A stretch of DNA of 64,000 nucleotides. Source: Candidatus Babeliales bacterium. Its GTDB lineage: Bacteria; Babelota; Babeliae; Babelales; JANWKD01. This document shows positions 1 through 64,000 of this stretch, piece after piece; the first letter of the stretch is position 1, and each line of letters begins with the position of its first letter. Where the stretch lies: contig CAVXJH010000003.1 in NCBI GenBank assembly GCA_963762115.1, positions 96,001-160,000 on the forward strand, read 5' to 3'. The notes below the pieces were generated by a model. The model did not search any database, was not told where the DNA came from, and worked only from the letters and a program-made list of their open reading frames with translations. Both the position numbers and the translations under genes were made by a program.

Positions 1-2
1 AA

Positions 3-968
3 AATAATGAAGAGAAAATGTTATCAGTATTGTTGAATATTTTAGATAGTCTTGAAACGCATAAAAATATAATTTTTATTGCAACAACAAATGATATTAA
101 AGTATTACCCCCACAAATTAAAGATCGTTTTTCAGGGTCGATATTTAAAATTCCTAATTTTGATTTTAAGCGTCGTGAGCAATTTTATCATTATATAAAA
201 AACAAGAGAGCAAAAAATAATTTTGAGAAGGAAAGAACAGAATTAACAGAAGAATTTAATGAGGAAATAGAATTTGATGTTGTCTTGGATGATAAAGAAA
301 TAAAAGATTTATCAAAAAAATCATCCAATTTTGAGGGACGCGATCTTAATGAAGTGCAAGATGCTGCAAGTATGTTAGCACTAAGAAAATATGTCGATGA
401 AGATTTTAATATTATTCAATTATGTATTCCTGTAACAAAAGAGTGTTTTATTGCAGCAATACAAGAAATTCAAGTAATTAAACGCGAAACAGCTTCGGGT
501 TTTTGGAAGCGTCATAAAGAAACATTTAGAGAATTTTATCCACTTTTTTTATCAACATTTCAAGTTGTTGCTGGGTTAGGGTTGCAATGGTTTTCAATGA
601 ATCAGCAATATAAGCTTGCGCAAACTAATCACAATGATCAATTGGCACTTATGAGTACTTTTCAAGCTTCACAAATGAAATTTTATGAAAGCACTCATGA
701 TCAGCAGGTAGATTTTCAAGATAGAGTTCAAAAAGAACAAGCAGTATTTCAAAATAAGGTACATATAGAGCAAATGGCACAGCAAAAAGTGTTGCAAGAA
801 AAAGCTAATGAGCAACAACTAGCATTCCAAAAACGGGTGCATAAGGATCAACTTGAACTTAGTAGAGAACTAAGTCATCAACAATTAATGATGCAACTTC
901 ATATGTCAACCTGGGGATTGATTTTGCAAGGCACCCTTGGGCTTTGTGGTTTAATACTTCCGAAATAG
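3..968 (+). CDS. AAA+ ATPase (5' truncated by window edge) with C-terminal TM helix and Gln/His-rich coiled coil
   Basis: Frame is open to the window edge. Sensor-1/Arg-finger region IIFIATTN...QIKDRF and lid motif FEGRDL, then a hydrophobic helix and ~11-residue Q..FQ..VH repeats. Paralog of 5302..6543. Confidence 0.8.
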   Translation, partial: NNEEKMLSVLLNILDSLETHKNIIFIATTNDIKVLPPQIKDRFSGSIFKIPNFDFKRREQFYHYIKNKRAKNNFEKERTELTEEFNEEIEFDVVLDDKEIKDLSKKSSNFEGRDLNEVQDAASMLALRKYVDEDFNIIQLCIPVTKECFIAAIQEIQVIKRETASGFWKRHKETFREFYPLFLSTFQVVAGLGLQWFSMNQQYKLAQTNHNDQLALMSTFQASQMKFYESTHDQQVDFQDRVQKEQAVFQNKVHIEQMAQQKVLQEKANEQQLAFQKRVHKDQLELSRELSHQQLMMQLHMSTWGLILQGTLGLCGLILPK

Positions 969-974
969 GTAAAG

Positions 975-1673
975 ATGTACGTGTTTAAAATAATTTTTTT
1001 AGTAATTTCATATCAGGTCATTTTCCATGCAAATGCTATGGAAGATAATCATAATCGGCAAACGATTATTAATGTCAATTCACATTCAGTGTCGAATCAA
1101 TGGCCCATAGATCAATGTAATGAAAGTTCGAGATTTGCAAGAGCTGAATCATTGAAAAATAATGCGCCACATTTATCCCAACGACAATTGCAAATTTTAG
1201 TAGATAGACATTATGCATTGCACATTGAAAATAATCGGATAAATAAAGAAGTTGTCTCTAATCTTTCGACGTTAAGTATACACTTTAATAATGAGCCTTT
1301 GCAGCAACTTTTATCGCTTAGTAAGTTTAGTGAGCCTTCTCTTGGTCAGCAACAGGCCAAAACAATTGATAATCTTATCGGTATTTTATATACCCCTCAA
1401 GGATGCCCAAATTTACAGTTAAATGCTTATGAAAAAGTGCAAGTTGCCAGGATAATAACTAATGAATTGAAAGTGCATAAACCATGCGGATATTTAGCTA
1501 TTATTAAAGATTTAGCTTTAAGAAATGCAGAGTTTCAGGAAATTGTAGCACAAGAAACAAAGCTTTTCCCTTGGGCTAAATATAAAACTACCGAGTGGTG
1601 TGGGCTTGTTAAAGGTCTTTTCTGCGCAATGCACGGTAACATAAATATAGAAGAATTAAAAAAAATATTTTAG
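975..1673 (+). CDS. Signal-peptide protein; probable N-terminal part of a frameshifted polymorphic toxin
   Basis: Signal peptide ending HANA-ME. The ORF stops just after an A8 tract (1658-1665); the -1 frame is open from there into 1703..3424. Confidence 0.6.
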   Translation: MYVFKIIFLVISYQVIFHANAMEDNHNRQTIINVNSHSVSNQWPIDQCNESSRFARAESLKNNAPHLSQRQLQILVDRHYALHIENNRINKEVVSNLSTLSIHFNNEPLQQLLSLSKFSEPSLGQQQAKTIDNLIGILYTPQGCPNLQLNAYEKVQVARIITNELKVHKPCGYLAIIKDLALRNAEFQEIVAQETKLFPWAKYKTTEWCGLVKGLFCAMHGNINIEELKKIF

Positions 1674-1702
1674 CAAATGGCTTTAATCATGATCTGATAA
1701 TA

Positions 1703-3424
1703 ATGAGAGAAGCCTTTTTGAAAGGTGATTTTTTAGAGGCAAAAAACATAACTGATGCATATAACAAACCTACAGAATTGTATGTCGGTCTTTATGCAGC
1801 TCTACGGGGTGTGTATGATGCTCGTATTGAGGAATATGCTAAAGTAGTTGAACCAGATAATTTTGCTTTAACGCAATCATACCTTCAGGGTTTCGTCATT
1901 GAGCGTAGAGTAGTTCCCTTGGCTGCTAATTTGATGAATGAAATAAAAAATAATATCAGTGCAGGGGCGCCAAAAGAGCAGACTCAAAAGTTGCAAGAGC
2001 AATTAGTGCAATTGGATGCTTATGCACGACAAGTGCGCAGTAACTATTCTTTTGATGCTCAAATGAAATTGGCTGATTGTGTATATCAATTGGAAAATGA
2101 GCTTGGCGTTAATTGGCGACCAGAATTGCGCAGATCACCTTCAATGGAAAAACTATTTGTTCCGCAAACAGATTTTCTTGTTACAAGCAAGGAAGTTGGT
2201 ACTATTTCATTGGCAGAATTAAAAAAGTTTTCTGGGACGACGGTTGAACAAAATATTTTGCATGAAAAAATGGTTGATCATTTTGTTAAAATCGATTCTT
2301 TAAGTGGGCAACTCAGTGATAGTAGTGTAGTACAGGCTGTTGAAACCTATAAAACTCTTATTGCTCGTGCGCATGAATTAAATAAAGATAGTCGCGTCAC
2401 TTTAGCAGAAGGTGTGTTTACTATAGGCAAGGATATGGTTGAAATTGCCGTGTTTGATCCCCCTCTAAAGGAAATTGAGGATTGCCTTATTAAAACAGCC
2501 ATGAATCCTGCTGATTATGTTATAAAAACAATTGAAGGTTATAAATGTGTCGCAAGTGTCATTCTTGATGTTTGTAAGAATTCTTTAGCTGGAATCGCAT
2601 CCACACCTGAACAACAAGTTGAATTTGCAGAACATTATAATCAACTAATTCATAATTTTTTTGAAGGTTGGCAAAAACTGGAAATAGCTCAAAAAAAAGA
2701 GTTTTTAGCACAAATTATTGTTGATACAGCACTTAATAAAGTGGTTTTCTCATTACCGAAGCTTATGTTAAAAATGGGTGGTTCGAGTACCATAAGTGAT
2801 ATTGTGCAAAAAGGTGAATCTTTTCTTAATAGAATTGATCCCGGATCTTCTGGTGGTGCAGTTGCTCGTGCTGTTCCAATAGCCGCAGCTGAAAATGTTG
2901 TTGAGGCCCTAGAATTTGCGGCAGGTGTTGTAGGGTCAACGGCAGTTGCTATAACTTCTGCTGGAGCGCAAAATGTTGTTGCTTTATCAGAAATGATGAA
3001 TGGAGGTGATCAAGCAAATAAATATAAATTACCTTCATCATTGGGAAAAATAATAGAAAAAACCCCGCTCGATGCTCCAATTCAAAATGATAAAGATATT
3101 ATTTATACTGTAGAACCCGTAATTCAAAATACTATCAAAAAATTTGACGTAACCCGTAAGATTTACAAACACGCATTTGATCCAGATCATGAAATATCAA
3201 AATTCGGTTTATCAGATTTTGAGGCTTTCAATATTTTTGTCGAAAAAATTTTAAGGGCAGATATTGCTAATTATTTACAAGAACCAGGAAATCAAATAGA
3301 AACATTTATCAATGGGTTTGAAGGGACGGTAAGAATTCATATAAATAAAGGAATTGTAACAAGTTTTAATTGTTTTTTCGGTTATTCAGATAGAGTAATT
3401 GGAAAATTAATAAAGATGGATTAA
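1703..3424 (+). CDS. Putative polymorphic toxin (C-terminal part), with predicted BECR/Ntox35-like RNase tip
   Basis: Helical stalk, Ala/Gly/Val-rich pre-toxin segment, C-terminal KHAFDPDH...TVRIHINKGIVTSFNCF domain; followed by two immunity-like ORFs. Confidence 0.5.
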   Translation: MREAFLKGDFLEAKNITDAYNKPTELYVGLYAALRGVYDARIEEYAKVVEPDNFALTQSYLQGFVIERRVVPLAANLMNEIKNNISAGAPKEQTQKLQEQLVQLDAYARQVRSNYSFDAQMKLADCVYQLENELGVNWRPELRRSPSMEKLFVPQTDFLVTSKEVGTISLAELKKFSGTTVEQNILHEKMVDHFVKIDSLSGQLSDSSVVQAVETYKTLIARAHELNKDSRVTLAEGVFTIGKDMVEIAVFDPPLKEIEDCLIKTAMNPADYVIKTIEGYKCVASVILDVCKNSLAGIASTPEQQVEFAEHYNQLIHNFFEGWQKLEIAQKKEFLAQIIVDTALNKVVFSLPKLMLKMGGSSTISDIVQKGESFLNRIDPGSSGGAVARAVPIAAAENVVEALEFAAGVVGSTAVAITSAGAQNVVALSEMMNGGDQANKYKLPSSLGKIIEKTPLDAPIQNDKDIIYTVEPVIQNTIKKFDVTRKIYKHAFDPDHEISKFGLSDFEAFNIFVEKILRADIANYLQEPGNQIETFINGFEGTVRIHINKGIVTSFNCFFGYSDRVIGKLIKMD

Positions 3425-3429
3425 AAAAA

Positions 3430-4146
3430 ATGAATAAAAATGAATTACATACATTAATTGAAATGTATAGTCATGAAAGGTCCAAAAAAAACACCGAAGC
3501 TTTAGAAGTTTTTTTGGAAGATTGTTTAAAAAATAACCCTTTTGATACTTACTTATGGGTTAAACTAGCTTTAACCGTATATCATCGTCCTTTGTTTGAT
3601 GACTTAAAAGCAATAGCATGCCTTGAAAAAATTCTTGAGTATGATCCCCATAATGTAAAAATAACACTTGTATTAATATACATGGTGAGCAATTGTAAAT
3701 TTTTTGATGATGAGTTATTTGAAAGATTATGCAAACTACAAACTCAAGATAAAGCATTACTCTCATTAATTGAATATACAAAATCATGGTATTATCTGGA
3801 TGAAAAAAATGATGAAATGTATGAGCAATGTTTAATCAATTCAATTAACTTATGCAGTGAATATCTGTGGAGTTATGTTGATTTGGGACAATTTTACCTT
3901 CAAAAAGGTAATTTAATAAAAGGTCATGAATTAATGAAAGAAGGGTTAAAAAAATTAGAATATGTTTTTGAAGAAAAACCTGCAAAAGATATTTTAAACC
4001 TTGAAGAGTTTTTGAATGAACGTTTTAAAGGGATTCATCTAGGTAAATCAAATTATAATATTATTTTGGAATCATTTGATCCAAAATCTCCCTGGATTAC
4101 CTGTGATTTTTTAACAAAGATCAGTAGAGATACAACAGAAAATTAA
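3430..4146 (+). CDS. TPR-like helical protein, putative cognate immunity protein
   Basis: Starts 5 bp after the toxin-like ORF; TPR-like AIACLEKILEYDPHN and YVDLGQFY segments; no signal peptide. Confidence 0.5.
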   Translation: MNKNELHTLIEMYSHERSKKNTEALEVFLEDCLKNNPFDTYLWVKLALTVYHRPLFDDLKAIACLEKILEYDPHNVKITLVLIYMVSNCKFFDDELFERLCKLQTQDKALLSLIEYTKSWYYLDEKNDEMYEQCLINSINLCSEYLWSYVDLGQFYLQKGNLIKGHELMKEGLKKLEYVFEEKPAKDILNLEEFLNERFKGIHLGKSNYNIILESFDPKSPWITCDFLTKISRDTTEN

Positions 4147-4151
4147 TAATA

Positions 4152-4682
4152 ATGATCAAATTAATAGATTTCAAGAAGAATGCTATTTCAATATCCTGGA
4201 AAACTATATTAGTTGGAAGAACATTAAAATTAGTGGATACCTCTTTTATTGAGGATTTTGCAACTCAATATTTACTAGATCATTATAAATTAGAGAATAA
4301 AGATATTATTGAATTGGCTTATGGTGTAAACGACACTTTTGAAATTGATGAAATGGTCAAAAAAATATTGAGCGAATTAAACCAAAATATAGATGAAAAT
4401 TCAGAAGAATGGAATATCGAAACAAGAAAATGGCGTTTTTTAGTATTACAAGAATTACTAAGTAAAGGTTATGATAATAGAAAAATTTTAGATGAAATTG
4501 AAAGCATATATTGTGATTTTGATCACCCTGAAGAAATGAATGCTTTTTTGATTTATATGCCTCATGTTTATGATGATGGATATAATATTAAAGATCATTC
4601 AGCTGAAGAAAATATAGCGCACATAGTGAAGCGGTTTAAAGATTTTCTTTTGAATGAACATAAAGAGCTATTAAAAAAATAG
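4152..4682 (+). CDS. DUF2247-like protein, putative immunity protein
   Basis: SWKTILVG...RKWRFLVL...IESIYCDFDHPEEMNAFLIYMP matches the DUF2247 pattern. Confidence 0.65.
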   Translation: MIKLIDFKKNAISISWKTILVGRTLKLVDTSFIEDFATQYLLDHYKLENKDIIELAYGVNDTFEIDEMVKKILSELNQNIDENSEEWNIETRKWRFLVLQELLSKGYDNRKILDEIESIYCDFDHPEEMNAFLIYMPHVYDDGYNIKDHSAEENIAHIVKRFKDFLLNEHKELLKK

Positions 4683-4711
4683 TTAAAAAAAATTATTAAG
4701 CGAAACAAAAT

Positions 4712-5290
4712 ATGAAAAAAATTTTTATACTAATCCTTTTTTTAATGGTAACTCAATCAAATTATGCTTTTATATTAGATGGATTATTAAAAATCGAAGA
4801 TTCAGTTGATGCAATAAAAATTGCTGCAGTTGATCTAGAACACTATGCAGATCAGATAACAACTTTTCGAAGAACCATATATACCGGCAGAAGCTTTGTT
4901 ACTATTGATGATTATTGGTGTGAATCCTTAGCTGCAAAAAGAAGTATTAATGAATATAACAACCAAGAACAGGCTCTTCAACTAAAAATTCTATTGAGTC
5001 TTTTATTTGATACCTTTGTTTTGGCAAATATTGCTGGATATTGTCATGCAAAATTTAATATGAAAATGCCTACGGTGATTTGTGGTATTATGGCAGCTGC
5101 TTTGGGTATAGTTGCTCATCAAAACAATAAAATGAAGAATGTGCCTTATTTTGATTTTTATTTAAAGCGGCATGAAGATAGATTCGATAATTTTAATTTT
5201 TTTAGTGCATTTAGATTTGCTTTTATTACTATAGAAGCAGGACTTATGGCATATTTGACACGAGCTTTTTATGAAATTCCATTCAACTAA
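4712..5290 (+). CDS. Hypothetical membrane protein with signal peptide
   Basis: MKK plus hydrophobic N-terminus; about three further hydrophobic helices. Confidence 0.6.
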   Translation: MKKIFILILFLMVTQSNYAFILDGLLKIEDSVDAIKIAAVDLEHYADQITTFRRTIYTGRSFVTIDDYWCESLAAKRSINEYNNQEQALQLKILLSLLFDTFVLANIAGYCHAKFNMKMPTVICGIMAAALGIVAHQNNKMKNVPYFDFYLKRHEDRFDNFNFFSAFRFAFITIEAGLMAYLTRAFYEIPFN

Positions 5291-5301
5291 TAGGATATGC
5301 A

Positions 5302-6543
5302 ATGCAACGGAATTATTTAATACGATTTTTTTTAATTGTTATTGTTTTTATTAATAATAAGACAATACTAGGTCAAGTAAATTCTAAAAACGATAATAAA
5401 AATAGTTCTTATCAAGAGTCTTCTTCTGAAGCACCTAAAAATACTTCTGATGAAATTGATCGTTTGTTAGGAGCAAGAGAGGAAGAGTTTAGGAAAAAGA
5501 ATACAGAAATATGCCTTTCAAAAAAAGATATCATTCTTGATTCAGATCTTGTTATAGAATTGTTTTTGCAATGTCCGGAAAGATTGCGTTATATCATTGA
5601 AACATTAGTTATGAGAAATCGATTTGATAATGATTTATATCAAGGATTCATTCCACAACATATCGTTCTTGTTGGCCCTCCGGGCGTCGGGAAAAGTACT
5701 ATTGCGCATGCTATTGCCCAAGCTGCGGGAATTCCATATACCTTTATCAGAGCTATGACACTTGCTAATGAATACATAAATTCAGGGCCGAGCAATTTGC
5801 TCAGAATTTTTGATCCAATATTGGCAATGGATGAACCATATATTGTTATTATCGATGAATTGCAGACACTCATTAAAAAAAGAAATAACAATGAATTTGA
5901 TATGGCGGCTGCCGAAGTATTATGGATGTTGCTTGATGAATGCAAAGCAAAAAATAATATTTTAATTATTGCAACAGCAAATCATATTTCTGATTTGCCT
6001 GAACAGTTAAAAAGTCGTTTTGCAAAAAGTGTATATGAAATTAAATTGCCAGGTTTGATAGCACGTGAAAAAATTATTAGTCACTATATAACAAAAAGCA
6101 AGGTTAGTTGTTATGATATTTCTTCAATTATTAAAAATTTGGCACGAAAAACAGTTGGTTTCTCTCCTCGTAATTTAGAGGATTGCATAACGATTGCCCT
6201 TTCAAGAGCTTTTTTTACGGCAAGAAATGAAGGTTGTCTTGCTATGACTCTTACTAAAGATGATTTAGATGTAGGATTTGCTCATATTAAAAATCAAAAA
6301 AATAATTCTTATTTTGTGCCGCAATGGTGTAAAGATTTTGTTAAATATGTTGGTCCGGCAACAGTTATTTCACTTGGTCTTAATGTTGCACAAATGGCTT
6401 TATATTTTTTTTTACAATACTGCGATCGTAAAGTTCATCTTGCCATGACACAAGCTCATCATGATGATTTTGTACATATTAATACAATGCATAATCAGGC
6501 CATATTACAGCAAAATGAACGATTTCATCGTGCAAAGATATAG
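5302..6543 (+). CDS. AAA+ ATPase with N-terminal signal/anchor, C-terminal TM helix and His/Gln-rich tail
   Basis: Walker A GPPGVGKS, Walker B IVIIDE, sensor-1 IIATAN, Arg finger LKSRF, lid GFSPRNL. Confidence 0.9.
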   Translation: MQRNYLIRFFLIVIVFINNKTILGQVNSKNDNKNSSYQESSSEAPKNTSDEIDRLLGAREEEFRKKNTEICLSKKDIILDSDLVIELFLQCPERLRYIIETLVMRNRFDNDLYQGFIPQHIVLVGPPGVGKSTIAHAIAQAAGIPYTFIRAMTLANEYINSGPSNLLRIFDPILAMDEPYIVIIDELQTLIKKRNNNEFDMAAAEVLWMLLDECKAKNNILIIATANHISDLPEQLKSRFAKSVYEIKLPGLIAREKIISHYITKSKVSCYDISSIIKNLARKTVGFSPRNLEDCITIALSRAFFTARNEGCLAMTLTKDDLDVGFAHIKNQKNNSYFVPQWCKDFVKYVGPATVISLGLNVAQMALYFFLQYCDRKVHLAMTQAHHDDFVHINTMHNQAILQQNERFHRAKI

Positions 6544-6564
6544 CTAAAGCTCATACATTATAAT

Positions 6565-6602
6565 AAACAAAAAGAGAAGCAATCGTGCTTCTCTTTTTGT
6601 TT
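6565..6602. terminator. Bidirectional rho-independent terminator
   Basis: AAACAAAAAGAGAAGCA-atcg-TGCTTCTCTTTTTGTTT between convergent genes. Confidence 0.85.
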
Positions 6603-7287
6603 AAACAAGCAACTGTTCTGTTAACTTCTTTATATTTTCCAAATGTGATGAATATAGCTTTGGCGTCATTGCATATACATCGTAAATCATATAATTTTTT
6701 ACTGTTTTCACGCCCATGAATTTAAAGGTGTCAGTTATTTGGCGTTGTACAGGATGTTCAAGCAGAAATTTATACCACGGTTGTTTTGCAATTGAAGAGT
6801 TGATGGAAAGAACTTTGGTGATGTGATGCAAAGGTTCTGCGCATTCTCCACCCTTGTATTGCCATGCATAACGCGTGATTAGATCAATCCATGCTTTTAC
6901 TATGCCAGGTGTTGAATACCAATACACGGGGAAAAATAAGATGAGTCTATCGGCTTGAAGTATTAATTCTTTATTTTGTTGAAAAAAGGGAGAAGCTTCT
7001 AATTGTTGCATATCATGCACGTAAAAAGGAATTTCTTGTGCATGATCATAAAGATCTAAGGTTAAAAGTTCTAGGTTGTTTTTTGTGGCAAGAAATTCTG
7101 AAATAGCATCATATAATGAATAGGTTAATGATTGTTTGACGTCATGAGCGACAACCATTAATACTTTTGTTGTTTCTGTCGGATTTATTGGTTGTTCAAG
7201 AGCGAAGGAAAAAACTGTTTTTTGAGAAAAAATGCATAAGATAGAGAGCAGTACGATTATTTTATTTTTCATTATCATCATCATCAT
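6601..7287 (-). CDS. NAD(P)H-dependent oxidoreductase, flavodoxin-like fold (KefF/MdaB-type), with signal-like N-terminus
   Basis: VLMVVAH...DLYD...ADRLILFFPVYWYSTPGIVKAWID motif; true start is probably the last Met of the MMMMIM run. Confidence 0.85.
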   Translation of the reverse strand: MMMMIMKNKIIVLLSILCIFSQKTVFSFALEQPINPTETTKVLMVVAHDVKQSLTYSLYDAISEFLATKNNLELLTLDLYDHAQEIPFYVHDMQQLEASPFFQQNKELILQADRLILFFPVYWYSTPGIVKAWIDLITRYAWQYKGGECAEPLHHITKVLSINSSIAKQPWYKFLLEHPVQRQITDTFKFMGVKTVKNYMIYDVYAMTPKLYSSHLENIKKLTEQLLV

Positions 7288-7305
7288 CCTTACATTTTTT
7301 TGTGT

Positions 7306-7599
7306 TTAATCTTTTTTTTCTTTTTTATGGCGCCTATTATATTCTTTTTTGAGAGTATAACATCCTTTGCCGATGTTCCATGTACCAATGCTAGTGATTA
7401 TACCAAGTGCGCAGGGGAAAGCTATTTCTTCAGGAAAATAGTTTGTTGCAAGAGTAAATGTTGTTGTTCCAGCAGTATAACTTATGCAGAATAGACTCAT
7501 AGCATAACAACAGGAAAGATTATTTTTTTTTGCATTATCATGATGCATGCTGTAGGCACTGGTAAAGAGCAACAACAGTAAAAGTATAAGTTTTTTCAT
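7306..7599 (-). CDS. Small exported/membrane hypothetical protein
   Basis: Signal peptide MKKLILLLLLLFTSAYS-M, two hydrophobic segments, Lys-rich tail. Confidence 0.65.
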   Translation of the reverse strand: MKKLILLLLLLFTSAYSMHHDNAKKNNLSCCYAMSLFCISYTAGTTTFTLATNYFPEEIAFPCALGIITSIGTWNIGKGCYTLKKEYNRRHKKEKKD

Positions 7600-7617
7600 A
7601 ATGGTTAATTAAGATTA

Positions 7618-7926
7618 TTAATCGTCGTGTTTTTTGCAAGCATTAAAAATGGCACATCCTATGGCGACGATTGCATGTGCGCCATTACTGAGGCCGCAAG
7701 AGGGGGTTATCTCATCGATAGGAAGAGTATTCATGAGTCGTTGTGAGGTCATAATGCAATCCAGGAATCCTTCTGCGAGAGTGGTTGTAGTACAGCAAGG
7801 TAATTCGGTTGTTTTGTTGAAAAGATCTATTGTTCCTGGTGGTTGTTGATCCATTGAAAATGTATAAGAAGAAAACGTAGAAAACACTACAACAAAAATT
7901 AAAATATGTCGTTTCATGATGCTCAC
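7618..7926 (-). CDS. Small exported hypothetical protein
   Basis: Signal peptide ending YTFS-MD; Cys-containing. Confidence 0.6.
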   Translation of the reverse strand: MSIMKRHILIFVVVFSTFSSYTFSMDQQPPGTIDLFNKTTELPCCTTTTLAEGFLDCIMTSQRLMNTLPIDEITPSCGLSNGAHAIVAIGCAIFNACKKHDD

Positions 7927-8021
7927 TTTATTTGAAGCGGTATATATACTATAAAAAAAGTATCAAGAAAGTATCATAAAGTTGCATAAAAGACAATGAT
8001 TATTGGTTAAAAATGAATCTT

Positions 8022-8567
8022 TTAGTTATCTTTAGGATAATCATTCACAATTTCTTGAGTAGATTTTCCATAAAATCTTTCTTTGATTTTAAGATAATTT
8101 ACATAGTTTTTTGCTTTACACAACTCATAAAAACCATCGATTGAACAAAAGCCTGCCAAACCTCCGGCAAGAAAACCAAGGGTTTTTGTTACACTGATTT
8201 TTTCGCTTTCATGATTGCCAAAAAAATGATGCAAAGTGAATAATCCACCAGCGACGAATCCTGAGGTTATCCCGATTAAAAATCTTTTTCTACTTGCATG
8301 ATGTTTTTCTTGTGTGGATTTTTCTCTTGTTGTGATATAGCCATGATTATGCAATTTTTTCGTAGCTCTTTCATGCGCCGATTTTTCTTGACGTTCTACA
8401 GCATCGATATGATCGCTTGTTTGAATTCTTGTCAGAAGACTGACTGGCTTCCGAACATAGTGCCAAGCAAAAAATGGCCATGTTTTTTTGTCAACTTCGT
8501 TCCAACCGGCATTGGCATTGAGTATAATGTTTGCGATCGTGAGTAATAAGATAATTTTTTTATACAT
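8022..8567 (-). CDS. Exported hypothetical protein with two TM helices
   Basis: Signal peptide ending ANA; two Gly-rich hydrophobic helices. Confidence 0.65.
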   Translation of the reverse strand: MYKKIILLLTIANIILNANAGWNEVDKKTWPFFAWHYVRKPVSLLTRIQTSDHIDAVERQEKSAHERATKKLHNHGYITTREKSTQEKHHASRKRFLIGITSGFVAGGLFTLHHFFGNHESEKISVTKTLGFLAGGLAGFCSIDGFYELCKAKNYVNYLKIKERFYGKSTQEIVNDYPKDN

Positions 8568-8947
8568 ACAATACTCTTATTTTTATTTTTAATACTATTA
8601 AACTTTTATGAAATTATATCTGAAATCGTATAGGAAAAATAGGTGAGAGTAAATATAAGTTCTTTAATAAGGAAAATAAATTGGTGGGTAAGATGGTTCA
8701 TAAATCACAACAGGGGCATAATACGTGTATAACATGGGCTCAATAGTATTTTAATGGTTAAAAATATGGTTATAGTACAAAAAAATAAAACAAAATGCCG
8801 ATAAAGGCATGATTTTAAAATAAATCATAATAGGAATAATGAAAGCATTACGGTGTTATTTATAATGATTTTTTATTTTAAATTTAGCAGCTGTTTGCCC
8901 GCAAGTAAAGGTAAATAATAAGATTTTTGTAAGATTATAAAAATTAT

Positions 8948-9000
8948 AAAAAAAGAGAGTCGCTTTCTAGAATAATTCCTAGAAAGCGACTCTCTTTTTT
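8948..9000. terminator. Rho-independent terminator
   Basis: AAAAAAGAGAGTCGCTTTCTAG-8 nt-CTAGAAAGCGACTCTCTTTTTT downstream of 9021..9497. Confidence 0.85.
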
Positions 9001-9020
9001 ACAGGTAAATAAGGTCTTTT

Positions 9021-9497
9021 TTATTCTTCAATAATGCTATTTAAATCTAATCTAACGGCGGGTTTTAATGTTTTTTTCTTTTTTGGTGTTTTCTTTGGAC
9101 GAGGTTTTGCGTCTTCTGTAATTGCATATAAGCCCGTATTTAAAGATTTTGACTTTGGTGCTTGAAGTTTGGTTCTAGCAGAACTTGTGTTAGACGATTT
9201 TGATTTTTCTGGTAAATTTTTCACTCGCGCTCTTTCTTCACAGCCAAATTTAGTTTGTTCTTGTTGAACGAGTTCTTGATTAATCTGCCATTTTGGGCGA
9301 GATTTAGTGCCTTCATCTGCTTTTCGTAAAAAGCTAGGCATCTCTGATGCTGTTTCTTCTTCTGAACCTGCTAATAAGAGAGCCAATACCTCTTCATATT
9401 CTGCCGGCATTTCTTCTTTTTCCATGGCTTGCAGGGTACATGATAAAAATGCTGCACTCAAACCAGCGAATATGACATATTGTTTAAAGTTTTTCAT
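9021..9497 (-). CDS. Exported low-complexity hypothetical protein
   Basis: RBS AAGGA; signal peptide ending LQA-ME; Lys-rich NLS-like KPRPKKTPKKKK. Confidence 0.7.
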   Translation of the reverse strand: MKNFKQYVIFAGLSAAFLSCTLQAMEKEEMPAEYEEVLALLLAGSEEETASEMPSFLRKADEGTKSRPKWQINQELVQQEQTKFGCEERARVKNLPEKSKSSNTSSARTKLQAPKSKSLNTGLYAITEDAKPRPKKTPKKKKTLKPAVRLDLNSIIEE

Positions 9498-9688
9498 ATA
9501 AATATCCTTTATATAGGGGTGATTAATAGTTTTATAATACTAATAGTAACAAATTTTAAGGTTTTGTCAATGGGTAGTGGTTAGGGGCTAATTGCAAAGT
9601 TATCTTATTTTATCTACACTCATCGAAAACAACGTTTGAAAAAATGCTTTTCTTCATTGGTTTTACAAAAACTCACTAAAGGAGCCCT

Positions 9689-11083
9689 ATGAAAAAAAAA
9701 TTAGTTGCGAGTTATATTTCTGGCATTTGTGATCAGGCTCATGGTGAGAGTTGTTGGACAATTTTAACCTATTTTGTACCTGAGTTTATTACTTCTTTGG
9801 TGTTGCTCTTAAGTTTGATTGATTCTCAGTGGATTTCATTATTAAAATCAACTTCTATATATGCAACGGTGGGTACCACTAACACGTTATTGCATGTCAT
9901 CACAAAGCTGGCCGAAGGTTTTTGTGTTGGCACTGTTGTCATGACGGGACATTTTAATGGACTTGAAGATTTCAAGCAGGCGGGGCGAACGCTTGTAGAT
10001 GCTTTTTGGGTAACCGTCGCTTCAGGCTTGGTTATTTCAGGCATTCTTTTTTTTGGGGCGTATTGGATTTTTTATTTATATGGTGTACCGGCAAAAATGA
10101 TTGCTTTGGGTGTACCATATTTACGCTTAAAAGCGGTCAGTATATTTTTTATGTTTATTTATTTTGCGGTGATTGGTTTTTTGCGCGGTATAAAAAAACC
10201 TCGCATCCCTATGCAGATTTTTATGTTTGGGGCTGTTTTATTTCTCTTTTTTGATTATGTATTAATCTTTGGAAAATGGGGTTTTCCTGAAATGCAGTTG
10301 CAAGGTTCTGCGATTGCTTCAGTCATTCAATATGCAGTTATGTTACTAGCATCATTTGTCTATATTTTTTTTGACCGTGAAAATCGTAAATATGGAATCG
10401 AGCTTTTTTCTCCTGTCAAAGATTGGAAACACATTAAAGAATTAATAACGCTTATGTTGCCCGTGATGATTGATAAGGCTACCTTAGCTGCTGCCTATAT
10501 GTGGCTTGGGTATATGATCAATCCAATGGGAAAATATGTGATTGCTAGTTTGACTGCTATAAAAGATTTGGAACGATTTGCGATATTGCCAGCTGCTGCT
10601 TTTGCCAATGTAATTACTTTCTTAGTGAGTAATGCTTATGGTCGGCATGATTGGGAAGGAATAAAAAGTAATATAAAAAAGACCGTTTTTCTTTCTTCGG
10701 TATTTGTTTTTTCAATATTGTTACTTTTTTCATTGTGGCCGGAATATTTTATTTCATTATTTGATCAAAAAAATAAATTTACTGCCTTTTCGGCCCGAAT
10801 TTTTCCGATGTTGAGTATACTTGTGTTTTTTGATTTGTTACAATTGATTCTCTCAGGTGCATTACGTGGTGCAGCAAATGTAAACGCCGTTATGTGGGTG
10901 CGTTTGGCTGTATGCGTATTTTATTTTGCTCCTGTATCGTGGATTTTGGCACATTTGCCACTTGAAAATTTAACCCTGAAATTTTTGTTGGTATATAGCT
11001 CATTTTATATTGGTAATGCTTTAATGAGTCTTATTTATATTCACAGATTCCGTGGTGAACGGTGGCAACGTAAAACTATTTAA
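9689..11083 (+). CDS. MATE family efflux transporter
   Basis: 464 aa, about 12 TM helices; FDYVLIFGKWGFPEMQLQGSAIASVI and GALRGA motifs; RBS AAGGAG. Confidence 0.9.
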   Translation: MKKKLVASYISGICDQAHGESCWTILTYFVPEFITSLVLLLSLIDSQWISLLKSTSIYATVGTTNTLLHVITKLAEGFCVGTVVMTGHFNGLEDFKQAGRTLVDAFWVTVASGLVISGILFFGAYWIFYLYGVPAKMIALGVPYLRLKAVSIFFMFIYFAVIGFLRGIKKPRIPMQIFMFGAVLFLFFDYVLIFGKWGFPEMQLQGSAIASVIQYAVMLLASFVYIFFDRENRKYGIELFSPVKDWKHIKELITLMLPVMIDKATLAAAYMWLGYMINPMGKYVIASLTAIKDLERFAILPAAAFANVITFLVSNAYGRHDWEGIKSNIKKTVFLSSVFVFSILLLFSLWPEYFISLFDQKNKFTAFSARIFPMLSILVFFDLLQLILSGALRGAANVNAVMWVRLAVCVFYFAPVSWILAHLPLENLTLKFLLVYSSFYIGNALMSLIYIHRFRGERWQRKTI

Positions 11084-11110
11084 ATACTACATTGGTGAGG
11101 TACGCTATTC

Positions 11111-11401
11111 ATGCAAAAAATTTCTAAAGAAGAACTTTTAAATTTAGCCCGTTTATCACGCTTGGCATTAGATGAAGGTGAAATAAATTCATTGATGCAG
11201 CAGATTGAAGCGGTGTTAAGCTATGCACAAAGAGTTCAAGAAATTGCACAAACAGGGATATTGCCTAACCAGTTCACAAAAAATGTTAATGTTATGCGTG
11301 AAGATGTTGTTATTCCTACTGATTCGGCACCAATTTTAGAACAAGCTCCTGAAAGCGAACAGCATTATTTTGTTGTACCTGTCATCTTAGAACATAATTA
11401 G
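11111..11401 (+). CDS. gatC: Asp/Glu-tRNA amidotransferase subunit C
   Basis: LARLSRL...NVMRED...APE...YFVVPVIL; directly upstream of gatA. Confidence 0.95.
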   Translation: MQKISKEELLNLARLSRLALDEGEINSLMQQIEAVLSYAQRVQEIAQTGILPNQFTKNVNVMREDVVIPTDSAPILEQAPESEQHYFVVPVILEHN

Positions 11402-11409
11402 GGAATCGA

Positions 11410-12861
11410 TTGCTTATGAATACGCTTGCTTTTGCAACAATCCGTGAATTACAAGAACAATTAACACAAAAAAAAATTTCTCATCCAGAATTATTGGATT
11501 TTTTTATTGACCGTTTTGCTCAATATGATGCAAAAATAGGCTCTTCTTTAGAGATATTTTCAAAAGATTCAATTTTCAAAGAATATATTCCTACAGGAAT
11601 TTTGAATGGTATTCCAGGTTTTATTAAAGATAATATTTGCCAACAAAATCGTATTGCTTCATGCGCATCAAAAATGTTGGAGAATTATAGAGCAACCTAT
11701 GATGCAACGGCAATTGCACGTTTAAAGCATGAAGGTGCTTTGTGTATAGGGCGAGCAAACATGGATGAATTTGCCATGGGTAGCTCAACGGAAACATCAG
11801 CATTTCAAAAAACGAGAAATCCTTGGAATCTTGATCGAGTTCCTGGCGGTTCAAGTGGTGGTTCTATTGCCGCTGTTGCTGCGGGGTTAATTCCGTGGTC
11901 GCTTGGTTCTGAGACAGGTGGGTCTGTCCGTCAACCAGCAGCATTTTGTGGTATTGTTGGTTTAAAGCCAACGTATGGATTAATTTCGCGATATGGCTTA
12001 ATTGCATACGCTTCATCATTTGATCAGATTGGTATTGCAACGCGTACGGTGCATGATAATGCATTAGTGTTAAGTGCAATTGCTGGTGTTGATCCTAAAG
12101 ATTCTACAACGCTTGCCGTTGAGAAAAAAGATTACACAAAATCTTTGCATGCTGGTATTAAGCCTGGTCTTAAAATAGGTATCATTGATAATGCTTTAAA
12201 TGTTGAAGGTGTTGATGGTCAAGTGCACACAGCCATTACCGATGCGATTAAAGAGTTTGAAAAAATGGGTGCTTCTGTGCAGACAGTTTCATTGCCAAGC
12301 ATGGATTATGGTGCAGCAATCTATTTCATTTTAAGCCGCGCTGAAGCTGCTTCTAACTTAGCACGGTTCGATGGTGTGCGTTATGGCTTACGCGATCAAG
12401 AAGCGCATTCGTTGTTGCAACTTTATGAAAAATCACGTCAAGCTGGTTTTGGCAAAGAGGTAAAAGCACGAATTATGATTGGTAATTATGTATTATCAGT
12501 TGGTCATGCGGCAGAATTTTATAATAATGCAAAAATTGCTCAACAGATGATGCGACATGAATTTGATCAGATTTTCAGGCAAGTAGATATTCTTGTTGCG
12601 CCAACAACGCCCACAACAGCATTTAAGTTTGGTGCTTTTGATGATAATAAGTTGCAAATGGATCTTCAAGATTATTTTACGTGTGCTATGAATATTACCG
12701 GTATTCCTGCATTGTCGATTCCTTGTGGTTTTTCAACTGATGCTCTGCCGATTGGTTTTCAGTTGATAGGGCCACATTTAAGTGAAGAATTACTTTTGCA
12801 AACTGCCTATGCTTATGAACAAAAAACGGCATGGCATACAAAACATCCTGCAGGATATTAA
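11410..12861 (+). CDS. gatA: Asp/Glu-tRNA amidotransferase subunit A
   Basis: Amidase signature NMDEFAMGSS, PGGSSGGS, GSETGGSVRQPA; SNLARFDGVRYG. Confidence 0.97.
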   Translation: MLMNTLAFATIRELQEQLTQKKISHPELLDFFIDRFAQYDAKIGSSLEIFSKDSIFKEYIPTGILNGIPGFIKDNICQQNRIASCASKMLENYRATYDATAIARLKHEGALCIGRANMDEFAMGSSTETSAFQKTRNPWNLDRVPGGSSGGSIAAVAAGLIPWSLGSETGGSVRQPAAFCGIVGLKPTYGLISRYGLIAYASSFDQIGIATRTVHDNALVLSAIAGVDPKDSTTLAVEKKDYTKSLHAGIKPGLKIGIIDNALNVEGVDGQVHTAITDAIKEFEKMGASVQTVSLPSMDYGAAIYFILSRAEAASNLARFDGVRYGLRDQEAHSLLQLYEKSRQAGFGKEVKARIMIGNYVLSVGHAAEFYNNAKIAQQMMRHEFDQIFRQVDILVAPTTPTTAFKFGAFDDNKLQMDLQDYFTCAMNITGIPALSIPCGFSTDALPIGFQLIGPHLSEELLLQTAYAYEQKTAWHTKHPAGY

Positions 12862-12911
12862 TTTAAATAGTATAATATATAATAACGTGTATAAAACAGA
12901 TATAAACTTGT

Positions 12912-13586
12912 GTGTTGGGGTTTTTTATGATGCGTAGAATATTATTTTTTATTGCTCTTTTTTGTTTGACGTTTGCTAGTAAAGGTATGCAGGAATCGAA
13001 ATTTTTTTGTAGAGAATTATTGCATCTGGGCCAAAAAACTAAGGTAACAATAGAAAAAAAAGGCACTGTTAAGAGTTTGACCGAAGATGAACATACAAAA
13101 ATTTTCAATTTTTCTCAGCAGCTTTCAATTTCTAATGAGCAGAAAGAGCAATTATATTCTGATATTTATGATTTTATCGGCAACCCACGTATTGAACCAT
13201 CAATAACCTTTTATGATTTTGTTAATTATACTTATAATAATTATATTTTTAAAAGATTTATCATTAAAAAAGGTAAGTTATTTTCCGAAGTAACTGAAGA
13301 ACATTGTCAAGCAATTGCTCGGTGGTTAGCACAAAATAATATAGATCATACTCATAATCGGCAACAAGTTTCAGTGATCAATCAGGGTAGATATTTTTTA
13401 CTGAGTGCAGATGATATTTCACTCTATCAACAAATGGCTGTCACGCCAATTCGTAAAAAAGCTATGAAAAAGAAGAACATTATTGCATGTGTGGCAATTA
13501 AAGAAGATCAATGTGAAGATATTACCGATGAAGGTTTATCGTCAGCAAACTTAAAATTTCATTCTAGGCTAGTAGAAAATAATTAG
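12912..13586 (+). CDS. Exported hypothetical protein
   Basis: Signal peptide ending ASKG-MQ; likely start at ATG 12927 or 12930. Confidence 0.6.
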   Translation: MLGFFMMRRILFFIALFCLTFASKGMQESKFFCRELLHLGQKTKVTIEKKGTVKSLTEDEHTKIFNFSQQLSISNEQKEQLYSDIYDFIGNPRIEPSITFYDFVNYTYNNYIFKRFIIKKGKLFSEVTEEHCQAIARWLAQNNIDHTHNRQQVSVINQGRYFLLSADDISLYQQMAVTPIRKKAMKKKNIIACVAIKEDQCEDITDEGLSSANLKFHSRLVENN

Positions 13587-13692
13587 CAATTTGTTAATTT
13601 ATTTAAATATGTTGCCTTACTCTTTTCTATAAATATATACTGAATGTCTAGGGGAATAGACAAATGACCTTTCGCAAAAGAAAGGTAGGTAT

Positions 13693-14547
13693 ATGTTTTG
13701 GGGACGATATTTAATTTTTTTAATGGTATTTATGATGCCATTATATGGTTATGCGTGCAACAAGTATCACAGAAGCCATTATCAGACGAATACATGTAAA
13801 AAATTTAAACAAAAAAAAAAGAAAGATCGTTTGCCCTATCGTATGGTGAATGGTGTTGCTACTTTGTTGGAAGAAGCAATTCTTTTAAATCGCAATTTAT
13901 TGAGCCTTGATACGGTGAAAGTTTTTACTGCATTCACGCCGTTATATATTGCAACACGCATGGCAGATCATCCTTTGCATGAAAAATTTTATGATGCTCA
14001 CCATCACAAAAACAAAAATCAGATGCCGGATACTTTGGTGAAAGTCGTAAATAAGGGTGGCGATGTTGGTATTATTGGTTTAACGAGTCTTGCATTTCTT
14101 TCATCTGATGAGAGATTACGTTTAACAGCACGAATATTTGGCATTGGTGCTGCATCGGCATTGCTTGCAAAAGATATTGTAAAAAAAATGCGCGTAAAGG
14201 CATGCATTCGGCCCTGGAATGAAAAATTTAGTAATAAAAAACGTGCTTATGGTGGATTTCCCTCAGGACATATGATTGAGGCAACCTATATGCTTACGCT
14301 GTGGGGTTTGCAATATGGTTTGAAAGCAGCCATTCCTTTGGGTTTATTTGCTGGTTTATCATTTGGTGTATTGGTCGGTAGTAATCGCCATTTTATCTCC
14401 CAAGTTATTGCCGGTGCTGGCTTTGGCGTTGCCTATGGCCTTGCAGCTAATTCTTTAATCAATACCAAAATTTCTGAGACTATTACGTTTGATTTTTGTT
14501 ATAACGAACGAAAACTACCAACCATATCACTTGCGTATAGTTTTTGA
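13693..14547 (+). CDS. PAP2-family phosphatase
   Basis: K-x-RP (KKMRVKACIRPW), GFPSGH and SNRHFISQV motifs. Confidence 0.85.
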   Translation: MFWGRYLIFLMVFMMPLYGYACNKYHRSHYQTNTCKKFKQKKKKDRLPYRMVNGVATLLEEAILLNRNLLSLDTVKVFTAFTPLYIATRMADHPLHEKFYDAHHHKNKNQMPDTLVKVVNKGGDVGIIGLTSLAFLSSDERLRLTARIFGIGAASALLAKDIVKKMRVKACIRPWNEKFSNKKRAYGGFPSGHMIEATYMLTLWGLQYGLKAAIPLGLFAGLSFGVLVGSNRHFISQVIAGAGFGVAYGLAANSLINTKISETITFDFCYNERKLPTISLAYSF

Positions 14548-14550
14548 CGG

Positions 14551-15048
14551 TTACCCTACTTCAACGAAAAAGATGAGTAGTTTAATAATTGTTTTGACCA
14601 CAAAAGCTTTAATAATTATTTCCAGTGAATCAAAAAAAAAGCAGGTATGTTTTGGGGCATTAATAATATTTTTGGGGATATATTCAAGAATTTTATTTTT
14701 CAGCCCAGAATTTTTTGTTAAATCGGCATTTTCTGTATAAATTTCACTATGTTTAACATAAATTGCATAGGAACAATATAAAAGCATGGAAAAATCTATG
14801 CCATATTTTGAAAAAAAAGTCATATATTTTTTAAATTTTTTATGCAAAGAAATCGAAGAAGTATTTTGTAGTGGTTGTTGCATATAATAATGCTGTAAAT
14901 AGGGTTTTTCAGCATAAAGTTGTGCAACATGTTGTTCAATGCTTTTATTTTTACTGTGTAGAAATGATGAAGAGTGCCTCGTGGGCGCTCTTTTTTTTGT
15001 TTTGTGTGGCAATGAGCGGCGTACTGATACTGAGTATGAGCACGCCAC
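14551..15048 (-). CDS. Hypothetical protein
   Basis: 165-aa ORF co-oriented with neighbours; start uncertain. Confidence 0.4.
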   Translation of the reverse strand: MACSYSVSVRRSLPHKTKKRAPTRHSSSFLHSKNKSIEQHVAQLYAEKPYLQHYYMQQPLQNTSSISLHKKFKKYMTFFSKYGIDFSMLLYCSYAIYVKHSEIYTENADLTKNSGLKNKILEYIPKNIINAPKHTCFFFDSLEIIIKAFVVKTIIKLLIFFVEVG

Positions 15049-15063
15049 TAAAATAATATTTTT

Positions 15064-16029
15064 TTAAATACATTCGATTGTGTTGGTAGTAACAACACTA
15101 ACATATTCAGGTTGCAGTTGCTGTACTCGTTGTTGTTGAAATCTTGGAATAAATTTGTCATGCATAATGGCGCTGCTATAATCACTCATCCAAGCAAGCA
15201 GAACATCTTTTAAAAACACTAAGCGTTTAATTTTTGTGTGCGCTTGCACAAGTTCAATCTCTTGTTTGGGGAAAATATATCCCAATTTTGTGTAGTTGAG
15301 CCATTCATGTATTCGTATAAATTGATTAAGCTGTGCCAATTCGTGGTCAACCGCATTATTGAATTTAACAATTGGCGTCATTAAATCTGCGCCATGAACA
15401 GGCAGATATTTTGCTTTAATGGCATTAAACAATTCTTCTGCCACTTCTTGATGAGGTACTTCAAGCATGACTTCAACGGGAATATGTTCTTTCCAGCTTG
15501 CCCACGTATTTTTTTTCATAACTTTATATGATGTATTGTATAACTTTATTAAATATGTTGCGTAGAGGGCGACGAGTGCTCCTGCGGTAATGGTATAAGG
15601 ATTAAGTGAGCAAGCAGTGTTTTTGAAGCTTGTGAGCATTTCACCCACAGAAGGAAGTTGCCAGGATGGTTGTGGGGAATTGTTTGTTTCTAATGCAGGT
15701 TGCGTGTTTGGGGTTCTTATTGTTGGCGGTGGTAATGTAGGGGTTGGCACTGATGATTCTTGTAGTAAAGATGGTTGTAGGGGTGTTTGTGGTGTTGCAA
15801 TACTTGGTGTTGTTGGTGCTGGTAGGTAACGAGGTTGTTCTTGCGTTACTAAGCGATATACAATGGGTGGTTGGTGGTTTGCTGTTTCGTGACCATCGAT
15901 TCTATTGCTTGCGCTATTGAAATTATTGCTTGAAACATACACCGTTACATTTTTTCTTTTTGGTGTTGCTTCTTCGCTGTTTGTAGCATCAATTGCTAAT
16001 AATATTGCAATAAGTGTTGTATATTTCAT
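15064..16029 (-). CDS. Exported protein with Pro/Thr-rich linker and central TM helix
   Basis: RBS AAGGA, signal-like N-terminus, PAPTTPSIATPQTP linker, hydrophobic ITAGALVALYATYLI. Confidence 0.7.
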   Translation of the reverse strand: MKYTTLIAILLAIDATNSEEATPKRKNVTVYVSSNNFNSASNRIDGHETANHQPPIVYRLVTQEQPRYLPAPTTPSIATPQTPLQPSLLQESSVPTPTLPPPTIRTPNTQPALETNNSPQPSWQLPSVGEMLTSFKNTACSLNPYTITAGALVALYATYLIKLYNTSYKVMKKNTWASWKEHIPVEVMLEVPHQEVAEELFNAIKAKYLPVHGADLMTPIVKFNNAVDHELAQLNQFIRIHEWLNYTKLGYIFPKQEIELVQAHTKIKRLVFLKDVLLAWMSDYSSAIMHDKFIPRFQQQRVQQLQPEYVSVVTTNTIECI

Positions 16030-16050
16030 AGGCTTCCTTTTTTTTAAGTA

Positions 16051-16680
16051 TTAACCAAATTTTTCTTCTATATATTTTTTAATTCCTTGTTCTTCTGCTT
16101 CGAACACTTTTTTTCTATGGTTTATTATTTCAAGATATCCTACAAGACCCGATAAAACCGGAGTAATAACAATAGATGTTGTTATTGACCAAAAAGCTGC
16201 CTTTATTGCCGTCTGTGCTGCACTATGTTCTTCATCAACAGCTTTTTTTATTGCTGCAATTTTGTCTTTTTGTTCTTTGATTGTTTTTGGCCATTGTTTT
16301 TTTTCACTTTCGCTGAGCTTTGCCACTAAAAATTTCCATTCAGCATCAGTAAACGTTTCCAAAAAATTTTCATATCCTTCACCATCAAATGTTCTAAAAA
16401 ATGCACTTCGATGCTGTTTTGAAAATTTTAGTAATATTTTTTTTTGCTTTGCTTTTGTCAAAGAGATCACGCATTCTTTAAGTTTATCGCCTGAAATTGT
16501 CGAACAACGGATCACTTTCTTTTTTGGCTCTTTGTTTAATTGTATTGAGTTGGTTGCTTCTTGTTTGTTGTCAATATTAAGGTAAATGACCGTTTCAGCA
16601 TCAGGCAGATTAGGTGCAGAAGAGAAAAGTAGTGTAGTGTATAATGAGAAAAAGAGTAAAAGTATTCTATTTTTTGACAC
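16051..16680 (-). CDS. Exported/membrane hypothetical protein
   Basis: GTG start with GAGG RBS, signal peptide, C-terminal TM helix. Confidence 0.65.
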   Translation of the reverse strand: MSKNRILLLFFSLYTTLLFSSAPNLPDAETVIYLNIDNKQEATNSIQLNKEPKKKVIRCSTISGDKLKECVISLTKAKQKKILLKFSKQHRSAFFRTFDGEGYENFLETFTDAEWKFLVAKLSESEKKQWPKTIKEQKDKIAAIKKAVDEEHSAAQTAIKAAFWSITTSIVITPVLSGLVGYLEIINHRKKVFEAEEQGIKKYIEEKFG

Positions 16681-16909
16681 CTTAGCCTCATCTTTTTAAG
16701 GGAAAAACGTATTTTATATTATATACTGCAAAAAAATGAAAAAAAACAACGGTTTCTTATTTTATAGCTAAAAAGTAACTATTTCTTGGGCTTGTGAACC
16801 TCCAGTTGTGTGATCTTGGTATTTATGGTAAAATAAAGATATTTATTTATGGTTATTTAATCTAATTTGAAAAAAATTATTAGTTGGTTATGAAAGAAGG
16901 AAATACAGA

Positions 16910-19501
16910 ATGAATGAGCAAAAAAAGAATACATTAGGCACAAAATGGATCACTATAGTCGGTGCGCGTGAGCATAATTTAAAAAATGTCAGTGTGTCAA
17001 TACCTAAGGACGCCTTTACGGTAATTACCGGTCCTTCAGGTTCGGGTAAAAGTACTCTTGCCTTAGATATTTTATACACTGAGGGCAAAAGGCGGTATAT
17101 GGAGTCACTTTCATCTTATGCCCGTCAGTTTTTAGGAATTGCCAAGAAGCCTGATTTTGATCGCATTGAAGGGTTATGCCCATCAATTGCTATTGAGCAA
17201 AAAACGGTAGGTAATAATCCTCGTTCAACCGTTGGTACTATTACAGAGATTTATGATTATTTACGCGTATTATTTGCGCGTATTGGAAAAGCACATTGCC
17301 CAAAATGTTCTGTTGTTATTGCTGCGGAATCTCCTGAAAATATCACACGCATGGTCTTGAAAAATTTTGACCAACAAACGGTGACAATAGCTGCTCCTGT
17401 AGTGATTGCTAAAAAGGGTGAATTTATCCAACAGCTACAAGAATTATTTACGCAAGGTTATTACCGTTTCAACATTGATGGTAAGAAGTATCGTTTTACC
17501 AATGTTGAAGAAATAATGGGATTAAAATTAGGAAAAACATATAAGCACTCAATTGATCTGTTATTAGATGTTCTTGAAGTTTCATCGCAAGAACGCTCGC
17601 GGTTGCAAGAATCAGTTGAGCGTTCATTTTCATTGGCGCAAGGATTTTGTAAAATCATTGTCGGTGAAACTGAACATGTTTATTCTTCAAGTCGTATTTG
17701 TTTGCAGTGTGCCACCTCATTTCCTGAGTTAGAACCGCGACTTTTTTCTTTTAATTCTCCCATTGGCGCTTGTAAGAATTGTCATGGTCTTGGCATATTA
17801 AACGTTATTCCTTGGGCTCGAGACGGAGCACAAGAGTGGAAAGAAGGCTACGATTATTTTTTCTCAGCGGCTTCACAAAATTCGATCTGTACTTTTTGCG
17901 ATGGAAAACGTTTGAATCCTTATGCGCTTGCTGTTGAGATTAATGGTAAAAATATTCAAGATATTGCAAATCTTTCAATTACCCAATCACTTGCATTTTT
18001 TAGTAGTATAAAACTTGATGAAACAGAAAAAATGATTGCGGAAACAGTTCTTAAAGAAATTCATAACAGGCTTATGTTTTTAGACAATGTTGGCCTTTCG
18101 TATTTGTCTCTCAATAGAACCGCGCGCACGCTATCCGGCGGTGAGGGTCAACGCATTCGGCTTGCGACTCAAATTGGTTCAGCATTAACGGGCGTTTTAT
18201 ATATTCTTGATGAGCCAAGTATTGGTTTACATCAACGAGATAATGATCGCTTACTTGAAACACTCAAGAAATTACGTGATCAAGGAAACACGGTTGTGGT
18301 GGTGGAACATGATCTTGATACCATTGCACATGCTGATTATTTGATTGATATGGGTCCTGCAGCAGGTATTTTGGGGGGACAAGTTACGGCATTTGGGAAC
18401 CCTGATGAAGTTGCGCAAAATCCGGCTTCATTGACCGGTGCTTATTTAGCAGGTAAACGCACTATTGCTTTTCCTGAGGCTATTCGAACGCCGCAAGGGT
18501 ATTTAACATTACAGCATGCACAAAAAAATAATTTAAAAGATCTTTCAGTCTCAATTCCACTAGGCGTTTTATGTTGCGTTTCAGGGGTATCTGGTTCTGG
18601 TAAAAGTACCTTGGTTCTTGATGAATTAGTGCCAGCGGTTGAAAGAGCGTTATCAAGCAGAGGCAGATCAAAGCAAATTTTACAAGCTGACGATAACTTA
18701 ACCGGTGCAGAGGTGTTGGAATCATTGGTGGTGATTGATCAATCACCAATCGGCAAAACGCCACGATCAAATCCAGCAACGTATTTAGGCATTTTTGATG
18801 AAATTCGAGCTCTCTTTGCAGCGCTTCCTGAAAGTAATGCTCGTGGTTATAAAGTTGGCAGATTTAGTTTTAATGTTGAAGATGGTCGTTGTTTTGAATG
18901 TCGTGGTGATGGAACCATTACCGTATCAATGCAGTTTTTAGCTGATGTTATTATGGTTTGCAAGGTTTGTGGTGGGAAACGGTATAATAAAGAGACTTTG
19001 GATATACGTTATAAGAACAAGACTATTGCGGACATATTGAGCTTGTCAGCGCGAGAAGCCGTTGAGTTTTTTGCGGCCCATAAATCAGTTGCAAAACGAT
19101 TACAACTTCTTTGTGATGTCGGGCTTGATTATTTGACGTTGGGCCAACCTTCAACAACGTTGTCAGGTGGTGAAGCGCAGCGTATTAAGCTCGTGAATGA
19201 ACTTGCAAAACGTGGTAATCGAACGCTTTATATTCTCGATGAACCAACAACGGGTTTGCATAACAGTGATATTGATAAGTTAATTACGGTACTTAATAAT
19301 TTGGTTGCTAAGGGCAATTCGATGGTGGTTATTGAGCACAATCTTGATGTGCTCAAGATTGCGGATCATTTGATTGATTTAGGCCCTGAAGGTGGCGATG
19401 CTGGCGGTATGATTGTTGCGCAAGGAACGCCGCAAGAAGTTGCCAAGGTTGAAAAAAGTCATACCGGAAGATATTTAAAAGAGTTATTTAAAAATTTTTA
19501 A
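16910..19501 (+). CDS. uvrA: Excinuclease ABC subunit A
   Basis: GAREHNLKN, two Walker A motifs ([16 protein letters not shown]), LSGGE signatures, zinc fingers. Confidence 0.98.
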
Positions 19502-19934
19502 AAGATTTATCTTTTCTGCGATTTGCTTTTTTAACTGTTATTCTCCAAACTTTTTCCAGATTGTTTTTCTTTTTTTGTTTTTTGAACCTGTTTGATTGCG
19601 TTTGTACATGTATGGTTGGTGCTTGTTTTTTTGTTGGACTAAACCAAAAATTATAAACAAATTTGCTAACACAATAACCTATTGTTGTAGCTGCAAGAAA
19701 AGCTAGAGTTGCTTCAGTTTCAGGATCAGTATGATGTTTATCTTTAGCAATGTGTTGCATGTCTTGATAAGCGCTGCATGCAAGGGTTAATGTCCCGCCA
19801 GTACTTAAGCCAATAAAAAGATATTTTAAAAAAGAATTGCTTATAATGGACTTGTTTTCAGTTTCCATTGAATAGGATTGAGATACAAAAAAAACAAGAA
19901 AAAAAAGATTGGTAAAAAAAGGAATGTTTTTCAT
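19488..19934 (-). CDS. Exported two-TM protein with basic tail (paralog of 20020..20520)
   Basis: Likely start MKNIPFF; signal peptide ending SYS-ME; HHTDPE motif. Confidence 0.65.
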   Translation of the reverse strand: MKNIPFFTNLFFLVFFVSQSYSMETENKSIISNSFLKYLFIGLSTGGTLTLACSAYQDMQHIAKDKHHTDPETEATLAFLAATTIGYCVSKFVYNFWFSPTKKQAPTIHVQTQSNRFKKQKKKNNLEKVWRITVKKANRRKDKSFKNF

Positions 19935-20019
19935 TTTGAATACCTTAGGTTGTCCTTTTTCAACTATTAATGGTAAATATGTTTGATATTTTTGTCTAGA
20001 GAGCATTTTGTAAATTAAT

Positions 20020-20520
20020 TTAATTTCTAGCTTGTTTTCTATAAGGCACTTTTCCCTTTATCTTTTTTTGTTTTACCCAGCCTATATTTTTTTTATGCCG
20101 TATTTTTTTTTGGCGATTCGAATTATTTTGTGTTGCTGGTTGCGTTTTTGTATTAAAAAGCAAATTATAGCAAAAATGGCTTATGCAGCCGCCTGTTAAT
20201 GATGTTGCTAAAAATATGGCCGCTCCTTTTGATTCAGGATCATTATGATGTCTGCTTTCTGCATCCTCAATTGTTGATAAGGCAGAAGTATAAGCTACAT
20301 AGCCAATGCTCAAGATGCAGCTGCCAATATATAACGATTTTAATAATAAATTTTGTGAACAAGTAACAGGAGTTGAACTGCTTTGAGTAATTTGTCTTTG
20401 ATGAGGATCCATCGACCATGAAGATATGAAGATAAGATTACTAAATGAGAGAATTATTGATAGTAACATTGTTTTTTTATATGCATATTTGAATATCTTA
20501 TTTTGCGTGATCAAAACCAA
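20020..20520 (-). CDS. Exported two-TM protein with basic tail (paralog of 19488..19934)
   Basis: Signal peptide ending SWS-MD; HHNDPE motif; Lys-rich tail. Confidence 0.65.
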   Translation of the reverse strand: MVLITQNKIFKYAYKKTMLLSIILSFSNLIFISSWSMDPHQRQITQSSSTPVTCSQNLLLKSLYIGSCILSIGYVAYTSALSTIEDAESRHHNDPESKGAAIFLATSLTGGCISHFCYNLLFNTKTQPATQNNSNRQKKIRHKKNIGWVKQKKIKGKVPYRKQARN

Positions 20521-20636
20521 GCTCCTTTACATTTTTTGAATATATTTTATTATCAATTAATAAAAACAATTGATATATTTTTAACGTTACAGCTTTATTA
20601 GAATACAATCGATCTTATTTTGAGTGAAGGTTATTC

Positions 20637-21734
20637 GTGATTATTTTAAAAAAAATATGTATTTCTCTTCTTTTCTTATCAGTTTTTGTAGCACAAGCAG
20701 CTGACCAAGATTTAATACTATCATTTAATCGCATTAATGATCAAAACATTGAGTGGTATGCTAACAAAGTTAAAACTGAATTAGAACATAATGCACTACA
20801 TAAAAAAGTTATTATTGTTGGCGCTTTAGCCGGTCTTGGGTATGTAACCTATCAGCTTTTATATGGCGGGCAACCTTCACCAATAAAACCTATTGCGAAG
20901 ATTGAAGTGCCACAAACTGATAGTATCATTTCTCAACCTTTAATCGATGTGATAAAACCAATTGAAAAAAAAGAACCAATCTACCCACAATTAACGCCTG
21001 ATGGTGTTTGGTTTTTGAATAGTGAAGGTGCAACTAAGCGAGCAAAAGATAATCTTTCTTTAATTCCTTGGGTATATGTTTGGGCAAAAGAAAATTTTTA
21101 TACTTTGGTACAACAAACTGCTGTGTTGGCTCTTTTTACCGGATTAAATAATTCTCTTGGACCAATTAGTAAGTATATTAATGCTTTAGATGGTGCTGCT
21201 GATAAATTCACTGCTCGCATTTTTCATGCTGGTAACCTTGCATGGTTCCTAAAACAGCATACGCAGCTTTCGTTACTTTTTACTACTCTTGAATATCATG
21301 CTGGCAAACTTGAGAATCGGCCTGTTGTTGTTACACAAACTATTTCATTGCTGTCTGATCAACAACATATAAAGGTTAACCAAGATCTTGTGTCATTAAC
21401 ACAGGAAGAAAAAATCTATCATGTGCAACAGCTTCAACGTAGTTGGAATATTGCCGTACAACAAATTGAATATGTGTTTGGCTTTATGAAATTTTCTTCA
21501 TCGCAAGTCAAATGGTATTCTTTAGCGGCTTTACAAGCGCAATCATTGCAAGCGACTATGCAACATGAATTTGATACCTGTGCGCAAATCTTAGAAAGCA
21601 ATAGTGATATTCTTCTGAATAATTATGAGATTTTATATAAAAAAACATTATTTGAATCATTGCAAATGTTGCATATGAATATTGAGCAAGATCTAAATGC
21701 ATTTGCTGATCTTGAAAAATTGAAATCTTATTAA
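20637..21734 (+). CDS. Exported hypothetical protein with TM helix
   Basis: Signal peptide ending AQA; hydrophobic VIIVGALAGLGYVTY. Confidence 0.7.
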   Translation: MIILKKICISLLFLSVFVAQAADQDLILSFNRINDQNIEWYANKVKTELEHNALHKKVIIVGALAGLGYVTYQLLYGGQPSPIKPIAKIEVPQTDSIISQPLIDVIKPIEKKEPIYPQLTPDGVWFLNSEGATKRAKDNLSLIPWVYVWAKENFYTLVQQTAVLALFTGLNNSLGPISKYINALDGAADKFTARIFHAGNLAWFLKQHTQLSLLFTTLEYHAGKLENRPVVVTQTISLLSDQQHIKVNQDLVSLTQEEKIYHVQQLQRSWNIAVQQIEYVFGFMKFSSSQVKWYSLAALQAQSLQATMQHEFDTCAQILESNSDILLNNYEILYKKTLFESLQMLHMNIEQDLNAFADLEKLKSY

Positions 21735-21750
21735 AAAAATATCAAAAAAA

Positions 21751-21772
21751 AGAGGAGTAGTAATACTCCTCT
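21751..21772. terminator. Terminator hairpin between convergent genes
   Basis: AGAGGAGTA-gtaa-TACTCCTCT preceded by an A-run (U-tail on the minus strand). Confidence 0.75.
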
Positions 21773-21807
21773 CATCATTTAAATTGTTTGTACCTTTTTA
21801 ATATTTA

Positions 21808-23385
21808 TTATGAAAAAGCAAATCCACCTTTAATCCACACTGCCCATTGATTAAGTGCAAAGTTTTTCTTTCCTGAAAACTCAGTTTCACCGCCAATACC
21901 AACAAAGGGACTATAATCACAGTTATCCCACACATAACTCACATGAGCAAAAACTTTATGTGACATTGCCGTTGGGTTGATTGCAGAATCAATTGAGAGG
22001 CTGTCGGTGGAGATATACACATTAGTTGCATCATAAACAGCAGCGTTTGCACCGCTAATAGTTGTTGTGCTGGCTGTTCTATTAACATTAGGATTTGGTC
22101 TAGCGGGTGTACCAGTAGTTCCTGAATCACCGGCAACGCCATAGGTGTTTGCGGGAATTGGTTGTGTGATGACTAACTTATCTTTTGTTCTTACCCAGAA
22201 TTCGTAACCAACATCAAGATTAAAGCCACATCGCTTATAATCAAAAAGCGCAACAAGATTTGCATGAACTGAGTTACTTACTTTACATTCACGTGCTAAA
22301 ACGTTTGGTCCAAATAAGACTTCTCCTGCATAGGCATTATTGGCATATTTTTTGATGAGCAAACGATTGCTTCCTACATTTTGTGTGCCATCAGCATTTT
22401 TTAAATCAAAAATTCTGCGTTGTTTTCCTTTGAATATATGATAAGCAACACCTTGAAGCCATACGCTAAATGATGAATCACAACAATTATTCCAGAATTC
22501 GTAATGTGCATTAAGACCGCCACCAACTTCAAAGCGTTTACCATTACCGCAAATAGGCTCAAATAAGAAAATTGATTCTGGTCTGTTGCCGGTTGGAAAA
22601 ATACCTCTAATGTCTATGCCAACATGATACATATCACAGCACAAGAAATTATAACCTACTGCCAACTCAACGTCAGCAACACGTACCTTAGATTTTTTGC
22701 CGGTTTCTGTATCATCACTTACTCTGCCATATTGTAATGTTTGTTTTAAATCGGGCAAATTAGGGCTGAGAATCTGACCATTGAAAGCTGTTTTTATGCT
22801 GCCAATAGGAGAGCTAACATCGACCGTGTTACCAAGTTGGTTTGCTGCAATGAATTGGCCGGTGGTGTTGACTGTTTGATCAAATGACATTTTCCAACTG
22901 GTCCAGTTAATGGGAACATATAATTCAGCATATAATCCTTGTACCCATTCATCGAAATTTACGCGCACTTGAAAATCAGCAACAAAGTTTTCAACTTGAG
23001 GTAATGCTGTTAAGAGGCCATTGAATTGATCGTTTAAATAAAAATTGCGTCCAAAAATGTCTATGCCAGCAGCAGCTTCAGCACCAAATGTCATGGTATT
23101 CGTACCATTAACAAAGAAATAATCACCAATTTCATCACGATCAAATGAACGCATATAGCTTGGCACTGCGGCAAAGTAACCGTTTAAGCAATCAGTATCA
23201 CAAGGAACAAGAAATTGAGGGGTAACGCCAGCTAATCTTCGGGGTAGATCGTTGCCTTGCGAGCGGTTTGAAAAAAAGTTATGGCCGAAATTTTTTGTCG
23301 ACTCATCTTCTGCAGCAATTATGGTAAAACAAGTTGCAAAAAAGAGGGTAAAATTCAGTATTTTTTTTAGTATTTTTTGATTCAT
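21808..23385 (-). CDS. Predicted outer-membrane beta-barrel protein, Cys-rich loops
   Basis: Signal peptide, amphipathic beta strands, terminal beta-signal WAVWIKGGFAFS; RBS AAGGAG. Confidence 0.7.
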   Translation of the reverse strand: MNQKILKKILNFTLFFATCFTIIAAEDESTKNFGHNFFSNRSQGNDLPRRLAGVTPQFLVPCDTDCLNGYFAAVPSYMRSFDRDEIGDYFFVNGTNTMTFGAEAAAGIDIFGRNFYLNDQFNGLLTALPQVENFVADFQVRVNFDEWVQGLYAELYVPINWTSWKMSFDQTVNTTGQFIAANQLGNTVDVSSPIGSIKTAFNGQILSPNLPDLKQTLQYGRVSDDTETGKKSKVRVADVELAVGYNFLCCDMYHVGIDIRGIFPTGNRPESIFLFEPICGNGKRFEVGGGLNAHYEFWNNCCDSSFSVWLQGVAYHIFKGKQRRIFDLKNADGTQNVGSNRLLIKKYANNAYAGEVLFGPNVLARECKVSNSVHANLVALFDYKRCGFNLDVGYEFWVRTKDKLVITQPIPANTYGVAGDSGTTGTPARPNPNVNRTASTTTISGANAAVYDATNVYISTDSLSIDSAINPTAMSHKVFAHVSYVWDNCDYSPFVGIGGETEFSGKKNFALNQWAVWIKGGFAFS

Positions 23386-23643
23386 ATAAAAATGCTCCTT
23401 TTAGACAATTTTGATCTGATAAGAAAAATAGTTTGATTGTATTTTTTGTAAGAATTTTTCTCCTTTCGTTCTCGATCACCAAACGCTAATATATTTAGCG
23501 TTATTCGTCAAATTATTTATGAGTGGATCGACTGATCAAGAAAAAATACGTATAATGCAAATACTGCAAATGTGAAGTGTTATGTAAAGGAAATTCAATG
23601 AAAATTTAGAAGACCTAATAATCACCTATAACTGACAATGTTT

Positions 23644-23871
23644 CGAAATGTCATTCCGAGGCACATTGTGCCGTGGGAACCCAGATTATAAAATTCTATT
23701 TATTTTTAATTATTTGGGTTGCACAATTTTTACAATAGATTAAAAATTATTTTTATGTATAAGAGATGTTGTTCTGTTTCTTGATCATTGGTTTTTTCAA
23801 TAATGATTTAATTTAACAAAACATTATAATCTGGGTTCCCACGGCACAATGTGCCTCGGAATGACATTTCG
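23644..23871. mobile_element. MITE / REP-doublet element, copy 1
   Basis: Perfect 48-bp inverted repeats (23644-23691, 23824-23871) around a 132-bp AT-rich spacer; homologous to 61902-62093. Confidence 0.8.
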
Positions 23872-23963
23872 GGTTTAATGTCTTTTGTTTTAGGCTTAAT
23901 TCTTTTTAGCTTAGATGATTTTATCTATCGAATTCGCATATTATATATAGTCGAAAGTGATAT

Positions 23964-24752
23964 TTGATGCTTTTGTTACTTATTTTTTTTCTTATTCCAA
24001 TTCTTCTTGAACCTTTTCCCCTAAGCAGTTCCGGACATGCACTGTTATTACATGAATTTTTATCAAAAACCTTTGGGATTTTTTTGTATGAAATTCCTTC
24101 ATATTATGATCATCTTTTGCATGGTCCGATTGCCGTTGTTGTGCTTTTATTTTTTTGGCGGACTTGGTTGCGAATCCTGAAAATAAGTAGCAAAGAGCAG
24201 ATTAAAACGATGTTTGTTGCCGGTGTTATTGCCGATGCAATTACCGTTTTTTGGTATGAATTTTTTTCAGTAGTTGGCACGTCATTTTTCCCTTTGGCGC
24301 TTGGTTTTTTTATTACCGCATGCTTATTATTTTCTCTTGTGTGTTGTGCGACAAAAGTACGAGAGCAACCATTTACTTTGTGGGCGGGGTTACTTCTGGG
24401 TATGACCCAAGGTGTTGCTTTGTTGCCGGGTATTTCACGCTTTGGAACAACGTTTGTTGTTGCTCGTTGGCTTGGCTTTTCAGCGCAAAAAGCATTTATA
24501 TTCTCATTTTTAATTGAATGGCCAATAAGTGTTGCTGGTTTTTTTAAAGGTGCCTATGAAATGCATCAAGCGCAAGGAGATCTGAGTGAATTATTGAATC
24601 TCTCTGTCGGCTTGGTTATTCTAGTAGCAATGCTTGGCGCCTATGGAGGTTTTTGTTTGGTCCAGCACATTATTAATCAAAAAAGATTGTGGTTATTTGG
24701 TTACTATGTTTTGTTTCTTTCGCTGGTTTCTATGATGCTCAATTTTTTTTAA
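23964..24752 (+). CDS. uppP: Undecaprenyl-diphosphate phosphatase
   Basis: EPFPLSSSGH and QGVALLPGISRFGTT BacA motifs; multi-TM. Confidence 0.88.
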   Translation: MMLLLLIFFLIPILLEPFPLSSSGHALLLHEFLSKTFGIFLYEIPSYYDHLLHGPIAVVVLLFFWRTWLRILKISSKEQIKTMFVAGVIADAITVFWYEFFSVVGTSFFPLALGFFITACLLFSLVCCATKVREQPFTLWAGLLLGMTQGVALLPGISRFGTTFVVARWLGFSAQKAFIFSFLIEWPISVAGFFKGAYEMHQAQGDLSELLNLSVGLVILVAMLGAYGGFCLVQHIINQKRLWLFGYYVLFLSLVSMMLNFF

Positions 24753-24768
24753 ATGAACAGGGGGATGT

Positions 24769-27021
24769 GTGTTTAATTTACAAAAATTACGCTCTTTGCA
24801 AGCGTTACTACCGCGTTTTTCAAGAACATTAGTCTATGGCATGAGTATGAGCCTTTTTGCCGTGTGGTTAGCATGTGCATTATGGTCATTTGATAAGCAA
24901 GATCCATCAATTATTTATATTAGTTCTTACAAATTATTTTGTTCTAATATGTGTGGAACTAGCGGCGCACATACTGCTGCATTGTTATTTTTTTTGTGTG
25001 GTAGTGCGGCTTATATTTTTGTTTTTTTTATGGTGTTCGTTGCCTTACGTTGTTTTGCAATGAAAAGTTTTAAATCTGATTTTGATGCTTATATTGCGTA
25101 TGGCACGGCGTTAGCAGCCTTTGCTGGATTGAGCAACATAACGCACGTTGATCCAATGAATGCTCAAGTGCCCGGGGGTGTTCTTGGGTATATGGTTACT
25201 CAAGGGGTGAAGGTATTGTTTGATGACTTTTTAAGCATCATTTTTTTGTGTGTTGTTTTAGCCATAAGCATACTACTTATTTCTAGAATTTCTTTTGTTA
25301 TTGTTGGCAAGTATGGTGTTATAGTAGTTAAACACGTTGGTAAGATGTTGTTGTATGCGGCACCATTAACAGTACGTAGTATAAAGAAATGTACAAAGGC
25401 GTTATATCGCTTATTTGATGGCTCGGAGGTTCAAACAGATTCTTATTCAGTTGTTGAATTTGAATTGGGTGTCATGGATCCGGATAAAATGGTGGATTTG
25501 CAAGCAGAAGAATTTTGGAATAAACGTTTTGCAAAACAACCTGAGCACACAATACAGCAGCCGGCATATAAACAACCGGTAATGCCTGAAAAGCGAGAAA
25601 AAATTTCGGCTGCACTGCAACAAAAAAAAGAATGTCCTTATGTTGTGCCATCATCTTCTTTCTTTACTTGTGCTGACCAGCAGAGTAATAGTAGTGAGCA
25701 GATCAAAAGTAATCAGTTGCTTGCAAAAGTGCTTGAAGAAAAATTAGAACGGTTTGGGATTCATGGTTCAGTCATCTCCATCAAGGTTGGACCGGTGATT
25801 ACTTTGTTTGAATATCAGCCACATATTGATTCTAAAATTAGTAAAATTATTGCTTTAGAAGATGATTTGGCGTTAGCACTTCAAGCGGTGAGTATTCGTA
25901 TCATTGCTCCTATTCCCGGTAGATCGGTGGTGGGTTTTGAAGTTGCCAACAAGCATCGGCGTGGTGTATTACTGGGCAAAGCTTTGCAATCAGCAGAATT
26001 TCAACAAACTTCCTATTATTTACCGTTAGTTTTAGGTGAGGATAGTATTGGGACAACGGTGATTGTTGATTTAGCATCAATGCCGCACCTGCTTGTTGCC
26101 GGCTCAACAGGGTCTGGCAAATCAGTTGCACTGAATGCGATGCTTATCAGTCTGTTGTGTCGCTATTCGCCGCAACATTTGAAACTTCTCTTAATTGATC
26201 CCAAGCGATTAGAATTTGCCGCTTATGCGGATATTCCCCATTTATTAGTGCCAATTGTCACTGATCCGCGAAAAGCTGCGCCGGTATTGCGATGGGTTGT
26301 TTCAGAAATGGAAGAGCGTTATGCGCATATGGAAGCGTGTAAAGTAAGAAACATTTTTGATTATCATCTTTTGTGTCAGCAAAATCCCGAGCTCAAACCC
26401 ATGCCTTTTATGGTTATTGTTATTGATGAATTGTCTGATTTGATGATGACTGCTGCTAAGGAAACTGAAGATTTGATAGCGCGTATTGCCCAAATGGCAC
26501 GCGCAGCTGGCATTCACATGATTGTGGCGACACAACGACCTTCAGTTGATGTTATTACCGGACTAATCAAAGTTAATTTTCCCAGTCGCATTTCCTTTAG
26601 GGTAACTTCAAAAATTGATTCAAGGACTATTTTAGATTGTGGTGGTGCTGATAAGTTACTTGGCAAAGGCGATATGCTTTTTCTTGATTCAGCTTCTCGA
26701 TTGCAGCGTGCTCATGGTGCTTTTGTATCAGATGCAGAGCGAGCTAAATGTGTTGCACATATTCGTGCGCAACAGTTGCCAAATTATATTGATATAATGC
26801 AGGATTTCGCCATTTCATCGGCAGATATTTTTCAAGAAGATGATGCATTGTATCAAGATATTGTTCAATTTGTGAGTACTGTTGATGAAGTTTCAATTTC
26901 ATTATTGCAACGCAAATTTCGTATAGGCTACAATCGCTCAGCACGAATTATAGATCGTTTGCAATCAGAGGGCATAATTATGCAAGAGCCAGGTGGTAAA
27001 ACAAGAAAAGTAATTAAATAA
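24769..27021 (+). CDS. ftsK: DNA translocase FtsK
   Basis: N-terminal TM domain; PHLLVAGSTGSGKSV, IDPKRLE, IDELSDLMM, ATQRPSVDVITG; gamma domain LQRKFRIGYNRSARII. Confidence 0.97.
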   Translation: MFNLQKLRSLQALLPRFSRTLVYGMSMSLFAVWLACALWSFDKQDPSIIYISSYKLFCSNMCGTSGAHTAALLFFLCGSAAYIFVFFMVFVALRCFAMKSFKSDFDAYIAYGTALAAFAGLSNITHVDPMNAQVPGGVLGYMVTQGVKVLFDDFLSIIFLCVVLAISILLISRISFVIVGKYGVIVVKHVGKMLLYAAPLTVRSIKKCTKALYRLFDGSEVQTDSYSVVEFELGVMDPDKMVDLQAEEFWNKRFAKQPEHTIQQPAYKQPVMPEKREKISAALQQKKECPYVVPSSSFFTCADQQSNSSEQIKSNQLLAKVLEEKLERFGIHGSVISIKVGPVITLFEYQPHIDSKISKIIALEDDLALALQAVSIRIIAPIPGRSVVGFEVANKHRRGVLLGKALQSAEFQQTSYYLPLVLGEDSIGTTVIVDLASMPHLLVAGSTGSGKSVALNAMLISLLCRYSPQHLKLLLIDPKRLEFAAYADIPHLLVPIVTDPRKAAPVLRWVVSEMEERYAHMEACKVRNIFDYHLLCQQNPELKPMPFMVIVIDELSDLMMTAAKETEDLIARIAQMARAAGIHMIVATQRPSVDVITGLIKVNFPSRISFRVTSKIDSRTILDCGGADKLLGKGDMLFLDSASRLQRAHGAFVSDAERAKCVAHIRAQQLPNYIDIMQDFAISSADIFQEDDALYQDIVQFVSTVDEVSISLLQRKFRIGYNRSARIIDRLQSEGIIMQEPGGKTRKVIK

Positions 27022-27155
27022 ATTCGACATTTATTACCAATGTTTTATAATTAATTTTTTATATTACTTGACAAGTGATCAAAAAATGACCATTTTGTCC
27101 TCAAGTAAAAGTAATTAACACACATGTTTAATATTAAAAAAGCGGAGATTCATCG

Positions 27156-28553
27156 ATGCGTTTGAGCGAGCATTTTTTAAAAAATGCATTACCAGGAATT
27201 TCATTTGTATCTGAAATATTTCCTGATTTTGCACAGTTTTCAACAGATACGAGAACATTGAATCAAGGTGATATATTTATAGCGCTTGAAGGGCCCCATT
27301 TTGATGGTCATAATTTTATCGATCAAGCAGTTAGTTTGGGCGCATCAGGATTATTGATTGCTGAAAACAAAAAAGAATGTTTAAAAAAAGTTGATAAAGC
27401 TGTTTTGAAAAAAATGTTTGTAGCAACAGTTTCTAATACAAAAACTGCTTTAGTACAACTAGCAACAGCATGGCGCGATCAATTTACCTACCCCGTTGTA
27501 GGTATTACTGGTTCAGTTGGAAAAACATCGACTCGAGAACAATTAACGTCGATTCTTGCGTATAATAAAACAAAGTTTGTTGCAACTACCGACAATCAAA
27601 ATAATATCATTGGTGTGGCGCTCAGTGTTCTTAAAATGCGACCAGAACATGAGGTTGCTGTTTTTGAACTTGGTATTAACAAACGTGGTGAAATGTCTCA
27701 ACTTGTTGCGATTGCAAAACCAACAACGGCATTAATCACCGGCATTGGGCATGCCCATATGGAAGGTCTTGGTTCAATTGTTGATATTGCTGCTGAAAAA
27801 AGAGATATTTTTTCACTTTTTAAAGAAGATAATATTGGTATCATTAATGGTGATCAATTACTTCTATCCAATATTGCTTATCGCCATCCGGTGCTAAAAT
27901 TTGGTTCAAAAACTACGAATCAAGTGCAAGCGCGTAAGATTAGGGTTACGAGTGATCATACATCATTTATCCTAAAATTGTATAATGAAAAATATAAAAT
28001 TGATTTAGAATCAAGTCATGCTGGCGCTGTGTTTAACACGTTGGCAGCTATTTCTATGGCTCATCTTTTGAAAGTTTCAACACCAGTAATTTTGCAAGCT
28101 ATTCAGAAAAAACTTGTTGTTGAAAGCAGATTTGAGCAACGAGCACTTAAGGCAGGTAAAGGTCTTATGATTGATGACTGTTATAATGCAAGCCCAGAAA
28201 GTATGAAAGCTGCCTTGCTTGCTTTGCAAAAAATAGAAACAAAAGCACAAAAAATTGCTGTTTTAGGTGATATGCTTGAGCTCGGCGTGAATAGCCCTTT
28301 TTGGCATCGACAATTGGGTAGATTTTTACGAAAAGTACCAACGTTAAAGAAGGTATATTTAGTTGGCAACCTCGTTGAATGGACCAAGAAAACAGTTCCT
28401 GTTGGATTGGCCGTTGAACATGCTGCAACATGGCAAGATGCTTTAGAGATGGTTAAAACAGATTTGAGAGAAGACTCAGTTGTTTTGGTAAAAGGTTCTA
28501 ATGGTATAGGACTCGGTAATTTGGTACAAGCTATGACACAGGAATCTTTATAA
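27156..28553 (+). CDS. murF: UDP-MurNAc-tripeptide--D-Ala-D-Ala ligase
   Basis: STDTR, GPHFDGH, GITGSVGKTST, IDDCYNASPESM, VLGDMLELG, VLVKGS. Confidence 0.95.
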   Translation: MRLSEHFLKNALPGISFVSEIFPDFAQFSTDTRTLNQGDIFIALEGPHFDGHNFIDQAVSLGASGLLIAENKKECLKKVDKAVLKKMFVATVSNTKTALVQLATAWRDQFTYPVVGITGSVGKTSTREQLTSILAYNKTKFVATTDNQNNIIGVALSVLKMRPEHEVAVFELGINKRGEMSQLVAIAKPTTALITGIGHAHMEGLGSIVDIAAEKRDIFSLFKEDNIGIINGDQLLLSNIAYRHPVLKFGSKTTNQVQARKIRVTSDHTSFILKLYNEKYKIDLESSHAGAVFNTLAAISMAHLLKVSTPVILQAIQKKLVVESRFEQRALKAGKGLMIDDCYNASPESMKAALLALQKIETKAQKIAVLGDMLELGVNSPFWHRQLGRFLRKVPTLKKVYLVGNLVEWTKKTVPVGLAVEHAATWQDALEMVKTDLREDSVVLVKGSNGIGLGNLVQAMTQESL

Positions 28554-28556
28554 TAT

Positions 28557-29444
28557 ATGACGTATCATAAACCAGTATTAATAAAAGAAGTTATTGAATA
28601 TTTAGCGATTAAACCCCACGGACTTTATCTTGATGTAACGTTTGGTGGCGGTGGGCATACCCGCGCAATTTTGGAAGCTGAACCCACATGCTCGGTAGTT
28701 GCCTGTGATTGGGATTCCGTTGCGCTTGAAAAAAATGGGTATCCTATGCAAGAAAAATTTCCAGGGCGGTTAACACTGCTCTGGGCTAACTTTGCGCAGA
28801 TTGATAAGAAATTAAAAAAAGAAGGTATTGAGCACGTTGACGGTATTTTAGCAGATTTTGGTACCTCACAATATCAATTAACTGAGCGTGCTGGTTTTTC
28901 TTTTTTTCAGGATTCTCCTTTGGATATGCGTATGTCGCCTTCGCATCAAAAAGTAACTGCACAAGAATTGGTTAATAAAGCAACAGAATCTAAATTGTGT
29001 GATATTTTCAGCTATTTAGGAGAAGAATCGCGTGCGCGTCAATTTGCACGTTTGATTGTGGAAGAACGTACAAAAAAACCGATATTAACAACGCGCCAAT
29101 TAGCCGTGCTTATTGAGCGTGTTTCGCCACGTGATAAAAAAAGAACACATCCTGCGACAAAAATTTTTCAAGCTTTGCGCATGTATGTAAATAAGGAATT
29201 AGAGAATATTCATTCTTTTTTTCCGTCAGCATTACGTATTCTAAATCCTGGCGGACGATTACTTTGTATTAGTTTTCATTCATTGGAAGATCGTGAAGTA
29301 AAAGATTTCTTTCGTAATGAGCTCCGCTTAGAAATAATTACTGAAAAAGTAGTTGTTGCAACGCCAGAAGAAGTTCGAGAAAATCCTTCTTCTCGTTCAG
29401 CGAAATTACGTGTTGCTCAAATGAAAAAAAATGAATCTAAATAA
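28557..29444 (+). CDS. rsmH: 16S rRNA m4C1402 methyltransferase
   Basis: HKPVL, DVTFGGGGHT, PLDMRM, HPATKIFQALR, ISFHSLEDR, NPSSRSAKLR. Confidence 0.97.
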   Translation: MTYHKPVLIKEVIEYLAIKPHGLYLDVTFGGGGHTRAILEAEPTCSVVACDWDSVALEKNGYPMQEKFPGRLTLLWANFAQIDKKLKKEGIEHVDGILADFGTSQYQLTERAGFSFFQDSPLDMRMSPSHQKVTAQELVNKATESKLCDIFSYLGEESRARQFARLIVEERTKKPILTTRQLAVLIERVSPRDKKRTHPATKIFQALRMYVNKELENIHSFFPSALRILNPGGRLLCISFHSLEDREVKDFFRNELRLEIITEKVVVATPEEVRENPSSRSAKLRVAQMKKNESK

Positions 29445-29445
29445 T

Positions 29446-29474
29446 TTGACAAAATCGATCAGTATCGGTACATT
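29446..29474 (+). promoter_or_regulatory. Sigma70-type promoter for spoVG-tRNA-Gln
   Basis: TTGACA-17 bp-TACATT. Confidence 0.55.
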
Positions 29475-29533
29475 ATGCATAGGTTGCATGACACAGGCAA
29501 CTAAAGTGAGATAGTAACGATCTTTGTAAGGGC

Positions 29534-29824
29534 ATGCAGATGAAAATAACTGAGGTAAAAGTTTATCCAGCAAAAGAAAATGGTAGACTTAAAGCATATG
29601 CAACCGTTGTCTTTGATGACTGTTTTATTGTGAGAGACTTAAAAGTCATTGAAGGCGAAAAGGGTTTGTTTATTTCAATGCCTTCACGTCGACGAAAAGA
29701 TGGTTCATTTCGCGACATAGTTCATCCTCTGAATGCTGATACTCGCAAGATGATTGAAGAATCAATTATCACTGAGTATAACAAAGCAGTCGAATCTGGA
29801 TTCAGTACTGAAGCAGACGAGTAA
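29534..29824 (+). CDS. spoVG: SpoVG family nucleic-acid-binding protein
   Basis: MKITEVKV...LKAYATVVFDDCFIVRDLKVIEG.KGLFISMPSRR..DG.FRDIVHPLN. Confidence 0.95.
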   Translation: MQMKITEVKVYPAKENGRLKAYATVVFDDCFIVRDLKVIEGEKGLFISMPSRRRKDGSFRDIVHPLNADTRKMIEESIITEYNKAVESGFSTEADE

Positions 29825-29843
29825 AAAACACTCCTCTTAAATT

Positions 29844-31379
29844 CTAGAAATTTTTTCTTGGGGCGTCGCCAAGTGGTAAGGCACCGGGTTTTGGTCCCGG
29901 CATTCGGAGGTTCGAATCCTTCCGCCCCAGCCATCGTTTATTATCAATCGAATTTATAATGACATCAAACGGTCTTTGTGCGTCGTAGAGCACTTTTTCA
30001 TTTTCAATACGCAAGTTCGATAGTACTAAATTAATTAACTGACGTTTTTCATTCACTTCTGAACTCACAAACCATTCATATGCACGATTGCTAATATCCA
30101 GCACATATTTTGCGGTAGTATAATAATTGTCTTCTGCTTCTCGTAATTGAAGTAAGCGCATGTTAAGATTTTCGCTTTGCTCGCTAAGAGATTGATAGAA
30201 CTTATCATACTGCTCATCAGAAATTTTACCTTTGAGTTTATCAAGGTATAAGTTATCCATCATTTTTGTTGTTATTTTTTGTTCATTGGTGAGCTTGTCA
30301 AATTGTTGGTTATGAAATTTAATTTTATCTTTATGTAATTCATTAAGATTGTCAGTTATTTTTTGTACGGTAGCTTCTGGTAGTTGAAGGCTTTTGAATA
30401 CTTGCCCAAGTTGTTCTGTTATTTCTTCTTCTCGCAACCACTTAGCACCATGCTTTCCTTTATATTGCGTGCAATGATAGTAGGTGAATCCCTTATGTTT
30501 TTCGGGGGTAATTGAACAGCCGCAATGTCCGCAACGCAAAAGACCTCTATACATATAAGGTAGACCAGCATATTTGAAAGGTTTTTTATTGAAGCCATCT
30601 TTTACTTGCTTAACTTCTTCAAAAAGTGTTTTTGAAATAAGAGGCGGATACCGATGTGGATATAATTTTCCCTTTATCAACATTTCACCATGATAAAAAG
30701 AATTGCCAAGGACTTTGGCAAAATAACTCTTGGACCATTGAATGTTAAAGTCAGCTTTCAGTTTTTGGGACAGAGTTTCTATTGAGTATGCCTTTGTTGC
30801 ATAGAGCTCAAAGATTTTTTTAATGATTGCTGAGGTATAATCATCAACTATGATATCTGTGGTGCCATCCTCCTTGGTGATATTCAAATAGCCATACGGT
30901 GCTTTTGAAAGCCATTCCCCTTTGCGTAGTTTTTGCTCTTGAGCGCGTTTTACATTATCGCTGATTGCATCAGAATAATATTTTGCAAGACCAAGGCTGA
31001 TACTAAATTGAAATTTTTCTACGGCAGAAATGCGACTGTTTAGCACTTGACCATCTGATACAAAATGTAGCTCTAGTTTATCCTGAAGTGCTTTTTCATA
31101 AAGTATGGCGACTTTTTTGTCAAAAATATTGCGAGATAAGCGATCGACTTTATCACAGCAGACGGCGATTTTCTCTTTTTGTGCAAGTACAAAATCAATG
31201 ATACCATTAAACTCATCTCGAGGTCCTTCATGCGCACTTTCATCAAAGCTAAATACTTGAAGAATTGGAAAGCCTTTATTTTGGCAATATTTTTCAAGAC
31301 GGGCTATCTGTGCAGGAAGTGAGTTGCCTGCTTCCCTTTGTTCTTCTGTGCTAACACGTGCAATGAGAATTGACTTCAT
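29844..31379 (-). CDS. Large serine recombinase (integrase); 3' end overlaps the tRNA antisense
   Basis: Catalytic ARVSTEEQ, DKVDRLSRN, KAPYGY recombinase domain, Zn ribbon CGHCG...YYHC, coiled coil; last 29 codons are antisense tRNA and flank. Confidence 0.95.
   Translation of the reverse strand: MKSILIARVSTEEQREAGNSLPAQIARLEKYCQNKGFPILQVFSFDESAHEGPRDEFNGIIDFVLAQKEKIAVCCDKVDRLSRNIFDKKVAILYEKALQDKLELHFVSDGQVLNSRISAVEKFQFSISLGLAKYYSDAISDNVKRAQEQKLRKGEWLSKAPYGYLNITKEDGTTDIIVDDYTSAIIKKIFELYATKAYSIETLSQKLKADFNIQWSKSYFAKVLGNSFYHGEMLIKGKLYPHRYPPLISKTLFEEVKQVKDGFNKKPFKYAGLPYMYRGLLRCGHCGCSITPEKHKGFTYYHCTQYKGKHGAKWLREEEITEQLGQVFKSLQLPEATVQKITDNLNELHKDKIKFHNQQFDKLTNEQKITTKMMDNLYLDKLKGKISDEQYDKFYQSLSEQSENLNMRLLQLREAEDNYYTTAKYVLDISNRAYEWFVSSEVNEKRQLINLVLSNLRIENEKVLYDAQRPFDVIINSIDNKRWLGRKDSNLRMPGPKPGALPLGDAPRKNF
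29859..29933 (+). tRNA. tRNA-Gln (anticodon TTG)
   Basis: Acceptor stem TGGGGCG/CGCCCCA, anticodon arm CCGGG-TT-TTG-GT-CCCGG, T-loop GGTTCGAATCC, encoded CCA. Confidence 0.97.
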
Positions 31380-31388
31380 ATTTTATGA

Positions 31389-31577
31389 TTATTCGTTGGT
31401 AGAATGACCTAATTCTTTTTCATACAGCAAGCGGATGCCTTCACAAAGAATGGTTGATCTGTCGGTCTTATTACGATTACGAAGGCGCTTAATAAATATC
31501 TCATTTAAGAGGCTTTCGTCTTTCTCTGACATATAGATTGTAGTTTTTGCTTTTTTTTGAATAGCTGATTCTTGCAT
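31389..31577 (-). CDS. Small ribbon-helix-helix-like DNA-binding protein
   Basis: KTTIYMSE beta strand plus two helices (RSTILCEGIRLL); AGGA RBS; 9 bp upstream of the integrase. Confidence 0.6.
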   Translation of the reverse strand: MQESAIQKKAKTTIYMSEKDESLLNEIFIKRLRNRNKTDRSTILCEGIRLLYEKELGHSTNE

Positions 31578-31628
31578 AGATTTTTCCTAAAGAACTGAAC
31601 AATTTATAACCTTAATATTATAGGTGTC

Positions 31629-31697
31629 ATTCTAGCTATGTTCCAAAAGAAGTCAAGAAGTTAAAATGTTTGAGCGCCTGAGCGTCTTGACTTCTTT
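31629..31697. promoter_or_regulatory. Divergent promoter/operator with 13-bp inverted repeat
   Basis: AAAGAAGTCAAGA (31646-31658) and TCTTGACTTCTTT (31685-31697); minus strand TTGACT-16 bp-TAGAAT. Confidence 0.55.
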
Positions 31698-31839
31698 CTG
31701 TAAGGTTTTATTATTATAATAAACATGGTTATTTTTTTATAATAATAATTTCTATAAGAAAAATACTTATTGATGATGTTGGATTAATATAATAACAAGC
31801 TCTTTTGAAAATAGTTTATACAAAGCGTAAGGTATCTAT

Positions 31840-32634
31840 ATGAAGAATGAAACTTTAAGTTTTATAGTGATAGTAGTATTATTATTTCTGTTGATGGGGC
31901 CTCGTGGAGAATCAAAAAATTATTGCAGATCTCATGATAGTTTTACCTTTCATTGTCATCATAATGACACCAATACAGATATTTATTTGAGAAGACTGAA
32001 TGCGAAATTTGATAAAGTGCTTGAACTGGTTGATACATCTTCAGAAGGAGTGAAAGATAAAAGATCGATAGAAGAAGCAGCTGTTGAGGCAAAAATTATA
32101 GTTTCAAGTATGTTAACGCAACTTAACCTTTTTAGAGCAGGGAATTTACGGACTGGTTTTTTGGCGAGCATTATTCCTAATTTTTTACGTAATGATGATG
32201 AAATACTATTTGATCATCAAACAGATGCCGCGGTTTCTACTCTTACTGAACTCAAAAATTATACTAAGGAAGAGGCGGGTGTTTTCAGAAAAACTTTGTT
32301 AGAAAGAACTTCCAGCCTAGAATTGATACATCTATGGGGATTAAGTAAAATAAGGTTAAGTTTGTCAGCTATAATTGAAGAATGCATAGCTAAGGCAATA
32401 ATTAAGGGAAATGATTATAATATACCAAGAAGTCTTCAAGAAATTGTTATGCTACGATATGATGAGCTGGATAAAGACGCATCAAGAATACAGGATATTC
32501 TGAAAGCTATTGATAGTGGTGAAATACGTTGGCTTTATGATCTAGAAGTACTTATAAAAAAATTATATGTTGATCAAGATGAATTAACATCATGGTTGAA
32601 ACAATTGGTTATGAAAAGGCCTTATTTATTGTAA
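31840..32634 (+). CDS. Hypothetical cargo protein with N-terminal signal/anchor
   Basis: 264 aa, hydrophobic N-terminus, helical body. Confidence 0.65.
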   Translation: MKNETLSFIVIVVLLFLLMGPRGESKNYCRSHDSFTFHCHHNDTNTDIYLRRLNAKFDKVLELVDTSSEGVKDKRSIEEAAVEAKIIVSSMLTQLNLFRAGNLRTGFLASIIPNFLRNDDEILFDHQTDAAVSTLTELKNYTKEEAGVFRKTLLERTSSLELIHLWGLSKIRLSLSAIIEECIAKAIIKGNDYNIPRSLQEIVMLRYDELDKDASRIQDILKAIDSGEIRWLYDLEVLIKKLYVDQDELTSWLKQLVMKRPYLL

Positions 32635-32650
32635 TAACTTATCAAGGTTC

Positions 32651-33841
32651 TTAATGCTTAATAAATCTTATTTTGGTAGTTAAATTATTAAAATACTTGC
32701 AAGCCTTGCAATTAAGGTTTGCCATAGGAACAATATCACTCTGTAATGATTCCAATGCATCATAAATTGTTGCCTGGACCCAGGAATCATCAATTTTATG
32801 CGCAAATAAATATGGTTCAAATTCAAGCTTCCAATCAAATGAATTTTTATCGGTAATTGCATTGCAAAAAAGTAAATAACCCGTTGAGCAAACAGTATAA
32901 TTATTTTTTTTGAATATCCAAGCATAAAATTCTATTTGCTTCTTGTATTCGTGAAGATATGGAATATTGCTAAAATTCGGATAAATTATAGATTTAACGA
33001 TAGTCTTATAATCAACTATAACCAGTTCTTTTTTATCATTTATCCATACATCATCAACCCCACCATTCACAAACCAATTCTCCCAAACATGATGGAATTG
33101 AATTCCATATTTTCTTTTTTCTTCCCATGACCAAGCGGTTTGCCATTTTTTTAATTTTTTATGACGTAATGGTTTAAAACCTTCGGGCATAATTGGATGC
33201 GCTTCTCCTCTAGTTCGATATTGGTCGAATTCTTTCTTCAAAAGACTATCAACCGCTCTTGATAAAGCAAAAACCTCTCCATCAGCAATTGGTTGCTTAA
33301 TGCCAAGCTTTTTATCAATATAGAAACATCGCTTACAGTATAAGAATGTCTTAATATCAGTCCAACTAAATTCTCTGCGTACTGGCAATTCAGAATTTGT
33401 TTTTTCCTCAATAGGAGGTATATTGCGAGGGTTTATTTTAGGGGCAAATAATTCAGCTTCAATAGCATTATTACAAGAGGCAATTCCAAGCAACCCTTCA
33501 TATAAAATTCTACTCATTAGAAATATTTCTGGAGAATTTTCTTCTAAAGAATTTCTATATTTTTCTTTTGGTAAAATTATTTGAGATTTTATATATTGGC
33601 CAGATGGATTATGTAAAAGAGTTAAAGTTATTTTGATAGATTCGTTTTTTAATTTATCAATCGCATGTTCTATAGAAAGACCATGCTTGATTAAAATATT
33701 ACGGTTTTTTTCGAGCAATGATTTATAATCAGCTTCTGGGTCAATATTTGTTAAAATAATACCATCAATTCCGCCTTTAGCTGCTTCAATCAGAGCTCGA
33801 ATTAATTTTTTTCGTTCGGAGGATTTATATAAGATAGACAT
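32651..33841 (-). CDS. PD-(D/E)XK RecB-family nuclease with N-terminal extension
   Basis: FSWTDI...CKRCFY, GGVDDV...IVDYKT, QIEFY, CKACKY. Confidence 0.85.
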   Translation of the reverse strand: MSILYKSSERKKLIRALIEAAKGGIDGIILTNIDPEADYKSLLEKNRNILIKHGLSIEHAIDKLKNESIKITLTLLHNPSGQYIKSQIILPKEKYRNSLEENSPEIFLMSRILYEGLLGIASCNNAIEAELFAPKINPRNIPPIEEKTNSELPVRREFSWTDIKTFLYCKRCFYIDKKLGIKQPIADGEVFALSRAVDSLLKKEFDQYRTRGEAHPIMPEGFKPLRHKKLKKWQTAWSWEEKRKYGIQFHHVWENWFVNGGVDDVWINDKKELVIVDYKTIVKSIIYPNFSNIPYLHEYKKQIEFYAWIFKKNNYTVCSTGYLLFCNAITDKNSFDWKLEFEPYLFAHKIDDSWVQATIYDALESLQSDIVPMANLNCKACKYFNNLTTKIRFIKH

Positions 33842-33881
33842 AGTATATTACTTTTGCTGCAGGATAAGAATAATATAGATC

Positions 33882-34112
33882 TTAAATATTTTCATTTATC
33901 ATTCCTACATAAGTAGTCTTCATCATACATCTAAGCATCATCAAGCCCATTTTCATAACCATTTTTTTTTCTTGATTAGTTGCACAACACCAGGCCCGCT
34001 CATCTTCCCATGCAGCCTCATAACCCTTATCATATGTGCTATATTTGCTGCATTCAGCAAAAAATAATAAACCAAAGAGAGTAATACAAAGACCAAAAAA
34101 TTGAATATTCAT
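33882..34112 (-). pseudogene. Probable degraded small exported protein
   Basis: Signal-like N-terminus and YDKGYE. After an A-run, the shifted frame gives the related NGYENGLDDA*MYDEDY with an internal stop. Confidence 0.4.
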
Positions 34113-34311
34113 ATAAAACTTTCAATGTTTACTATATATTAATGTAGCCATATAGAATAATCTGTCAAAAAAACCTTTATATGTGCATATTTATTATTTT
34201 ACAAATTAATTTATACATGAAAATTTATATATCGTGTAGCTAATTGATAGTTATAAAATCAAATACAGAATATATTAATTTTGCTTATGTATTTCGATAA
34301 AGGAGAAAATT

Positions 34312-34917
34312 ATGGCTCATTGGGGATGGTACTGGAAGGTAAAGCAAAAACACATTCCAAGAATTATTTGCACAAAATTACCCACCATTGACTCATTTAA
34401 GTTAGCGCAGCATATTAAGGCTATGGTTGGATTTAGCGTGCAGCCTTTAGGGGTTAAAGCTATATTCCAAGGCAATATTCTGAAGATTACCTATAGAAAG
34501 CATAAAGATTATTCCTATATCATCCCTATAGATAAGCAGCCCTGCAATTATGGCGGATTCCGTTATTTTTTTAAATGTCCTTTATGCCAAAGACGCATGC
34601 GAATACTTTATTTTGCACAGCAAAGCATTTTTCTTTGTCGTAAGTGCTTAAACCTAAGCTATGAAACTCAATGCCTAAGACCAACTAAGCGCTATGAATA
34701 CATGAGTCAAAAAGTTAAAGATAGTATGAAAGACAAACAAGGCAATCTAGAACTTTCCAAAAAACCTCCTCGAATGCATAAAGGGAAATATCAAAAACTC
34801 AAAGACAAGCAGTTTGATTATGAATGCAAATCTCACGAAGCTCTATGCCAAGAATTACGACTTTGGCATGGAGTAAAAATCGAACCTTTTTTGGATGACT
34901 TTTTTGATTACAGATGA
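34312..34917 (+). CDS. Basic Zn-finger hypothetical protein typical of integrative elements
   Basis: CNYGGFRYFFKCPLC...FLCRKCLNLSY...KPPRMH; RBS AAGGAG. Confidence 0.75.
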   Translation: MAHWGWYWKVKQKHIPRIICTKLPTIDSFKLAQHIKAMVGFSVQPLGVKAIFQGNILKITYRKHKDYSYIIPIDKQPCNYGGFRYFFKCPLCQRRMRILYFAQQSIFLCRKCLNLSYETQCLRPTKRYEYMSQKVKDSMKDKQGNLELSKKPPRMHKGKYQKLKDKQFDYECKSHEALCQELRLWHGVKIEPFLDDFFDYR

Positions 34918-34940
34918 AAATAATGGGATATTATCTTCAT

Positions 34941-35192
34941 AAGTTGAAATAGTTGAAGTAGATTGAAAAAAAGTCAACTTATCAATATTGGCAATAGATC
35001 GTCATTTCAAGCAAGAATAATCTTGTAGATTTAAAAGTTGAAACCAATCAATTTCCATTGTTGTAATGTTAATAGAAGAGGATTTGTTTCAACTTTTAAA
35101 CTTAATCGTTAATAATATTCATAACCATCGTCTACATCGAAATGTTCCTATGTTGAAATTATTGTTCAATTTTCATCAACTTTTTCAATTGA
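34941..35192. repeat. Cluster of (G/A)TTGAA repeats in both orientations, putative replication origin
   Basis: AAGTTGAAA at 34941 and 35035, AGTTGAA at 34951, TCAACTT at 34974, TTTCAACTT at 35087, GTTGAAA at 35152 and others, at the 3' end of the primase gene. Confidence 0.5.
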
Positions 35193-37574
35193 TTGCTCTA
35201 GCAATTGATATAACCAATCGTTTTTTTGGCCAATTTGATTACATGAAATTTTTCCCTGTTGGATAAGTGTTTCAAGAATGTAATCATACTCTTGGCATCC
35301 GCCATCCAGTTGATGTGAATTGAGAAGGGATTGCCTTCTAACAGAGGATTTTGTTTTTACAATTTTCTTGCAAATCCATTCAAGTATTTTACGGCACTTG
35401 CGCTGATGTTCAGATTCCCCGAGTTCTCCTTCAATTAAATTAGCGGTTGATTTTATAGCCGGCATAAGAATGGCAAAGGCAGAATAAAGGGCTTCAACTC
35501 CTATTTCTTTAGATTTCGTGTCTATAAAAAGTTGCATAATCATAGCCAATTTTAAAAGGCAAGGACTCCAGCGTTTAAGGTGTGGTTCAAGTATTTCTTG
35601 GCATTTATCGCTATAGGAAGGCATTATTTTGTAAATATCCTGATGAAAGCCCTCAAAAATCACTTCTGCTTGATGTGAAAAAGTATAGCTATAGAAGTTG
35701 TCCATATTTTGTAATATTTCCTTGACCTTTTGTTCTGCTTGTTGATTTGATTTTGTTTTTTTAGTTGGCAAAGCAGGTGGTATTTCATATTCATGCGGTG
35801 GAGCGAAAATAAGAAATCTTGCAAAAAAACCACTAGCAAAATCTTCAGGTTTAATGTGTGCCTTTAACCATGCAAGTGTAGAAACAGCGCATATAGAAAT
35901 ATATGGCTCATTTAAAATAAAGTCGCCTCGTGTTACTGTTTTGTAGCGATAACTACGAGGAACATCATACAGCTCTGTAAGTAGTGCTTTAAGATCGCCA
36001 TTGTAGCTTTTTTCCAGATTTAAAAGCCAACCACCAAATTCGCTTGGTAAAATAATACCGGAATGTCCTTGTCCAAGATGCTCAAGTAAAGCTTCCGTAG
36101 TAACTTTAGTTGGCAAAACAACATCTTTGATAGATATTTCAATGATTTGTGCTTTGAGTTCCTTTATTTTTTTGGTATCAGTTTCGAGTTGCAGTTCTTT
36201 GCGTAAATCTTTAGTAAGTTCTCCGACATCCTTTGAAATTTCTAATGCAAGTTTGGTGCCTTTAGTTAATGCGGTGCTTTTGAATTGTCCACTACCGGTA
36301 ACATTTATCATCCAAATATTTGGATAAAGAGTTTGAAAATACTGATCATCTGAAATGAACACACGTTTTCCAATATAAGCTGATATCATGCCCATAACAG
36401 CACTTGTTACCATGATCGGATGTGCATTCGTTGTTGCGCAGATAGAGTTTACATAGTTACCTAAGATTGGCGGGAGAAGGGTTGTAGAGAATGTTGCGCA
36501 TGGATCATTTACTTTAAGAGGTTTTTTTGAAACAATTTTGAGATCATCAGTTTTAATAGCTTCTGAAGAGCAATGTATCGCACTTGCAGAACAGAGTTGC
36601 ATTCTAACTTCTTCTAATCCGCATAGTTGATGAAGGTCGTTGAAATCAGTATAGGGCTTATCATGGGGATCTAATCTTTTGTCTGTTGGAAATACCGGAA
36701 AAATAGTTTTGCATTGAAAAACATCAGCAGCCGCATTAGCCTTTTTTATGCCGGTTTCATCATTATCTCCGGCAATTATAATTATACTTTTTGGAAATGC
36801 TTTTTTTAGGTTTTCAATTACTGGAAGTAGATTGTAAGCATCATAAGCAATGACGACTGTTCCAACATTTGTTGAATAAATACTGACACCGGTTGCCCAG
36901 CCCTCAGTAACATACAGAGTATTACCATCGAGAAGTTCTCCAAGATTATAAAAATTTCCCCTTTTTTCTCCGTCTTGAAGAAAACGCTTAATTATTTTGC
37001 CTCGTTCATCAACATAAATAGATTGTAGTGAGCGGATCTCACCTTTTATATTTTTTAAGGGAAGCAATATTCTTGGGAATTTATTAAAAATAGTAAACTT
37101 TGCACCTATTGCTTCAATTCCTTTAGATTTTGGATATCTAAGGAAATCTTGAGAAGATGGTTCGTTTAAAGCTTCATTCCATACTTTTGTAGCAAGTATT
37201 GCGGCATTATTTTGTGCATCTTTTATTTGTTGTTCCGCTTCTTTTTTCTTTTTTTCGAACTCTGATTGCAGATGTTGTCGTTCCATATCTGATATGTTGC
37301 ATTTGTCATAAGATTTGAAAATATATTGGTTTCCTGTGCTCCATGAGCCATATATGACCGTTAAATATAGACGATCTTGCAAAGAGGTTCCTTCATAGGC
37401 AATATACCATTCATCACGTTTGTTTCTTTGTGTATCTGTTGAATATCGGTGAATTCTACCATCTGTAATGATTTGATCTTCGCATGGCAAACCATTTTCT
37501 GTCATGTGATTGTGGAGTTCTTCTACTAAATCATGTTGATTTTTGATATAATTATTCATAAGAAATTCTTTCAT
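35166..37574 (-). CDS. TOPRIM primase fused to DUF3987-like P-loop helicase (element replicase)
   Basis: YVTEGWATG, IIIAGDND, TDFNDL; TGSGQFKST Walker-A-like motif; SEFGGWL, LTELYD, GFFARFL. Confidence 0.85.
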   Translation of the reverse strand: MKEFLMNNYIKNQHDLVEELHNHMTENGLPCEDQIITDGRIHRYSTDTQRNKRDEWYIAYEGTSLQDRLYLTVIYGSWSTGNQYIFKSYDKCNISDMERQHLQSEFEKKKKEAEQQIKDAQNNAAILATKVWNEALNEPSSQDFLRYPKSKGIEAIGAKFTIFNKFPRILLPLKNIKGEIRSLQSIYVDERGKIIKRFLQDGEKRGNFYNLGELLDGNTLYVTEGWATGVSIYSTNVGTVVIAYDAYNLLPVIENLKKAFPKSIIIIAGDNDETGIKKANAAADVFQCKTIFPVFPTDKRLDPHDKPYTDFNDLHQLCGLEEVRMQLCSASAIHCSSEAIKTDDLKIVSKKPLKVNDPCATFSTTLLPPILGNYVNSICATTNAHPIMVTSAVMGMISAYIGKRVFISDDQYFQTLYPNIWMINVTGSGQFKSTALTKGTKLALEISKDVGELTKDLRKELQLETDTKKIKELKAQIIEISIKDVVLPTKVTTEALLEHLGQGHSGIILPSEFGGWLLNLEKSYNGDLKALLTELYDVPRSYRYKTVTRGDFILNEPYISICAVSTLAWLKAHIKPEDFASGFFARFLIFAPPHEYEIPPALPTKKTKSNQQAEQKVKEILQNMDNFYSYTFSHQAEVIFEGFHQDIYKIMPSYSDKCQEILEPHLKRWSPCLLKLAMIMQLFIDTKSKEIGVEALYSAFAILMPAIKSTANLIEGELGESEHQRKCRKILEWICKKIVKTKSSVRRQSLLNSHQLDGGCQEYDYILETLIQQGKISCNQIGQKNDWLYQLLEQSIEKVDEN

Positions 37575-37619
37575 TGTATTAAAGCTACCTAGGCAGAAAC
37601 CCTAGGTGGCTTTTTTCAT

Positions 37620-37889
37620 TTACTTAATATTTTTAAATGGTTCTTGTGGATGGGATAAATAGGTATATTGTTGTTTGCTGTCATTCTCTAATCCATACGT
37701 GCACATTAATGATTCTTCTTCATCAAACGGATTTAAAAATGCGTTATAGTGAGCAGTTTTTAATTCTCCATTGATATATGCTTCATATTCATGTCTTTCC
37801 CCATCAGCGATAATTCCTTCATATGGATTAGGATCAAGGTTGTGTCTTGTCATATGTTTTCTGAGCTCGCGTTCTAAGTTAATGTTCAT
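37620..37889 (-). CDS. Small hypothetical protein resembling the primase N-terminus
   Basis: ELRKHMTRHNL...IIADGERHEY compared with primase ELHNHMTENGL...IITDGRIHRY; GGAG RBS. Confidence 0.65.
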   Translation of the reverse strand: MNINLERELRKHMTRHNLDPNPYEGIIADGERHEYEAYINGELKTAHYNAFLNPFDEEESLMCTYGLENDSKQQYTYLSHPQEPFKNIK

Positions 37890-38034
37890 GCTTATTCTCC
37901 ATTGTTGAGGACGCGTTTTTTTTATGTATTTTATGTGCGATTGTTATGAGAAGGGCTACATAGTCGGTAAGGCGCTTCCAGTCGGTTTGTGAAAATTGAG
38001 ATATACCGATATCTTCTTTTTGCAGTACTTGCAT
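37879..38034 (-). CDS. 51-aa hypothetical protein (below ORF-track cutoff)
   Basis: GAGGT RBS; MQVLQKEDIGISQFSQTDWKRLTDYVALLITIAHKIHKKNASSTMENKHEH; overlaps the start of the next gene. Confidence 0.55.
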   Translation of the reverse strand: MQVLQKEDIGISQFSQTDWKRLTDYVALLITIAHKIHKKNASSTMENKHEH

Positions 38035-38257
38035 ATAACTACCTCTTATTAAAAAAATTAATATTTTGAGTAGTTATCCACCAAAATGGGGGGGACTTAT
38101 AGGAGAAATTCGCCGAGATAATTGAGGAGATGATTGAATGCTAGCGCCCAGACGTAAAAAATGGGCGCATCTTTTATTTTTTGAAATGGAGGATTCGTGC
38201 TAATTATAAGCGAAGCTATGTGCAACATATCTAAGTTTGTATGTGTCAAAATAGGTA

Positions 38258-39451
38258 TTACGCGAGATAAAATTTTGTTGGGTACTTATCGTTAATTTTT
38301 AATTTTCCCTTGATTCTAGAAATATAGTTATCAATGATGCGCCAGGAGTCTTTGAGGCGGTTATTAATGCTACTACAAGATTTGTAAATTTTTCTGGCAG
38401 AGACCGTTAATTCTTTCTCTAGTTCTTTCTGTAAAATGCCTGCCGGTTTATTCCATAAACGAGAAAGCAGCTTAAATTGTAGAGTTTCGTCTTGTTTTCC
38501 ATGGTTGATGTTGTATTTCTTAAATTCTATATCATCTTTGTTATCGGCTGACAGTATAATTTTATTATTAGAACCGAGCCTGGCCATAATAATTGGTTGC
38601 TTATTATTAATGGAAGTGATGATTGTTTTTTGTTGCAAATTTTCTGTATTCGATATTGATTCTTTATCAGAAGAAAAGACTTGTGATACAGTTCTGGTAT
38701 TTTTTTGTAAGTTAACTAATTGATTAAGTGTGTGTGCATATACTTTTTTTGCATGTGCTTTTCCCTCTATCAAAAATTGTATTTCATTTTGTAATGTATT
38801 TTTTAGGATAATGTTAAGCATAGACTCTAATCGATTTGTTGGTGCTGTATCAGATGAAATTTCTTCTATTAGCAAAGTTCCATAGAGGTTGTGTTGTATG
38901 AGCCACAATAAACTGGTCCATACAGAATCTTGAAGATTTTGGCGTTCAAGGTTCCAAGTTGTGAAGCCTTGAAACTCAATATTGAATGGATCTAAATTTT
39001 TAGCATTGATAATATAAAGCATATCTTGCAACGCATCATGCAGACTGACAACTAGGGGATTGCTTGATTGAAGATAATGCTTTTCGTAGGCTTCGAATGT
39101 ATTTATGTTCATTAAGTGTGTATATTCTTGATGATCTTTAATTTTATCTAGTTGAAAATCATTTCGATAGGGAGGAATAACGATTTCATTTTTGTCGCAA
39201 ATGTCTTTTATTTCAATATATTTTTCCCTGAGTTCTTGTAGGGCTCTTTGTTCAAGTTCAGTAAGCCTATCTTTTTGTTGATAAAATTTTTTTTTAATCA
39301 AGAGAAAGGCTTCTTTCAAAGCTGTGTTTTGAACGAATTTATCGAGAAACTTTGGTAGCTCTGTTTCGAAATCTTTGCTATTCTTGGCGCTATCTATCGT
39401 GATATAACAATCTCTAAATACAACAATTGCATTTTGAATATCGGTTGTCAT
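38258..39451 (-). CDS. Hypothetical protein with possible C-terminal winged helix
   Basis: 397 aa; C-terminal QFKLLSRLW...QKELEKEL...KIYKSCSSINNRL...GKLKIN; AAGGA RBS. Confidence 0.65.
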   Translation of the reverse strand: MTTDIQNAIVVFRDCYITIDSAKNSKDFETELPKFLDKFVQNTALKEAFLLIKKKFYQQKDRLTELEQRALQELREKYIEIKDICDKNEIVIPPYRNDFQLDKIKDHQEYTHLMNINTFEAYEKHYLQSSNPLVVSLHDALQDMLYIINAKNLDPFNIEFQGFTTWNLERQNLQDSVWTSLLWLIQHNLYGTLLIEEISSDTAPTNRLESMLNIILKNTLQNEIQFLIEGKAHAKKVYAHTLNQLVNLQKNTRTVSQVFSSDKESISNTENLQQKTIITSINNKQPIIMARLGSNNKIILSADNKDDIEFKKYNINHGKQDETLQFKLLSRLWNKPAGILQKELEKELTVSARKIYKSCSSINNRLKDSWRIIDNYISRIKGKLKINDKYPTKFYLA

Positions 39452-39565
39452 GATTTTCCTTTTGGGTTAGGTGATTGATATGACAACCGATTATACCTTA
39501 TAACAAGTTATTCTTATAAAAAATAAAAAAAATGGGATGGAATCTGAATATTTAAAGTGGAATGA

Positions 39566-39680
39566 TTATTGAGCAGGAAATGTATGGTTATGCGTAAGAC
39601 TTGAAACTACGGTCTGTACGTGTTGCAAACTAAAGCTAAATTGGATATCCTGACTAAACATGTCTATGATGGGCAGCCAT
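39566..39680 (-). other. Displaced 3' end of the integrase gene at attR (WL-PIIDMFSQ...FPAQ*)
   Basis: In frame with the integrase across the CAGCCAT core; open for 37 codons to a TAA at 39566-39568. Confidence 0.75.
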
Positions 39681-39730
39681 ACTATTAATCATGTTTTTCT
39701 ACATGATTTTTTTTGATTTAAAGATTTTTT
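39677..39730 (+). repeat. 54-bp direct repeat copy 1 (tRNA CCA end plus terminator hairpin)
   Basis: 52/54 identical to 45545-45598; contains AATCATGT-6 nt-ACATGATT plus T-run. Confidence 0.9.
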
Positions 39731-39778
39731 ATCCCTGTTGAACCTGTTTTTCCCTATTATTCTAATAGGGCATATATA

Positions 39779-39806
39779 TTGACTTTTGTTAAATATAGTT
39801 TATAAT
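39779..39806 (+). promoter_or_regulatory. Sigma70-type promoter for the WD40 genes
   Basis: TTGACT-16 bp-TATAAT. Confidence 0.55.
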
Positions 39807-39860
39807 TGAATATATAAATATTGGTTCTTATCGTTGTTTTTTCAAATAGGGGAAATTATT

Positions 39861-41753
39861 ATGTTTTTTAAGAAAGCCTTAAAGTTGGTATTATGTACTC
39901 TGACACTTTTTACCACAATAACCATGCATCCTATGGGCCCTAATGAGCTCATAGATTTTCTCACTAAAAATGGTGATACTGTCAGTCTTAAGCGTAAAAT
40001 TGCTGAGCAATCAGGGACAATTTCACATTTATTGGGTGATGTTGATGATCAAGCGCAAGAAGCAATTCCCTTGCCCATTTCAACTGCAATGTTTAAAAGT
40101 ATAAAACCTTTGTTGAAAAAAAACTTTAAAAGTTCTCGATTGCCACAACCGGACACTCAATTATCTCAACAAAATTTACAACAACAATATACTCAGTTAT
40201 CTCAAAAAATTTTACAACAACAATCTGACAACACGTTATTAAAACTTATTCAAACAACTAACTATTTAGATTGCCCTCCTATTTTAGAAAAGTGTGCAGA
40301 TGTTCTTGCAGAAAGAACTTTTAAAAAAAATAGTAATCTTTATATTGTTAGCGCATTTGTATGGACCCAAAAAATGTTACAAAAATTACCCAATGAGCTT
40401 TTGGTCTTAATTCAACAAGCATATCTTAAAAAATCTTGTGATCTTTTTGAGCATGTTCATAATCCTATGCAAACAGAAATTAAGCCAATAACATTAACTG
40501 ATAATAACGGTCAAATTCGATCAGTTCATTATGATATTGATGGAAAAAACATTATTACTCAGATAGATGATGATACCATTTGTCATTGGGACCCTGAGAC
40601 ACAACAAAAAACAACGTTAATTAATAAAACACATTGGCCGTCTCTTGCCTCGAGAAATGAAAATAGAATACACAGCAATAAAATATATTTTGAGACAAGT
40701 GCTTATTCTCCAGATGGTTCAACCTATGCAATTGGTGGAAGCGATACAGTTTGTATTTGGGATCTTAATAAAAAAGAATTACTTAACCATAAAAAGCTTC
40801 CACGTCAATTTAGGACAATGTGTATGTCATATCATCCAGCTCTAACAAGACTTGCTGTTGGCAGTGGCCCTAGAGGAGAAGTTGTTATTTTTGATATAGA
40901 AACTATGGATGTTATTCATACTTTGAAAACTAATGGTATTTGGGTTAAAAATATAAAATATGCGCCGGATGGAAGAACTCTTGCAACAAGTAATATTGGA
41001 AGAAGTAATTCGGTAAAAATATGGGATCAAGAACTAGAAAATTGCCTAAAAACTATTGATGTTGGTGATGATAGTGATGATACTTTCGGACCTCCAGTTA
41101 TATGTTATTCACCTAATAATCAATTTTTGGCCTGCGCAGCAAGTAATAAAATTACTATTTACGAAACAACTAATAATTATGCATGTATTAAAGATATTAA
41201 AAGAGGTGAAAAACCTTTAAATAATGATAAGCAAATTAACTTAATTCAATATACATCAGACGGAAAATATTTGATTGCTGGATTGCAAGATGGAACAATT
41301 GAGTTTCGGGAAACAAATAATTATACTTGCATAAAAACACTTTCATACGATCGACCAATCTGGTCTGTTGCTTTTAATAAGAATGGATCACATATGGCTA
41401 GCATTTCACCAGGAAAAGAATATCCTGAAAGCCGTCTTGTATTGTGGGATATTTCTAGTTTATTTCTTGAAAATATTTTTAAAGAATTAAATTTTGAAGA
41501 ATTATTATTGATAACTAAAGTTGCACTGGCAAAAAAGAACAGTACTAAACTTGAAGTTTGCCCTCTTCATACTAATGAACTTGATGCAACAACAGGAATA
41601 AAAATTTCAGATATTTATGCGAATATACCAAGTCAACTTAAAGAAAAATTAGAACCATATATTAGATTGAATAGATCATGCAAATGTACTTTTTTGCCTA
41701 TTAAAGTTCCTGGGACCCCAAAAACTACGGAAAGAAATAATTATGATTTTTAA
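39861..41753 (+). CDS. Exported Skp1/BTB-like + F-box-like + WD40 protein, copy 1
   Basis: Start MFFKKALK after GGGGA; Skp1-like IAEQSGTISHLL..IPLP..LIQTTNYLD; KLPNELL; WD40 repeats (YSPDGS, VCIWD, VKIWD, LVLWD). Confidence 0.85.
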   Translation: MFFKKALKLVLCTLTLFTTITMHPMGPNELIDFLTKNGDTVSLKRKIAEQSGTISHLLGDVDDQAQEAIPLPISTAMFKSIKPLLKKNFKSSRLPQPDTQLSQQNLQQQYTQLSQKILQQQSDNTLLKLIQTTNYLDCPPILEKCADVLAERTFKKNSNLYIVSAFVWTQKMLQKLPNELLVLIQQAYLKKSCDLFEHVHNPMQTEIKPITLTDNNGQIRSVHYDIDGKNIITQIDDDTICHWDPETQQKTTLINKTHWPSLASRNENRIHSNKIYFETSAYSPDGSTYAIGGSDTVCIWDLNKKELLNHKKLPRQFRTMCMSYHPALTRLAVGSGPRGEVVIFDIETMDVIHTLKTNGIWVKNIKYAPDGRTLATSNIGRSNSVKIWDQELENCLKTIDVGDDSDDTFGPPVICYSPNNQFLACAASNKITIYETTNNYACIKDIKRGEKPLNNDKQINLIQYTSDGKYLIAGLQDGTIEFRETNNYTCIKTLSYDRPIWSVAFNKNGSHMASISPGKEYPESRLVLWDISSLFLENIFKELNFEELLLITKVALAKKNSTKLEVCPLHTNELDATTGIKISDIYANIPSQLKEKLEPYIRLNRSCKCTFLPIKVPGTPKTTERNNYDF

Positions 41754-43617
41754 GAAAGCTTTAAAGTCTCTTTTATGTATTCTGACATTTTTTACGATAG
41801 TAACCATGCATTCAATGCAGCAACCAAATGATCCTAATGAGCTCATAGGTTTTCTCACTAAAAATGGTGATACTGTCAGTCTTAAGCGTAAAATTGCTGA
41901 ACAATCAGGGACAATTTCACATTTATTGGGTGATGTTGATGATCAAACGCAAGAAGTAATTCCCTTGCCCATCTCAACGGCAATGTTTAAAAGTATAAAA
42001 CCTTTGTTGAAAAAAAATTTTAAAGGTTCTCGATTGCCACAACCGGACACTCAATTATCTCAACAAAATTTACAACAACAATATACTCAGTTATCTCAAC
42101 AAATTTTACAACAACAATCTGATAATGCGTTATTAAAACTTATTCAAACAACCAACTATTTAGATTGTCCTCCTATTTTAGAAAAGTGTGCAGATGTTCT
42201 TGCAGTAAGAACTTTTTCAAAAAATAGTGATCTTTATATTGTTAGTGCATTTGTATGGACCAAAAAGATGTTACAAAAATTACCAAATGAGCTTTTGGCC
42301 TTAATTCAGCAGGCATATCTTAAGAAATCTTGTGATCTTTTTGAGCATGTTCATAATCCAATGCAAGCAGAAATTAAGCCAATAACATTAACTAATAATA
42401 ACGGTCAAATTCGATCAGTTCATTATGATATTGACGGAAAAAAAATTATTACTCAGATAGATGATGATACCGTTTGTTATTGGGACCGTGAGACACAACA
42501 AAAAACAACGTTAATTGATAAAACACATTGGCAGTCTCTTGCCTCGAGAAATGAAAATAGAATGCTCAGAGATAAAATGTATTTTGAGACAAGTGCTTAT
42601 TCTCCAGATGGTTCAACGTATGCAACTGGTGGAAGCGATACAGTTTGTATTTGGGATCTTAATAAAAAAGAATTACTCAACCATAAAAAGCTTTCATGGC
42701 AATTTAGGCCAAAGTGTATGTCATATCATCCAACATTAAAAAAGCTGGCTGTTGGCAGTGGTCGTAGAGGAGAAGTGGTTATTTTTGATATGGAAACTAT
42801 GGAAGTTGCTCATAGTTTGAAAACTAATGATATTTTGGTTAAAAATATAGAATATGCGCCGGATGGAAGAACTCTTGCAATAAGCACTATTGGAAATGGA
42901 AGCAATTCATTAAAAATATGGGATCTAGAACTAAAAAATTGCCTAAAAACTATTGATGTTGATTATGATACTTTCGTATCACCAATTATATGTTATTCAC
43001 CTAATAGTCAATTTTTGGCCTATGCATCAAGTAATAAAATTACTATTTACGAAACAACTAATAATTATGCATGTATTAAAGATATTAAAAGAGGTGAAAA
43101 ACCTTTAAATAATGATGAGGAGCAAATTAACTCAATTCAATATACATCAGACGGAAAATATTTGATTGGTGGATTGCAAGATGGAACAATTAAGTTTTGG
43201 GAAACAAGTAATTATACTTGTATAAAAACACTTTCATACGATCGACCAGTCTGGTCTGTTGCTTTTAATAAGAATGGATCACATATGGCTAGCATTTCAC
43301 TAGGCAAGAGATATCCTGAAAGTCATCTTGTGTTGTGGGATATTTCTAGTTTATTTCTTGAAAATATTTTTAAAGAATTAAATTTTGAAGAATTATTATT
43401 GATAACTAAAGTTGCCTTGGCAAAAAAGAATAATAGTAAGCTTGAAGTTTGTCCTCTTCATACTAATGAACTTGATGCAAAAGCAGGAATAAAAATTTCA
43501 GCTATTTATGCGAATATACCAAGTCAACTCAAAGAAAAATTAGAACCATATATTAGATTGAATAGATCATGCAAATGCACTTTTTTGCCTATTAAAGTTC
43601 CTGGGGAAAAAAAATAA
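41743..43617 (+). CDS. Exported Skp1/BTB-like + F-box-like + WD40 protein, copy 2
   Basis: Near-identical tandem duplicate of 39861..41753. Confidence 0.85.
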   Translation: MIFKKALKSLLCILTFFTIVTMHSMQQPNDPNELIGFLTKNGDTVSLKRKIAEQSGTISHLLGDVDDQTQEVIPLPISTAMFKSIKPLLKKNFKGSRLPQPDTQLSQQNLQQQYTQLSQQILQQQSDNALLKLIQTTNYLDCPPILEKCADVLAVRTFSKNSDLYIVSAFVWTKKMLQKLPNELLALIQQAYLKKSCDLFEHVHNPMQAEIKPITLTNNNGQIRSVHYDIDGKKIITQIDDDTVCYWDRETQQKTTLIDKTHWQSLASRNENRMLRDKMYFETSAYSPDGSTYATGGSDTVCIWDLNKKELLNHKKLSWQFRPKCMSYHPTLKKLAVGSGRRGEVVIFDMETMEVAHSLKTNDILVKNIEYAPDGRTLAISTIGNGSNSLKIWDLELKNCLKTIDVDYDTFVSPIICYSPNSQFLAYASSNKITIYETTNNYACIKDIKRGEKPLNNDEEQINSIQYTSDGKYLIGGLQDGTIKFWETSNYTCIKTLSYDRPVWSVAFNKNGSHMASISLGKRYPESHLVLWDISSLFLENIFKELNFEELLLITKVALAKKNNSKLEVCPLHTNELDAKAGIKISAIYANIPSQLKEKLEPYIRLNRSCKCTFLPIKVPGEKK

Positions 43618-43618
43618 T

Positions 43619-43671
43619 AAAAGACTCATGAAGAAACGGAATTAATTTACTGTTTTGTCATGAGTCTTTTT
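43619..43671 (+). terminator. Probable terminator
   Basis: AAAAGACTCATGA...TCATGAGTCTTTTT with a large loop, directly after the stop codon. Confidence 0.6.
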
Positions 43672-43775
43672 GTTGTCAATATTAATCGATATTTTTAATT
43701 GCTTAACGTATTCATTTTTGTTTAAAATCACACCAAAAAGAGTATGTGTAGTTTAAAATTCTATAAGGCGTCACA

Positions 43776-44021
43776 ATGTTTATGAAAAATTACTTCCCCT
43801 TATTCATATTTTCTATGTTGTTTTATCAAGTAAATGCTATACAACAATCGCAACTAACAAAAGAGCAAAAACTGGAAAAATTACGTGAAAAATTTAATCG
43901 TGATTGTAAGCTTGAGTGTGTACTTCGCCATGATGAGCTACAGAGGCATTGTTGGAGGATGTGCGAGCTTATGAACAAAACACTTAAAGAATTTGGCGAA
44001 GTTTTATCTGAAGATAAATAG
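43776..44021 (+). CDS. Small exported 4-Cys protein
   Basis: Signal peptide ending VNA; twin Cx3C motifs (CKLEC, CWRMC). Confidence 0.6.
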   Translation: MFMKNYFPLFIFSMLFYQVNAIQQSQLTKEQKLEKLREKFNRDCKLECVLRHDELQRHCWRMCELMNKTLKEFGEVLSEDK

Positions 44022-44157
44022 ACAATAAGTATAATTTCTTTTGCTCTTTTACTCTTGCTTTGCATTCTTAAAGATTAGTATATCTATGAAAAATATCTAT
44101 AAAAAAATCTTTATGTTTTTTTGATTAAGAAGATTTAAAAAATATCGGTCTTTGCCT

Positions 44158-45324
44158 TCATGTTTTTTTTACTTTTGTTTGAGATCTTTTTTTAGCTTTT
44201 GTCTTACTCGGTGCGGTTGCTTTTTTAGGTTTTTCTGTTAATATTTCATGTTTTTCAAACTCTGCTTCGATTTCTTCTATGGTGGGCAAATTGCTTTTTA
44301 ATGCTTTTGGCAACTTTTTCATTATTTCTGTTTCATAACCGGCTACTCCAATTGGTTTATTAATATCTCTCAACGCATATTCTGCGGTAAAATTATTTTT
44401 TGTTTTACACAATAAGAGGCCTATTGTTGGTTTATCTTCAGGTCCTTTTACCAGATCATCAACTGCTGAAAGATAAAAATTTAATTTACCTGCATGTTCT
44501 GGTATGAATTCACCTGTTTTTAATTCAACAACAATGAAACATCTCAATTTAAAATGATAAAAAAGAAGATCTAAGTAATAATCTTTATCGCCAACGTGGA
44601 GATGATATTGTCTTCCAACTAAAGCAAATCCTTTACCCATTTCAAGCAAAAGTTCCTGCACATTATCAATCATGCCTTGTTCTAAGTCATGTTCGAGGTA
44701 TTCATCATGTAACGTTAAAAAATCAAAAACATAGGGATCTTTAAATGTCTGTTGGGCCAACATAGAATGCGGGTCTGGTAATGTTAGTCGGAAATTAGTG
44801 ATTGCTTTGCCTTCCCTTTGATAAAGATTAGATTTAATTTGTGCTTCAAGAGTTCTTGTACTCCAGCCATTGGTTATAATTTGTTGTGCGTACCACAACC
44901 GCTGTTTAGTATCTTTTAATTTTATTAATAAAATAGTATTGTGTGACCAGCTAATAGTAAATAAAGGATTATTTTCTAATTGTGTCGACACTGTCGATAC
45001 TTTTTCATAAGCTCGATAGAATGCTTGCATGCGAAAAATATTTGATCTCGAAAAACCGCCTAATCCAGGGAACTCATTTTGCAAGTCTTTTGCTAATTTT
45101 TCAATATTTTTATTGCCCCAGCCACTTTCTTCTTGCTTGTTTACTATTGTTTGCCCAATAAACCAGTATAATTTTATTAATTCTTTATTTGCAGCAAAGA
45201 TTGCCTTAACTTGTGCTTCTTGAATTTGTTTTTTTAATCTAACTAATGTTTGAATATATTCTTTTGCAGAAATAGTATCAATTGCATTTTTAGAAACTGC
45301 TTTTAATTTTTTTATCATTAGCAC
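44158..45324 (-). CDS. YhcG/DUF1016 family PDDEXK nuclease-like protein
   Basis: LYWFIG..I...WG, GFSRSN, ISWSH, FKDPYVFDFL, GKGFALVGRQ, DLLFYH..LRCFIVVELK, GKLNFY. Confidence 0.93.
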   Translation of the reverse strand: MLMIKKLKAVSKNAIDTISAKEYIQTLVRLKKQIQEAQVKAIFAANKELIKLYWFIGQTIVNKQEESGWGNKNIEKLAKDLQNEFPGLGGFSRSNIFRMQAFYRAYEKVSTVSTQLENNPLFTISWSHNTILLIKLKDTKQRLWYAQQIITNGWSTRTLEAQIKSNLYQREGKAITNFRLTLPDPHSMLAQQTFKDPYVFDFLTLHDEYLEHDLEQGMIDNVQELLLEMGKGFALVGRQYHLHVGDKDYYLDLLFYHFKLRCFIVVELKTGEFIPEHAGKLNFYLSAVDDLVKGPEDKPTIGLLLCKTKNNFTAEYALRDINKPIGVAGYETEIMKKLPKALKSNLPTIEEIEAEFEKHEILTEKPKKATAPSKTKAKKRSQTKVKKT

Positions 45325-45544
45325 ACCTAATATTTTTTAAAAATATATGTATGGATTAAATTTTACTATGTTAAAAATTACTATACAACTATCGGATAAT
45401 TAACCCAAGTTATGGCTCAATTATAAAATCCTTTTAATTTAATTATTCGCTCTGTAATTTATAACGAGTTGTTGGTGAAAATCTGCTGAATTTGCTAATA
45501 TCATTTAAGTTATTGTGGAGTTGAAGTGTAATCAGTGACTTCAC

Positions 45545-45598
45545 CCATACTATTAATCATGTTTTTCTACATGATTTTTTTTCATTTAAAGGTTTTTT
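45545..45598 (+). repeat. 54-bp direct repeat copy 2
   Basis: 52/54 identical to 39677-39730. Confidence 0.9.
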
Positions 45599-45612
45599 CA
45601 GAGGACAGAAAT

Positions 45613-46440
45613 ATGAGAATAAACGTTCGTTGTTTTTCTATTATTTTTTTGTTGATTTTTACGGTGATTTTTTCTTGTACCGCCATGAATAAAAAAAGCC
45701 GACGAGAAAATGAAGGCAATCAAATTGTTCAAATTTTTAATCCTAAAAAATTGATGGATATTCTTGCTAAAGAAATTTATGATTGGCAAGATTATAGTGA
45801 TCAAGATGTTGGATTTGATGTATTGGAACAATTGCCAGATGATGTTGCTTTCCAAGTAGTAAAGCAGTATAAAGATAAAATTGATAATACTTTATTGCAT
45901 ATTCATGCATCGGGCGGAAGATGTGAGAATGTGAGGTATCTTATACGCATTGGCCTTAGTCCTTTGGAAGAAAATAGTAGAGGGCAAACGCCAATGATTT
46001 TTGCTGCACAATGCGGTCCTTTTGAACTATTTGAACTATTATTTTTACATGATAAAGATTATTATTTTGCTGAAAATAATAAATCTATGTTACATGAATT
46101 AACGCGACATTTAGTTGCCATGCCAAGGGTAGAAGCATTTAATTTTTATAGACAATATATTGCCGAAAAAAATCGCCGTTTTATTGATTTATTACATTTT
46201 CCTGCATTAAGGGGTGGAAATCTTAATTGTTTAAAATATTTATTGCAAAAAATTTATGAAGAAGGGGGAGTTCAGTTAATTAAAGAAATTGATTTTCGTG
46301 AATCTCTTTCGTATAAAATGGCGAGAGTTGGGCTTAACCGGAGTTTGGCATTATTCTTATCTTTTTACTCTGGTATTCCAAATGAAAATATTGTAGGTGA
46401 AGAAGATCGGGGTAGTAAACGAATGCCACTTTTAATATAG
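45613..46440 (+). CDS. Exported ankyrin-repeat protein
   Basis: Start MRINVRC after GAGGA; signal peptide ending CTA-MN; NTLLHIHA..G, RGQTPMIFAA. Confidence 0.8.
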   Translation: MRINVRCFSIIFLLIFTVIFSCTAMNKKSRRENEGNQIVQIFNPKKLMDILAKEIYDWQDYSDQDVGFDVLEQLPDDVAFQVVKQYKDKIDNTLLHIHASGGRCENVRYLIRIGLSPLEENSRGQTPMIFAAQCGPFELFELLFLHDKDYYFAENNKSMLHELTRHLVAMPRVEAFNFYRQYIAEKNRRFIDLLHFPALRGGNLNCLKYLLQKIYEEGGVQLIKEIDFRESLSYKMARVGLNRSLALFLSFYSGIPNENIVGEEDRGSKRMPLLI

Positions 46441-46483
46441 GATATATAACAAATAAATTGTGGTTTTTTCAAGGGACAAAAGT

Positions 46484-47833
46484 ATGAAAATGAAAGTTCG
46501 TTGTTTTTCTATTATTTTTTTTGTATCTATTTTTTCCATGAATTTTTCTTGTTTTTCGATGCATCAAGACAAAAAACAACGATCTGATCGTTCAGAAGTT
46601 GTTATATTTTTTAATCCAAAAAGATTAACTGAAATTTGCACTGAACAATACGGTAAAGATATTTATGATCAAAAATATGCTAAGAATCAAGAATTAGGTC
46701 TGGATTTCTTGTGCCAATTCCCAAATGTTGCATCATTTCATATTGCAAAACACAAGAATGCGGTGGGTGATACGTTATTGCATGTATATTCTTATTTAGG
46801 AAAACTTGAAGAAGTGCACTATCTTCATAGTATTGGTTGTGATGTAAAAGCGAAAAATAAAAAAGGTGAAACGCCCATTGTGCATGCAAGTTTTGCAAGC
46901 CATTTTGAGGTAATGAAATATTTGTTTGAAAATAAAGGTTATCAGCCTGAAGATTATATGAAGGTGGCAATTGGCTTTATGAGCATGCCAGATGAAAAAG
47001 CGGTAGATCTTTTTAAGCAACATTCGGGTAAAACGCGTTGGTGTGGCTTGGTTCATCATGCTGCGCAGGCCGGTGGAAATATTGGCTTTCTACGACATGT
47101 ATTGGAAGAACAAAAAATAAAGCCAAAGGAGACTAATTTTTTTACTAAAAAGATTTGGCAAAAAAGGACCCCCATTCATCTTGCTGCTGAAAATGGCCAT
47201 TTAGAGCATTTGAAATTATTAATTGACAATAAATATCCAATTGATGAAATTGATTATGAAGGATATTCACCTGCTTGCTATGCGGCATATAATGGTCACC
47301 TTGTATGCTTAGCAACATTGTTATCTTTTGATGCATCACTAAACGGTGCTAAAGAAGGCGTTGAAACAACTTTAACACTTTTGCATGGTGCAATATTAAA
47401 TAATCAAAAAGAAGTGATTCATTTTCTTCTTTCTAATGGAGCTAATGTAAATGCGGGAGATTATAATGGTGAGACGCCAATTTTTTATGCAGTTGTAGAA
47501 GGCAATCTTGAGACGGTGCAATTATTATTAGCACATAATGCCGATGTGACTGAATTCGGTTTTGATCTATTACAAGAAGCTTTAAATAATAAACATTTTC
47601 ATGTTGCTGAATTTTTACTTGAACAAAAAATTAGTAGTGTTAATGAGATAGAAGATGAAAAGTTGTTGGGAGCGCCTGAATCAATTTTGGCACGTATGAT
47701 TAAAATAAATGAGATTCAAAGTGTAGAATTTTTACTTTCAAAAGGTGCAGATGTTCATCATCCAAGTGTCAAAATAAACGATAATACAGTACCAGAAATT
47801 GTTGAACGCATAAAAAATGCTAGAAAATCTTAA
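46484..47833 (+). CDS. Exported ankyrin-repeat protein (paralog of the upstream gene)
   Basis: GDTLLH, GETPIVHA, TPIHLAAENGH, GANVNAGDYNGETPIFYAV. Confidence 0.9.
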   Translation: MKMKVRCFSIIFFVSIFSMNFSCFSMHQDKKQRSDRSEVVIFFNPKRLTEICTEQYGKDIYDQKYAKNQELGLDFLCQFPNVASFHIAKHKNAVGDTLLHVYSYLGKLEEVHYLHSIGCDVKAKNKKGETPIVHASFASHFEVMKYLFENKGYQPEDYMKVAIGFMSMPDEKAVDLFKQHSGKTRWCGLVHHAAQAGGNIGFLRHVLEEQKIKPKETNFFTKKIWQKRTPIHLAAENGHLEHLKLLIDNKYPIDEIDYEGYSPACYAAYNGHLVCLATLLSFDASLNGAKEGVETTLTLLHGAILNNQKEVIHFLLSNGANVNAGDYNGETPIFYAVVEGNLETVQLLLAHNADVTEFGFDLLQEALNNKHFHVAEFLLEQKISSVNEIEDEKLLGAPESILARMIKINEIQSVEFLLSKGADVHHPSVKINDNTVPEIVERIKNARKS

Positions 47834-47850
47834 AATAGTTGAAAAATAGT

Positions 47851-48462
47851 ATGAAAAATATTTTATTATTTGCTTCAAAATCAGCTCCTCGTCGTGAATT
47901 ATTGCAAAAGACACAAATTCCTTTCACTATAATTGAACAGAATGCTGATGAATCGCAATGTGATTGGGCATTGCCTTTTCCACAATTATTAGCATCAATT
48001 GCATTGCATAAAATGCATCAGGTGATTTTGCCAGAAGGTAAAGAGGGAGAGCATTGTTTTGTGCTTACCGTTGACACAATGTTACAAGCTCAAGACGGTA
48101 CCATTTTGGGTAAACCATCGTGTAAAGAAGCTGCCATAAAGATGATTCAAGCATCTCGCGATGGCGGAGTTGTAGCTTCGGCATTTTGTTTGGATAAAAA
48201 AATATTCAACAATGGATCGTGGATTGTTGATCAACGCATACAAAAATATGTGAGTGCAAACTATATTTTAGATTTTCCTGATTCTTGGCTTGAAAAATAT
48301 TTTGAAGAATATCCGGAATATTTAAACATTGCTGGAGCATTGAACATTGAAGAGTATGGTATGCAATTTGTTAAAACAATTAATGGTTCCTATTCAACGG
48401 CAATTGGGTTGCCGCTGTATGAATTACGTGAGTCACTTGAATCACTCGATTTTTTTGATTGA
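47851..48462 (+). CDS. maf: Maf family nucleotide pyrophosphatase, paralog 1
   Basis: LFASKSAPRRELL, LTVDT, ILGKP, AGAL.IE, GSYSTAIGLP. Confidence 0.9.
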   Translation: MKNILLFASKSAPRRELLQKTQIPFTIIEQNADESQCDWALPFPQLLASIALHKMHQVILPEGKEGEHCFVLTVDTMLQAQDGTILGKPSCKEAAIKMIQASRDGGVVASAFCLDKKIFNNGSWIVDQRIQKYVSANYILDFPDSWLEKYFEEYPEYLNIAGALNIEEYGMQFVKTINGSYSTAIGLPLYELRESLESLDFFD

Positions 48463-49374
48463 TCCCCATAAAAATTTCATGCGTACTACTGCATGATCAG
48501 AAAAATATTTTTCATCGATGTGTTGGGTATGACGAAGTAATTTTTTATAATCTTCAGGATAGAGTGAAAGTTTTTGTGGCATAAGGCGTTCACTGTTGAA
48601 AAAAATAAAATCATTCAAATTAAACCTTTTCTCACCACTTGTTGATGTTGGTTTTATGTCATAATCAGCATTGCTTTTCATGCCTTTAAAATATTGTTTT
48701 AAATGATGGTAACGCTCTTCATTAAGATCAGCTACTCCTTGCAGTACGGTATAATTAAAATCGCCACAGATGAGCCAGGTATATTTTTTTGGATAGCATT
48801 TCATTTGTGCAACTATTACTTCAAATGCTTCAGACATATCTTGCGATCGGTTGAAAGGAATATGAATATTAATAATGCCTAAATGCTTTTTTCTTTTTTT
48901 GCAGGTAACAATGGTGGTAAGCATTTTTTTGTTTGGTGTAAGGGTATAAAATTCGTATGATTCAAGCGTAAACTTTTCTTTATTAATAAGGGTTAAAATA
49001 CTATCTTTTTGTGCACAACTATCCATGACATAATAATAATTGTCAGGTGAAAAATTTTTTTTTAAACCAGACAAAAAAGAACGTGGTTGTAATGATGCAT
49101 GCTGTTCAAAATATTCTTTTTTGTTTATTGGAGAATTATTTACGATTAACTTTTCTGCTTCAAATTGTGGTCTCAGCGTGCCTGGATTATAGGGCCATTC
49201 TTGAAAGCATAGAATATCAGAGTCAAAAAATGCTGTTTGATTACGTAATGCTTTTCTAAAATATGAACAACGTTTTTTTATTGAAACTGGTTCTGAATTA
49301 ACGTATTGAATATAATAGGCTTGATATAAAACATTACAAGTTGTGACGGTGAAACTAATAAAATCTGATTTCAT
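48442..49374 (-). CDS. Endonuclease/exonuclease/phosphatase (EEP) family protein
   Basis: VTTCNV, DILCFQE, INIH, ICGDFN, NDFIF, FSDH. Confidence 0.88.
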   Translation of the reverse strand: MKSDFISFTVTTCNVLYQAYYIQYVNSEPVSIKKRCSYFRKALRNQTAFFDSDILCFQEWPYNPGTLRPQFEAEKLIVNNSPINKKEYFEQHASLQPRSFLSGLKKNFSPDNYYYVMDSCAQKDSILTLINKEKFTLESYEFYTLTPNKKMLTTIVTCKKRKKHLGIINIHIPFNRSQDMSEAFEVIVAQMKCYPKKYTWLICGDFNYTVLQGVADLNEERYHHLKQYFKGMKSNADYDIKPTSTSGEKRFNLNDFIFFNSERLMPQKLSLYPEDYKKLLRHTQHIDEKYFSDHAVVRMKFLWGSIKKIE

Positions 49375-49467
49375 TAAAGTCCCTTGTTAAAACTTTATAC
49401 GCTAAAAATTATAATTTATTGTATACTAACCATAAAATAACCATATTTTCTAGATTGTATAATAACC

Positions 49468-50076
49468 ATGAACAATATTCTTCTTTTAGCATCAAAATCA
49501 AAATCGCGGCGATTGCTTTTAGCACAAGCTGCTATTCCCTATGTTTTATTAGATCAAGAAGCTGATGAAGCGCAGTGTGATTGGGGAATGCCATTACAAA
49601 AATTAGTTGAATCGATAGCAGTGCATAAAATAGCGCAAGTGATTATGCCAAATGTCAAAGAGGGGCAAGAACTCTTTGTGCTGACTGCTGATACGTTAAC
49701 GCAAAATGCACAAGGTGCAATTCTTGGCAAACCAATTTCACGAGATCATGCCCATGAAATGATTAATTCATTGAGAGTTGGATCTGCGCGTGTTGGAACG
49801 GCATTTTGTCTTGATAAAAAGATCTATAAATTTAATGAATGGCAAATTATTGATCGTAAACTTGTTTTTGTTGAAGCAACGTGTAATTTTAAAGTTCCGG
49901 CACCTTGGATTGATCGTTATTTGGAATATTCTCATGCATTACAGTGTTCTGGTTCAATGGCAATTGATGATTATGGTGCACAATTTTTGCAGTCTCTTTC
50001 TGGTTCGTATACAACAATTCTTGGTTTGCCCATGTGTCAATTGCGAGAAAATCTAGAGATACTTGGATTCTACTAA
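49468..50076 (+). CDS. maf: Maf family nucleotide pyrophosphatase, paralog 2
   Basis: LLASKSKSRR, LTADT, ILGKP, GSYTTILGLP. Confidence 0.9.
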   Translation: MNNILLLASKSKSRRLLLAQAAIPYVLLDQEADEAQCDWGMPLQKLVESIAVHKIAQVIMPNVKEGQELFVLTADTLTQNAQGAILGKPISRDHAHEMINSLRVGSARVGTAFCLDKKIYKFNEWQIIDRKLVFVEATCNFKVPAPWIDRYLEYSHALQCSGSMAIDDYGAQFLQSLSGSYTTILGLPMCQLRENLEILGFY

Positions 50077-51128
50077 AGAAGTTCAAAATCTTTTTTGTTT
50101 TTTAGCTTAAGAATTTCTTTTTTAGTAAGAGTAATATATTTTTGTGTATTGGGAATGCCTGTTAGTCGTTCCCAATGATCGGTGTTTTCTGGATGATCAA
50201 AAAAACTACGATGATCTGTACCATCGTTGCATAATAATATGGTAGTATAAAGCCCTGAAAAAAGGCAAAAGAAACTACCACCTAGCATCATCCAGGCAGC
50301 GATACCGGTTGGCTGTGCTAGAGATATTGTTACACATCCTCCTACTCCCATGTAACAACAATTGAAAGGCACGCCATAACGAAGACATAAGCAAGACTTA
50401 AAAATTTTATTTGCCTTATCTCTTAATTTACCTTCTAGTTGATGAGAATCGTCTAGAAATAGAGTGCGAGTAGTATAATACCCTTGGATAATGGTAGCAC
50501 ATTTTTCATTATATTCTTCATCATCTAATGCCCTATTAAAATGTGCCTGTAGCCTTTCATTTAAATTTTCCGCATGTTCTTCACTATTTTCAAGATATTT
50601 TCTAAATTGTTTTTTTATATCACGTTTTAGTCCCATACCAGTTTCCCATAATGAATACTCTGGAATATCATTCCAATAAGTAACGCCCTTATTGGCATTA
50701 GAAGCCAATTTTCGCAAGGCAATACGTTCTTTAGGTGTTTTACATGAAGGCATTTTTGTTATGATGTGTACTGCATGATATAATGATATTTTGTTTTTTA
50801 ATTCACGTTGAGTTTTATTTGATAGATTAAGGTATGCTGCGGCATAGCTTAAAGGAAGAATTGTTGCTTTATCTTTGTCATCAATAAGTTTTTCAATTAT
50901 TTCTTCGTGCAATTCGATAGGTAAATTAGGAAAAAATAATAAAGGTCCTGTTGTTGATTCTTTTTTATTCTTGTGTGTGTTTAAAAATTGTTGTTTGAGT
51001 GGACTATCATCATCTAAATCTTTTGCTTCCATTGAAAAGCTATCATGAAATTGTATTAAGTTAAAAAAAAAGAAAGTGAGAGTAATTAATGATGTAGATA
51101 AGGAAAAGAAATTATTTTTCATGAGCAT
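50073..51128 (-). CDS. Exported F-box-like / two-TM protein, copy 1
   Basis: Start MLMKNNFF by comparison with the paralog; signal peptide ending SFS-ME; FPNLPIELHEEII; Cys-rich hydrophobic hairpin. Confidence 0.75.
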   Translation of the reverse strand: MLMKNNFFSLSTSLITLTFFFFNLIQFHDSFSMEAKDLDDDSPLKQQFLNTHKNKKESTTGPLLFFPNLPIELHEEIIEKLIDDKDKATILPLSYAAAYLNLSNKTQRELKNKISLYHAVHIITKMPSCKTPKERIALRKLASNANKGVTYWNDIPEYSLWETGMGLKRDIKKQFRKYLENSEEHAENLNERLQAHFNRALDDEEYNEKCATIIQGYYTTRTLFLDDSHQLEGKLRDKANKIFKSCLCLRYGVPFNCCYMGVGGCVTISLAQPTGIAAWMMLGGSFFCLFSGLYTTILLCNDGTDHRSFFDHPENTDHWERLTGIPNTQKYITLTKKEILKLKNKKDFELL

Positions 51129-51309
51129 TTCATAGTTAAGGTATTCTGAAAAAAATATTATAAAAATAAAATATTTTTTAGTATAGCAATAAAGAAAATA
51201 GCTTTCAAATTGGCAGATATAAAAATTAAAATTATTAATGATTTTTTTAATGAAACTTGATTTATTAAAAAAATTGTCGTTATTGTTTAGAATAAATATA
51301 AAAATATTA

Positions 51310-51375
51310 ACAACAATTATTGGTTTGCTAATGTGCAAATTGCGTGAAAATTTAGAAATACTTGAGTTTTACTAA
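51310..51375 (+). repeat. Orphan copy of the maf 3' end (66 bp)
   Basis: Colinear with 50011-50076; translates as TTIIGLLMCKLRENLEILEFY*. Confidence 0.85.
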
Positions 51376-52430
51376 AGAAGTTCAAAATTTTTTTCGTTTT
51401 TTAGCTTAAGAATTTCTTTTTTAGTAAGAGTAATATATTTTTGTGTATTGGGAATGTTTGTTAGTTGTTCCCAATAATCTATGTTTACGGTGGGGTTATA
51501 ACCATAAAAAAATTCTTCTACGCTAAATAGTGTTGCTGTAATTAATGATGATATAATGCAAAAACAACTACCACACATAAGCAATGTGCCAACTATACCG
51601 GCTGGACCGGTTGGGCCTACGATACAGCATGTTGTTGTGATACCTCCTATTCCCATATAGCAACAATTGAGTGGTACGCAATAACGAAGACATAAGCAAG
51701 ACTTAAAAACTTTATTTGCTTTATCTCTTAATTTACTTTCTAGTTGATGCGAATCGTTTAGAAATAGAGCGCGAGTAGTATAATATCCTTTGATAATGTT
51801 AGTACATATTTCATTATATTCTTCATCCTCTAATGCTCTATTAAAATGTGCGTGTAGCCTTTCATTTAAATTTTCAGCATGCTTTTCACTATTTTCAAGA
51901 TATTTTCTAAATTGTTTTTTTATATCACGTTTTAGTCCTATACCAGTATTCCATAATGAATATTCTGGAATATCATTCCAATAAGTAATGCATTTGTTGG
52001 CACTAGAAGCAAATTTGCGCAATGCAATGCGTTCTTCTGGTGTTTTACATAAAGGCATTTTTGTTATGATATGCACTGCATGATATAATGCTATTTTGCT
52101 TTTTATTTCACGTTGGGTTTTATTTGATACATGAAGGTACGATGCGGCATAACCTAAAGGAAGGATTGTTGCTTTATCTTTGTCTTCAATAAGCATTTCA
52201 ATTATTTCTTCGTGTAATTCGGTAGGTAAATTGTGGAAAAATAATAAAGGTCCTGTTGATTCTTTTTTATGCTTGTGTGTGTTTAGATATTGTTGTTTGA
52301 GTGGACTATCATCATCTAAATCTTTTGCTTCCATCGAAAAGCTATCATGAAATTGTATTAAGCTAAAAAAAAAGAAGGTGAGAGTAATTAATCGTGTAGA
52401 TAAAGAAAAGAAATTATTTTTCATGAGCAT
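51372..52430 (-). CDS. Exported F-box-like / two-TM protein, copy 2
   Basis: Close paralog of 50073..51128, diverging mainly in the C-terminal TM region. Confidence 0.75.
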   Translation of the reverse strand: MLMKNNFFSLSTRLITLTFFFFSLIQFHDSFSMEAKDLDDDSPLKQQYLNTHKHKKESTGPLLFFHNLPTELHEEIIEMLIEDKDKATILPLGYAASYLHVSNKTQREIKSKIALYHAVHIITKMPLCKTPEERIALRKFASSANKCITYWNDIPEYSLWNTGIGLKRDIKKQFRKYLENSEKHAENLNERLHAHFNRALEDEEYNEICTNIIKGYYTTRALFLNDSHQLESKLRDKANKVFKSCLCLRYCVPLNCCYMGIGGITTTCCIVGPTGPAGIVGTLLMCGSCFCIISSLITATLFSVEEFFYGYNPTVNIDYWEQLTNIPNTQKYITLTKKEILKLKNEKNFELL

Positions 52431-52521
52431 TTCATAGTTAAGGTATTTTGAAAAATTTATTATAAAAATAAAATATTCTTTAGTATAGCAATAAAGAAAA
52501 TAGCTTTCAAATTGTCAGATG

Positions 52522-52581
52522 ATTTTTGGGTTGCCAATGTGTCAATTGCGAGAAAATCTAGAGATACTTGGATTTTACTAA
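52522..52581 (+). repeat. Orphan copy of the maf 3' end (60 bp)
   Basis: 56/60 identical to 50017-50076. Confidence 0.9.
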
Positions 52582-52709
52582 GCAACTCATTGTTCGCTAT
52601 GAAAATATTTTTAAAACTTAAATTATTAAAAAGTGTTGAATTGAAATAATTTGGAGTGATATACTCATTATTGTAAGTCTTGGAATCTTTAAGGTAGGGG
52701 TATATTATC

Positions 52710-53060
52710 ATGAATAAAAAAAGTGTATTGATCTTATTATTTTTAACCAACTTTGCTTTAGTAAATGCTAAACATCGATATGTAGATAAAAAATCTATTT
52801 CATCAGAATCAAAAGTATATGATTGCCAATGTTATTGTTCTTATAAATGTGGTCCTCGCGATCCAGATCAACCAGGTGATGCACCGTTTATAGATCCTGA
52901 AACAGGTATTTGTTTCTGCAAAGAACGAGATAGAGAAAAATATTTTGTTCATGGTTGTGATAAATATAATAATGCAAAAGGTTTTAAAACATGCTGTGAA
53001 CCAACATATAAGAAAAGACCAAAAAGAAGTTTTGCTAGAACAAATTATTATAAAAAATAA
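52710..53060 (+). CDS. Small exported Cys-rich protein
   Basis: Signal peptide ending VNA; CQCYCSYKCGPR...CFC...C...CC. Confidence 0.75.
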   Translation: MNKKSVLILLFLTNFALVNAKHRYVDKKSISSESKVYDCQCYCSYKCGPRDPDQPGDAPFIDPETGICFCKERDREKYFVHGCDKYNNAKGFKTCCEPTYKKRPKRSFARTNYYKK

Positions 53061-53071
53061 AAGAGAAGAAA

Positions 53072-53254
53072 ATGGCTAAATATAGTAAAAAATCTCAAGA
53101 ATCCGTAGAAGAGGCAATGCATAAATATAAAAAAGGTGAATTGCATAGCGGGAAAAGTGGGCAGAAAGTAAAAAGCAGAGAACAAGCTATTGCAATTGGG
53201 CTTTCTGAAGCGCGTGAAAAAGGGGCAAAAGTTCCTCAACCGCCAAAGAAATAA
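53072..53254 (+). CDS. DUF6496-like small basic protein
   Basis: MHKYKKGELHSGKSGQKVKSREQAIAIGLSEAR.KGAKVP. Confidence 0.85.
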   Translation: MAKYSKKSQESVEEAMHKYKKGELHSGKSGQKVKSREQAIAIGLSEAREKGAKVPQPPKK

Positions 53255-53280
53255 TTATATAAAAAAAGAGTATTTTTTTT

Positions 53281-53309
53281 AAAGGGTGTTTGTTAAACAC
53301 CCTTTTTTT
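53281..53309 (+). terminator. Rho-independent terminator
   Basis: AAAGGGTGTTT-gtt-AAACACCCTTT plus T-run. Confidence 0.85.
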
Positions 53310-53421
53310 GTTGGGAAATAAGATCGATTAAACAATATATATAAATCTGGTGATTCATTGATCCGAAATATGATTCGTAGTAGTATCCTGAATAATTAAC
53401 GTTACAAAAAAAAGGGGTCGT

Positions 53422-53817
53422 ATGAAAAATATAAGAAATTTTGTAATAACATGTTCATTATTAGTATCTTCGAGTTCATTCTTTCAAGTAATTGCGATGG
53501 AAAAACCAGAGTATGATGTAAAAAAAATTGAATTATTGCTTACGCCATGGGTAAAGAGAAAAGAGCTTGCGTCGTCTTATATGAATAAAGCAATACAATC
53601 AAACACTGTTCAAGAAGTTAGCGAGCTTATCCAAGATATTAGGGTAATAACTGTTTTTGATCCTGAAGATAAGACCGTAGATCTGCAAACAGGGCCGTTT
53701 CATGATTGTATTGGCTATAACGTATTTATGAGATGGCTTGATTTGGCAAATCCTCAAGAGACAAAAAAAGTGGTTGCAGATGCAGGAAAATCTTCTCGAT
53801 GGTGTAGCTTTCAATAA
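53422..53817 (+). CDS. Exported hypothetical protein ending in a CaaX-like motif
   Basis: Signal peptide ending VIA-ME; C-terminus WCSFQ. Confidence 0.7.
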   Translation: MKNIRNFVITCSLLVSSSSFFQVIAMEKPEYDVKKIELLLTPWVKRKELASSYMNKAIQSNTVQEVSELIQDIRVITVFDPEDKTVDLQTGPFHDCIGYNVFMRWLDLANPQETKKVVADAGKSSRWCSFQ

Positions 53818-53835
53818 AGTAAATAGATTCGGTAT

Positions 53836-53874
53836 AAAAAAAAGCGCTCTAGGAAAAACTAGAGCGCTTTTTTT
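53836..53874. terminator. Bidirectional terminator
   Basis: A-run-GCGCTCTAG-gaaaaa-CTAGAGCGC-T-run between convergent genes. Confidence 0.88.
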
Positions 53875-53878
53875 GTTG

Positions 53879-54349
53879 TTAATTCATTAAACTTTTTTTA
53901 TCAGGTTTCCATTGCTTTAAAATTTCTTTTAAAAGCGCATCTTGAAGCTTTTCATTGGAAGTGTGATCTAACTTTGAACTTGCTTTTATCAAGCTTGATT
54001 CAACGGTTTCATTTTTGCAAATAGTTGAATCAATGTGATTCAATGCAGGTATCATATTTCGTTCTAAACTCTTTTTTACGCCTTGTTCGTTTGTTGTTTC
54101 AATTAAGAGAATATCTAAAAGGCTTAAAAAATCTGCAATACTATTTTGAATGTGAGCATCTGAAGATTGTAATTCGATGGTATCATTTGTTTTATGAGTA
54201 ATCGAATCACGAAATCCTTGCCGCACAGCTCGTGCAACAATTTTCTTTAATGACTCAGATTCATGGTCAACAAGCCATTGCAGTAAATAGAGAAGTTCAT
54301 AGGAGAGCACAAATTGTCCATTGTTATTATTATTGAATGATTGAGTCAT
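53879..54349 (-). CDS. Conserved-looking hypothetical protein in the hspR-htpX operon
   Basis: AAGGGGA RBS; closely spaced downstream of htpX. Confidence 0.7.
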   Translation of the reverse strand: MTQSFNNNNNGQFVLSYELLYLLQWLVDHESESLKKIVARAVRQGFRDSITHKTNDTIELQSSDAHIQNSIADFLSLLDILLIETTNEQGVKKSLERNMIPALNHIDSTICKNETVESSLIKASSKLDHTSNEKLQDALLKEILKQWKPDKKSLMN

Positions 54350-54363
54350 GGCAAATCCCCTTA

Positions 54364-55260
54364 TTAATGTTTGTTTAACATTTTTCGTAATCTATCAACA
54401 CGTTGTTGTACTGGCGGGTGTGTTGAAAACAATGAACTCCAACTTACTTTGGTAAATGGATTTACAATAAATAAAGAAGCTGTCGCTGTTTTTGTTGCGT
54501 CTTGTTGTTGATTATTAAAATTATTTTGTTGAACTCCTGCATGTAGTTTTTCTAAAGCTGATGCCAAAGCAAGAGGCTCTCGAGAATAATAGGCACCTGT
54601 TTCATCTGCCATAAATTCTCGTGAACGAGAAATAGCAAATTGAATCAATGCCGCAGCAATAGGCATAAGAACCGCTATGATTATCATAACAAGAGGATTG
54701 TTACCTTTTTTATCAGAACGAGATCCTTGGAGTGTTCCCCAGAATGCAGCATGTTGCATCATGTTGGCAATATAGCCAATTGCCGTTGCTAATGTTGCAG
54801 CGATGGTACCAATTAAAACATCCCGGTTTTTAATATGGGAAAGTTCATGAGAAAGTACGCCACGCAATTCGTCTTCGTTTAAGATAGCAAGAATTCCTGT
54901 TGTTACGGCAATTGAAGCGTGACTTGGATTTCTTCCTGTTGCAAAAGCATTAGGCACTTCAGTTGTTACAAGCCATAATTTAGGCATCGGTATATTCATT
55001 GTTGTTGTTAATTCTTGGACCATCGCATAAATATCTTTAAAACGATGAGTATCAAGTGGTTGTGCTTTATACATTTTTAATACTATTTTTTCTGAGAAAA
55101 AATAGGTGATAAAGTTCATTATAAGAGAAATGATAAGTGCAATTTTGAGTCCACTTGAACCCCCTAAAAATCCTCCAAGAGCAAGGAGAATCCCGCTTAA
55201 TGCTGCAAGAAGCACAGCGGTTTTTATCGTATTTATTATCATTATAATTCCTCCAGGCAT
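54364..55260 (-). CDS. htpX: Zinc metalloprotease HtpX (M48)
   Basis: PNAFATGRNP, HELSH, AISRSREFMADE, LFSTHP; likely start 55242. Confidence 0.95.
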   Translation of the reverse strand: MPGGIIMIINTIKTAVLLAALSGILLALGGFLGGSSGLKIALIISLIMNFITYFFSEKIVLKMYKAQPLDTHRFKDIYAMVQELTTTMNIPMPKLWLVTTEVPNAFATGRNPSHASIAVTTGILAILNEDELRGVLSHELSHIKNRDVLIGTIAATLATAIGYIANMMQHAAFWGTLQGSRSDKKGNNPLVMIIIAVLMPIAAALIQFAISRSREFMADETGAYYSREPLALASALEKLHAGVQQNNFNNQQQDATKTATASLFIVNPFTKVSWSSLFSTHPPVQQRVDRLRKMLNKH

Positions 55261-55263
55261 TGT

Positions 55264-55758
55264 TTATTCATCATAATCTATTTTCCATTGAACGAGGTCA
55301 ACAGTTTCTTCATGCTGAGGTTTAGACTCTCGATGAGTATCATGCATTTTTTGCAAAAGAGGAGCATGTTTCATGTTCATGAGTTTTTTTGCATTTTCTT
55401 GAGCATTTGTTTTACAGGTAATGACTTCTTTGACCAAAGCATCATTAACATCATCAAATGCCATATTCATCTGTTTTTGCAGCTTTTGTACTTTTTTTTG
55501 TAATTTTAATATCATCTCAACTCCAGCCAGGTTTATACCAAGTTGATGGGTCAAATAAATAATTTCCTCAAGCTTATTAACATCCTCTTCAGAAAATAGG
55601 CGGGTATTGCCATCTGACCTTTTGGGTGCAATAAGACCTTCTTTTTCATATAATCGAATGGTTTGCTGGTGAACTGAAAACATTTCAGCAACAGCTGATA
55701 TTGAAAAATACCCTTTTTTTCTTTTCATAGTTATTATTCCTATAATGAACCAGTACAC
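55264..55758 (-). CDS. hspR: MerR-family heat-shock repressor HspR
   Basis: SISAVAEMFSVHQQTIRLYEKEGLIAPKRSDGNTRLFS...LGINLAGV; likely start 55728. Confidence 0.85.
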   Translation of the reverse strand: MYWFIIGIITMKRKKGYFSISAVAEMFSVHQQTIRLYEKEGLIAPKRSDGNTRLFSEEDVNKLEEIIYLTHQLGINLAGVEMILKLQKKVQKLQKQMNMAFDDVNDALVKEVITCKTNAQENAKKLMNMKHAPLLQKMHDTHRESKPQHEETVDLVQWKIDYDE

Positions 55759-55970
55759 ACATGTATTGTAGTATGTACATAATTCTAACCTATTTTACCA
55801 CATTTTTTTTAAGAAAGCATTTCATTTGTGTGTAAAGAATATTTAAAAACAACTCGAGTGATAATTCAGATTGAAAATTTGTTTAAATAAAGGCTTATTC
55901 TCTTGTTTTTGTATGATTCTTTATGATACGTATTTTATAGATCTTCTTTTGAAAAATAGGGAATAAAAAT

Positions 55971-57185
55971 ATGAGAATAAAAAGCATTAAAATATGGTTG
56001 ATGAGTTTTCTGATTTGTTTGGTTTTTTCTGGGCAGGGTATGCACCAGCCGGGAACCTTGCGTAATAACCTTGAGCAGCTTATCAGGAGTCTGAACGCAT
56101 TGGAAATTATGCTTAAAAAAGGAAAGAAGCCTGAAAAGAGGGAATTAAGTTTATCAAAATTTGATCAAGAAGCTTTGGAAATATTATTAGCCGAAGCGCA
56201 AAGAAGGGGTATTCCCTTTAATGAATATGTTATGAATGTACTATTGAAAACAGGTGAAGAACAGCCTCCCAGGGAAGGAGTACCCACCCAAATTCCTTTT
56301 GGTCCTGGTGCTCCACCACCGCCACCTCCACCTGCACCGCCAGTTGAGGTGATTAAGGTTAAACCGCTTACAATCACTCCGGGCAAGGGGAAAAAAGAAA
56401 AACCTCAACAGCAGCCGGGTTTATCAATATCGTCTGAAGATATTGGTGTAGCACGTAGGGGGCTTAGGAGCGTAGTGAAACACACTGCGCAAGCAGAAGC
56501 GAAATCAGATGAACAATTTTTAAATGCATTTCGCTCGGCAAATACTATTGATGAAATTATTGCAAAGTTACAATTGTTAGCAGATGATCCTTTGTATTTA
56601 AAGAAAGAATCTTTAAAAGAAGCATCAAAAATACCTTTGCCTAAGAGTGGTTCTTTACCCGCTGGTTATCAAGTAAAAAAAATTATGATTCCTGATCTTT
56701 TAAATAAAAAAAATAGATTAGTATTGCTTAATATTAATCCTGAAGCTGATTATTTAAATGATTATATGTTTAATACTGCATTGTTTACTGACGAGGATTA
56801 TAATCATTTAGAAGAATTAATAAAAATAGAAATAGAGAGCAAGAAAGCATTAGAAGCTGAAAAAGAGTTGGAAAGGGAAAAGGAGTATAAGCCCTGGCAA
56901 GAGACTTTACAACAAGTTATTGTTAACGCAGGTGATTTAAACCACGTAATAAAATTTATAAGGGCTTTTCCTCGTCAATCAAAATTTCTTCCTAATATTA
57001 TTATAAAAGAAGATAAAGGTGGTACTTTTTATGTTGCAATTGGATCAGATGATCTTAGATCTCTAAATACGGCCAAAGAAAAACTAAATGAAAGTCCAGA
57101 AGCCTTTGTGCAAGAATTGAAGAAACATGTTTCTCAAGATGAACAAAATAAACTTGATCAATTATTGAAAGCATTGAAGGAGTAA
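55971..57185 (+). CDS. Exported poly-proline protein with WH2-like motif
   Basis: Signal peptide ending GQG-MH; GAPPPPPPPAPP; ISSEDIGVARRGLRSV. Confidence 0.7.
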   Translation: MRIKSIKIWLMSFLICLVFSGQGMHQPGTLRNNLEQLIRSLNALEIMLKKGKKPEKRELSLSKFDQEALEILLAEAQRRGIPFNEYVMNVLLKTGEEQPPREGVPTQIPFGPGAPPPPPPPAPPVEVIKVKPLTITPGKGKKEKPQQQPGLSISSEDIGVARRGLRSVVKHTAQAEAKSDEQFLNAFRSANTIDEIIAKLQLLADDPLYLKKESLKEASKIPLPKSGSLPAGYQVKKIMIPDLLNKKNRLVLLNINPEADYLNDYMFNTALFTDEDYNHLEELIKIEIESKKALEAEKELEREKEYKPWQETLQQVIVNAGDLNHVIKFIRAFPRQSKFLPNIIIKEDKGGTFYVAIGSDDLRSLNTAKEKLNESPEAFVQELKKHVSQDEQNKLDQLLKALKE

Positions 57186-57207
57186 TGTTTAATAATTGTA
57201 GGTAATT

Positions 57208-58323
57208 TTAAACATTAAACTTAATGTTAATAATATCACCATCTTGGACAATATAATCTTGACCTTCAGTCTTCATTTTGCCTTTTTCTTTAACTTTAGC
57301 TTCAGTTCCTAAAGCAAAGAAATCAGCACAATTGAAAACATCGGCGCAAATAAAACCGCGCTCTAAATCTGAGTGAATTTCGCCGCCAGCTTGACGAACT
57401 GTTTTTCCTGCTTGGAAAGGCCAGGCATGAATTTCTCGTGGTCCGCAGGTGAAAAAGGTAATTAATCCGAGATTTTTATAGGTTTTTTGAATAATGGTTG
57501 CTAATCCGCTTGATTCAATGCCCATAAAACCCATCATTTCAGCAGCTTCTTCCTCATTGAGCTGAGAAAGTTCATATTCCAATTTTGCACTGATAGGAAT
57601 AACTTTATCACTGCCAAATCTTTTGATGAGCGTTTGATAATATTTATTATTGTCATAACCGCCTTGTTCTGCTTCATGTTCAGCAATATTGGCAACAATA
57701 ATAAAATTTTTAGCCGACAACAAAGATATCGTTTTAATTTCAGGATGTTGTGCAATAATGGCATGCACTGATTCTATGGTGCCTTTATTGAGTTCTTTAT
57801 TGATTGTTTCTAAAAAAATGAGTTCAGCTGAAAGCTCTTTGAATTCTGCAGGTTTGCTTTTGGCTGATTTAAGCAGATGATTTACTTTTTCGATGCGTTT
57901 GGTAACGGATTCGATATCTTTGAGCATAAGTTCTGCACAAATAATTTCATAATCAGCTAAGGGATCAATTTCATTAGCAGTATGGATGATATTAGAATCT
58001 TCAAAACAACGAACAACGTGAATGATCAAATCAACTTCTCTAATATGCGTTAAAAATTGGTTGCCAAGACCTTCTCCCGAAGCGGCACCTTTTACTAAGC
58101 CCGCAATATCAACAAAGCTTACCGTTGCAGGAATTTGTTTTTGACTGTTATATAATTTTTGTAGTGTTCCCAAACGTTCATCAGGAACATTGGTGATGGC
58201 AACATGAGGGTCGATGGTGCAAAAGGGATAATTCTCTGCAGGAACAGAAGATTTCGTTAAGGCATTAAAAAGTGTTGATTTTCCTACGTTGGGTAACCCG
58301 ACAAGACCAGCTCGAATGCTCAT
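57208..58323 (-). CDS. ychF: Redox-regulated ATPase YchF
   Basis: GLVGLPNVGKSTLFNALT, NYPFCTIDP, DIAGLVKGA..GEGLGNQFL, IHSDLERGFI. Confidence 0.97.
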   Translation of the reverse strand: MSIRAGLVGLPNVGKSTLFNALTKSSVPAENYPFCTIDPHVAITNVPDERLGTLQKLYNSQKQIPATVSFVDIAGLVKGAASGEGLGNQFLTHIREVDLIIHVVRCFEDSNIIHTANEIDPLADYEIICAELMLKDIESVTKRIEKVNHLLKSAKSKPAEFKELSAELIFLETINKELNKGTIESVHAIIAQHPEIKTISLLSAKNFIIVANIAEHEAEQGGYDNNKYYQTLIKRFGSDKVIPISAKLEYELSQLNEEEAAEMMGFMGIESSGLATIIQKTYKNLGLITFFTCGPREIHAWPFQAGKTVRQAGGEIHSDLERGFICADVFNCADFFALGTEAKVKEKGKMKTEGQDYIVQDGDIINIKFNV

Positions 58324-58525
58324 ATATATAACTTTCTTTTAGTGTAAATTTTTATTTACTACCAAGTGTGCTTTAAAAAACTAAATTTATCAAATAATTT
58401 GTTATTTTTTTATCAATATTAGAAATTATTGACTTTTAATTTAAAAATTTTTTATCCTATTTATAACTATAGATTATTGATGTTGATAAAAAATAATAAT
58501 TAAAAATTTTGATAGGGCGGTTGCG

Positions 58526-61438
58526 ATGAAAAAACAATTATTTTTTTGGCTTTTGATGAGTGCAATAAGTATTTCAGTGTTAGAAAATATGGTTGCATCA
58601 GTGCGGGAAGGCAAGGCTAAAGTATGGGAACCTGCAAGAGAGCCAGAAACATTGGAAGCTGCTAAAAAATTGGAAGAGCAATCAAAAATAAAAGAACAAG
58701 ATGCCCAAAAAAAGCTTGAAGAAGCTAAATTAGAAAAAAATACTGAAGAAGTTGATAGGCAGGAAAAACTATTTGAAGGGGCTAAATTTGATAGAATTAC
58801 TGCCGAAAAAAAGATTAACGTGGAAACATTAAAGGCAGAAATGGCAGATCCTGCAAAAATAGCAGAAGCAAATGCCCAGTTGGAAGCGCGAAAAAAAGTA
58901 ATAGAACAAAAAATTCAAGCTATAGAAAATGAATTGGCTAAGGGTGGTACTTCAATAGGCGGTGGAACGATTGCTGATTCATATAAAGATGCTTTTCAAG
59001 AAAAATTCAAAAAATTGGCTCAGAATCAAAGTGAATTAATTGCTTTTATGCAAGGGGAACTTATTCAACTTGGTATGGGTAAATCAAAGATTACATTTGA
59101 GCATACAGGTCCGCTTGACTATGCTGCACAAAAAGAAATATTAAAAGTACTTAATGATGTTCTTGCAACCTACAGAAGTTCTGATGAAAAAATTATTAAA
59201 ATAAAAGATGAAATAAAAAATACGCTTACTCAAATTGATACTTTTGAAAAAAATCCACCACAAGCGATTCCCAATAATGCAGTTGATAGTAAATTGCAAC
59301 TTTCAGAAAAAATTCCTTCTGATCAAATTAAAGTGTTAAAAAAAGAATTAGGACAACTGTTTTTTGAGAAAGAATATAAAACACCTGCACAACAGGCGAA
59401 AGCTCTTGATGAATTGCGGACTATTGTAGATGCTTATGACATTGCCGATAAAGGCGTGATTAATCTTCTTAATGAACGTCTCTTGTCGCCCTCTGTGGTT
59501 GAATTTCGTATTAAAGAAGCAAAATCTTTGGAACGGAAAAATGCAATCATCACCGATGTATTAAAAACTGCACGCTTGCAAAGTGTGACTTCGCCAGAAA
59601 AATATACTCGAGAAGCTGATCTTCTGAAAAACTTAGCAACTGGTGTTAGCAAATTAGGTTTGGAATTTGCTGAAGTTGTTGTAGGCATGAACGAACGATT
59701 ACAGGAAATAAATAATTTTAAACCAGGTCAAAAGCCGCGCCATGAAACTGCACTTGGTAAAGAGTTGAAACTTACTGATAAAATTTCATTTGATAAAATC
59801 GTTGTCTTGCAAGAAGAGCGCGGCAAGGCAATGGCAGACTATAGAGAATTAGCAAAGACTGATGAAAATGCAGCATTAAAAAATCTTGACCAAGCATTGA
59901 AAGATATTCAAGCGACTATGCAAGATTATTCGTTAACTGATGGCCGCTATAAAGAGTTATATGACAGTATTAGCAACGACATTGCTGCCATGAAAGCTAA
60001 AATTCCTGAGAAACTACCGGCAGGCGTTTCCGAAGAAAATGTTGCGCCAGGCGGTGTGATTGACGCATTGGTAAAAGGCACTCTCGATCAAGGCACAAAA
60101 CTATTGATTACTGGCCTTGATGCAATGCAGGGTGGCGTTGATTATCTCATAGCAAAAGAAATGGTTGCCGTTGATATGTTTTCAGAGAAAGTAATATCGG
60201 CTGGAGAACAACTTGCGGATCTTGGCAATTCTTTTGAAACAGTTCCTGACACCGTAAGTAATTCAACAGATCTTCTAGAAACGATCAATCAAAATGTGCA
60301 TGTTCAAAGTTTTAAAGCAGACGGAACGCCAAAGACTATTGTTAATCTTGTTGCCGGGAAAAAGGTTGTTGGGCAAGTTGATCGTGTCCTTAAATCAGCT
60401 GAAAACACAGAAATATTGTTAAAGAATCCTACTGTGAAATATATTGCTTCAAAAGTGGGTGTTTTAGGAAGGGCGTTGCAAGCCGTTGGGAAAGCTGCCG
60501 TGGAAGTTGGCAATTACGCTGGAGAGATTGGCAATGCTTCTAAAAAAGAGCTTGCAGCATTTGATTCTAGTTCAAAAAAACAAATAGCAGAAAAAACTAT
60601 GGCGCGAAAAGAACTTGAAAAAGCGTTAGAGCGTTTAAAAAATGAAAGTCTTGCTCCTTCGGTTGGTGATGTTCTTCCTGTAGAAGTAAAGAGGGGCGTC
60701 AAAAAATTCTTTGCTGATTTGTATGAAAAAATTAACGCCATCTTTAATAAGCCTAAAGGTATTAGAGAACGATTGAATATAGCGAGCAAAAACTATGAAA
60801 ATGCGCGTACTGCTTATGCAGAATTTTTGGGCGTAGCTCCCAATGCTTCAGTTAAGGTCATTGACGCGGCCATAGCAAATAATCCAAATAAAACACAGCA
60901 GAAAAAATTGGAAACAACGTTATTGAATGCTGCAAAATCATACACGGGAATTGTGCAAGAGTATGCAGGAATATTGAAGGGTGTAGGTTCAACGGTAGAT
61001 TTAATTATAAGCGCGCCAGATAGTATTTTGATTGATGCAAATTTTAATAAAAATATTTTAGGGCAAGAAGGTAAGTTAGTCGAAGATATTGATGCATTTA
61101 TTGATATTCGTCGCAAAAGACAAGCATATTTATCATCAATTCAAGGTGAAAGCGCTCGTATATTTGAAGCAGTTAGTAAAATGACCGCTGGAACGCCAGT
61201 TGATGTTATTTCTAATCGCGTAAGGGAAAATATTGCGGCATTAACAGAAGGCGCATTGCTTAATGGATTAGGTATGTTTGTGCAGGAGAATAATCGTTTG
61301 GAAACGGATTTACGAACTCAACGAGATGAAATTCAGAAAAAATTACCAAAAGTTGCAACGCCAAGTTCTGGCGGAAGCACATCGGGTGGAGATGGCCCTG
61401 CTCCTGTTGATGGTGGTGATGGAGAATATAATGGTTGA
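58526..61438 (+). CDS. Large exported alpha-helical/coiled-coil protein
   Basis: 970 aa, signal peptide, K/E/A-rich heptads, Gly/Asp-rich tail. Confidence 0.8.
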   Translation: MKKQLFFWLLMSAISISVLENMVASVREGKAKVWEPAREPETLEAAKKLEEQSKIKEQDAQKKLEEAKLEKNTEEVDRQEKLFEGAKFDRITAEKKINVETLKAEMADPAKIAEANAQLEARKKVIEQKIQAIENELAKGGTSIGGGTIADSYKDAFQEKFKKLAQNQSELIAFMQGELIQLGMGKSKITFEHTGPLDYAAQKEILKVLNDVLATYRSSDEKIIKIKDEIKNTLTQIDTFEKNPPQAIPNNAVDSKLQLSEKIPSDQIKVLKKELGQLFFEKEYKTPAQQAKALDELRTIVDAYDIADKGVINLLNERLLSPSVVEFRIKEAKSLERKNAIITDVLKTARLQSVTSPEKYTREADLLKNLATGVSKLGLEFAEVVVGMNERLQEINNFKPGQKPRHETALGKELKLTDKISFDKIVVLQEERGKAMADYRELAKTDENAALKNLDQALKDIQATMQDYSLTDGRYKELYDSISNDIAAMKAKIPEKLPAGVSEENVAPGGVIDALVKGTLDQGTKLLITGLDAMQGGVDYLIAKEMVAVDMFSEKVISAGEQLADLGNSFETVPDTVSNSTDLLETINQNVHVQSFKADGTPKTIVNLVAGKKVVGQVDRVLKSAENTEILLKNPTVKYIASKVGVLGRALQAVGKAAVEVGNYAGEIGNASKKELAAFDSSSKKQIAEKTMARKELEKALERLKNESLAPSVGDVLPVEVKRGVKKFFADLYEKINAIFNKPKGIRERLNIASKNYENARTAYAEFLGVAPNASVKVIDAAIANNPNKTQQKKLETTLLNAAKSYTGIVQEYAGILKGVGSTVDLIISAPDSILIDANFNKNILGQEGKLVEDIDAFIDIRRKRQAYLSSIQGESARIFEAVSKMTAGTPVDVISNRVRENIAALTEGALLNGLGMFVQENNRLETDLRTQRDEIQKKLPKVATPSSGGSTSGGDGPAPVDGGDGEYNG

Positions 61439-61525
61439 ATTTGAAACTATTGCATATTGCACTGGTTTATGTAATCATATTTTTTGTAGTTGTATAGTAG
61501 TGTCGTCATAAAGAAAGGAGATGAT

Positions 61526-61771
61526 ATGCATTCACCAATGAAATTCGTTTATTACTTGATTGTTTTTATTGCCGCTTTAGGCTCGATCCATCTTGGATTG
61601 TTGGCTGCAGGATATGATATTCTTGCAATGGGAAATTTAGCACATCTTACCAAAGTTATTTATACAGCTTTTGGTGTTTGTGGTGCATTAACTGTTGTTA
61701 TGCTTTTCATGCATTGCAGTGGTCATTGTCACGCAGGTTCATGTGGCAGTTCTTGTGGATGTGGCAAATAA
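61526..61771 (+). CDS. DUF378-like small membrane protein with Cys/His tail
   Basis: AAGGAG RBS; two TM helices; IYTAFGVCG; HCSGHCHAGSCGSSCGC. Confidence 0.65.
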   Translation: MHSPMKFVYYLIVFIAALGSIHLGLLAAGYDILAMGNLAHLTKVIYTAFGVCGALTVVMLFMHCSGHCHAGSCGSSCGCGK

Positions 61772-61796
61772 AAGCTCATTTATCTAAGAATTTTTT

Positions 61797-61830
61797 AAGA
61801 GGTCTGTTTTTAACAAGCAGACCTCTTTTT
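61797..61830 (+). terminator. Rho-independent terminator
   Basis: AAGAGGTCTGTTT...AAGCAGACCTCTT plus T-run. Confidence 0.8.
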
Positions 61831-61901
61831 CATTTAGAATTTAATACAGATTTGGTGAATAGAAGCATGCTAGGCTGAAATAAAGAAACATTAATAACAA
61901 T

Positions 61902-62093
61902 ATTGTCATTGCGAGGCACATTGTGCCGTGGCAACCCAGCGTATAAAATTCTATTAAATTTTCAATAAAAATTTTCCCCGCAACGTAAAAAACTAAAACT
62001 ATGTTCATATAATTTTATTTTTTCATAATGATCTTATTTATTAGAACATTATAATCTGGGTTGCCACGGCACAATGTGCCTCGCAATGACAAT
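61902..62093. mobile_element. MITE / REP-doublet element, copy 2
   Basis: Perfect 38-bp inverted repeats (61902-61939, 62056-62093); spacer ends homologous to copy 1. Confidence 0.8.
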
Positions 62094-62102
62094 CGGAGCT
62101 AT

Positions 62103-63095
62103 TTATCCTATTAAATTATTGTTTTTTGTGCCAATAGTGGTTCCCATTTTCAACGATGTTTCTTTACCCTTTTTTGAGTTATGAACATACTCGGGGTTGA
62201 TCTTTAGGATATCTTTTTTAAACAGCAAAACGACCGTTGAGCCACCAAAGCAAAAATAACCAGCCTCATCACCTTTTTTGTGCATGCTATCGGGTGTATA
62301 AGTTTGTTTGATCGCACCAACAAAAAGTGCGCCAACGCTAATCATGACAACATCACCACAATCTGTTTTTAAAAGGGTAAGGTGCCGTTCATTTTGGGTG
62401 AGTGGTTGTACACCACTAAAATAAGCAAGGGGATGAACAGATTCATAAATTCCCTTTATGCGGATTGCTTTTGAAGGTGTGCAATTGAGCGGAAAATGAA
62501 AACGATGGTAATCCCACGGAGCAAGTCTAAAAAGCAGTAATGTGCCGCCTTCATAGTCTTGAGCTAATTTTTTATCACCTAAAAAGGTCGCTAGATCAAA
62601 TTTTGATTCTTTGACAGGAAAATGCATAGTTTGGGAAATATTTTCAATTACTATGAGGGTGCCATCTGCAGGAGAAATTACCGTTGCATGGTGAGAATCA
62701 AAAGGACGAGCATCTGTTTTGAGTTTTCTAATAAAAAAATCATTAAAAGTTCTAAAATGCGTGATGGGGTTTTCTGCTTCGTGCATATTAATATCATAGG
62801 TATTAATAAACGGTTTGATATAATATGAGCTAAAACGCTTATCGCACATCCAACCGGCTAATGAACTAGCCCATGGTTTTGTCAAACAGCTTCGTACTAT
62901 TTTTCCAATGGTGTTTTTATATAAAAAATGGAGTGACGAAGGTGTTTTATGAACTTTATTCATAGAAATAATCGTTGGTTCCGTGGTAATTAAGGGTACT
63001 TTTTGAGTTGTACCATGACTTTTACTAAAAAAGCAAATAAAAGTGACTATCGAGAGTAATAGATACTTTCTTTGAATAGTTATTTTTTTTAACAT
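62103..63095 (-). CDS. psd: Phosphatidylserine decarboxylase proenzyme
   Basis: TFNDFFIRKLK...RP, ISPADG, RLAPWDYHRFHFP, GYFCFGGSTVVLLF cleavage motif. Confidence 0.93.
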   Translation of the reverse strand: MLKKITIQRKYLLLSIVTFICFFSKSHGTTQKVPLITTEPTIISMNKVHKTPSSLHFLYKNTIGKIVRSCLTKPWASSLAGWMCDKRFSSYYIKPFINTYDINMHEAENPITHFRTFNDFFIRKLKTDARPFDSHHATVISPADGTLIVIENISQTMHFPVKESKFDLATFLGDKKLAQDYEGGTLLLFRLAPWDYHRFHFPLNCTPSKAIRIKGIYESVHPLAYFSGVQPLTQNERHLTLLKTDCGDVVMISVGALFVGAIKQTYTPDSMHKKGDEAGYFCFGGSTVVLLFKKDILKINPEYVHNSKKGKETSLKMGTTIGTKNNNLIG

Positions 63096-63244
63096 TTTTT
63101 CCTCCGTTAAAGTCTTTTAGCTTTTTAATTCTAACAGATATAGTCACTATTGACAAAAGGTTAGGTAAAAACAGTGACGATTGTATGCTTTTTTTGTAAA
63201 ATGAAAGTTCTTTTAGATTATTTGATTAAAAAGGCTTTATTGGT

Positions 63245-64000
63245 ATGATCATCAGTGAAAATCCAGCATTATCGTTAACTCCCTTAATGCAACAATATTT
63301 TGAAATAAAAACGAACTATCCCGATGCTTTGCTTTTATTTCAAGTCGGTGACTTTTATGAACTTTTCTATGATGATGCCAAACGTGCTGCCGCTTGTTTG
63401 GCAATTGCGCTAACAGCACGCGGTAAAAATAATGGTGAACCAATTCCTTTGTGCGGTGTTCCGGTTCATGCGATTGATCATTATCTTACCAAATTAATTC
63501 GTAATGGATTCAAGGTGGTACTGTGTAATCAGCTTGAACCAGCAACGCCAGGAAAAGTTGTTGCTCGTGGGGTGACGCAGGTTTTTACTCCTGGTACTTT
63601 AACTGATGCAACGTTATTAGATGAAAAGTCTGCATCGTATTTATTTTCTTTTTTTCCTGGGGAACAGTATTCAGGGCTTCTTTTTGGTGAATTGTTAACA
63701 GCACAACTTTTTGCAACAGTACTTTCTCAGGCTCAAATTCGATCATTGGAAGCGGAAATAGGAAGATTTATGCCTGATGAAATTGTGCTGCCAGGTACAA
63801 AACAGGGTAAAGAATATAATCATTATTTTGCTAAATTAGGCTATTATACCACGCAATTTGATCACGATATAAGCTTAACACCTGAAATTATGAAGTGGAG
63901 TAATCAATTTCATGATGATGCAAAAAAACATCTTATGCACTATGAACCTTTGCAAGGAGCTTTGGCTATTTTTTATGGGTATTTAAAGAAAAATCAGGTA
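63245..64000 (+). CDS. mutS: DNA mismatch repair protein MutS (partial, runs off the window)
   Basis: Own translation: LTPLMQQYFEIK.NYPDALLLFQVGDFYELFYDDA...IPLCGVP.HA; absent from the ORF track because there is no stop in the window. Confidence 0.95.
   Translation, partial: MIISENPALSLTPLMQQYFEIKTNYPDALLLFQVGDFYELFYDDAKRAAACLAIALTARGKNNGEPIPLCGVPVHAIDHYLTKLIRNGFKVVLCNQLEPATPGKVVARGVTQVFTPGTLTDATLLDEKSASYLFSFFPGEQYSGLLFGELLTAQLFATVLSQAQIRSLEAEIGRFMPDEIVLPGTKQGKEYNHYFAKLGYYTTQFDHDISLTPEIMKWSNQFHDDAKKHLMHYEPLQGALAIFYGYLKKNQV

Follow-up and report, generated by a model that had tools for sequence, protein, structure and literature searches.

Positions 3 to 6543 of the window, the 64,000-nucleotide stretch of Candidatus Babeliales DNA analysed here, hold what is probably a polymorphic toxin-immunity cassette, one of a family spread across the Babelota. 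Its toxin would be exported by Sec and a type II secretion system (T2SS) and likely kills rival Babelota that are not immune. Judged from sequence comparisons, this is a polymorphic toxin family with swappable ends, present in roughly half of the Babelota genomes that were searched; no description of it was found in the literature searched, and its spread suggests that Babelota, which live inside protists, likely use it to poison competing strains.

Babelota live as reduced, obligately intracellular parasites, and the proteins that they secrete are interpreted as effectors acting on the host. Most of the Babelota literature compared does not contain the word 'toxin', and a 2025 survey reported its Babelota genomes to be devoid of toxin-antitoxin systems. 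Because the toxin family occurs, together with immunity arrays, in roughly half of the 261 species genomes searched, routine strain competition inside one host cell is implied. What is new is a marker for the carrier, a family that may provide immunity to Ntox35-like RNases, and a second tip partner for Imm38.

Layout of the cassette and the divided toxin gene

The cassette ORFs are all on the + strand and separated by 6, 29, 5, 5, 29 and 11 bp, as anticipated by the earlier note, which described a tight same-strand run with gaps of 5–29 bp. The 3′ part of a Babelota-type AAA+ ATPase gene (AAA1, at least 535 aa as a whole; 3–968) is followed by the toxin gene (975–3424), a TPR-like gene (3430–4146), a DUF2247 gene (4152–4682), a membrane protein gene (4712–5290) and a second ATPase gene (AAA2; 5302–6543). 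The terminator previously placed after AAA2 corresponds to an 18-bp hairpin with A/T-rich ends (6563–6602; 18 pairs, −23.5 kcal/mol, z −8.2) between AAA2 and a convergent flavodoxin-fold gene. None of 200 shuffles equals it, it is absent from the output of a consensus scanner, and it is likely a bidirectional terminator. The membrane protein, with a signal peptide and two hydrophobic segments, was considered as a core part and rejected because it has three paralogs in the same genome, two of them away from toxin loci, and is absent from the orthologous locus of the same genus.

The toxin gene is divided in this assembly into ORFs 975–1673 (232 aa) and 1703–3424 (573 aa), which are out of frame at a run of eight A residues (A8; 1658–1665). 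The ORF 1703–3424 had been described as a long protein bearing a signal peptide; the predicted Sec signal peptide (residues 1–21, 975–1037) lies instead in the first ORF, but both belong to a single gene of 816 aa. The signal was called by hydropathy (residues 1–19, KD 1.71), and homologs have the same N-terminal pattern. The Logan proteins P0009 (816 aa) and P0004 agree letter for letter with the two ORFs on either side of the junction, and because these database proteins from other assemblies both read through it, the break is probably a homopolymer error of the assembly. No contig among those compared spans the junction. Programmed frameshifting was rejected since the A run is not conserved, the same-genus ortholog having no long A run at this position.

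The frame change could also mean that this toxin copy was recently inactivated, or is phase-variable, and is retained for its immunity genes, a reading favoured by the Imm38 copy of the second cassette in the same genome, which is likewise out of frame in this assembly, at an A10 run, against a background of 3 real frame splits among 186 orthologs. We consider this very unlikely given that the two identical Logan proteins cross the junction in frame, that the ortholog's sequence offers no conserved slippery site, and that two of the three background splits also fall at a homopolymer of 6–7 bases.

Carrier body, exchangeable tips and probable export

The toxin has an all-helical, conserved carrier core (2186–2743; consensus G-x-x-x-Q-x-x-L-H-x-E ... 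H-P) that serves as a phylum-wide marker, and a swappable tip (3011–3424) directly preceded by an Ala/Gly/Val-rich hydrophobic segment (2897–2953; P0009 residues 642–660, KD 1.67), a candidate membrane-crossing element. The carrier has no significant match in Pfam or NCBIfam and the toxin ORFs have none in Pfam, FHA and WXG100/LXG included, in keeping with the earlier reading that no CDI, T6SS, T7SS or Rhs carrier domain is recognisable. The carrier model (pLDDT 72, below 50 in the last 87 residues) has no Foldseek match at E≤0.001 and otherwise matches only short generic helical bundles, with Z up to 10 over 72–80 residues; this does not indicate a new fold. No credible match came from searching PDB sequences with tip B (the tip of a different toxin type, see below), with the tip profile or with the carrier profile; the best matches of the carrier profile, Mediator Med12 and designed coiled coils, were taken as low-complexity matches.

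Exchange of tips between bodies is seen at several loci. At the same locus in the same genus, the ortholog has a body identical at 316 of 658 positions (48%) and an unrelated tip; that tip is identical at 71 of 109 positions to the tip of the window genome's other cassette, whose body is identical at just 127 of 366 positions. Two tandem copies in one genome (G231) have nearly the same body (339/346 identical) and unrelated tips, and a metagenome contig tracks the stalk over 2648–3008 and then diverges at the tip junction. GC content is 28% in the tip versus 37% in the stalk. The check for variable C-termini proposed at the outset was passed, 16 close homologs including 6 tip clusters.

A search with the single stalk protein found matches in its own family only (4/261 genomes), and a profile was therefore needed for the phylum-wide search. 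The carrier-core profile matches 122 of 261 Babelota genomes, spread over 16 of the 21 families, and none of the 301 control genomes from one unrelated phylum; some Babelota genomes carry ten or more copies of the toxin family. The 64 tips sampled form 23 clusters. At E≤5e-4, 26 of them match Pfam, all to nuclease-toxin-type families (17 EndoU, 4 Ntox17, 2 Ntox21 and one each of Ntox35, Colicin_D and DUF4258, with nothing else named), and the 38 tips without a Pfam name are a pool for new nucleases. The downstream genes are mostly without a Pfam name, 5 of 105 matching CdiI_ImmP, CdiI_N or DUF6980. A metagenome scan with the stalk alignment yielded 398 candidates and none confirmed, a plasmid search gave no match, and a sequencing-run search found no RNA run among those listed as containing the locus, all shares being below 0.2.

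Export of the toxin probably proceeds through Sec and the T2SS. The window genome (G000, 95% complete) encodes two secretins (PF00263) over cut-off; VgrG OB-fold (PF04717) and WXG100 (PF06013) were not found in it, ShlB reached 18.2 bits, below cut-off, with control genomes likewise lacking a match, and no T6SS, T7SS or CDI markers were found among these.

The tip, its candidate immunity gene and the likely targets

The tip contains the KHAFDPDH motif noted earlier, with His codons at 3170–3172 (H733) and 3188–3190 (H739). These form an H-x5-H pair that is invariant in 10/10 rows of the tip alignment (H42 and H48), and the spacing is that of H199 and H205 in the Staphylococcus aureus Ntox35 toxin, of which the H205A mutant is described as abolishing killing (10.1101/2025.07.24.666436). 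Because the window tip itself has no Pfam match, its assignment as Ntox35-like (PF15534, cut-off 23.6 bits) goes by transitivity through its homologs: two score 27.0 and 27.8 bits, a 58%-identical tip from G002 scores 20.1 bits, and 8 of the 10 alignment members match at E≤0.05. In the BECR fold an N-terminal helix packs against a beta-meander; the tip model (pLDDT 91.9) has helices in residues 37–73 and strands at 81–88, 91–100, 103–111 and 120–123. Its top five VIA matches are all CdiA-CT toxins (Z 4.5–6.0, rmsd 3.0–4.5, 88–98 residues aligned), although Z-scores below 8 may, according to the tool, reflect a common arrangement, and Foldseek gave no match at E≤0.001. The nuclease fold sought in the tip is thus a predicted BECR fold, with CdiA-CT neighbours but no Foldseek match and no Z-score of 8, and we regard the tip as a predicted two-histidine BECR RNase.

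The TPR-like protein, which has no signal peptide and only weak TPR matches below cut-off, is likely the cognate immunity protein of this tip, on the basis of gene adjacency and a predicted complex. Of 30 loci with this tip, 28 have the TPR gene immediately downstream; locus L185 has the tip without it. The tip–TPR complex scores 0.69 (best control 0.00), on a scale where the mark is attained by 116/157 solved pairs and 2/215 mismatched pairs; its runs share at least 94% of their contacts, the pLDDT of the partner is at least 82, and the predicted interface takes in tip residues 41–42 and 45–49, including both histidines.

The next gene was tried as the cognate immunity gene of this tip and rejected. 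It matches DUF2247 (PF10004; 106 bits against a cut-off of 25), which is Imm38 (PMC3482391), and this family comes after tip B at 9 of 19 distinct loci and after the present tip at none; by these associations the gene is an orphan whose immunity is directed at another tip. The stack of small immunity genes proposed earlier likely holds for the TPR gene, while Imm38 goes with tip B. Other orphan modules include EndoU in L070, L105 and L131, tip–TPR arrays in L216 and L219, and arrays of orphan immunity and tip modules in L070, L212 and L216. A small same-strand gene lies within 35 bp downstream of 58/61 carriers, versus 56/363 large genes of the window genome. Signal-like N-termini occur in 47/62 carriers versus 2/60 first downstream genes, by a crude hydropathy test that 508 of the 915 ORFs of at least 200 aa in the window genome also pass. 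The polymorphic toxin-immunity layout proposed in the earlier note is thus upheld by conserved bodies, swapped tips, tip-immunity pairing and orphan immunity genes.

In the mechanism that we propose, the signal-peptide toxin, with its conserved helical body and exchangeable tip, would exit by Sec and then the type II system. The helical core and the hydrophobic pre-tip segment may mediate entry into the target, presumably a rival Babelota without matching immunity that is met in co-infection of one protist cell, where the tip would cut RNA. The TPR protein is predicted to plug the H733/H739 active site, and tip-B toxins, whether from relatives or from the second cassette in the same genome, would be countered by the orphan Imm38.

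Alternatively, the toxins could be nucleases directed at the protist host (its cytoplasm, mitochondrion or nucleus), with the small genes guarding the producer against mis-sorted toxin and the AAA ATPases acting as independent host effectors in the same islands. C. destructans has signal peptides in 44% of its CDS and the nucleus of its host is degraded (PMC6561590), and Babela, with only a T2SS, encodes secreted AAA-Ulp1 fusions (PMC4378268). We think this reading quite unlikely, as the orphan immunity genes and tip modules (Imm38 and the arrays of L070, L212 and L216) point to attack on kin, 23 tip clusters suit an arms race among kin, and missing immunity genes are given as the mark of host-directed toxins in Zhang et al. 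2012 (PMC3482391). Least probable of all is that the cassettes are addiction modules binding the protist to the bacterium, a role suggested in the Bodo saltans endosymbiont Ca. Bodocaedibacter for its three polymorphic toxin loci, which include orphan modules (PMC8163844): immunity genes without signal peptides (58/60) could not protect a host, and cultured Babela and Chromulinavorax lyse theirs. Killing of rival Babelota is thus the reading that we prefer.

AAA ATPases and comparison with known systems

The two ATPases had been described as paralogous and membrane-anchored. AAA (PF00004) is over cut-off in both ORFs, AAA1 being represented in the window by its 3′ part, as its gene starts upstream at about G000:C3:95289–95361; anchoring is partly borne out, by a moderately hydrophobic C-terminal segment in AAA2 alone (residues 353–371, KD 1.62). 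AAA1 has a signal-like N-terminus, no other hydrophobic segment at KD ≥1.5, and a Gln/His-rich C-terminal tail. AAA2 also has a signal-like N-terminus, with intact Walker A/B motifs, a pore-loop Tyr, a sensor-1 Asn and one Arg finger. The best NCBIfam matches (FtsH, IteA, PAN and CDC48) are all far below cut-off, and by their motifs both are classic-clade AAA+ ATPases.

The suggestion that these ATPases act in delivery or unfolding can be extended to dedicated delivery motors, co-secreted and using host ATP, that unfold long-bodied carriers or thread them into the target. We think this rather unlikely. In its favour, in the window genome's family the high-scoring subfamily members are all at toxin loci (G000 5/5, G003 3/3, G002 1/1), and a fourth, weaker G003 member directly precedes another toxin (L212). 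In other families, of 20 loci picked by their AAA gene, 11 encode a protein of 693–1464 aa immediately after it and another 4 have a carrier in the vicinity. Carriers led by an AAA are longer (median 992 versus 647 aa; Mann-Whitney p 1.4e-5, without independence of kin) and dispersed on a quick, weakly resolved carrier tree (5 changes), and 21/23 AAAs have signal-like N-termini, most retaining Walker A/B and the pore-loop aromatic in a motif scan. A phylum search that scored 6 candidates per genome at E≤1e-45 placed such AAAs in at least 31/261 genomes.

Against a motor, an AAA gene is directly upstream of only 13 of 54 sampled carriers phylum-wide, two of these AAAs scoring weakly; widening the range to five ORFs brings the count to 20 and leaves 34 without one, even though the carrier profile derives mostly from AAA-adjacent carriers. 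Adjacency is thus conserved in the window genome's family and recurs in others, but does not extend to most carriers. AAA genes are found at 0/4 tip-picked loci outside the family and 0/3 further carrier loci within it; the orthologous toxins G000B and G003B (63% core identity) stand behind AAAs only 28% identical, and co-divergence of AAA and carrier is weak (Mantel rho 0.15, 335 of 5000 permutations as high). An obligatory partnership was rejected on these grounds. Because they are directly upstream of only 13/54 carriers, the flanking signal-peptide AAAs are probably co-secreted with a subclass of long-bodied toxins as an optional accessory, with unfoldase or chaperone as the most plausible role, and are not a required delivery motor. 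The boldest version, a phylum-wide interbacterial weapon with a new helical carrier in which a secreted AAA+ running on host ATP, outside the bacterial cytoplasm, threads long-bodied toxins into co-infecting rivals, is in our view unlikely; the AAA link, if functional, would add a new means of driving toxin delivery.

AAA+ genes also lie beside polymorphic toxins in PVC/eCIS and T6SS loci (CDC48-like PVC-AAA, ClpV). The PVC-AAA and ClpV ATPases are cytoplasmic, whereas the Babelota AAAs have signal-like N-termini, and no VgrG OB-fold was found in the window genome. The CdiA-CT BECR tRNases (PDB 7vmc, 6vek, 6cp8, 7m5f, 6cp9) are the best structural neighbours of the predicted tip, at 8–11% identity, but here an FHA carrier is lacking and CdiB does not reach the cut-off in the genome. 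Ca. Bodocaedibacter vickermanii (PMC8163844) is similar in having polymorphic toxins with orphan modules inside a protist, and differs in its lineage, its T6SS and its three loci in one genome; 'AAA' is absent from the main text of that report as available. The secreted AAA-Ulp1 proteins of Babela massiliensis (PMC4378268) are signal-peptide AAA domains from the same phylum, fused however to a permuted C48 peptidase, and the accessible text describes no toxin-immunity context.

The S8-PTS system of S. aureus, S8-Ntox35 (10.1101/2025.07.24.666436), is likewise Sec-exported, with an Ntox35 tip whose histidines are six apart, a cytosolic immunity protein predicted to occlude the active site, and the order helper-toxin-immunity with a co-secreted enzyme upstream. 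Its helper is an S8 peptidase rather than an AAA, its BetaH carrier is short, and its hosts are Gram-positive and free-living. The Sec/T2SS polymorphic toxins of Zhang et al. (2012, PMC3482391; leaders MafB-N, MicroscillaN, APD1 and APD2) share with the Babelota family a signal peptide, a lineage-specific body, a variable C-terminal nuclease, an adjacent immunity gene, orphan immunity and tip modules, and the Ntox35, Ntox17, Ntox21, EndoU, Colicin D and Imm38 families. Unlike these, the Babelota carrier lacks significant similarity to Pfam and NCBIfam models, a specific match to a solved fold, and any recognised Rhs, FHA, HINT or protease; many loci include a signal-peptide AAA ATPase, and the organisms that carry them are obligate intracellular parasites. 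The table in that study, in the part available, lists no immunity protein for Ntox35, for which Babelota provide the TPR candidate, and pairs Imm38 with Ntox19 or an NGO1392-like HNH, whereas in Babelota Imm38 accompanies the unnamed tip B.

A predicted toxin gene in two frames and its exchangeable tip

The cassette at 3–6543 (plus strand) of the window, from a 1.53 Mb Babeliales genome (G000, 95% complete), contains the ORFs, gaps, motif and hairpin that an earlier note described, and its reading there as a polymorphic toxin-immunity cassette is supported by swapped tips, a tip-specific downstream TPR gene and a phylum-wide carrier family. The signal peptide ascribed to the toxin exists as a signal-like N-terminus but is carried by ORF 975–1673, not by ORF 1703–3424. 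These two ORFs align respectively to the N-terminus (E 3e-8) and the C-terminal half (E 5e-41) of an intact 1096-aa paralog in G000, and the frame is lost between them at an eight-A homopolymer (1658–1665). The ortholog in the same-genus genome G003 is a single 793-aa ORF, and the junction is read through by two proteins from Logan (P0009, 816 aa; P0004, 662 aa) that agree letter for letter with the window ORFs on both sides; as these proteins may derive from the same sample, they are evidence of an assembly difference and not of an independent population. For comparison, intact ORFs from 400 kb of G003 gave 186 orthologs, of which 4 scored as two-frame. One of the four proved to be a tandem paralog, and a 6–7-base homopolymer lies at the junction in two of the other three. 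Assembly error is the likeliest cause of the split toxin gene. A signal-like N-terminus for the first AAA gene (AAA1, 3′ part at 3–968) lies just upstream of the window (G000:C3:95289-95360, in locus L004), in frame and starting with an ATT that aligns with the Met of a paralog; the ATT is either a rare start codon or the result of a wrong base.

Sequence comparisons indicate that the window toxin has an exchangeable tip. At the corresponding locus in G003, with the same flanking AAA genes, the ortholog has a body identical to the window toxin at 316/658 positions and a tip alignable with the window tip over 29 residues only; that tip is identical at 71/109 positions to the tip of the second G000 cassette (contig C6), the body of which is identical at 127/366. 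The opposite pattern is seen in a G002 protein, with 231/637 identical positions in the body and 73/126 in the tip. The earlier note had proposed looking for variable C-termini, and six tip clusters are present among 16 close homologs with complete C-termini. GC content is 37% in the stalk and drops to 26–28% across the tip, TPR and Imm38 genes. A contig from sequencing run X6 matches 2648–3008 and then diverges at the tip junction, and a 5258-base contig from run X2 contains pieces from between 2093 and 6497, ordered as in the window. Tandem arrays of 3–4 near-identical carriers (bodies up to 98%) with differing tips, including Colicin D and Ntox35, are present at L120 (G231) and L108 (G120).

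The tip and the candidate immunity genes

Ten tip homologs have an H-x5-H motif in common, and eight of the ten, the window's own tip not among them, match Ntox35 at E≤0.05. Ntox35 is predicted to be a BECR RNase and to have a pair of N-terminal histidines, and no immunity protein is listed for it in the available part of Zhang et al. (PMC3482391); the accessible portion of a study of S. aureus Ntox35 reports H199 and H205, with killing abolished by H205A (10.1101/2025.07.24.666436). The top VIA matches of the tip model (pLDDT 91.9) are five CdiA-CT toxins followed by RelE-type toxins (Z ≤6.0), and Foldseek returned no match with this model at E≤0.001. The tip profile matches 22/261 Babelota genomes.

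The gene following a window-type tip is of the TPR family (3430–4146 in the window) in 28 of 30 fetched loci, five of which contain sequences used in building the profiles and two of which overlap; L211 is a 29th, where the TPR gene follows a tip ORF that the ORF caller missed, and L185 is a tip locus without a TPR gene. The predicted tip–TPR complex scores 0.69 versus 0.00 for the best control, on a scale whose mark is reached by 116/157 solved pairs and 2/215 mismatched pairs. At least 94% of contacts recur between runs, partner pLDDT is at least 82, and both histidines lie in the predicted interface together with a sheet face formed by R787, H789, S797 and N799 (P0009 numbering); as a prediction, the complex supports tip–TPR binding. 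DUF2247 corresponds to Imm38 (PMC3482391). Removal of three weak cross-matches and two duplicates from 24 Imm38 loci leaves 19, among which Imm38 directly follows tip B, a different tip, in nine (two used for the tip-B profile) and a window-type tip in none, so the window Imm38 (4152–4682) is an orphan. The TPR gene is the likely cognate immunity gene of the window tip.

Several related arrangements were noted. At L212 (G003:C1:1012600-1021000) an AAA gene precedes a 935-aa toxin with a window-type tip on a more distant carrier, followed by an array including three TPR-family immunity genes. L148 and L015 are both ends of G001:C1, with an inverted partial copy of the tip and two TPR genes at the contig end; the contig begins inside the toxin gene, the 5′ end of which is missing, and the repeat probably broke the assembly. 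Two similar small genes at L016:4083-5067, one with a match to CdiI_N, lie within a few kb of the toxin in G002 and are probable orphan immunity genes.

The carrier family and its optional AAA partner

Distant carriers were found among gene neighbours of the AAA subfamily, which at E≤1e-45 is present in at least 31/261 genomes. The core common to these carriers was made into a 12-row profile (A7), which matches 122 of the 261 genomes in the Babelota set and 16 of its 21 families, at about 290 places and at most 11 per genome, and none of 301 genomes of an unrelated phylum (that of G261). Six AAA-adjacent toxins lack the A7 core (L069, L070, L078, L076, L080 and L085), such that more carrier types exist and 122/261 is a lower bound; three of the six have only a middle module in common (A8 profile). 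The carrier has no Pfam match and no NCBIfam match near cut-off, and its model is all-helical with structural matches to generic bundles only.

Fifty-nine carrier loci were fetched, 57 as the best listed match of a new genome and two as second loci picked by hand. Tips were taken as the C-terminal 200 residues of 64 carriers (each at least 400 aa). They form 23 clusters, and 26 of them have Pfam matches at E≤5e-4, several below the curated cut-off and all nuclease-toxin-type (17 EndoU, 4 Ntox17, 2 Ntox21, and one each of Ntox35, Colicin_D and DUF4258); the other 38 have none at that threshold. A small gene (≤300 aa, same strand, ≤35 bp downstream) follows 58/61 carriers versus 56/363 large G000 genes. 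The 105 downstream genes include three CdiI_ImmP, one CdiI_N, one DUF6980 and two orphan EndoU pieces by Pfam; six match unrelated families and the remainder have no match. By a crude hydropathy test, signal-like N-termini are present in 47/62 carriers and 2/60 first downstream genes (background 508/915). At L070:6682-11264 an EndoU toxin precedes a candidate immunity gene, after which come an orphan EndoU module and two more small similar genes.

The AAA ATPases retain Walker A/B, sensor 1, one Arg finger and the pore-loop aromatic, resemble FtsH/PAN/CDC48-type domains while falling below every NCBIfam cut-off, and have a signal-like N-terminal segment in 21/23 cases; the best genome match of AAA2 (5302–6543) is L017, at 65% identity. 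Adjacency to the toxin, which the earlier note expected to be conserved, holds from the AAA side within the source family, where the AAA genes map to toxin loci (5/5 in G000, 3/3 strong plus one weaker in G003, 1/1 in G002), but only partly across the phylum. No AAA was found in G001, where the toxin begins at a contig edge, at three further carrier loci within the family, or at four tip-picked loci outside it. Among 20 AAA-picked loci of other families, 11 have a large protein directly downstream (in one case after an intervening 133-aa ORF), four a carrier nearby and four neither; one is cut by the contig end. Of 66 carrier ORFs, with the two hand-picked loci excluded, 54 are at least 400 aa with a visible upstream gene; an AAA is directly upstream of 13 (two at E only about 1e-8) and within five ORFs of 20, both likely overestimates since A7 was built mostly from AAA-adjacent carriers. 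Median length is 992 aa for AAA-led carriers versus 647 aa for others. Orthologous toxins can have different AAA paralogs upstream, and AAA and carrier distances correlate weakly (24 pairs, rho 0.15, 335/5000 permutations as high). Given this and the partial adjacency, the AAA ATPase is a recurrent, ordered and optional partner of the carrier, and it may act as an unfoldase or chaperone.

The second G000 cassette (L003, G000:C6:553878-569025) encodes a 536-aa AAA, the 1096-aa toxin with tip B, small membrane genes and an Imm38 that loses its frame at a run of ten A (A10); also present are an ankyrin–AAA fusion (894 aa, opposite strand) and a fifth AAA past two genes that by eye resemble periplasmic PPIase chaperones. 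Elsewhere in the window, 29847–37574 is a probable integrated element adjoining mraW, in which unnamed genes separate a serine recombinase (Resolvase) from a DUF3987 protein, and 39834–47830 is a typical Babelota effector island that encodes a tandem pair of WD40 proteins along with a YhcG nuclease and an ankyrin protein. Downstream of the second G003 cassette (L014:14631-19941) is a tandem array of five secreted paralogs, the majority of which, as judged by eye, have ankyrin-like repeats.

Export, target and relation to known systems

G000 encodes two secretins; PF04717 and PF06013 were not found in this assembly, and ShlB matches below cut-off only. The portions available report a T2SS for TM6 genomes (PMC4776705), and as the sole secretion system of Babela (PMC4378268). 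Cytoplasmic immunity proteins and orphan immunity genes, as predicted from sequence, point to a bacterial target, probably kin. Babelota (Dependentiae, TM6) are described as strictly intracellular bacteria of protists (PMC12172432, in part), and for such an obligate parasite the simplest reading is that the toxin would act on strains co-infecting the same host.

Full texts on Dependentiae/Babelota/TM6 toxins, protist-symbiont polymorphic toxins and Ntox35, mostly from outside subscription journals, do not describe the carrier family; members might be listed in the supplements of PMC4378268 or PMC3482391, so an earlier mention is possible. The word 'toxin' has no occurrence in the main texts of PMC4776705, PMC6561590 and PMC12172432, and appears twice in that of PMC4378268, for classical toxin-antitoxin pairs; according to the accessible part of PMC12644861, the Babelota studied there have no toxin-antitoxin systems. 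The window cassette is one copy of a Babelota-wide and apparently undescribed family, to which the Bodo endosymbiont (PMC8163844, as far as its available text goes) offers the closest precedent. The polymorphic toxin-immunity layout itself is known, and what is apparently new here is the carrier together with its optional secreted-type AAA partner.

Follow-up and report, generated by a model that had tools for sequence, protein, structure and literature searches.

Organization of the island

The window analysed here is a 64,000-nucleotide stretch of a Candidatus Babeliales bacterium genome. It contains an island of 9,746 bp, measured from core to core, that is inserted at a tRNA-Gln gene. The genes and sites are given below by window position.

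29859..29933, plus strand: tRNA-Gln(ttg), the island's target gene (ARAGORN)
29928..29934: tRNA-side core of the integrated island; the predicted crossover dinucleotide is 29928-29929, and 29931-29933 form the Trp483 codon on the minus strand
29844..31379, minus strand: large serine integrase, integrated form, 511 aa (ORF and domains)
31389..31577, minus strand: 62-aa ORF upstream of the integrase (no conservation)
32651..33841, minus strand: cargo gene of the PD-(D/E)XK nuclease family (3 of 26 other islands have homologs)
35166..37574, minus strand: Toprim primase and DUF3987 protein, 802 aa (domain scans)
37879..38034, minus strand: ORF of 51 aa, putative recombination directionality factor (its family occurs in 25 of 27 islands; complex prediction)
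39566..39673, minus strand: stored C-terminal tail, 35 codons plus stop (tail profile, E=1e-8)
39674..39680: far-end core (7-mer match; junction contig in a relative)
39687..39715, plus strand: A/U-rich hairpin and T-run, expected right behind the tRNA when the site is empty (folding; comparison with G001)
45542..45598, plus strand: another copy of the far core with its post-tRNA flank, matching at 54 of 57 nt, 5,868 bp beyond the far core

No virion structural genes were found among the scanned island ORFs (Pfam and PHROG), so the island does not classify as a prophage, and six pattern matches to the query among viral contigs yielded no confirmed case and no relative. Judged by its domains, the Toprim primase/DUF3987 protein likely serves to replicate the element in its free form. 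The type-B tail profile did not single out the flank copy at 45542.

The two ends of the island carry the heptamer CAGCCAT, at 29928 and 39674. Further copies lie at 2496, 12230, 14327 and 44864; the chance expectation is 0.23 per 10 kb, and the 7-mer by itself is not beyond chance. The recurrence pointed out in the initial annotation is real on other grounds: homology of the adjoining tail, a junction contig and pairing of the ends across the family rule out a chance match, and we rejected that explanation for the far copy. The block that is identical across the family is 6 nt long (29928-29933), with the seventh base incidental. In the joined (attP) sequence the core is flanked by a 5-bp dyad, as had been proposed, and symmetry over ±12 bp is 0.50 at the proposed crossover centre and at most 0.37 at 17 other centres. 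The att sites are short, with dyad symmetry about a 2-bp crossover common to attP and attB, whose position we infer from the symmetry and the identity block. By inference, the discriminator and CCA (the final 4 nt of tRNA-Gln) would now be supplied by the island.

The initial annotation proposed looking for the recombined junctions in sequencing reads. One Logan contig in run X3 (266 nt, depth 2.5) crosses exactly from 39673 to 29928. Its source is a close relative from a separate soil study: 203 nt of it differ from the window at 15 positions, and 70 nt at 3. As a single contig of low depth, it could represent a tandem copy instead of a free circle. The joint of the empty site was not listed in runs X1-X4, which were searched as contigs with the whole island as query and can show presence only; nor was any RNA dataset listed as containing the sequence. 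An empty site does occur in a genome of the same genus (G001), where a similar hairpin and T-run directly follow the CCA; its alignment score of 42.5 exceeds those of all 42,468 other windows, the highest of which is 34.5. Behind the far core, the corresponding hairpin (39687-39708) has a folding energy of -7.4 kcal/mol (z -4.7) and is followed by a T-run. The initial annotation read this pair as a terminator; the hairpin is, however, A/U-rich and was not listed by the terminator scan.

The integrase gene in its integrated form

As the initial annotation had noted, the integrase frame runs through the 3' end of the tRNA gene. Residues 1-484 are encoded by the island and residues 485-511 by the antisense strand of the tRNA and 15 nt upstream of it, with the Trp483 codon being the antisense of the tRNA's CCA. 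The 3' end of the gene therefore overlaps attL, and its stop codon lies outside the island. The protein begins with a serine catalytic domain, after which come a recombinase and a zinc-ribbon domain (Pfam PF00239, PF07508 and PF13408, all above cut-off), as expected of a large serine integrase, and residues R8, S10, D79, R80 and R83 are nearly invariant among 125 homologs. The predicted fold of a homolog, P0009, matches solved integrases (E 2e-20) and has long helices at residues 335-415 that form a coiled coil within the zinc domain. Structure alignments to solved integrases give Z of about 9-10.5 and rmsd of 2-15 Å, which is middling for a helical protein. For the solved LI, SPbeta, Bxb1 and phiC31 integrases, the alignment covers for the most part residues 1 to about 204 of the model (up to 227 for two chains), which places the end of the canonical domains before the Trp.

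Beyond the Trp, the integrated ends have little in common. Their tRNA-derived tails range from 3 to at least 80 residues, and 79 of the 120 closest homologs end no more than five residues past the Trp; in all, 110 of these 120 proteins end in a short or tRNA-derived tail. With 15 of 27 islands stopping within 4 residues, the tRNA-derived tail lacks conservation, and this end is best read as a truncation and not as one of two designed isoforms. In 7 of 26 other islands the integrase frame is shorter than 400 aa, which also fits the view that integrated forms would frequently be dead ends.

The arrangement recurs in relatives of the island

We surveyed 261 genomes of the phylum and found the integrase C-terminal end in 108 and the tail in 106. 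Where the two lie within 40 kb of one another, the tail is upstream on the same strand in 44 of 51 pairs, counted among the best 91 of 222 integrase matches and among 150 listed tail matches out of 260. Of 56 loci with a placed Trp, some of which are one record present in two collections, 37 have an ARAGORN tRNA on the opposite strand whose end coincides exactly with the Trp codon; of the rest, 7 have an antisense T-loop and 12 have other ends, mostly attP-type tails.

For island statistics we kept 33 unique pairs from 43 stretches, dropping those with no Trp-starting tail, those with no placed Trp and duplicates; one far end with a core match and a weak tail (L013) was also excluded. At least 6 nt, counted from TGG, are identical at both ends in 32 of the 33 islands (mean 6.5 and maximum 16 over 10,000 permutations), and this shared block begins at the Trp codon that supplies the tRNA's CCA. 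Removal of islands with no tRNA called at the Trp, a tandem junction or a 5-nt block leaves a clean set of 27. Genes common to these 27 are the integrase, a small ORF and a replication-type gene, and tRNA targets across the family include Gln, Glu, Asp, Arg, Asn and Met.

A conserved tail encoded only by attP

Continuing the integrase frame over the core into the far end gives a protein of 519 aa that carries the very tail predicted in the initial annotation, and attP thereby lies inside the integrase gene. The 35-residue tail joins residue 484 in frame only in the attP form, whether circular or tandem, and natural tandem junctions do restore the tailed frame. An early position-weight scan ranked the window's tail third, and a better profile was then built from the tails that it found elsewhere. 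With a profile from 7 homologs that excluded the window, the window's tail scores E=1e-8 among 42,478 six-frame genome segments, so the conservation predicted for this tail is borne out. In codons 12-33, which lie beyond the att arm, pN is 0.40 versus a pS of 0.77, and pN is below pS in 350 of 351 tail pairs (the pairs are non-independent); selection of the tails by protein profile biases this test upward. These values indicate that the attP tail is under selection as protein, beyond the att arm.

In a naturally fused homolog with a deep alignment (P0176), the tail is predicted as two helices with pLDDT of 81-96. The initial fold of P0009 gave 43-59 for the tail because few tail rows were available. 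There are at least two unlike kinds of tail on related integrase bodies, and across 22 islands the distances between tails and between bodies show no sign of tight co-inheritance (Mantel rho 0.07-0.12, p 0.19-0.33). Searches with the tail gave little: the tail region of P0009 recovered itself alone among 20 candidates, a sequence search of solved structures with C-terminal alignment returned nothing relevant, and the Atlas matches all fall below 0.9 and serve as leads only.

A candidate directionality factor

The family of the 51-aa ORF is present in 25 of 27 islands, and a profile built without the window's copy finds that copy at E=5.5e-5. Prediction of its complex with the integrase gives an ipSAE of 0.81 versus 0.00 for the best control. 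At least 85% of contacts are shared between runs, and the pLDDT of the partner is 72. The mark used for this score is reached by 116 of 157 solved pairs and 2 of 215 mismatched pairs; the score may owe something to solved integrase-RDF complexes that the predictor has memorized, and the ORF in the window is a divergent member of its family. The predicted interface comprises integrase residues 333-348, 421-452 and 468-477, at the junction of the zinc domain and the coiled coil. Known recombination directionality factors (RDFs) are predicted at this same junction, which C-terminal extensions have been proposed to block (PMC12286644), and in the SPbeta integrase the RDF pocket is lined by residues 530-545, which are important for direction (bioRxiv 10.1101/2025.01.03.631226). 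By its spread across the islands and by the modelled complex, the 51-aa protein is a likely candidate for a conventional directionality factor. The tail profile and the profile of this candidate show no homology.

These data weaken the original proposal of a built-in switch that takes the place of a directionality factor, and the tail may still plausibly contribute to direction or stability. The cofactor originally suggested was the 62-aa protein of 31389-31577. It has no Pfam or PHROG match, and we rejected it since tblastn finds no match in 26 related islands.

A model for control of direction

In the model that we propose, the island is an integrative element of 9.7 kb. Its free form would encode an enzyme of 519 aa that ends in a conserved and probably folded tail; its inserted form encodes the 484-residue body unchanged, followed by an unconserved end derived from the tRNA. 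Strand exchange would occur at the two bases that follow the Trp codon plus one base, and the element's own Trp codon would therefore rebuild the tRNA's CCA. A change in the dinucleotide would accompany a move to other tRNAs (Gln, Glu, Asp, Arg, Asn or Met). On the tailless body, the predicted docking site of the 51-aa protein is the junction between zinc domain and coiled coil. More speculatively, the tail may pack on or beside the factor's groove, such that the circle-encoded enzyme resists the factor and integrates, and the truncated enzyme made after insertion may expose the groove and excise only when the factor is expressed. That direction is set in two layers, with the tail favouring insertion and the small island protein favouring excision, by an integrase whose gene spans the predicted attP, seems to us an evenly balanced proposition. 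The fuller version is tentative: a widespread tRNA-targeting family would carry a recombination-removable inhibitor of its own directionality factor, an attP-only tail that fills the factor's groove, with insertion turning a factor-resistant integrase into a factor-responsive excisionase and the Trp codon doubling as CCA.

Several other explanations bear on the same observations. Insertion might largely shut the integrase off and so stabilize the island, only the tailed enzyme being fully active and excision being rare and dependent on full-length enzyme from an incoming circle or tandem junction. Self-silencing by insertion has reportedly been shown for myxophage Mx8. A folded tail under purifying selection agrees with this possibility, as do the tailed frames restored at natural tandem junctions and the tandem arrays and decayed integrases that are common, also on C5 of this genome, and McMurdie et al. 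propose it for dsiB in their passages on that gene (PMC3146451). Every canonical integrase domain precedes the break, however, the candidate factor has a predicted interface with the tailless body, and an attP junction exists in a close relative of the element; we consider such silencing credible but less likely. Alternatively the tail could be a general stabilizing or oligomerizing addition of quantitative effect, with the small factor alone setting direction and the overlap with attP arising merely since a Trp codon conveniently restores CCA. The near-universal factor candidate, the unlike tail types on related bodies and the uncorrelated body and tail distances would all suit such an addition, but about 31 tail residues are conserved with a synonymous excess well past the binding arm, and attP forms retain the tail where the gene could stop at the Trp, which makes it improbable.

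A degradation switch, in which the attP tail is a protease tag removed by integration, has a precedent in the BPs repressor as presented in passages of PMC3694055. Among near and distant homologs, an Ala-Ala end is found in 5 of 27 long non-tRNA tails versus 1 of 84 tRNA-derived tails (Fisher p 0.003, with kin not independent). In this clade, an Ala-Ala end is missing from all 27 tails, the final residues vary freely, and conservation falls in an internal, folded stretch; the tail in the window ends in Pro-Ala-Gln, and we regard a tag as very unlikely. The strongest form of the initial annotation, that the antisense-tRNA peptide is the functional tail of a second isoform, can draw on the recurrence of the same peptide in Gln-targeting islands. 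This recurrence follows from conservation of the tRNA. Asp- and many Glu- and Arg-targeting islands stop within 3-4 codons, and lengths run from 3 to more than 80, leaving meaningful coding by the antisense tRNA with almost no likelihood.

Relationship to known systems

The domain architecture is that of the LI/A118, SPbeta (SprA/SprB), phiC31 and Bxb1 integrases, with catalytic, recombinase and zinc-ribbon domains and a coiled coil. Like the phage systems, the island has a short dyad attP with a central dinucleotide and a small protein predicted at the zinc-domain/coiled-coil junction. In phage large serine integrases, attP generally lies outside the gene and the protein is unchanged by insertion. 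Here, unlike in those integrases, a folded extension is predicted past the last canonical domain in the attP form only. The tyrosine integrase of Mx8 reportedly has attP within its gene, and insertion into a tRNA gene is said to alter its frame. According to passages of PMC5861418, insertion of SSV1/SSV2 into a tRNA gene likewise alters the integrase's own reading frame; such SSV-type genes are interrupted, whereas all canonical domains survive here. Serine and tyrosine recombinases belong to unrelated superfamilies, and the likeness to SSV1 and Mx8 is in layout only. In BPs mycobacteriophage, as passages of PMC3694055 describe, integration-dependent immunity arises when integration removes the C-terminal segment of a protein encoded across attP; that protein is a repressor and the segment a degradation tag, whereas the protein here is an integrase, in whose clade no common tag is seen.

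The closest layout is that of DsiB, and the view that attP within an integrase gene is a trait of tyrosine integrases does not stand, since passages of McMurdie et al. (2011, PMC3146451) noted it for this serine recombinase. In the Dehalococcoides ssrA islands, those passages report, the reverse-strand large serine recombinase always overlaps attL at its 3' end, has its stop codon outside the island and a variable C-terminus, and sits in islands that occur in tandem; the authors suggest that its full function may be limited to the circle or to tandem junctions. The recombinase 3' end over attL and the stop beyond the island are shared with our element. DsiB targets tmRNA, whereas this island targets tRNA-Gln and the genome's tmRNA is on another contig. 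As described there, DsiB is also part of a module of six genes that includes an additional, small serine recombinase (DsiA), ParB and Mom, none of which is among the main ORFs of the island (Pfam and PHROG); a second recombinase is not common to the islands here. A conserved attP tail and a small factor candidate characterize this family, and neither appears in the DsiB passages. Beyond the DsiB remark, our search of mostly open-access main texts returned no serine integrase that targets a tRNA gene and has a tail specific to attP.

How large serine integrases control their direction is a subject of current structural work, in which it is still open whether extensions at the C-terminus stand in for directionality factors or block them (PMC12286644). 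In this family the same enzyme occurs naturally both with and without such an extension, together with a predicted cognate factor, which allows a direct test. Most database copies are truncated integrated forms, as among the closest proteins counted above, and mining them for genome editing would clone the wrong C-terminus. With at least six tRNA types reached through a 6-nt identity block, the family is also a source of integrases for conserved landing sites.

Integrase frame and attP junction

The serine integrase of the 9,746-bp island is encoded by a frame that passes through the tRNA-Gln gene, with the codon of Trp483 lying antisense to the tRNA CCA. The features concerned are:

29844-31379, minus strand: integrase ORF, 511 aa
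29859-29933, plus strand: tRNA-Gln
29928-29934 and 39674-39680: near and far cores, CAGCCAT
31389-31577: 62-aa ORF
37879-38034, minus strand: 51-aa ORF, candidate recombination directionality factor (RDF)
39566-39673, minus strand: attP tail, 35 codons

As the initial annotation had read it, the core 7-mer recurs at 39674, and carrying the frame across gives a protein of 519 aa. Chance alone predicts 0.23 copies of the 7-mer per 10 kb, so further evidence was required for the far core. A contig from sequencing run X3, which belongs to a different study from that of the best-matching run, crosses from 39673 to 29928; its shorter arm is 63 nt, not counting the 7 shared nt. Realigned, it matches 39611-39680 with 3 differences and then continues into integrase-side sequence. 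The search for an attP junction in sequencing data was answered by a single contig of depth 2.5 from a close relative, which may represent either a circle or a tandem copy. The empty site proposed in the same annotation also has a counterpart in G001, a genome of the same genus, where a similar hairpin and T-run follow the CCA.

The integrase family and its tails

This integrase layout is real and widespread. Among the 120 closest proteins (query included), 79 stop no more than 5 residues from the Trp and 31 run on into an antisense tRNA; the remainder are 9 with tails of another kind and 1 without the Trp. A tRNA on the opposite strand ends exactly at the Trp codon in 37 of 56 loci with a placed Trp, the types being Gln, Asp, Glu, Asn, Met and Leu. 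In the short integrase ends, the frame reads antisense tRNA-Asp, -Glu or -Asn and soon meets a stop; homologs at 30-40% identity repeat the same C-terminal pattern. At spoVG loci with this tRNA-Gln, the integrase frame runs into the tRNA in 2 of 30 (the host genome, G000, and genome G035).

Seven other loci likewise have a far end where the core recurs with a candidate tail. A profile of the tails from six of these and the natural fused protein P0009, with the window left out, matches the window tail at E=1e-8, and also matches three further tails on contig C5 of the host genome. Two of the three are parts of islands arrayed in tandem at tRNA-Glu; there the genome's second integrase ends 3 residues from the Trp. 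In a survey of 261 genomes of the phylum, the integrase C-terminal end was matched in 108 and the tail in 106. Pairs within 40 kb, drawn from the best 91 of 222 integrase and the best 150 of 260 tail matches, place the tail upstream of the integrase and in the same orientation in 44 of 51 cases; three of the rest lie downstream on the same strand (two as in-frame fusions) and four on the other strand.

In the tRNA-Glu region on C5 (148652-164261, locus L189), another island is built on the same plan; an older one follows it in tandem, and the far ends of both carry the tail. An additional tail remnant lies near C5:4678. A second, unlike attP tail type is joined to the bodies of close integrase relatives, frequently where islands meet in tandem (proteins P0013, P0028, P0050 and P0059; loci L023, L172 and L178), and tails are therefore exchangeable between elements.

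Crossover site

Islands range in size from 2.9 to 12.5 kb. Counted from the TGG, both ends share at least 6 nt in 32 of 33 unique islands and exactly 6 in 19; shuffling the far ends gave a mean of 6.5 such matches and a maximum of 16. The shared 6-mer differs by tRNA type. Across 27 reconstructed attP sites, symmetry is greatest when centred on the final two bases of the 6-mer (0.50 vs at most 0.37 elsewhere). From this identity block and symmetry peak, strand exchange is likely to occur at 29928-29929, in which case the tRNA end would likely be rebuilt from the element's Trp codon and one further base. The motif of a short palindromic repeat lies within 18 nt of the core in 13 of 27 far-end flanks; this repeat is often found behind tRNA genes in these genomes (L090, L091, L105, L115).

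Nature of the attP tail

The first codons of the tail overlap the binding arm, so the conserved tail motif offered as a check by the initial annotation is partly a DNA constraint. Constraint on the tail as protein did hold up beyond the arm: codons 12-33 have entropies of 1.18, 0.86 and 1.53 at codon positions 1, 2 and 3, and pN is 0.40 vs a pS of 0.77, for non-independent pairs of tails selected by protein profile. When the alignment included 46 tail-only rows, the tail of the natural fused homolog P0176 was modelled as two helices at pLDDT 81-96 (pTM 0.80); alignments with few tail rows gave no confident fold. Because the alignable part of solved integrases mostly stops near model residue 204, short of the Trp at 209, the model presents the tail as an addition beyond the canonical integrase and the inserted form as retaining all canonical domains.

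A candidate directionality factor

Besides the integrase, ORF clustering across 27 islands revealed a small gene ahead of a replication-type gene. A profile built from 19 islands, excluding the window, recovers 6 of the other 8, among them the window's 51-aa ORF at E=5.5e-5. The 62-aa ORF previously put forward as a cofactor has no match in 26 related islands and was dropped.

When integrase residues 265-483 and the 51-aa protein were modelled as a complex, three runs scored 0.81, and none of the three controls exceeded 0.00. The mark passed here was met by 116 of 157 solved pairs and by 2 of 215 mismatched ones, figures that are only rough for the alignments used here. At least 85% of contacts agree between runs, and the partner has a pLDDT of 72. 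The predicted interface comprises the coiled-coil base, the helices after it and a Pro-Phe motif. In the portions of the sources available, verified RDFs are predicted to bind the zinc-domain/coiled-coil junction (PMC12286644) and the SPbeta RDF binds there (bioRxiv 10.1101/2025.01.03.631226). The predicted interface of the 51-aa protein falls at the same junction, and the modelling supports binding to the integrase at this RDF site.

Small-gene distances track integrase distances weakly (rho 0.27, p 0.03, 17 islands), tail distances do not (rho 0.07-0.12, p 0.19-0.33), and tail and candidate factor, when compared, are not homologous. The presence of the candidate in 25 of 27 islands argues against the earlier idea that the tail swap stands in for a directionality factor. 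Behind the small gene, most islands carry a family of about 375 aa (e.g. L002:6807-7925) that has no Pfam or PHROG match and is likely an undescribed replication protein; a Toprim primase replaces it in the window and in L179.

Control of direction

We put at even chances a scheme in which direction is set in two layers. In the free form the tail would favour integration; insertion would remove it, leaving an enzyme that excises once the small factor is made. Abe et al. 2021 reportedly concerns the extreme C-terminus of the SPbeta integrase. Speculatively, tail and factor may compete for one groove, given the proposal, in the accessible text of PMC12286644, that extensions at the C-terminus could obstruct the RDF site and the role ascribed to the SPbeta extreme C-terminus in that of bioRxiv 10.1101/2025.01.03.631226.

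Silencing of the integrase after insertion is an unlikely alternative to this two-layer control, and a tail with no directional role seems decidedly improbable. A tail acting as a degradation tag would accord with the Ala-Ala ends of 5 of 27 non-tRNA tails overall, but none of the 27 tails of the window's clade ends in this way, and we give the idea very little credence. The initial annotation had also cast the antisense tRNA strand as meaningful coding sequence; integrated tails are unconserved, with 15 of 27 at most 4 residues long and others reaching 80 or more, and a functional antisense-tRNA peptide is hardly to be expected.

Ala-Ala ends are rare among tRNA-derived tails. The Ala-Ala-ending non-tRNA tails of distant homologs (P0146, P0147, P0154, P0192, P0218, P0259) resemble a ClpXP tag. 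The host tmRNA (C6:170567-171022, minus strand, L120) has an apparent tag of about 40 residues, unusually long and with the resume codon placed by eye, which ends in Gly-Tyr-Cys, not Ala-Ala.

Relation to known systems

In Mx8, attP lies inside a tyrosine integrase gene. The system described here is partly anticipated in print. As far as the available text of each source goes, the 3' end of the large serine recombinase gene dsiB always overlaps attL, with its stop outside the island, and full function of dsiB may be confined to the circular form (McMurdie et al. 2011, PMC3146451); SSV-type tyrosine integrase genes are split by an att site within them (PMC5861418); and the repressor of phage BPs loses a tag upon integration (PMC3694055). 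The window system is like dsiB, as described there, in layout and differs in target and gene module. Nothing on such a system was found in the available part of PMC12884075, and a literature search that lacked some key papers found no account of the tRNA-targeting integrase family, its tail or the small factor. New here are sequence evidence for the attP junction, a test of selection on the tail and the directionality-factor candidate.

Genomic surroundings

Contig C3, which contains the window, is part of a 1.53-Mb genome. Named organisms with the most similar integrases include Candidatus Dependentiae/Babeliales and Patescibacteria; given also the small genome and the WD40 and ankyrin genes close by, the host probably belongs to Dependentiae. 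Genes are arranged as ftsK-like, murF-like, rsmH-like (putative names, given by resemblance of sequence), spoVG, tRNA-Gln and then the island. In a near-identical island from run X1, a joint skips 285 nt within a 397-aa ORF (38402-38688 on the window), and the sequence is unrelated beyond window position 39500.

A 57-nt direct repeat (95%; 39674-39730 and 45542-45598) doubles the far core and the post-tRNA hairpin. The 5.9 kb between its copies contain two WD40 genes, an 81-aa ORF and a DUF1016/YhcG gene, all absent from the same site in G001. This stretch may stem from an earlier insertion into the same tRNA; a search of it for an integrase or tail remnant detected none. The two tandem WD40 beta-propeller genes (39834-43617) are eukaryote-like and 92-95% alike across long stretches.

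Follow-up and report, generated by a model that had tools for sequence, protein, structure and literature searches.

Tandem Babeliales genes encode likely exported proteins with a Skp1-derived domain and a WD40 propeller, candidate single-chain Cullin-1 adaptors

Two neighboring genes, designated A and B, are located within the window, the 64,000-nucleotide stretch of DNA from a Candidatus Babeliales bacterium that was analyzed here. The group to which this bacterium belongs consists of parasites of protists. Gene A (39861..41753, + strand) encodes 630 amino acids and was delineated by its open reading frame, Pfam, phmmer searches of the PDB and a structural model; it comprises a signal-like N-terminus, a Skp1-like domain, linker helices, a WD40 propeller and C-terminal helices. 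Gene B (41743..43617, + strand; 624 amino acids), recognized by its open reading frame and alignment, is a tandem paralog with the same architecture. Alignment placed its Skp1-like domain at 41833-42222, its Asn-Tyr pair at 42154-42159 and its LPNELL motif from 42280. Both reading frames are intact and overlap by 11 nt, and the proteins are 86% identical. Translation of A from the ATG gives 630 residues and from an upstream TTG 639; a purine-rich AGGGGA lies immediately 5' of the ATG. A 57-nt direct repeat, with a left copy 5' of A (39674..39730) and a right copy at 45542..45598 (95% identity, strand not assigned), occurs twice in the whole genome and nowhere else. The pair of repeats flanks A, B, an 81-amino acid open reading frame and a YhcG/DUF1016 gene. 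An assembly artefact is an unlikely source of the A/B pair, because the copies differ by 8% at the DNA level, indels included.

The N-terminal domain of A, residues 27-156 (39939..40328, + strand), was delimited by phmmer against the PDB, profile and fold matching as a Skp1-like BTB core that ends at the equivalent of Skp1 helix 6. A sequence-only reading of this locus had pointed out a Skp1-like pattern behind the signal peptide, and the pattern proved to be real and above chance: in a PDB search, residues 27-190 matched the Skp1 chains of human and yeast (E 5e-4). Among 1.84 billion representative sequences, the top match to A after B was P0003, a 160-amino acid Skp1-type protein (E 1e-8). 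Skp1-type proteins without a signal peptide made up 8 of the 12 matches, and three were named from eukaryotes. Pfam Skp1_POZ alone, one of the profiles proposed as a check in that reading, gave a weak score of 19 bits on A, below the cut-off of 21.9. Run against the PDB, a profile built from 43 family sequences matched Skp1 chains (E 1e-22 to 1e-13, over Skp1 residues ~8-138) and Elongin C (about 1e-6 to 2e-3); the 59 PDB sequences matched at E<=1 included no BTB protein other than Skp1 or Elongin C. Across the same 43 members, Skp1_POZ was matched by 33 and the Pfam BTB profile PF00651 by two (weakly, best E 0.0025); PF00651 found no match in A.

The fold of the domain, an AlphaFold2 prediction, was compared with known structures. 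Foldseek returned 48 matches at E<=1e-3, and all among the matches listed were Skp1-containing entries. The top match in the VIA structure comparison was 1ldk_D, the Skp1 chain of an SCF structure (Z 13.2, rmsd 2.9, 116 aligned), and the top non-Skp1 BTB reached Z 10.9. The model begins at strand B1, without an N-terminal dimerisation extension, and its terminal helix is in the chain (model helix 113-130), so that A is not a case of an Elongin C-type core lacking that helix. The SOCS profile PF07525 had no match in this genome at E<=1. For the homolog P0008, a structure search of the Atlas gave BTB/propeller leads that were sub-threshold (0.75-0.76). A BTB/Skp1 fold, on which the sequence-only reading had been staked beforehand, thus held up in both profile and structure searches. 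Taken together, the sequence matches and models support a Skp1/BTB fold of Skp1, not Cul3-BTB, ancestry. A tree built from 93 domains and 122 columns by a quick method lacked resolution in most parts and gave neither a donor nor a single origin; it placed 10 of 11 Skp1-type comparison domains together (SH-aLRT 91), and the Babeliales copies clustered by genome.

Residues that contact Cul1 and F-box proteins in Skp1 were located in the family. Asn134-Tyr135 of the TNYLD motif in A (40260..40265, + strand) aligned with the Skp1 Asn-Tyr pair, mutation of which blocks Cul1 binding (yeast N139K/Y140K; PMC5771398). The pair is intact in both A and B, and no motif of the Babeliales Skp1-like domains is better kept than the Skp1-type NYLD; the Asn is retained in 49 of 83 domains and the Tyr in 59 of 83. 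In multi-copy proteins none of the 10 upstream copies has N-Y, which is present in 40 of the 73 last or only copies ([ND][YF] in 62 of 73). In this genome, the motifs of the domain are degenerate in many paralogs. The PxPN motif of Skp1 contains an Asn that PMC1257465 describes as contacting Cul1. This Asn is deleted from strand B3 of A and B (IPLP-I); it is retained in 31 of 76 family domains, and is absent from 3 of 11 Skp1-type comparison domains too. The family does have Skp1 helices 5-6, which form part of the surface that binds an F-box. The C-terminal clamp helices 7-8, described as a critical F-box-binding surface (PMC1257465), were unmatched, the family profile stopping near Skp1 residue 138 of 163; PF01466 (Skp1 C-terminal) was found in none of five family-rich genomes at E<=0.1 in a search run without a positive control.

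Two linker helices follow (40344..40460, + strand), and the second starts with LPNELL, which resembles F-box helix 1 (L176 at 40386) according to the models, motif enrichment and an F-box HMM. The F-box-like start KLPNELL that had been noted earlier is indeed present (L176-P177 in A), and A and B both carry the first-helix pattern LPxE[IL] as LPNELL. Pfam F-box profiles (PF00646/PF12937) found nothing in the N-terminal region or linker of A at E<=10, a PF12937 search of this genome left A and B unmatched at E<=1, and the models draw the LPNELL region as one long helix, in contrast to the three-helix F-box of ~45 residues. An LPxE-type motif, in a pattern broadened after inspection of the data, occurs within 50 residues after helix 6 in 30 of 68 proteins, compared to 0.95 expected from shuffles and 2 of 222 downstream windows. 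It is spread over 15 of 32 genome or locus groups; 38 of the 68 members lack it, as do 9 of the 12 that were counted from this genome. A Babeliales F-box HMM gave the A and B segments low scores of 7.5 and 6.5 bits, respectively (shuffle maximum 4.4 for A). Since 3 of 51 C-terminal windows also reached at least 5 bits (up to 7.7), LP-helix starts are common in these proteins. The string LPNELLVLI is common to A and the Babeliales stand-alone F-box L105. Of the proposed "Skp1 + F-box" fusion, then, the Skp1 part and the first F-box helix stood, and a complete F-box did not. The SPOP BTB/3-box chain aligned through the linker helices (129 residues to model position 170, Z 9.6, rmsd 4.1), and SPOP and KEAP1 chains both aligned over the two-helix extension (rmsd 3.4-4.1). 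Because the first F-box helix alone is present, and in 30 of 68 members, the adaptor end as modeled resembles a BTB domain with a two-helix "3-box" built of Skp1 parts more than it resembles Skp1 plus an F-box.

Residues encoded by 40476..41450 (+ strand) form the predicted substrate-binding part of A. The WD40 propeller claimed for it was borne out by a Pfam WD40 match, a closed seven-bladed model and fold matches to WD40 chains at Z~32. The fold search with the whole protein was dominated by the propeller and was uninformative on the linker and C-terminal helices. A C-terminal helical domain (41454..41669, + strand) was delineated from the model and a dN/dS of 0.16, and similar helices close many family members. 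Between A and B, dN/dS was 0.74 in the propeller, a value from one gene pair that could reflect relaxed constraint instead of selection, compared to 0.29 in the Skp1 domain, 0.11 in the linker and 0.16 in the C-terminal domain. Nd/Sd was 56.5/19.5 in the propeller and 18/22 in the Skp1 domain, linker and C-terminal domain combined (Fisher p 0.002-0.004).

The N-terminus of A carries a Sec-type signal-peptide-like segment, about residues 1-24 with an inferred cleavage point (39861..39932, + strand). It has a net charge of +3 over residues 1-8, an 11-residue hydropathy of 2.1 and no internal membrane segment. The signal peptide of the sequence-only reading is signal-like by a simple hydropathy rule made for this analysis, not by SignalP. 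By this rule, signal-like N-termini were found in 71 of 77 family members, compared to 273 of 567 long open reading frames of this genome and none of 8 Skp1 proteins. Two secretin genes are present in this genome. Judged from their sequences, A and B are likely exported. A Sec signal alone leads no further than the periplasm, and the same rule is passed by roughly half of the long open reading frames in this genome.

Of the 261 Babelota genomes searched, 82 carry the Skp1-like family, which is often arranged in arrays and has about 15 members in this genome. Copies within a genome number up to 14 or more and are divergent, with variable propellers or leucine-rich repeats (LRRs). Pfam WD40 was matched by 43 of 58 aligned members, a set picked without LRR and propeller-less members; others carry LRRs or consist of Skp1-like domains alone. 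Short or propeller-less members include L039 (191 amino acids) and P0007 (two Skp1-like domains), and tandem copies of the domain occur within single proteins. No close ortholog of A was found in six relatives at E<=1e-20. Stand-alone F-box proteins turned up in 59 of the 261 genomes, and in 26 of these 59 the Skp1-like family is present as well; this genome has no stand-alone F-box protein at E<=0.001. No relatives were found in viral contigs with a narrow A2 pattern, or in plasmids by tblastn. Word-based protein searches, which are nearly blind to so divergent a family and have no bearing on its range outside Babelota, returned two proteins (both from the window) and, in another search, three. 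Two candidates picked out by eye found no support: a BC-box/SOCS-like start replacing the Skp1 core in the propeller genes of array L021, which matched neither SOCS nor an HMM of the helix-6-to-LP segment, and a Cul3-type BTB in two L040 paralogs, which had no Pfam BTB match. The clamp loss, the PxPN Asn deletion, the C-terminal helical domain and the phylum-wide family go beyond what the sequence-only reading had described. The partner cullin would be the host's, because a search that does match a giant-virus record returned no cullin from 201 genomes of the bacterium's order.

Our preferred explanation, which sequences and models leave evenly poised, is that A and B are likely exported single-chain adaptors that bind host Cullin-1 (Cul1) and whose propeller brings host proteins to the ubiquitin ligase. 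The proteins would leave by Sec and then by a secretin-based system or vesicles. The Skp1 core, with the LPxE helix taking the place of F-box helix 1, would dock Cul1 without host Skp1, the propeller would capture host substrate proteins, and host Rbx1/E2 would ubiquitinate them. The kept Asn-Tyr pair, together with the motif resembling F-box helix 1, is consistent with direct docking. Because a covalent link joins the parts, the Skp1 clamp and the remainder of an F-box may no longer be needed, which would explain both losses. For the family as a whole we propose, with slightly less than even confidence, that Babelota took up a eukaryotic Skp1 early and made of it a phylum-wide kit of single-chain Cul1 adaptors, with a built-in first F-box helix and a swappable WD40 or LRR head, which bypass and out-compete host Skp1 as a fast-turnover repertoire of protist-protein degraders.

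The same face of Cul1 would be engaged if the proteins were decoys that occupy its Skp1 site and shut down host SCF ligases, with the propeller serving location or stability. Short, propeller-less members such as L039 and P0007 suit a decoy, but a single decoy would do, whereas a genome may retain as many as 14 or more copies that have diverged and whose propellers or LRRs vary, and we consider this role improbable. It is comparably doubtful that the proteins serve as single-chain adaptors of a different cullin (Cul3, or Cul2/5), with a Skp1-derived fold of changed specificity. A BTB fold, two helices and a propeller are the architecture of Cul3 adaptors (PMC3597819), BTB/3-box chains align over the linker, the family profile also matches Elongin C, the PxPN Asn is lost, and viral ligases are reported to cross-use these folds (PMC13769053); however, sequence and structure are nearest to Skp1, and the best-kept motif is the Skp1-type NYLD. 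A similarly low probability attaches to a Skp1-like domain that no longer binds cullins and now serves exported propeller proteins as a module for folding or oligomerisation or as a spacer, their expansion being largely drift, as was proposed for chlamydial families (PMC4209131). The many degenerate paralogs in this genome, the tandem domain copies and the lack of a close A ortholog in the six relatives would be expected of such a module, but purifying selection between A and B on the Skp1 domain and linker, and selective retention of N-Y in the copy adjoining the propeller, would not. Mimics of Skp1 that capture host F-box proteins to re-route or sequester them would make use of helices 5-6, but are very improbable given the unmatched clamp helices, the lack of PF01466 matches in the five family-rich genomes and the protein's own LPxE helix, which would likely occupy the F-box site.

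Bacterial SCF hijackers in the literature surveyed use F-box mimicry only and rely on host Skp1. Single-chain adaptors are on record for Cul3, as BTB-Kelch proteins (PMC3597819) and chlamydial BTB-LRR proteins. No Skp1-derived single-chain adaptor and no bacterial Skp1-domain fusion was found in the literature searched, a scope that left out most subscription journals, and Skp1, BTB or POZ annotation is absent from nine Babela supplement files and two TM6 supplement files. Chlamydiae were called the sole prokaryotes known to have BTB proteins, and bacterial BTB-fold proteins were thus reported as peculiar to them (PMC4209131); with the present family, about a third of the Babelota genomes that were searched have a domain derived from Skp1. 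In a phylum whose manipulation of its hosts has hardly been studied, the family supplies a testable function for hundreds of exported proteins that are so far uncharacterised. If A and B do bind Cul1, one minimal chain can take over from the Skp1/F-box pair and marks the sufficient cullin-docking surfaces, which would bear on cullin-adaptor evolution and offer compact Skp1-independent modules for targeted protein degradation research. If the proposed kit exists, Cul1 gains the one-chain design that eukaryotes use for Cul3.

Compared with known systems, A and B share with the SCF pair of Skp1 and a WD40 receptor (Cdc4/Fbw7, beta-TrCP; 1ldk) a BTB core that derives from Skp1 and includes the NYLD helix, an LPxE segment similar to F-box helix 1, and a WD40 propeller. 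Unlike that two-chain pair, the family is bacterial, multi-copy and fast-evolving, is built as a single chain with a signal-like N-terminus and extra C-terminal helices, and lacks the Skp1 C-terminal clamp and F-box helices 2-3. Cul3 adaptors (BTB-BACK-Kelch, SPOP) likewise combine a BTB fold, a two-helix extension and a substrate domain in one chain (PMC3597819), but A and B are of Skp1 ancestry, would in mature form start at the core strands without a dimerisation extension, and carry a WD40 head in place of Kelch or MATH. The Protochlamydia PEX1 BTB-LRR and Neochlamydia F-box families (PMC4209131; first noted in PMC1257465) also belong to amoeba-associated bacteria, expanded by tandem birth and death, and join an N-terminal ubiquitin-ligase adaptor domain to C-terminal repeats in proposed host effectors. 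They come from a different phylum and pair Pfam BTB or F-box domains with LRR/TPR and type III signals, whereas the family described here is Skp1-type, mostly WD40 and has Sec-type signals; PEX1 is set apart by description, not by sequence. Giant-virus homologs (Pandoravirus, Fadolivirus, Aureococcus virus and others), the top structural matches in a viral library (BFVD), are likewise a parasite-encoded Skp1 fold, but the top Skp1-named matches, at 154-254 amino acids, have no room for a fused propeller. The stand-alone Babeliales F-box proteins (PMC4378268) have signal-like N-termini, occur in the same organisms and share the LPxE first helix; in contrast to A and B, they have a full F-box and would need host Skp1.

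Genes A (39861-41753, + strand) and B (41743-43617, + strand) are intact, overlapping ORFs that encode proteins of 630 and 624 amino acids with 86% identity. Both proteins start with a 24-residue segment that is first basic and then hydrophobic, as judged by a hydropathy heuristic rather than SignalP. In the AlphaFold2 whole-protein model (mean pLDDT 84.9, pTM 0.78), a Skp1-like domain (residues 27-156, also placed by sequence matches) is followed by two linker helices (residues 162-200), a seven-blade WD40 propeller (residues 206-530) and a small C-terminal helical domain (residues 532-603, window 41454-41669). The WD40 propeller named in the sequence-only reading was confirmed by these seven blades and by alignment of the predicted propeller with WD40 chains (Z about 32, structure search). 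Strong conservation between A and B marks the C-terminal domain (pattern L.LEQ.LL ... Y..LP...+..L), which trails the propeller in many family members.

With a single sequence as query, PDB Skp1 was matched at E 5e-4 and Pfam Skp1_POZ below its cut-off; among 1.84 billion representatives, 12 proteins were found at E<=0.001 (B, 8 proteins of Skp1 type and 3 members of the family that carry a signal). A family profile, A1, built from 43 domains, matched Skp1 chains at E 1e-22 over Skp1 residues about 8-138; its E for Elongin C was about 1e-5, and no other BTB proteins were among the 59 sequences that it matched at E<=1. When the N-domain was modelled alone (mean pLDDT 81.6), the top Foldseek matches were Skp1, and the best VIA match was 1ldk_D (Z 13.2, rmsd 2.9, 116 aligned), with the next families at Z<=10.9. 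The Skp1 pattern noticed earlier was upheld by the family profile and the structure searches, with Skp1_POZ alone giving a weak match, and these matches indicate, at the level of sequence and predicted fold, that the domain descends from Skp1.

In yeast Skp1, the N139K/Y140K substitution inhibits Cul1 binding (PMC5771398). An N-Y pair is present in both A and B, and in 83 Babeliales domains N is kept in 49 and Y in 59. We take N139/Y140 to be the N-Y of NYL, consistent with alignments of A to PDB Skp1. Exact N-Y was found in 40/73 last or only copies ([ND][YF] in 62/73) and in 0/10 upstream copies of multi-domain proteins, a comparison possibly biased by a profile made from last copies. Two or three tandem Skp1-like domains, with N-Y only in the last, occur at loci L026 (G003:C1:973200-984500), L033, L043 and L086 and in protein P0007. 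Both A and B have a deletion of the PxPN Asn, a residue described as contacting Cul1 (PMC1257465), and 31/76 domains retain it; its loss counts against a retained cullin-binding face. That the domain is a cullin-independent module is considered unlikely.

The F-box proposed after the Skp1 domain survived only in part: an LPxE-type first helix is present in A and B and is all that they hold of an F-box, and Pfam F-box models matched neither protein. LPxE-type motifs lie <=50 residues past Skp1 helix 6 in 30/68 proteins, compared to 0.95 expected by shuffling and 2/222 downstream windows, with the pattern broadened after inspection and 9/77 proteins left out because no window could be used. When scored with an HMM built from 20 true Babeliales F-boxes, A reached 7.5 bits and B 6.5 bits; >=5 bits was reached by 8/67 linkers and 0/335 shuffles, but also by 3/51 C-terminal windows. 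F-box helix 1 itself contacts Cul1. In a structure alignment of the predicted model, the two linker helices occupy the position of the SPOP 3-box, described as an F-box analogue in a paper that regards BTB-Kelch proteins as the single-chain counterpart of Skp1/beta-TrCP (PMC3597819). That A and B are adaptors for a different cullin, to which this placement would lend itself and Skp1 ancestry less so, is improbable.

Babeliales isolates live as parasites inside the cells of amoebae and flagellates (PMC4378268, PMC6561590). A search of 201 genomes from the order, which matched its positive control, detected no cullins. In our estimate there is an even chance that A and B are single-chain adaptors of host Cul1: they would be exported from the bacterium, the Skp1 core and LPxE helix would bind host Cul1 where Skp1 and the F-box normally dock, and the propeller would hold a host protein for ubiquitination. 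Signal-like starts (heuristic) were found in 71/77 family members compared to 273/567 long ORFs of the genome carrying A and B. That genome has two secretins, consistent with published evidence of type II secretion components in the phylum (PMC4776705). The dN/dS between A and B was 0.29 in the Skp1 domain, 0.11 in the linker, 0.16 in the C-terminal helices and 0.74 in the propeller (Fisher p 0.002-0.004); because the propeller value exceeds those elsewhere, the putative docking end appears conserved and the putative binding end freer. Cul1 decoys would share such a docking end and would not call for a substrate-binding propeller, and we give them a low probability. Traps for host F-box proteins, which Skp1 ancestry might suggest, are very improbable: the domain ends ahead of the helices that in Skp1 clamp the F-box, and PF01466, the model of those helices, matched in 0/5 family-rich genomes. 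For the sequence-only reading of docking on host Cullin-1 without host Skp1, the feature was real and the interpretation was supported in part.

The genome carrying A and B (7 contigs, 1.53 Mb, GC about 34%) has 17-18 paralogs by iterative search and 16 ORFs matching A1 at E<=1e-3, two resembling one gene split at two contig ends. Pfam Skp1_POZ matched in 10/61 related genomes and 0/14 control genomes. A1 matched in 82/261 phylum genomes and 11/21 families, with arrays in many, a count in which the five genomes supplying most A1 rows, and several others, match by construction. Named records matching the family were 'Candidatus Babeliales bacterium' in 8/8 loci. Members have one to three Skp1-like domains, mostly with WD40, sometimes with LRR or no partner; the domain tree was too weak to support any origin. 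Fusion to leucine-rich repeats without WD40 occurs at L085 (G188) and at L045 of the A/B genome, where the Skp1-like match is weak. Two paralogs (L040:475-2823 and 2924-5254; G000:C3:57414-62253) have a Skp1-like domain and then a second domain, whose S-YF..L....M.ES pattern recalls, by eye, Cul3-type BTB; no Pfam BTB match was obtained. Three propeller genes in the L021 array (14877-16103, 17930-18904, 18924-19499) lack a Skp1 core and have at their start a helix of PSL.E.C type together with an LP helix; their by-eye likeness to BC-box/SOCS-box starts was not supported by HMM tests, which were negative. Full-length cullins are encoded in giant-virus bins (L059:2442-4484, L060:699-2792, L061:2097-4430), the first two resembling protist/plant-type Cullin 1 (about 41% identity to Nannochloropsis Cullin 1, N-terminal 330 residues). 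Ordinary F-box proteins occur in 59/261 genomes, 26 of them also with the Skp1-like family, and none were found in the A/B genome. In one Babelota genome (G174), Pfam F-box models gave at least 25 matches (25 scored among 119 candidates), beside 10 Skp1-like matches; its F-box proteins are a second, parallel expansion.

Searches of 6 relatives yielded no close ortholog of A. The pair sits in a variable region: the distance between the flanking rsmH and nuclease-family genes is about 19 kb here, against 7.0 kb in a genome of the same genus and 5.4 kb in one of the same family. Neighbouring features are tRNA-Gln (29859-29933) and, on the - strand, a large serine recombinase (29844-31379), a Cas4-like gene (32651-33841) and a Toprim/DUF3987 primase-like gene (35166-37574); together with ORFans, these genes probably form an element integrated at tRNA-Gln (29844-39451). 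A duplicated tRNA end was not found for this element, and contig C5 holds a recombinase region 70% identical to the serine recombinase. A 57-nt direct repeat (39674-39730 and 45542-45598, 95% identical) flanks a stretch with A, B and two further genes, its copies preceding the Skp1-WD40 pair and an ankyrin gene pair, respectively; it may be a common promoter element or mark both ends of a cassette of 5.9 kb. As listed with a GTG start, ORF 45535-46440 traverses the repeat, so its true start probably lies downstream. Two Maf-family genes (47839-48462 and 49468-50076, both + strand) lie <=1 kb apart.

The Babela paper (PMC4378268) reports F-box, RING and WD40 proteins and has Skp1 solely in a reference title, and Skp1 was absent from its 9 supplement files; no published description of a bacterial Skp1-like fusion family was found in the literature searched. 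A and B fall outside the Skp1 family proper, lacking the clamp and the PxPN Asn, outside the F-box family, having one helix only, and outside the Pfam BTB family. Among bacteria, the nearest precedent is a BTB-LRR family in Protochlamydia (PMC4209131, PMC1257465). By analogy, we propose that A and B would work like a Cul3 single-chain adaptor made of Cul1 parts.
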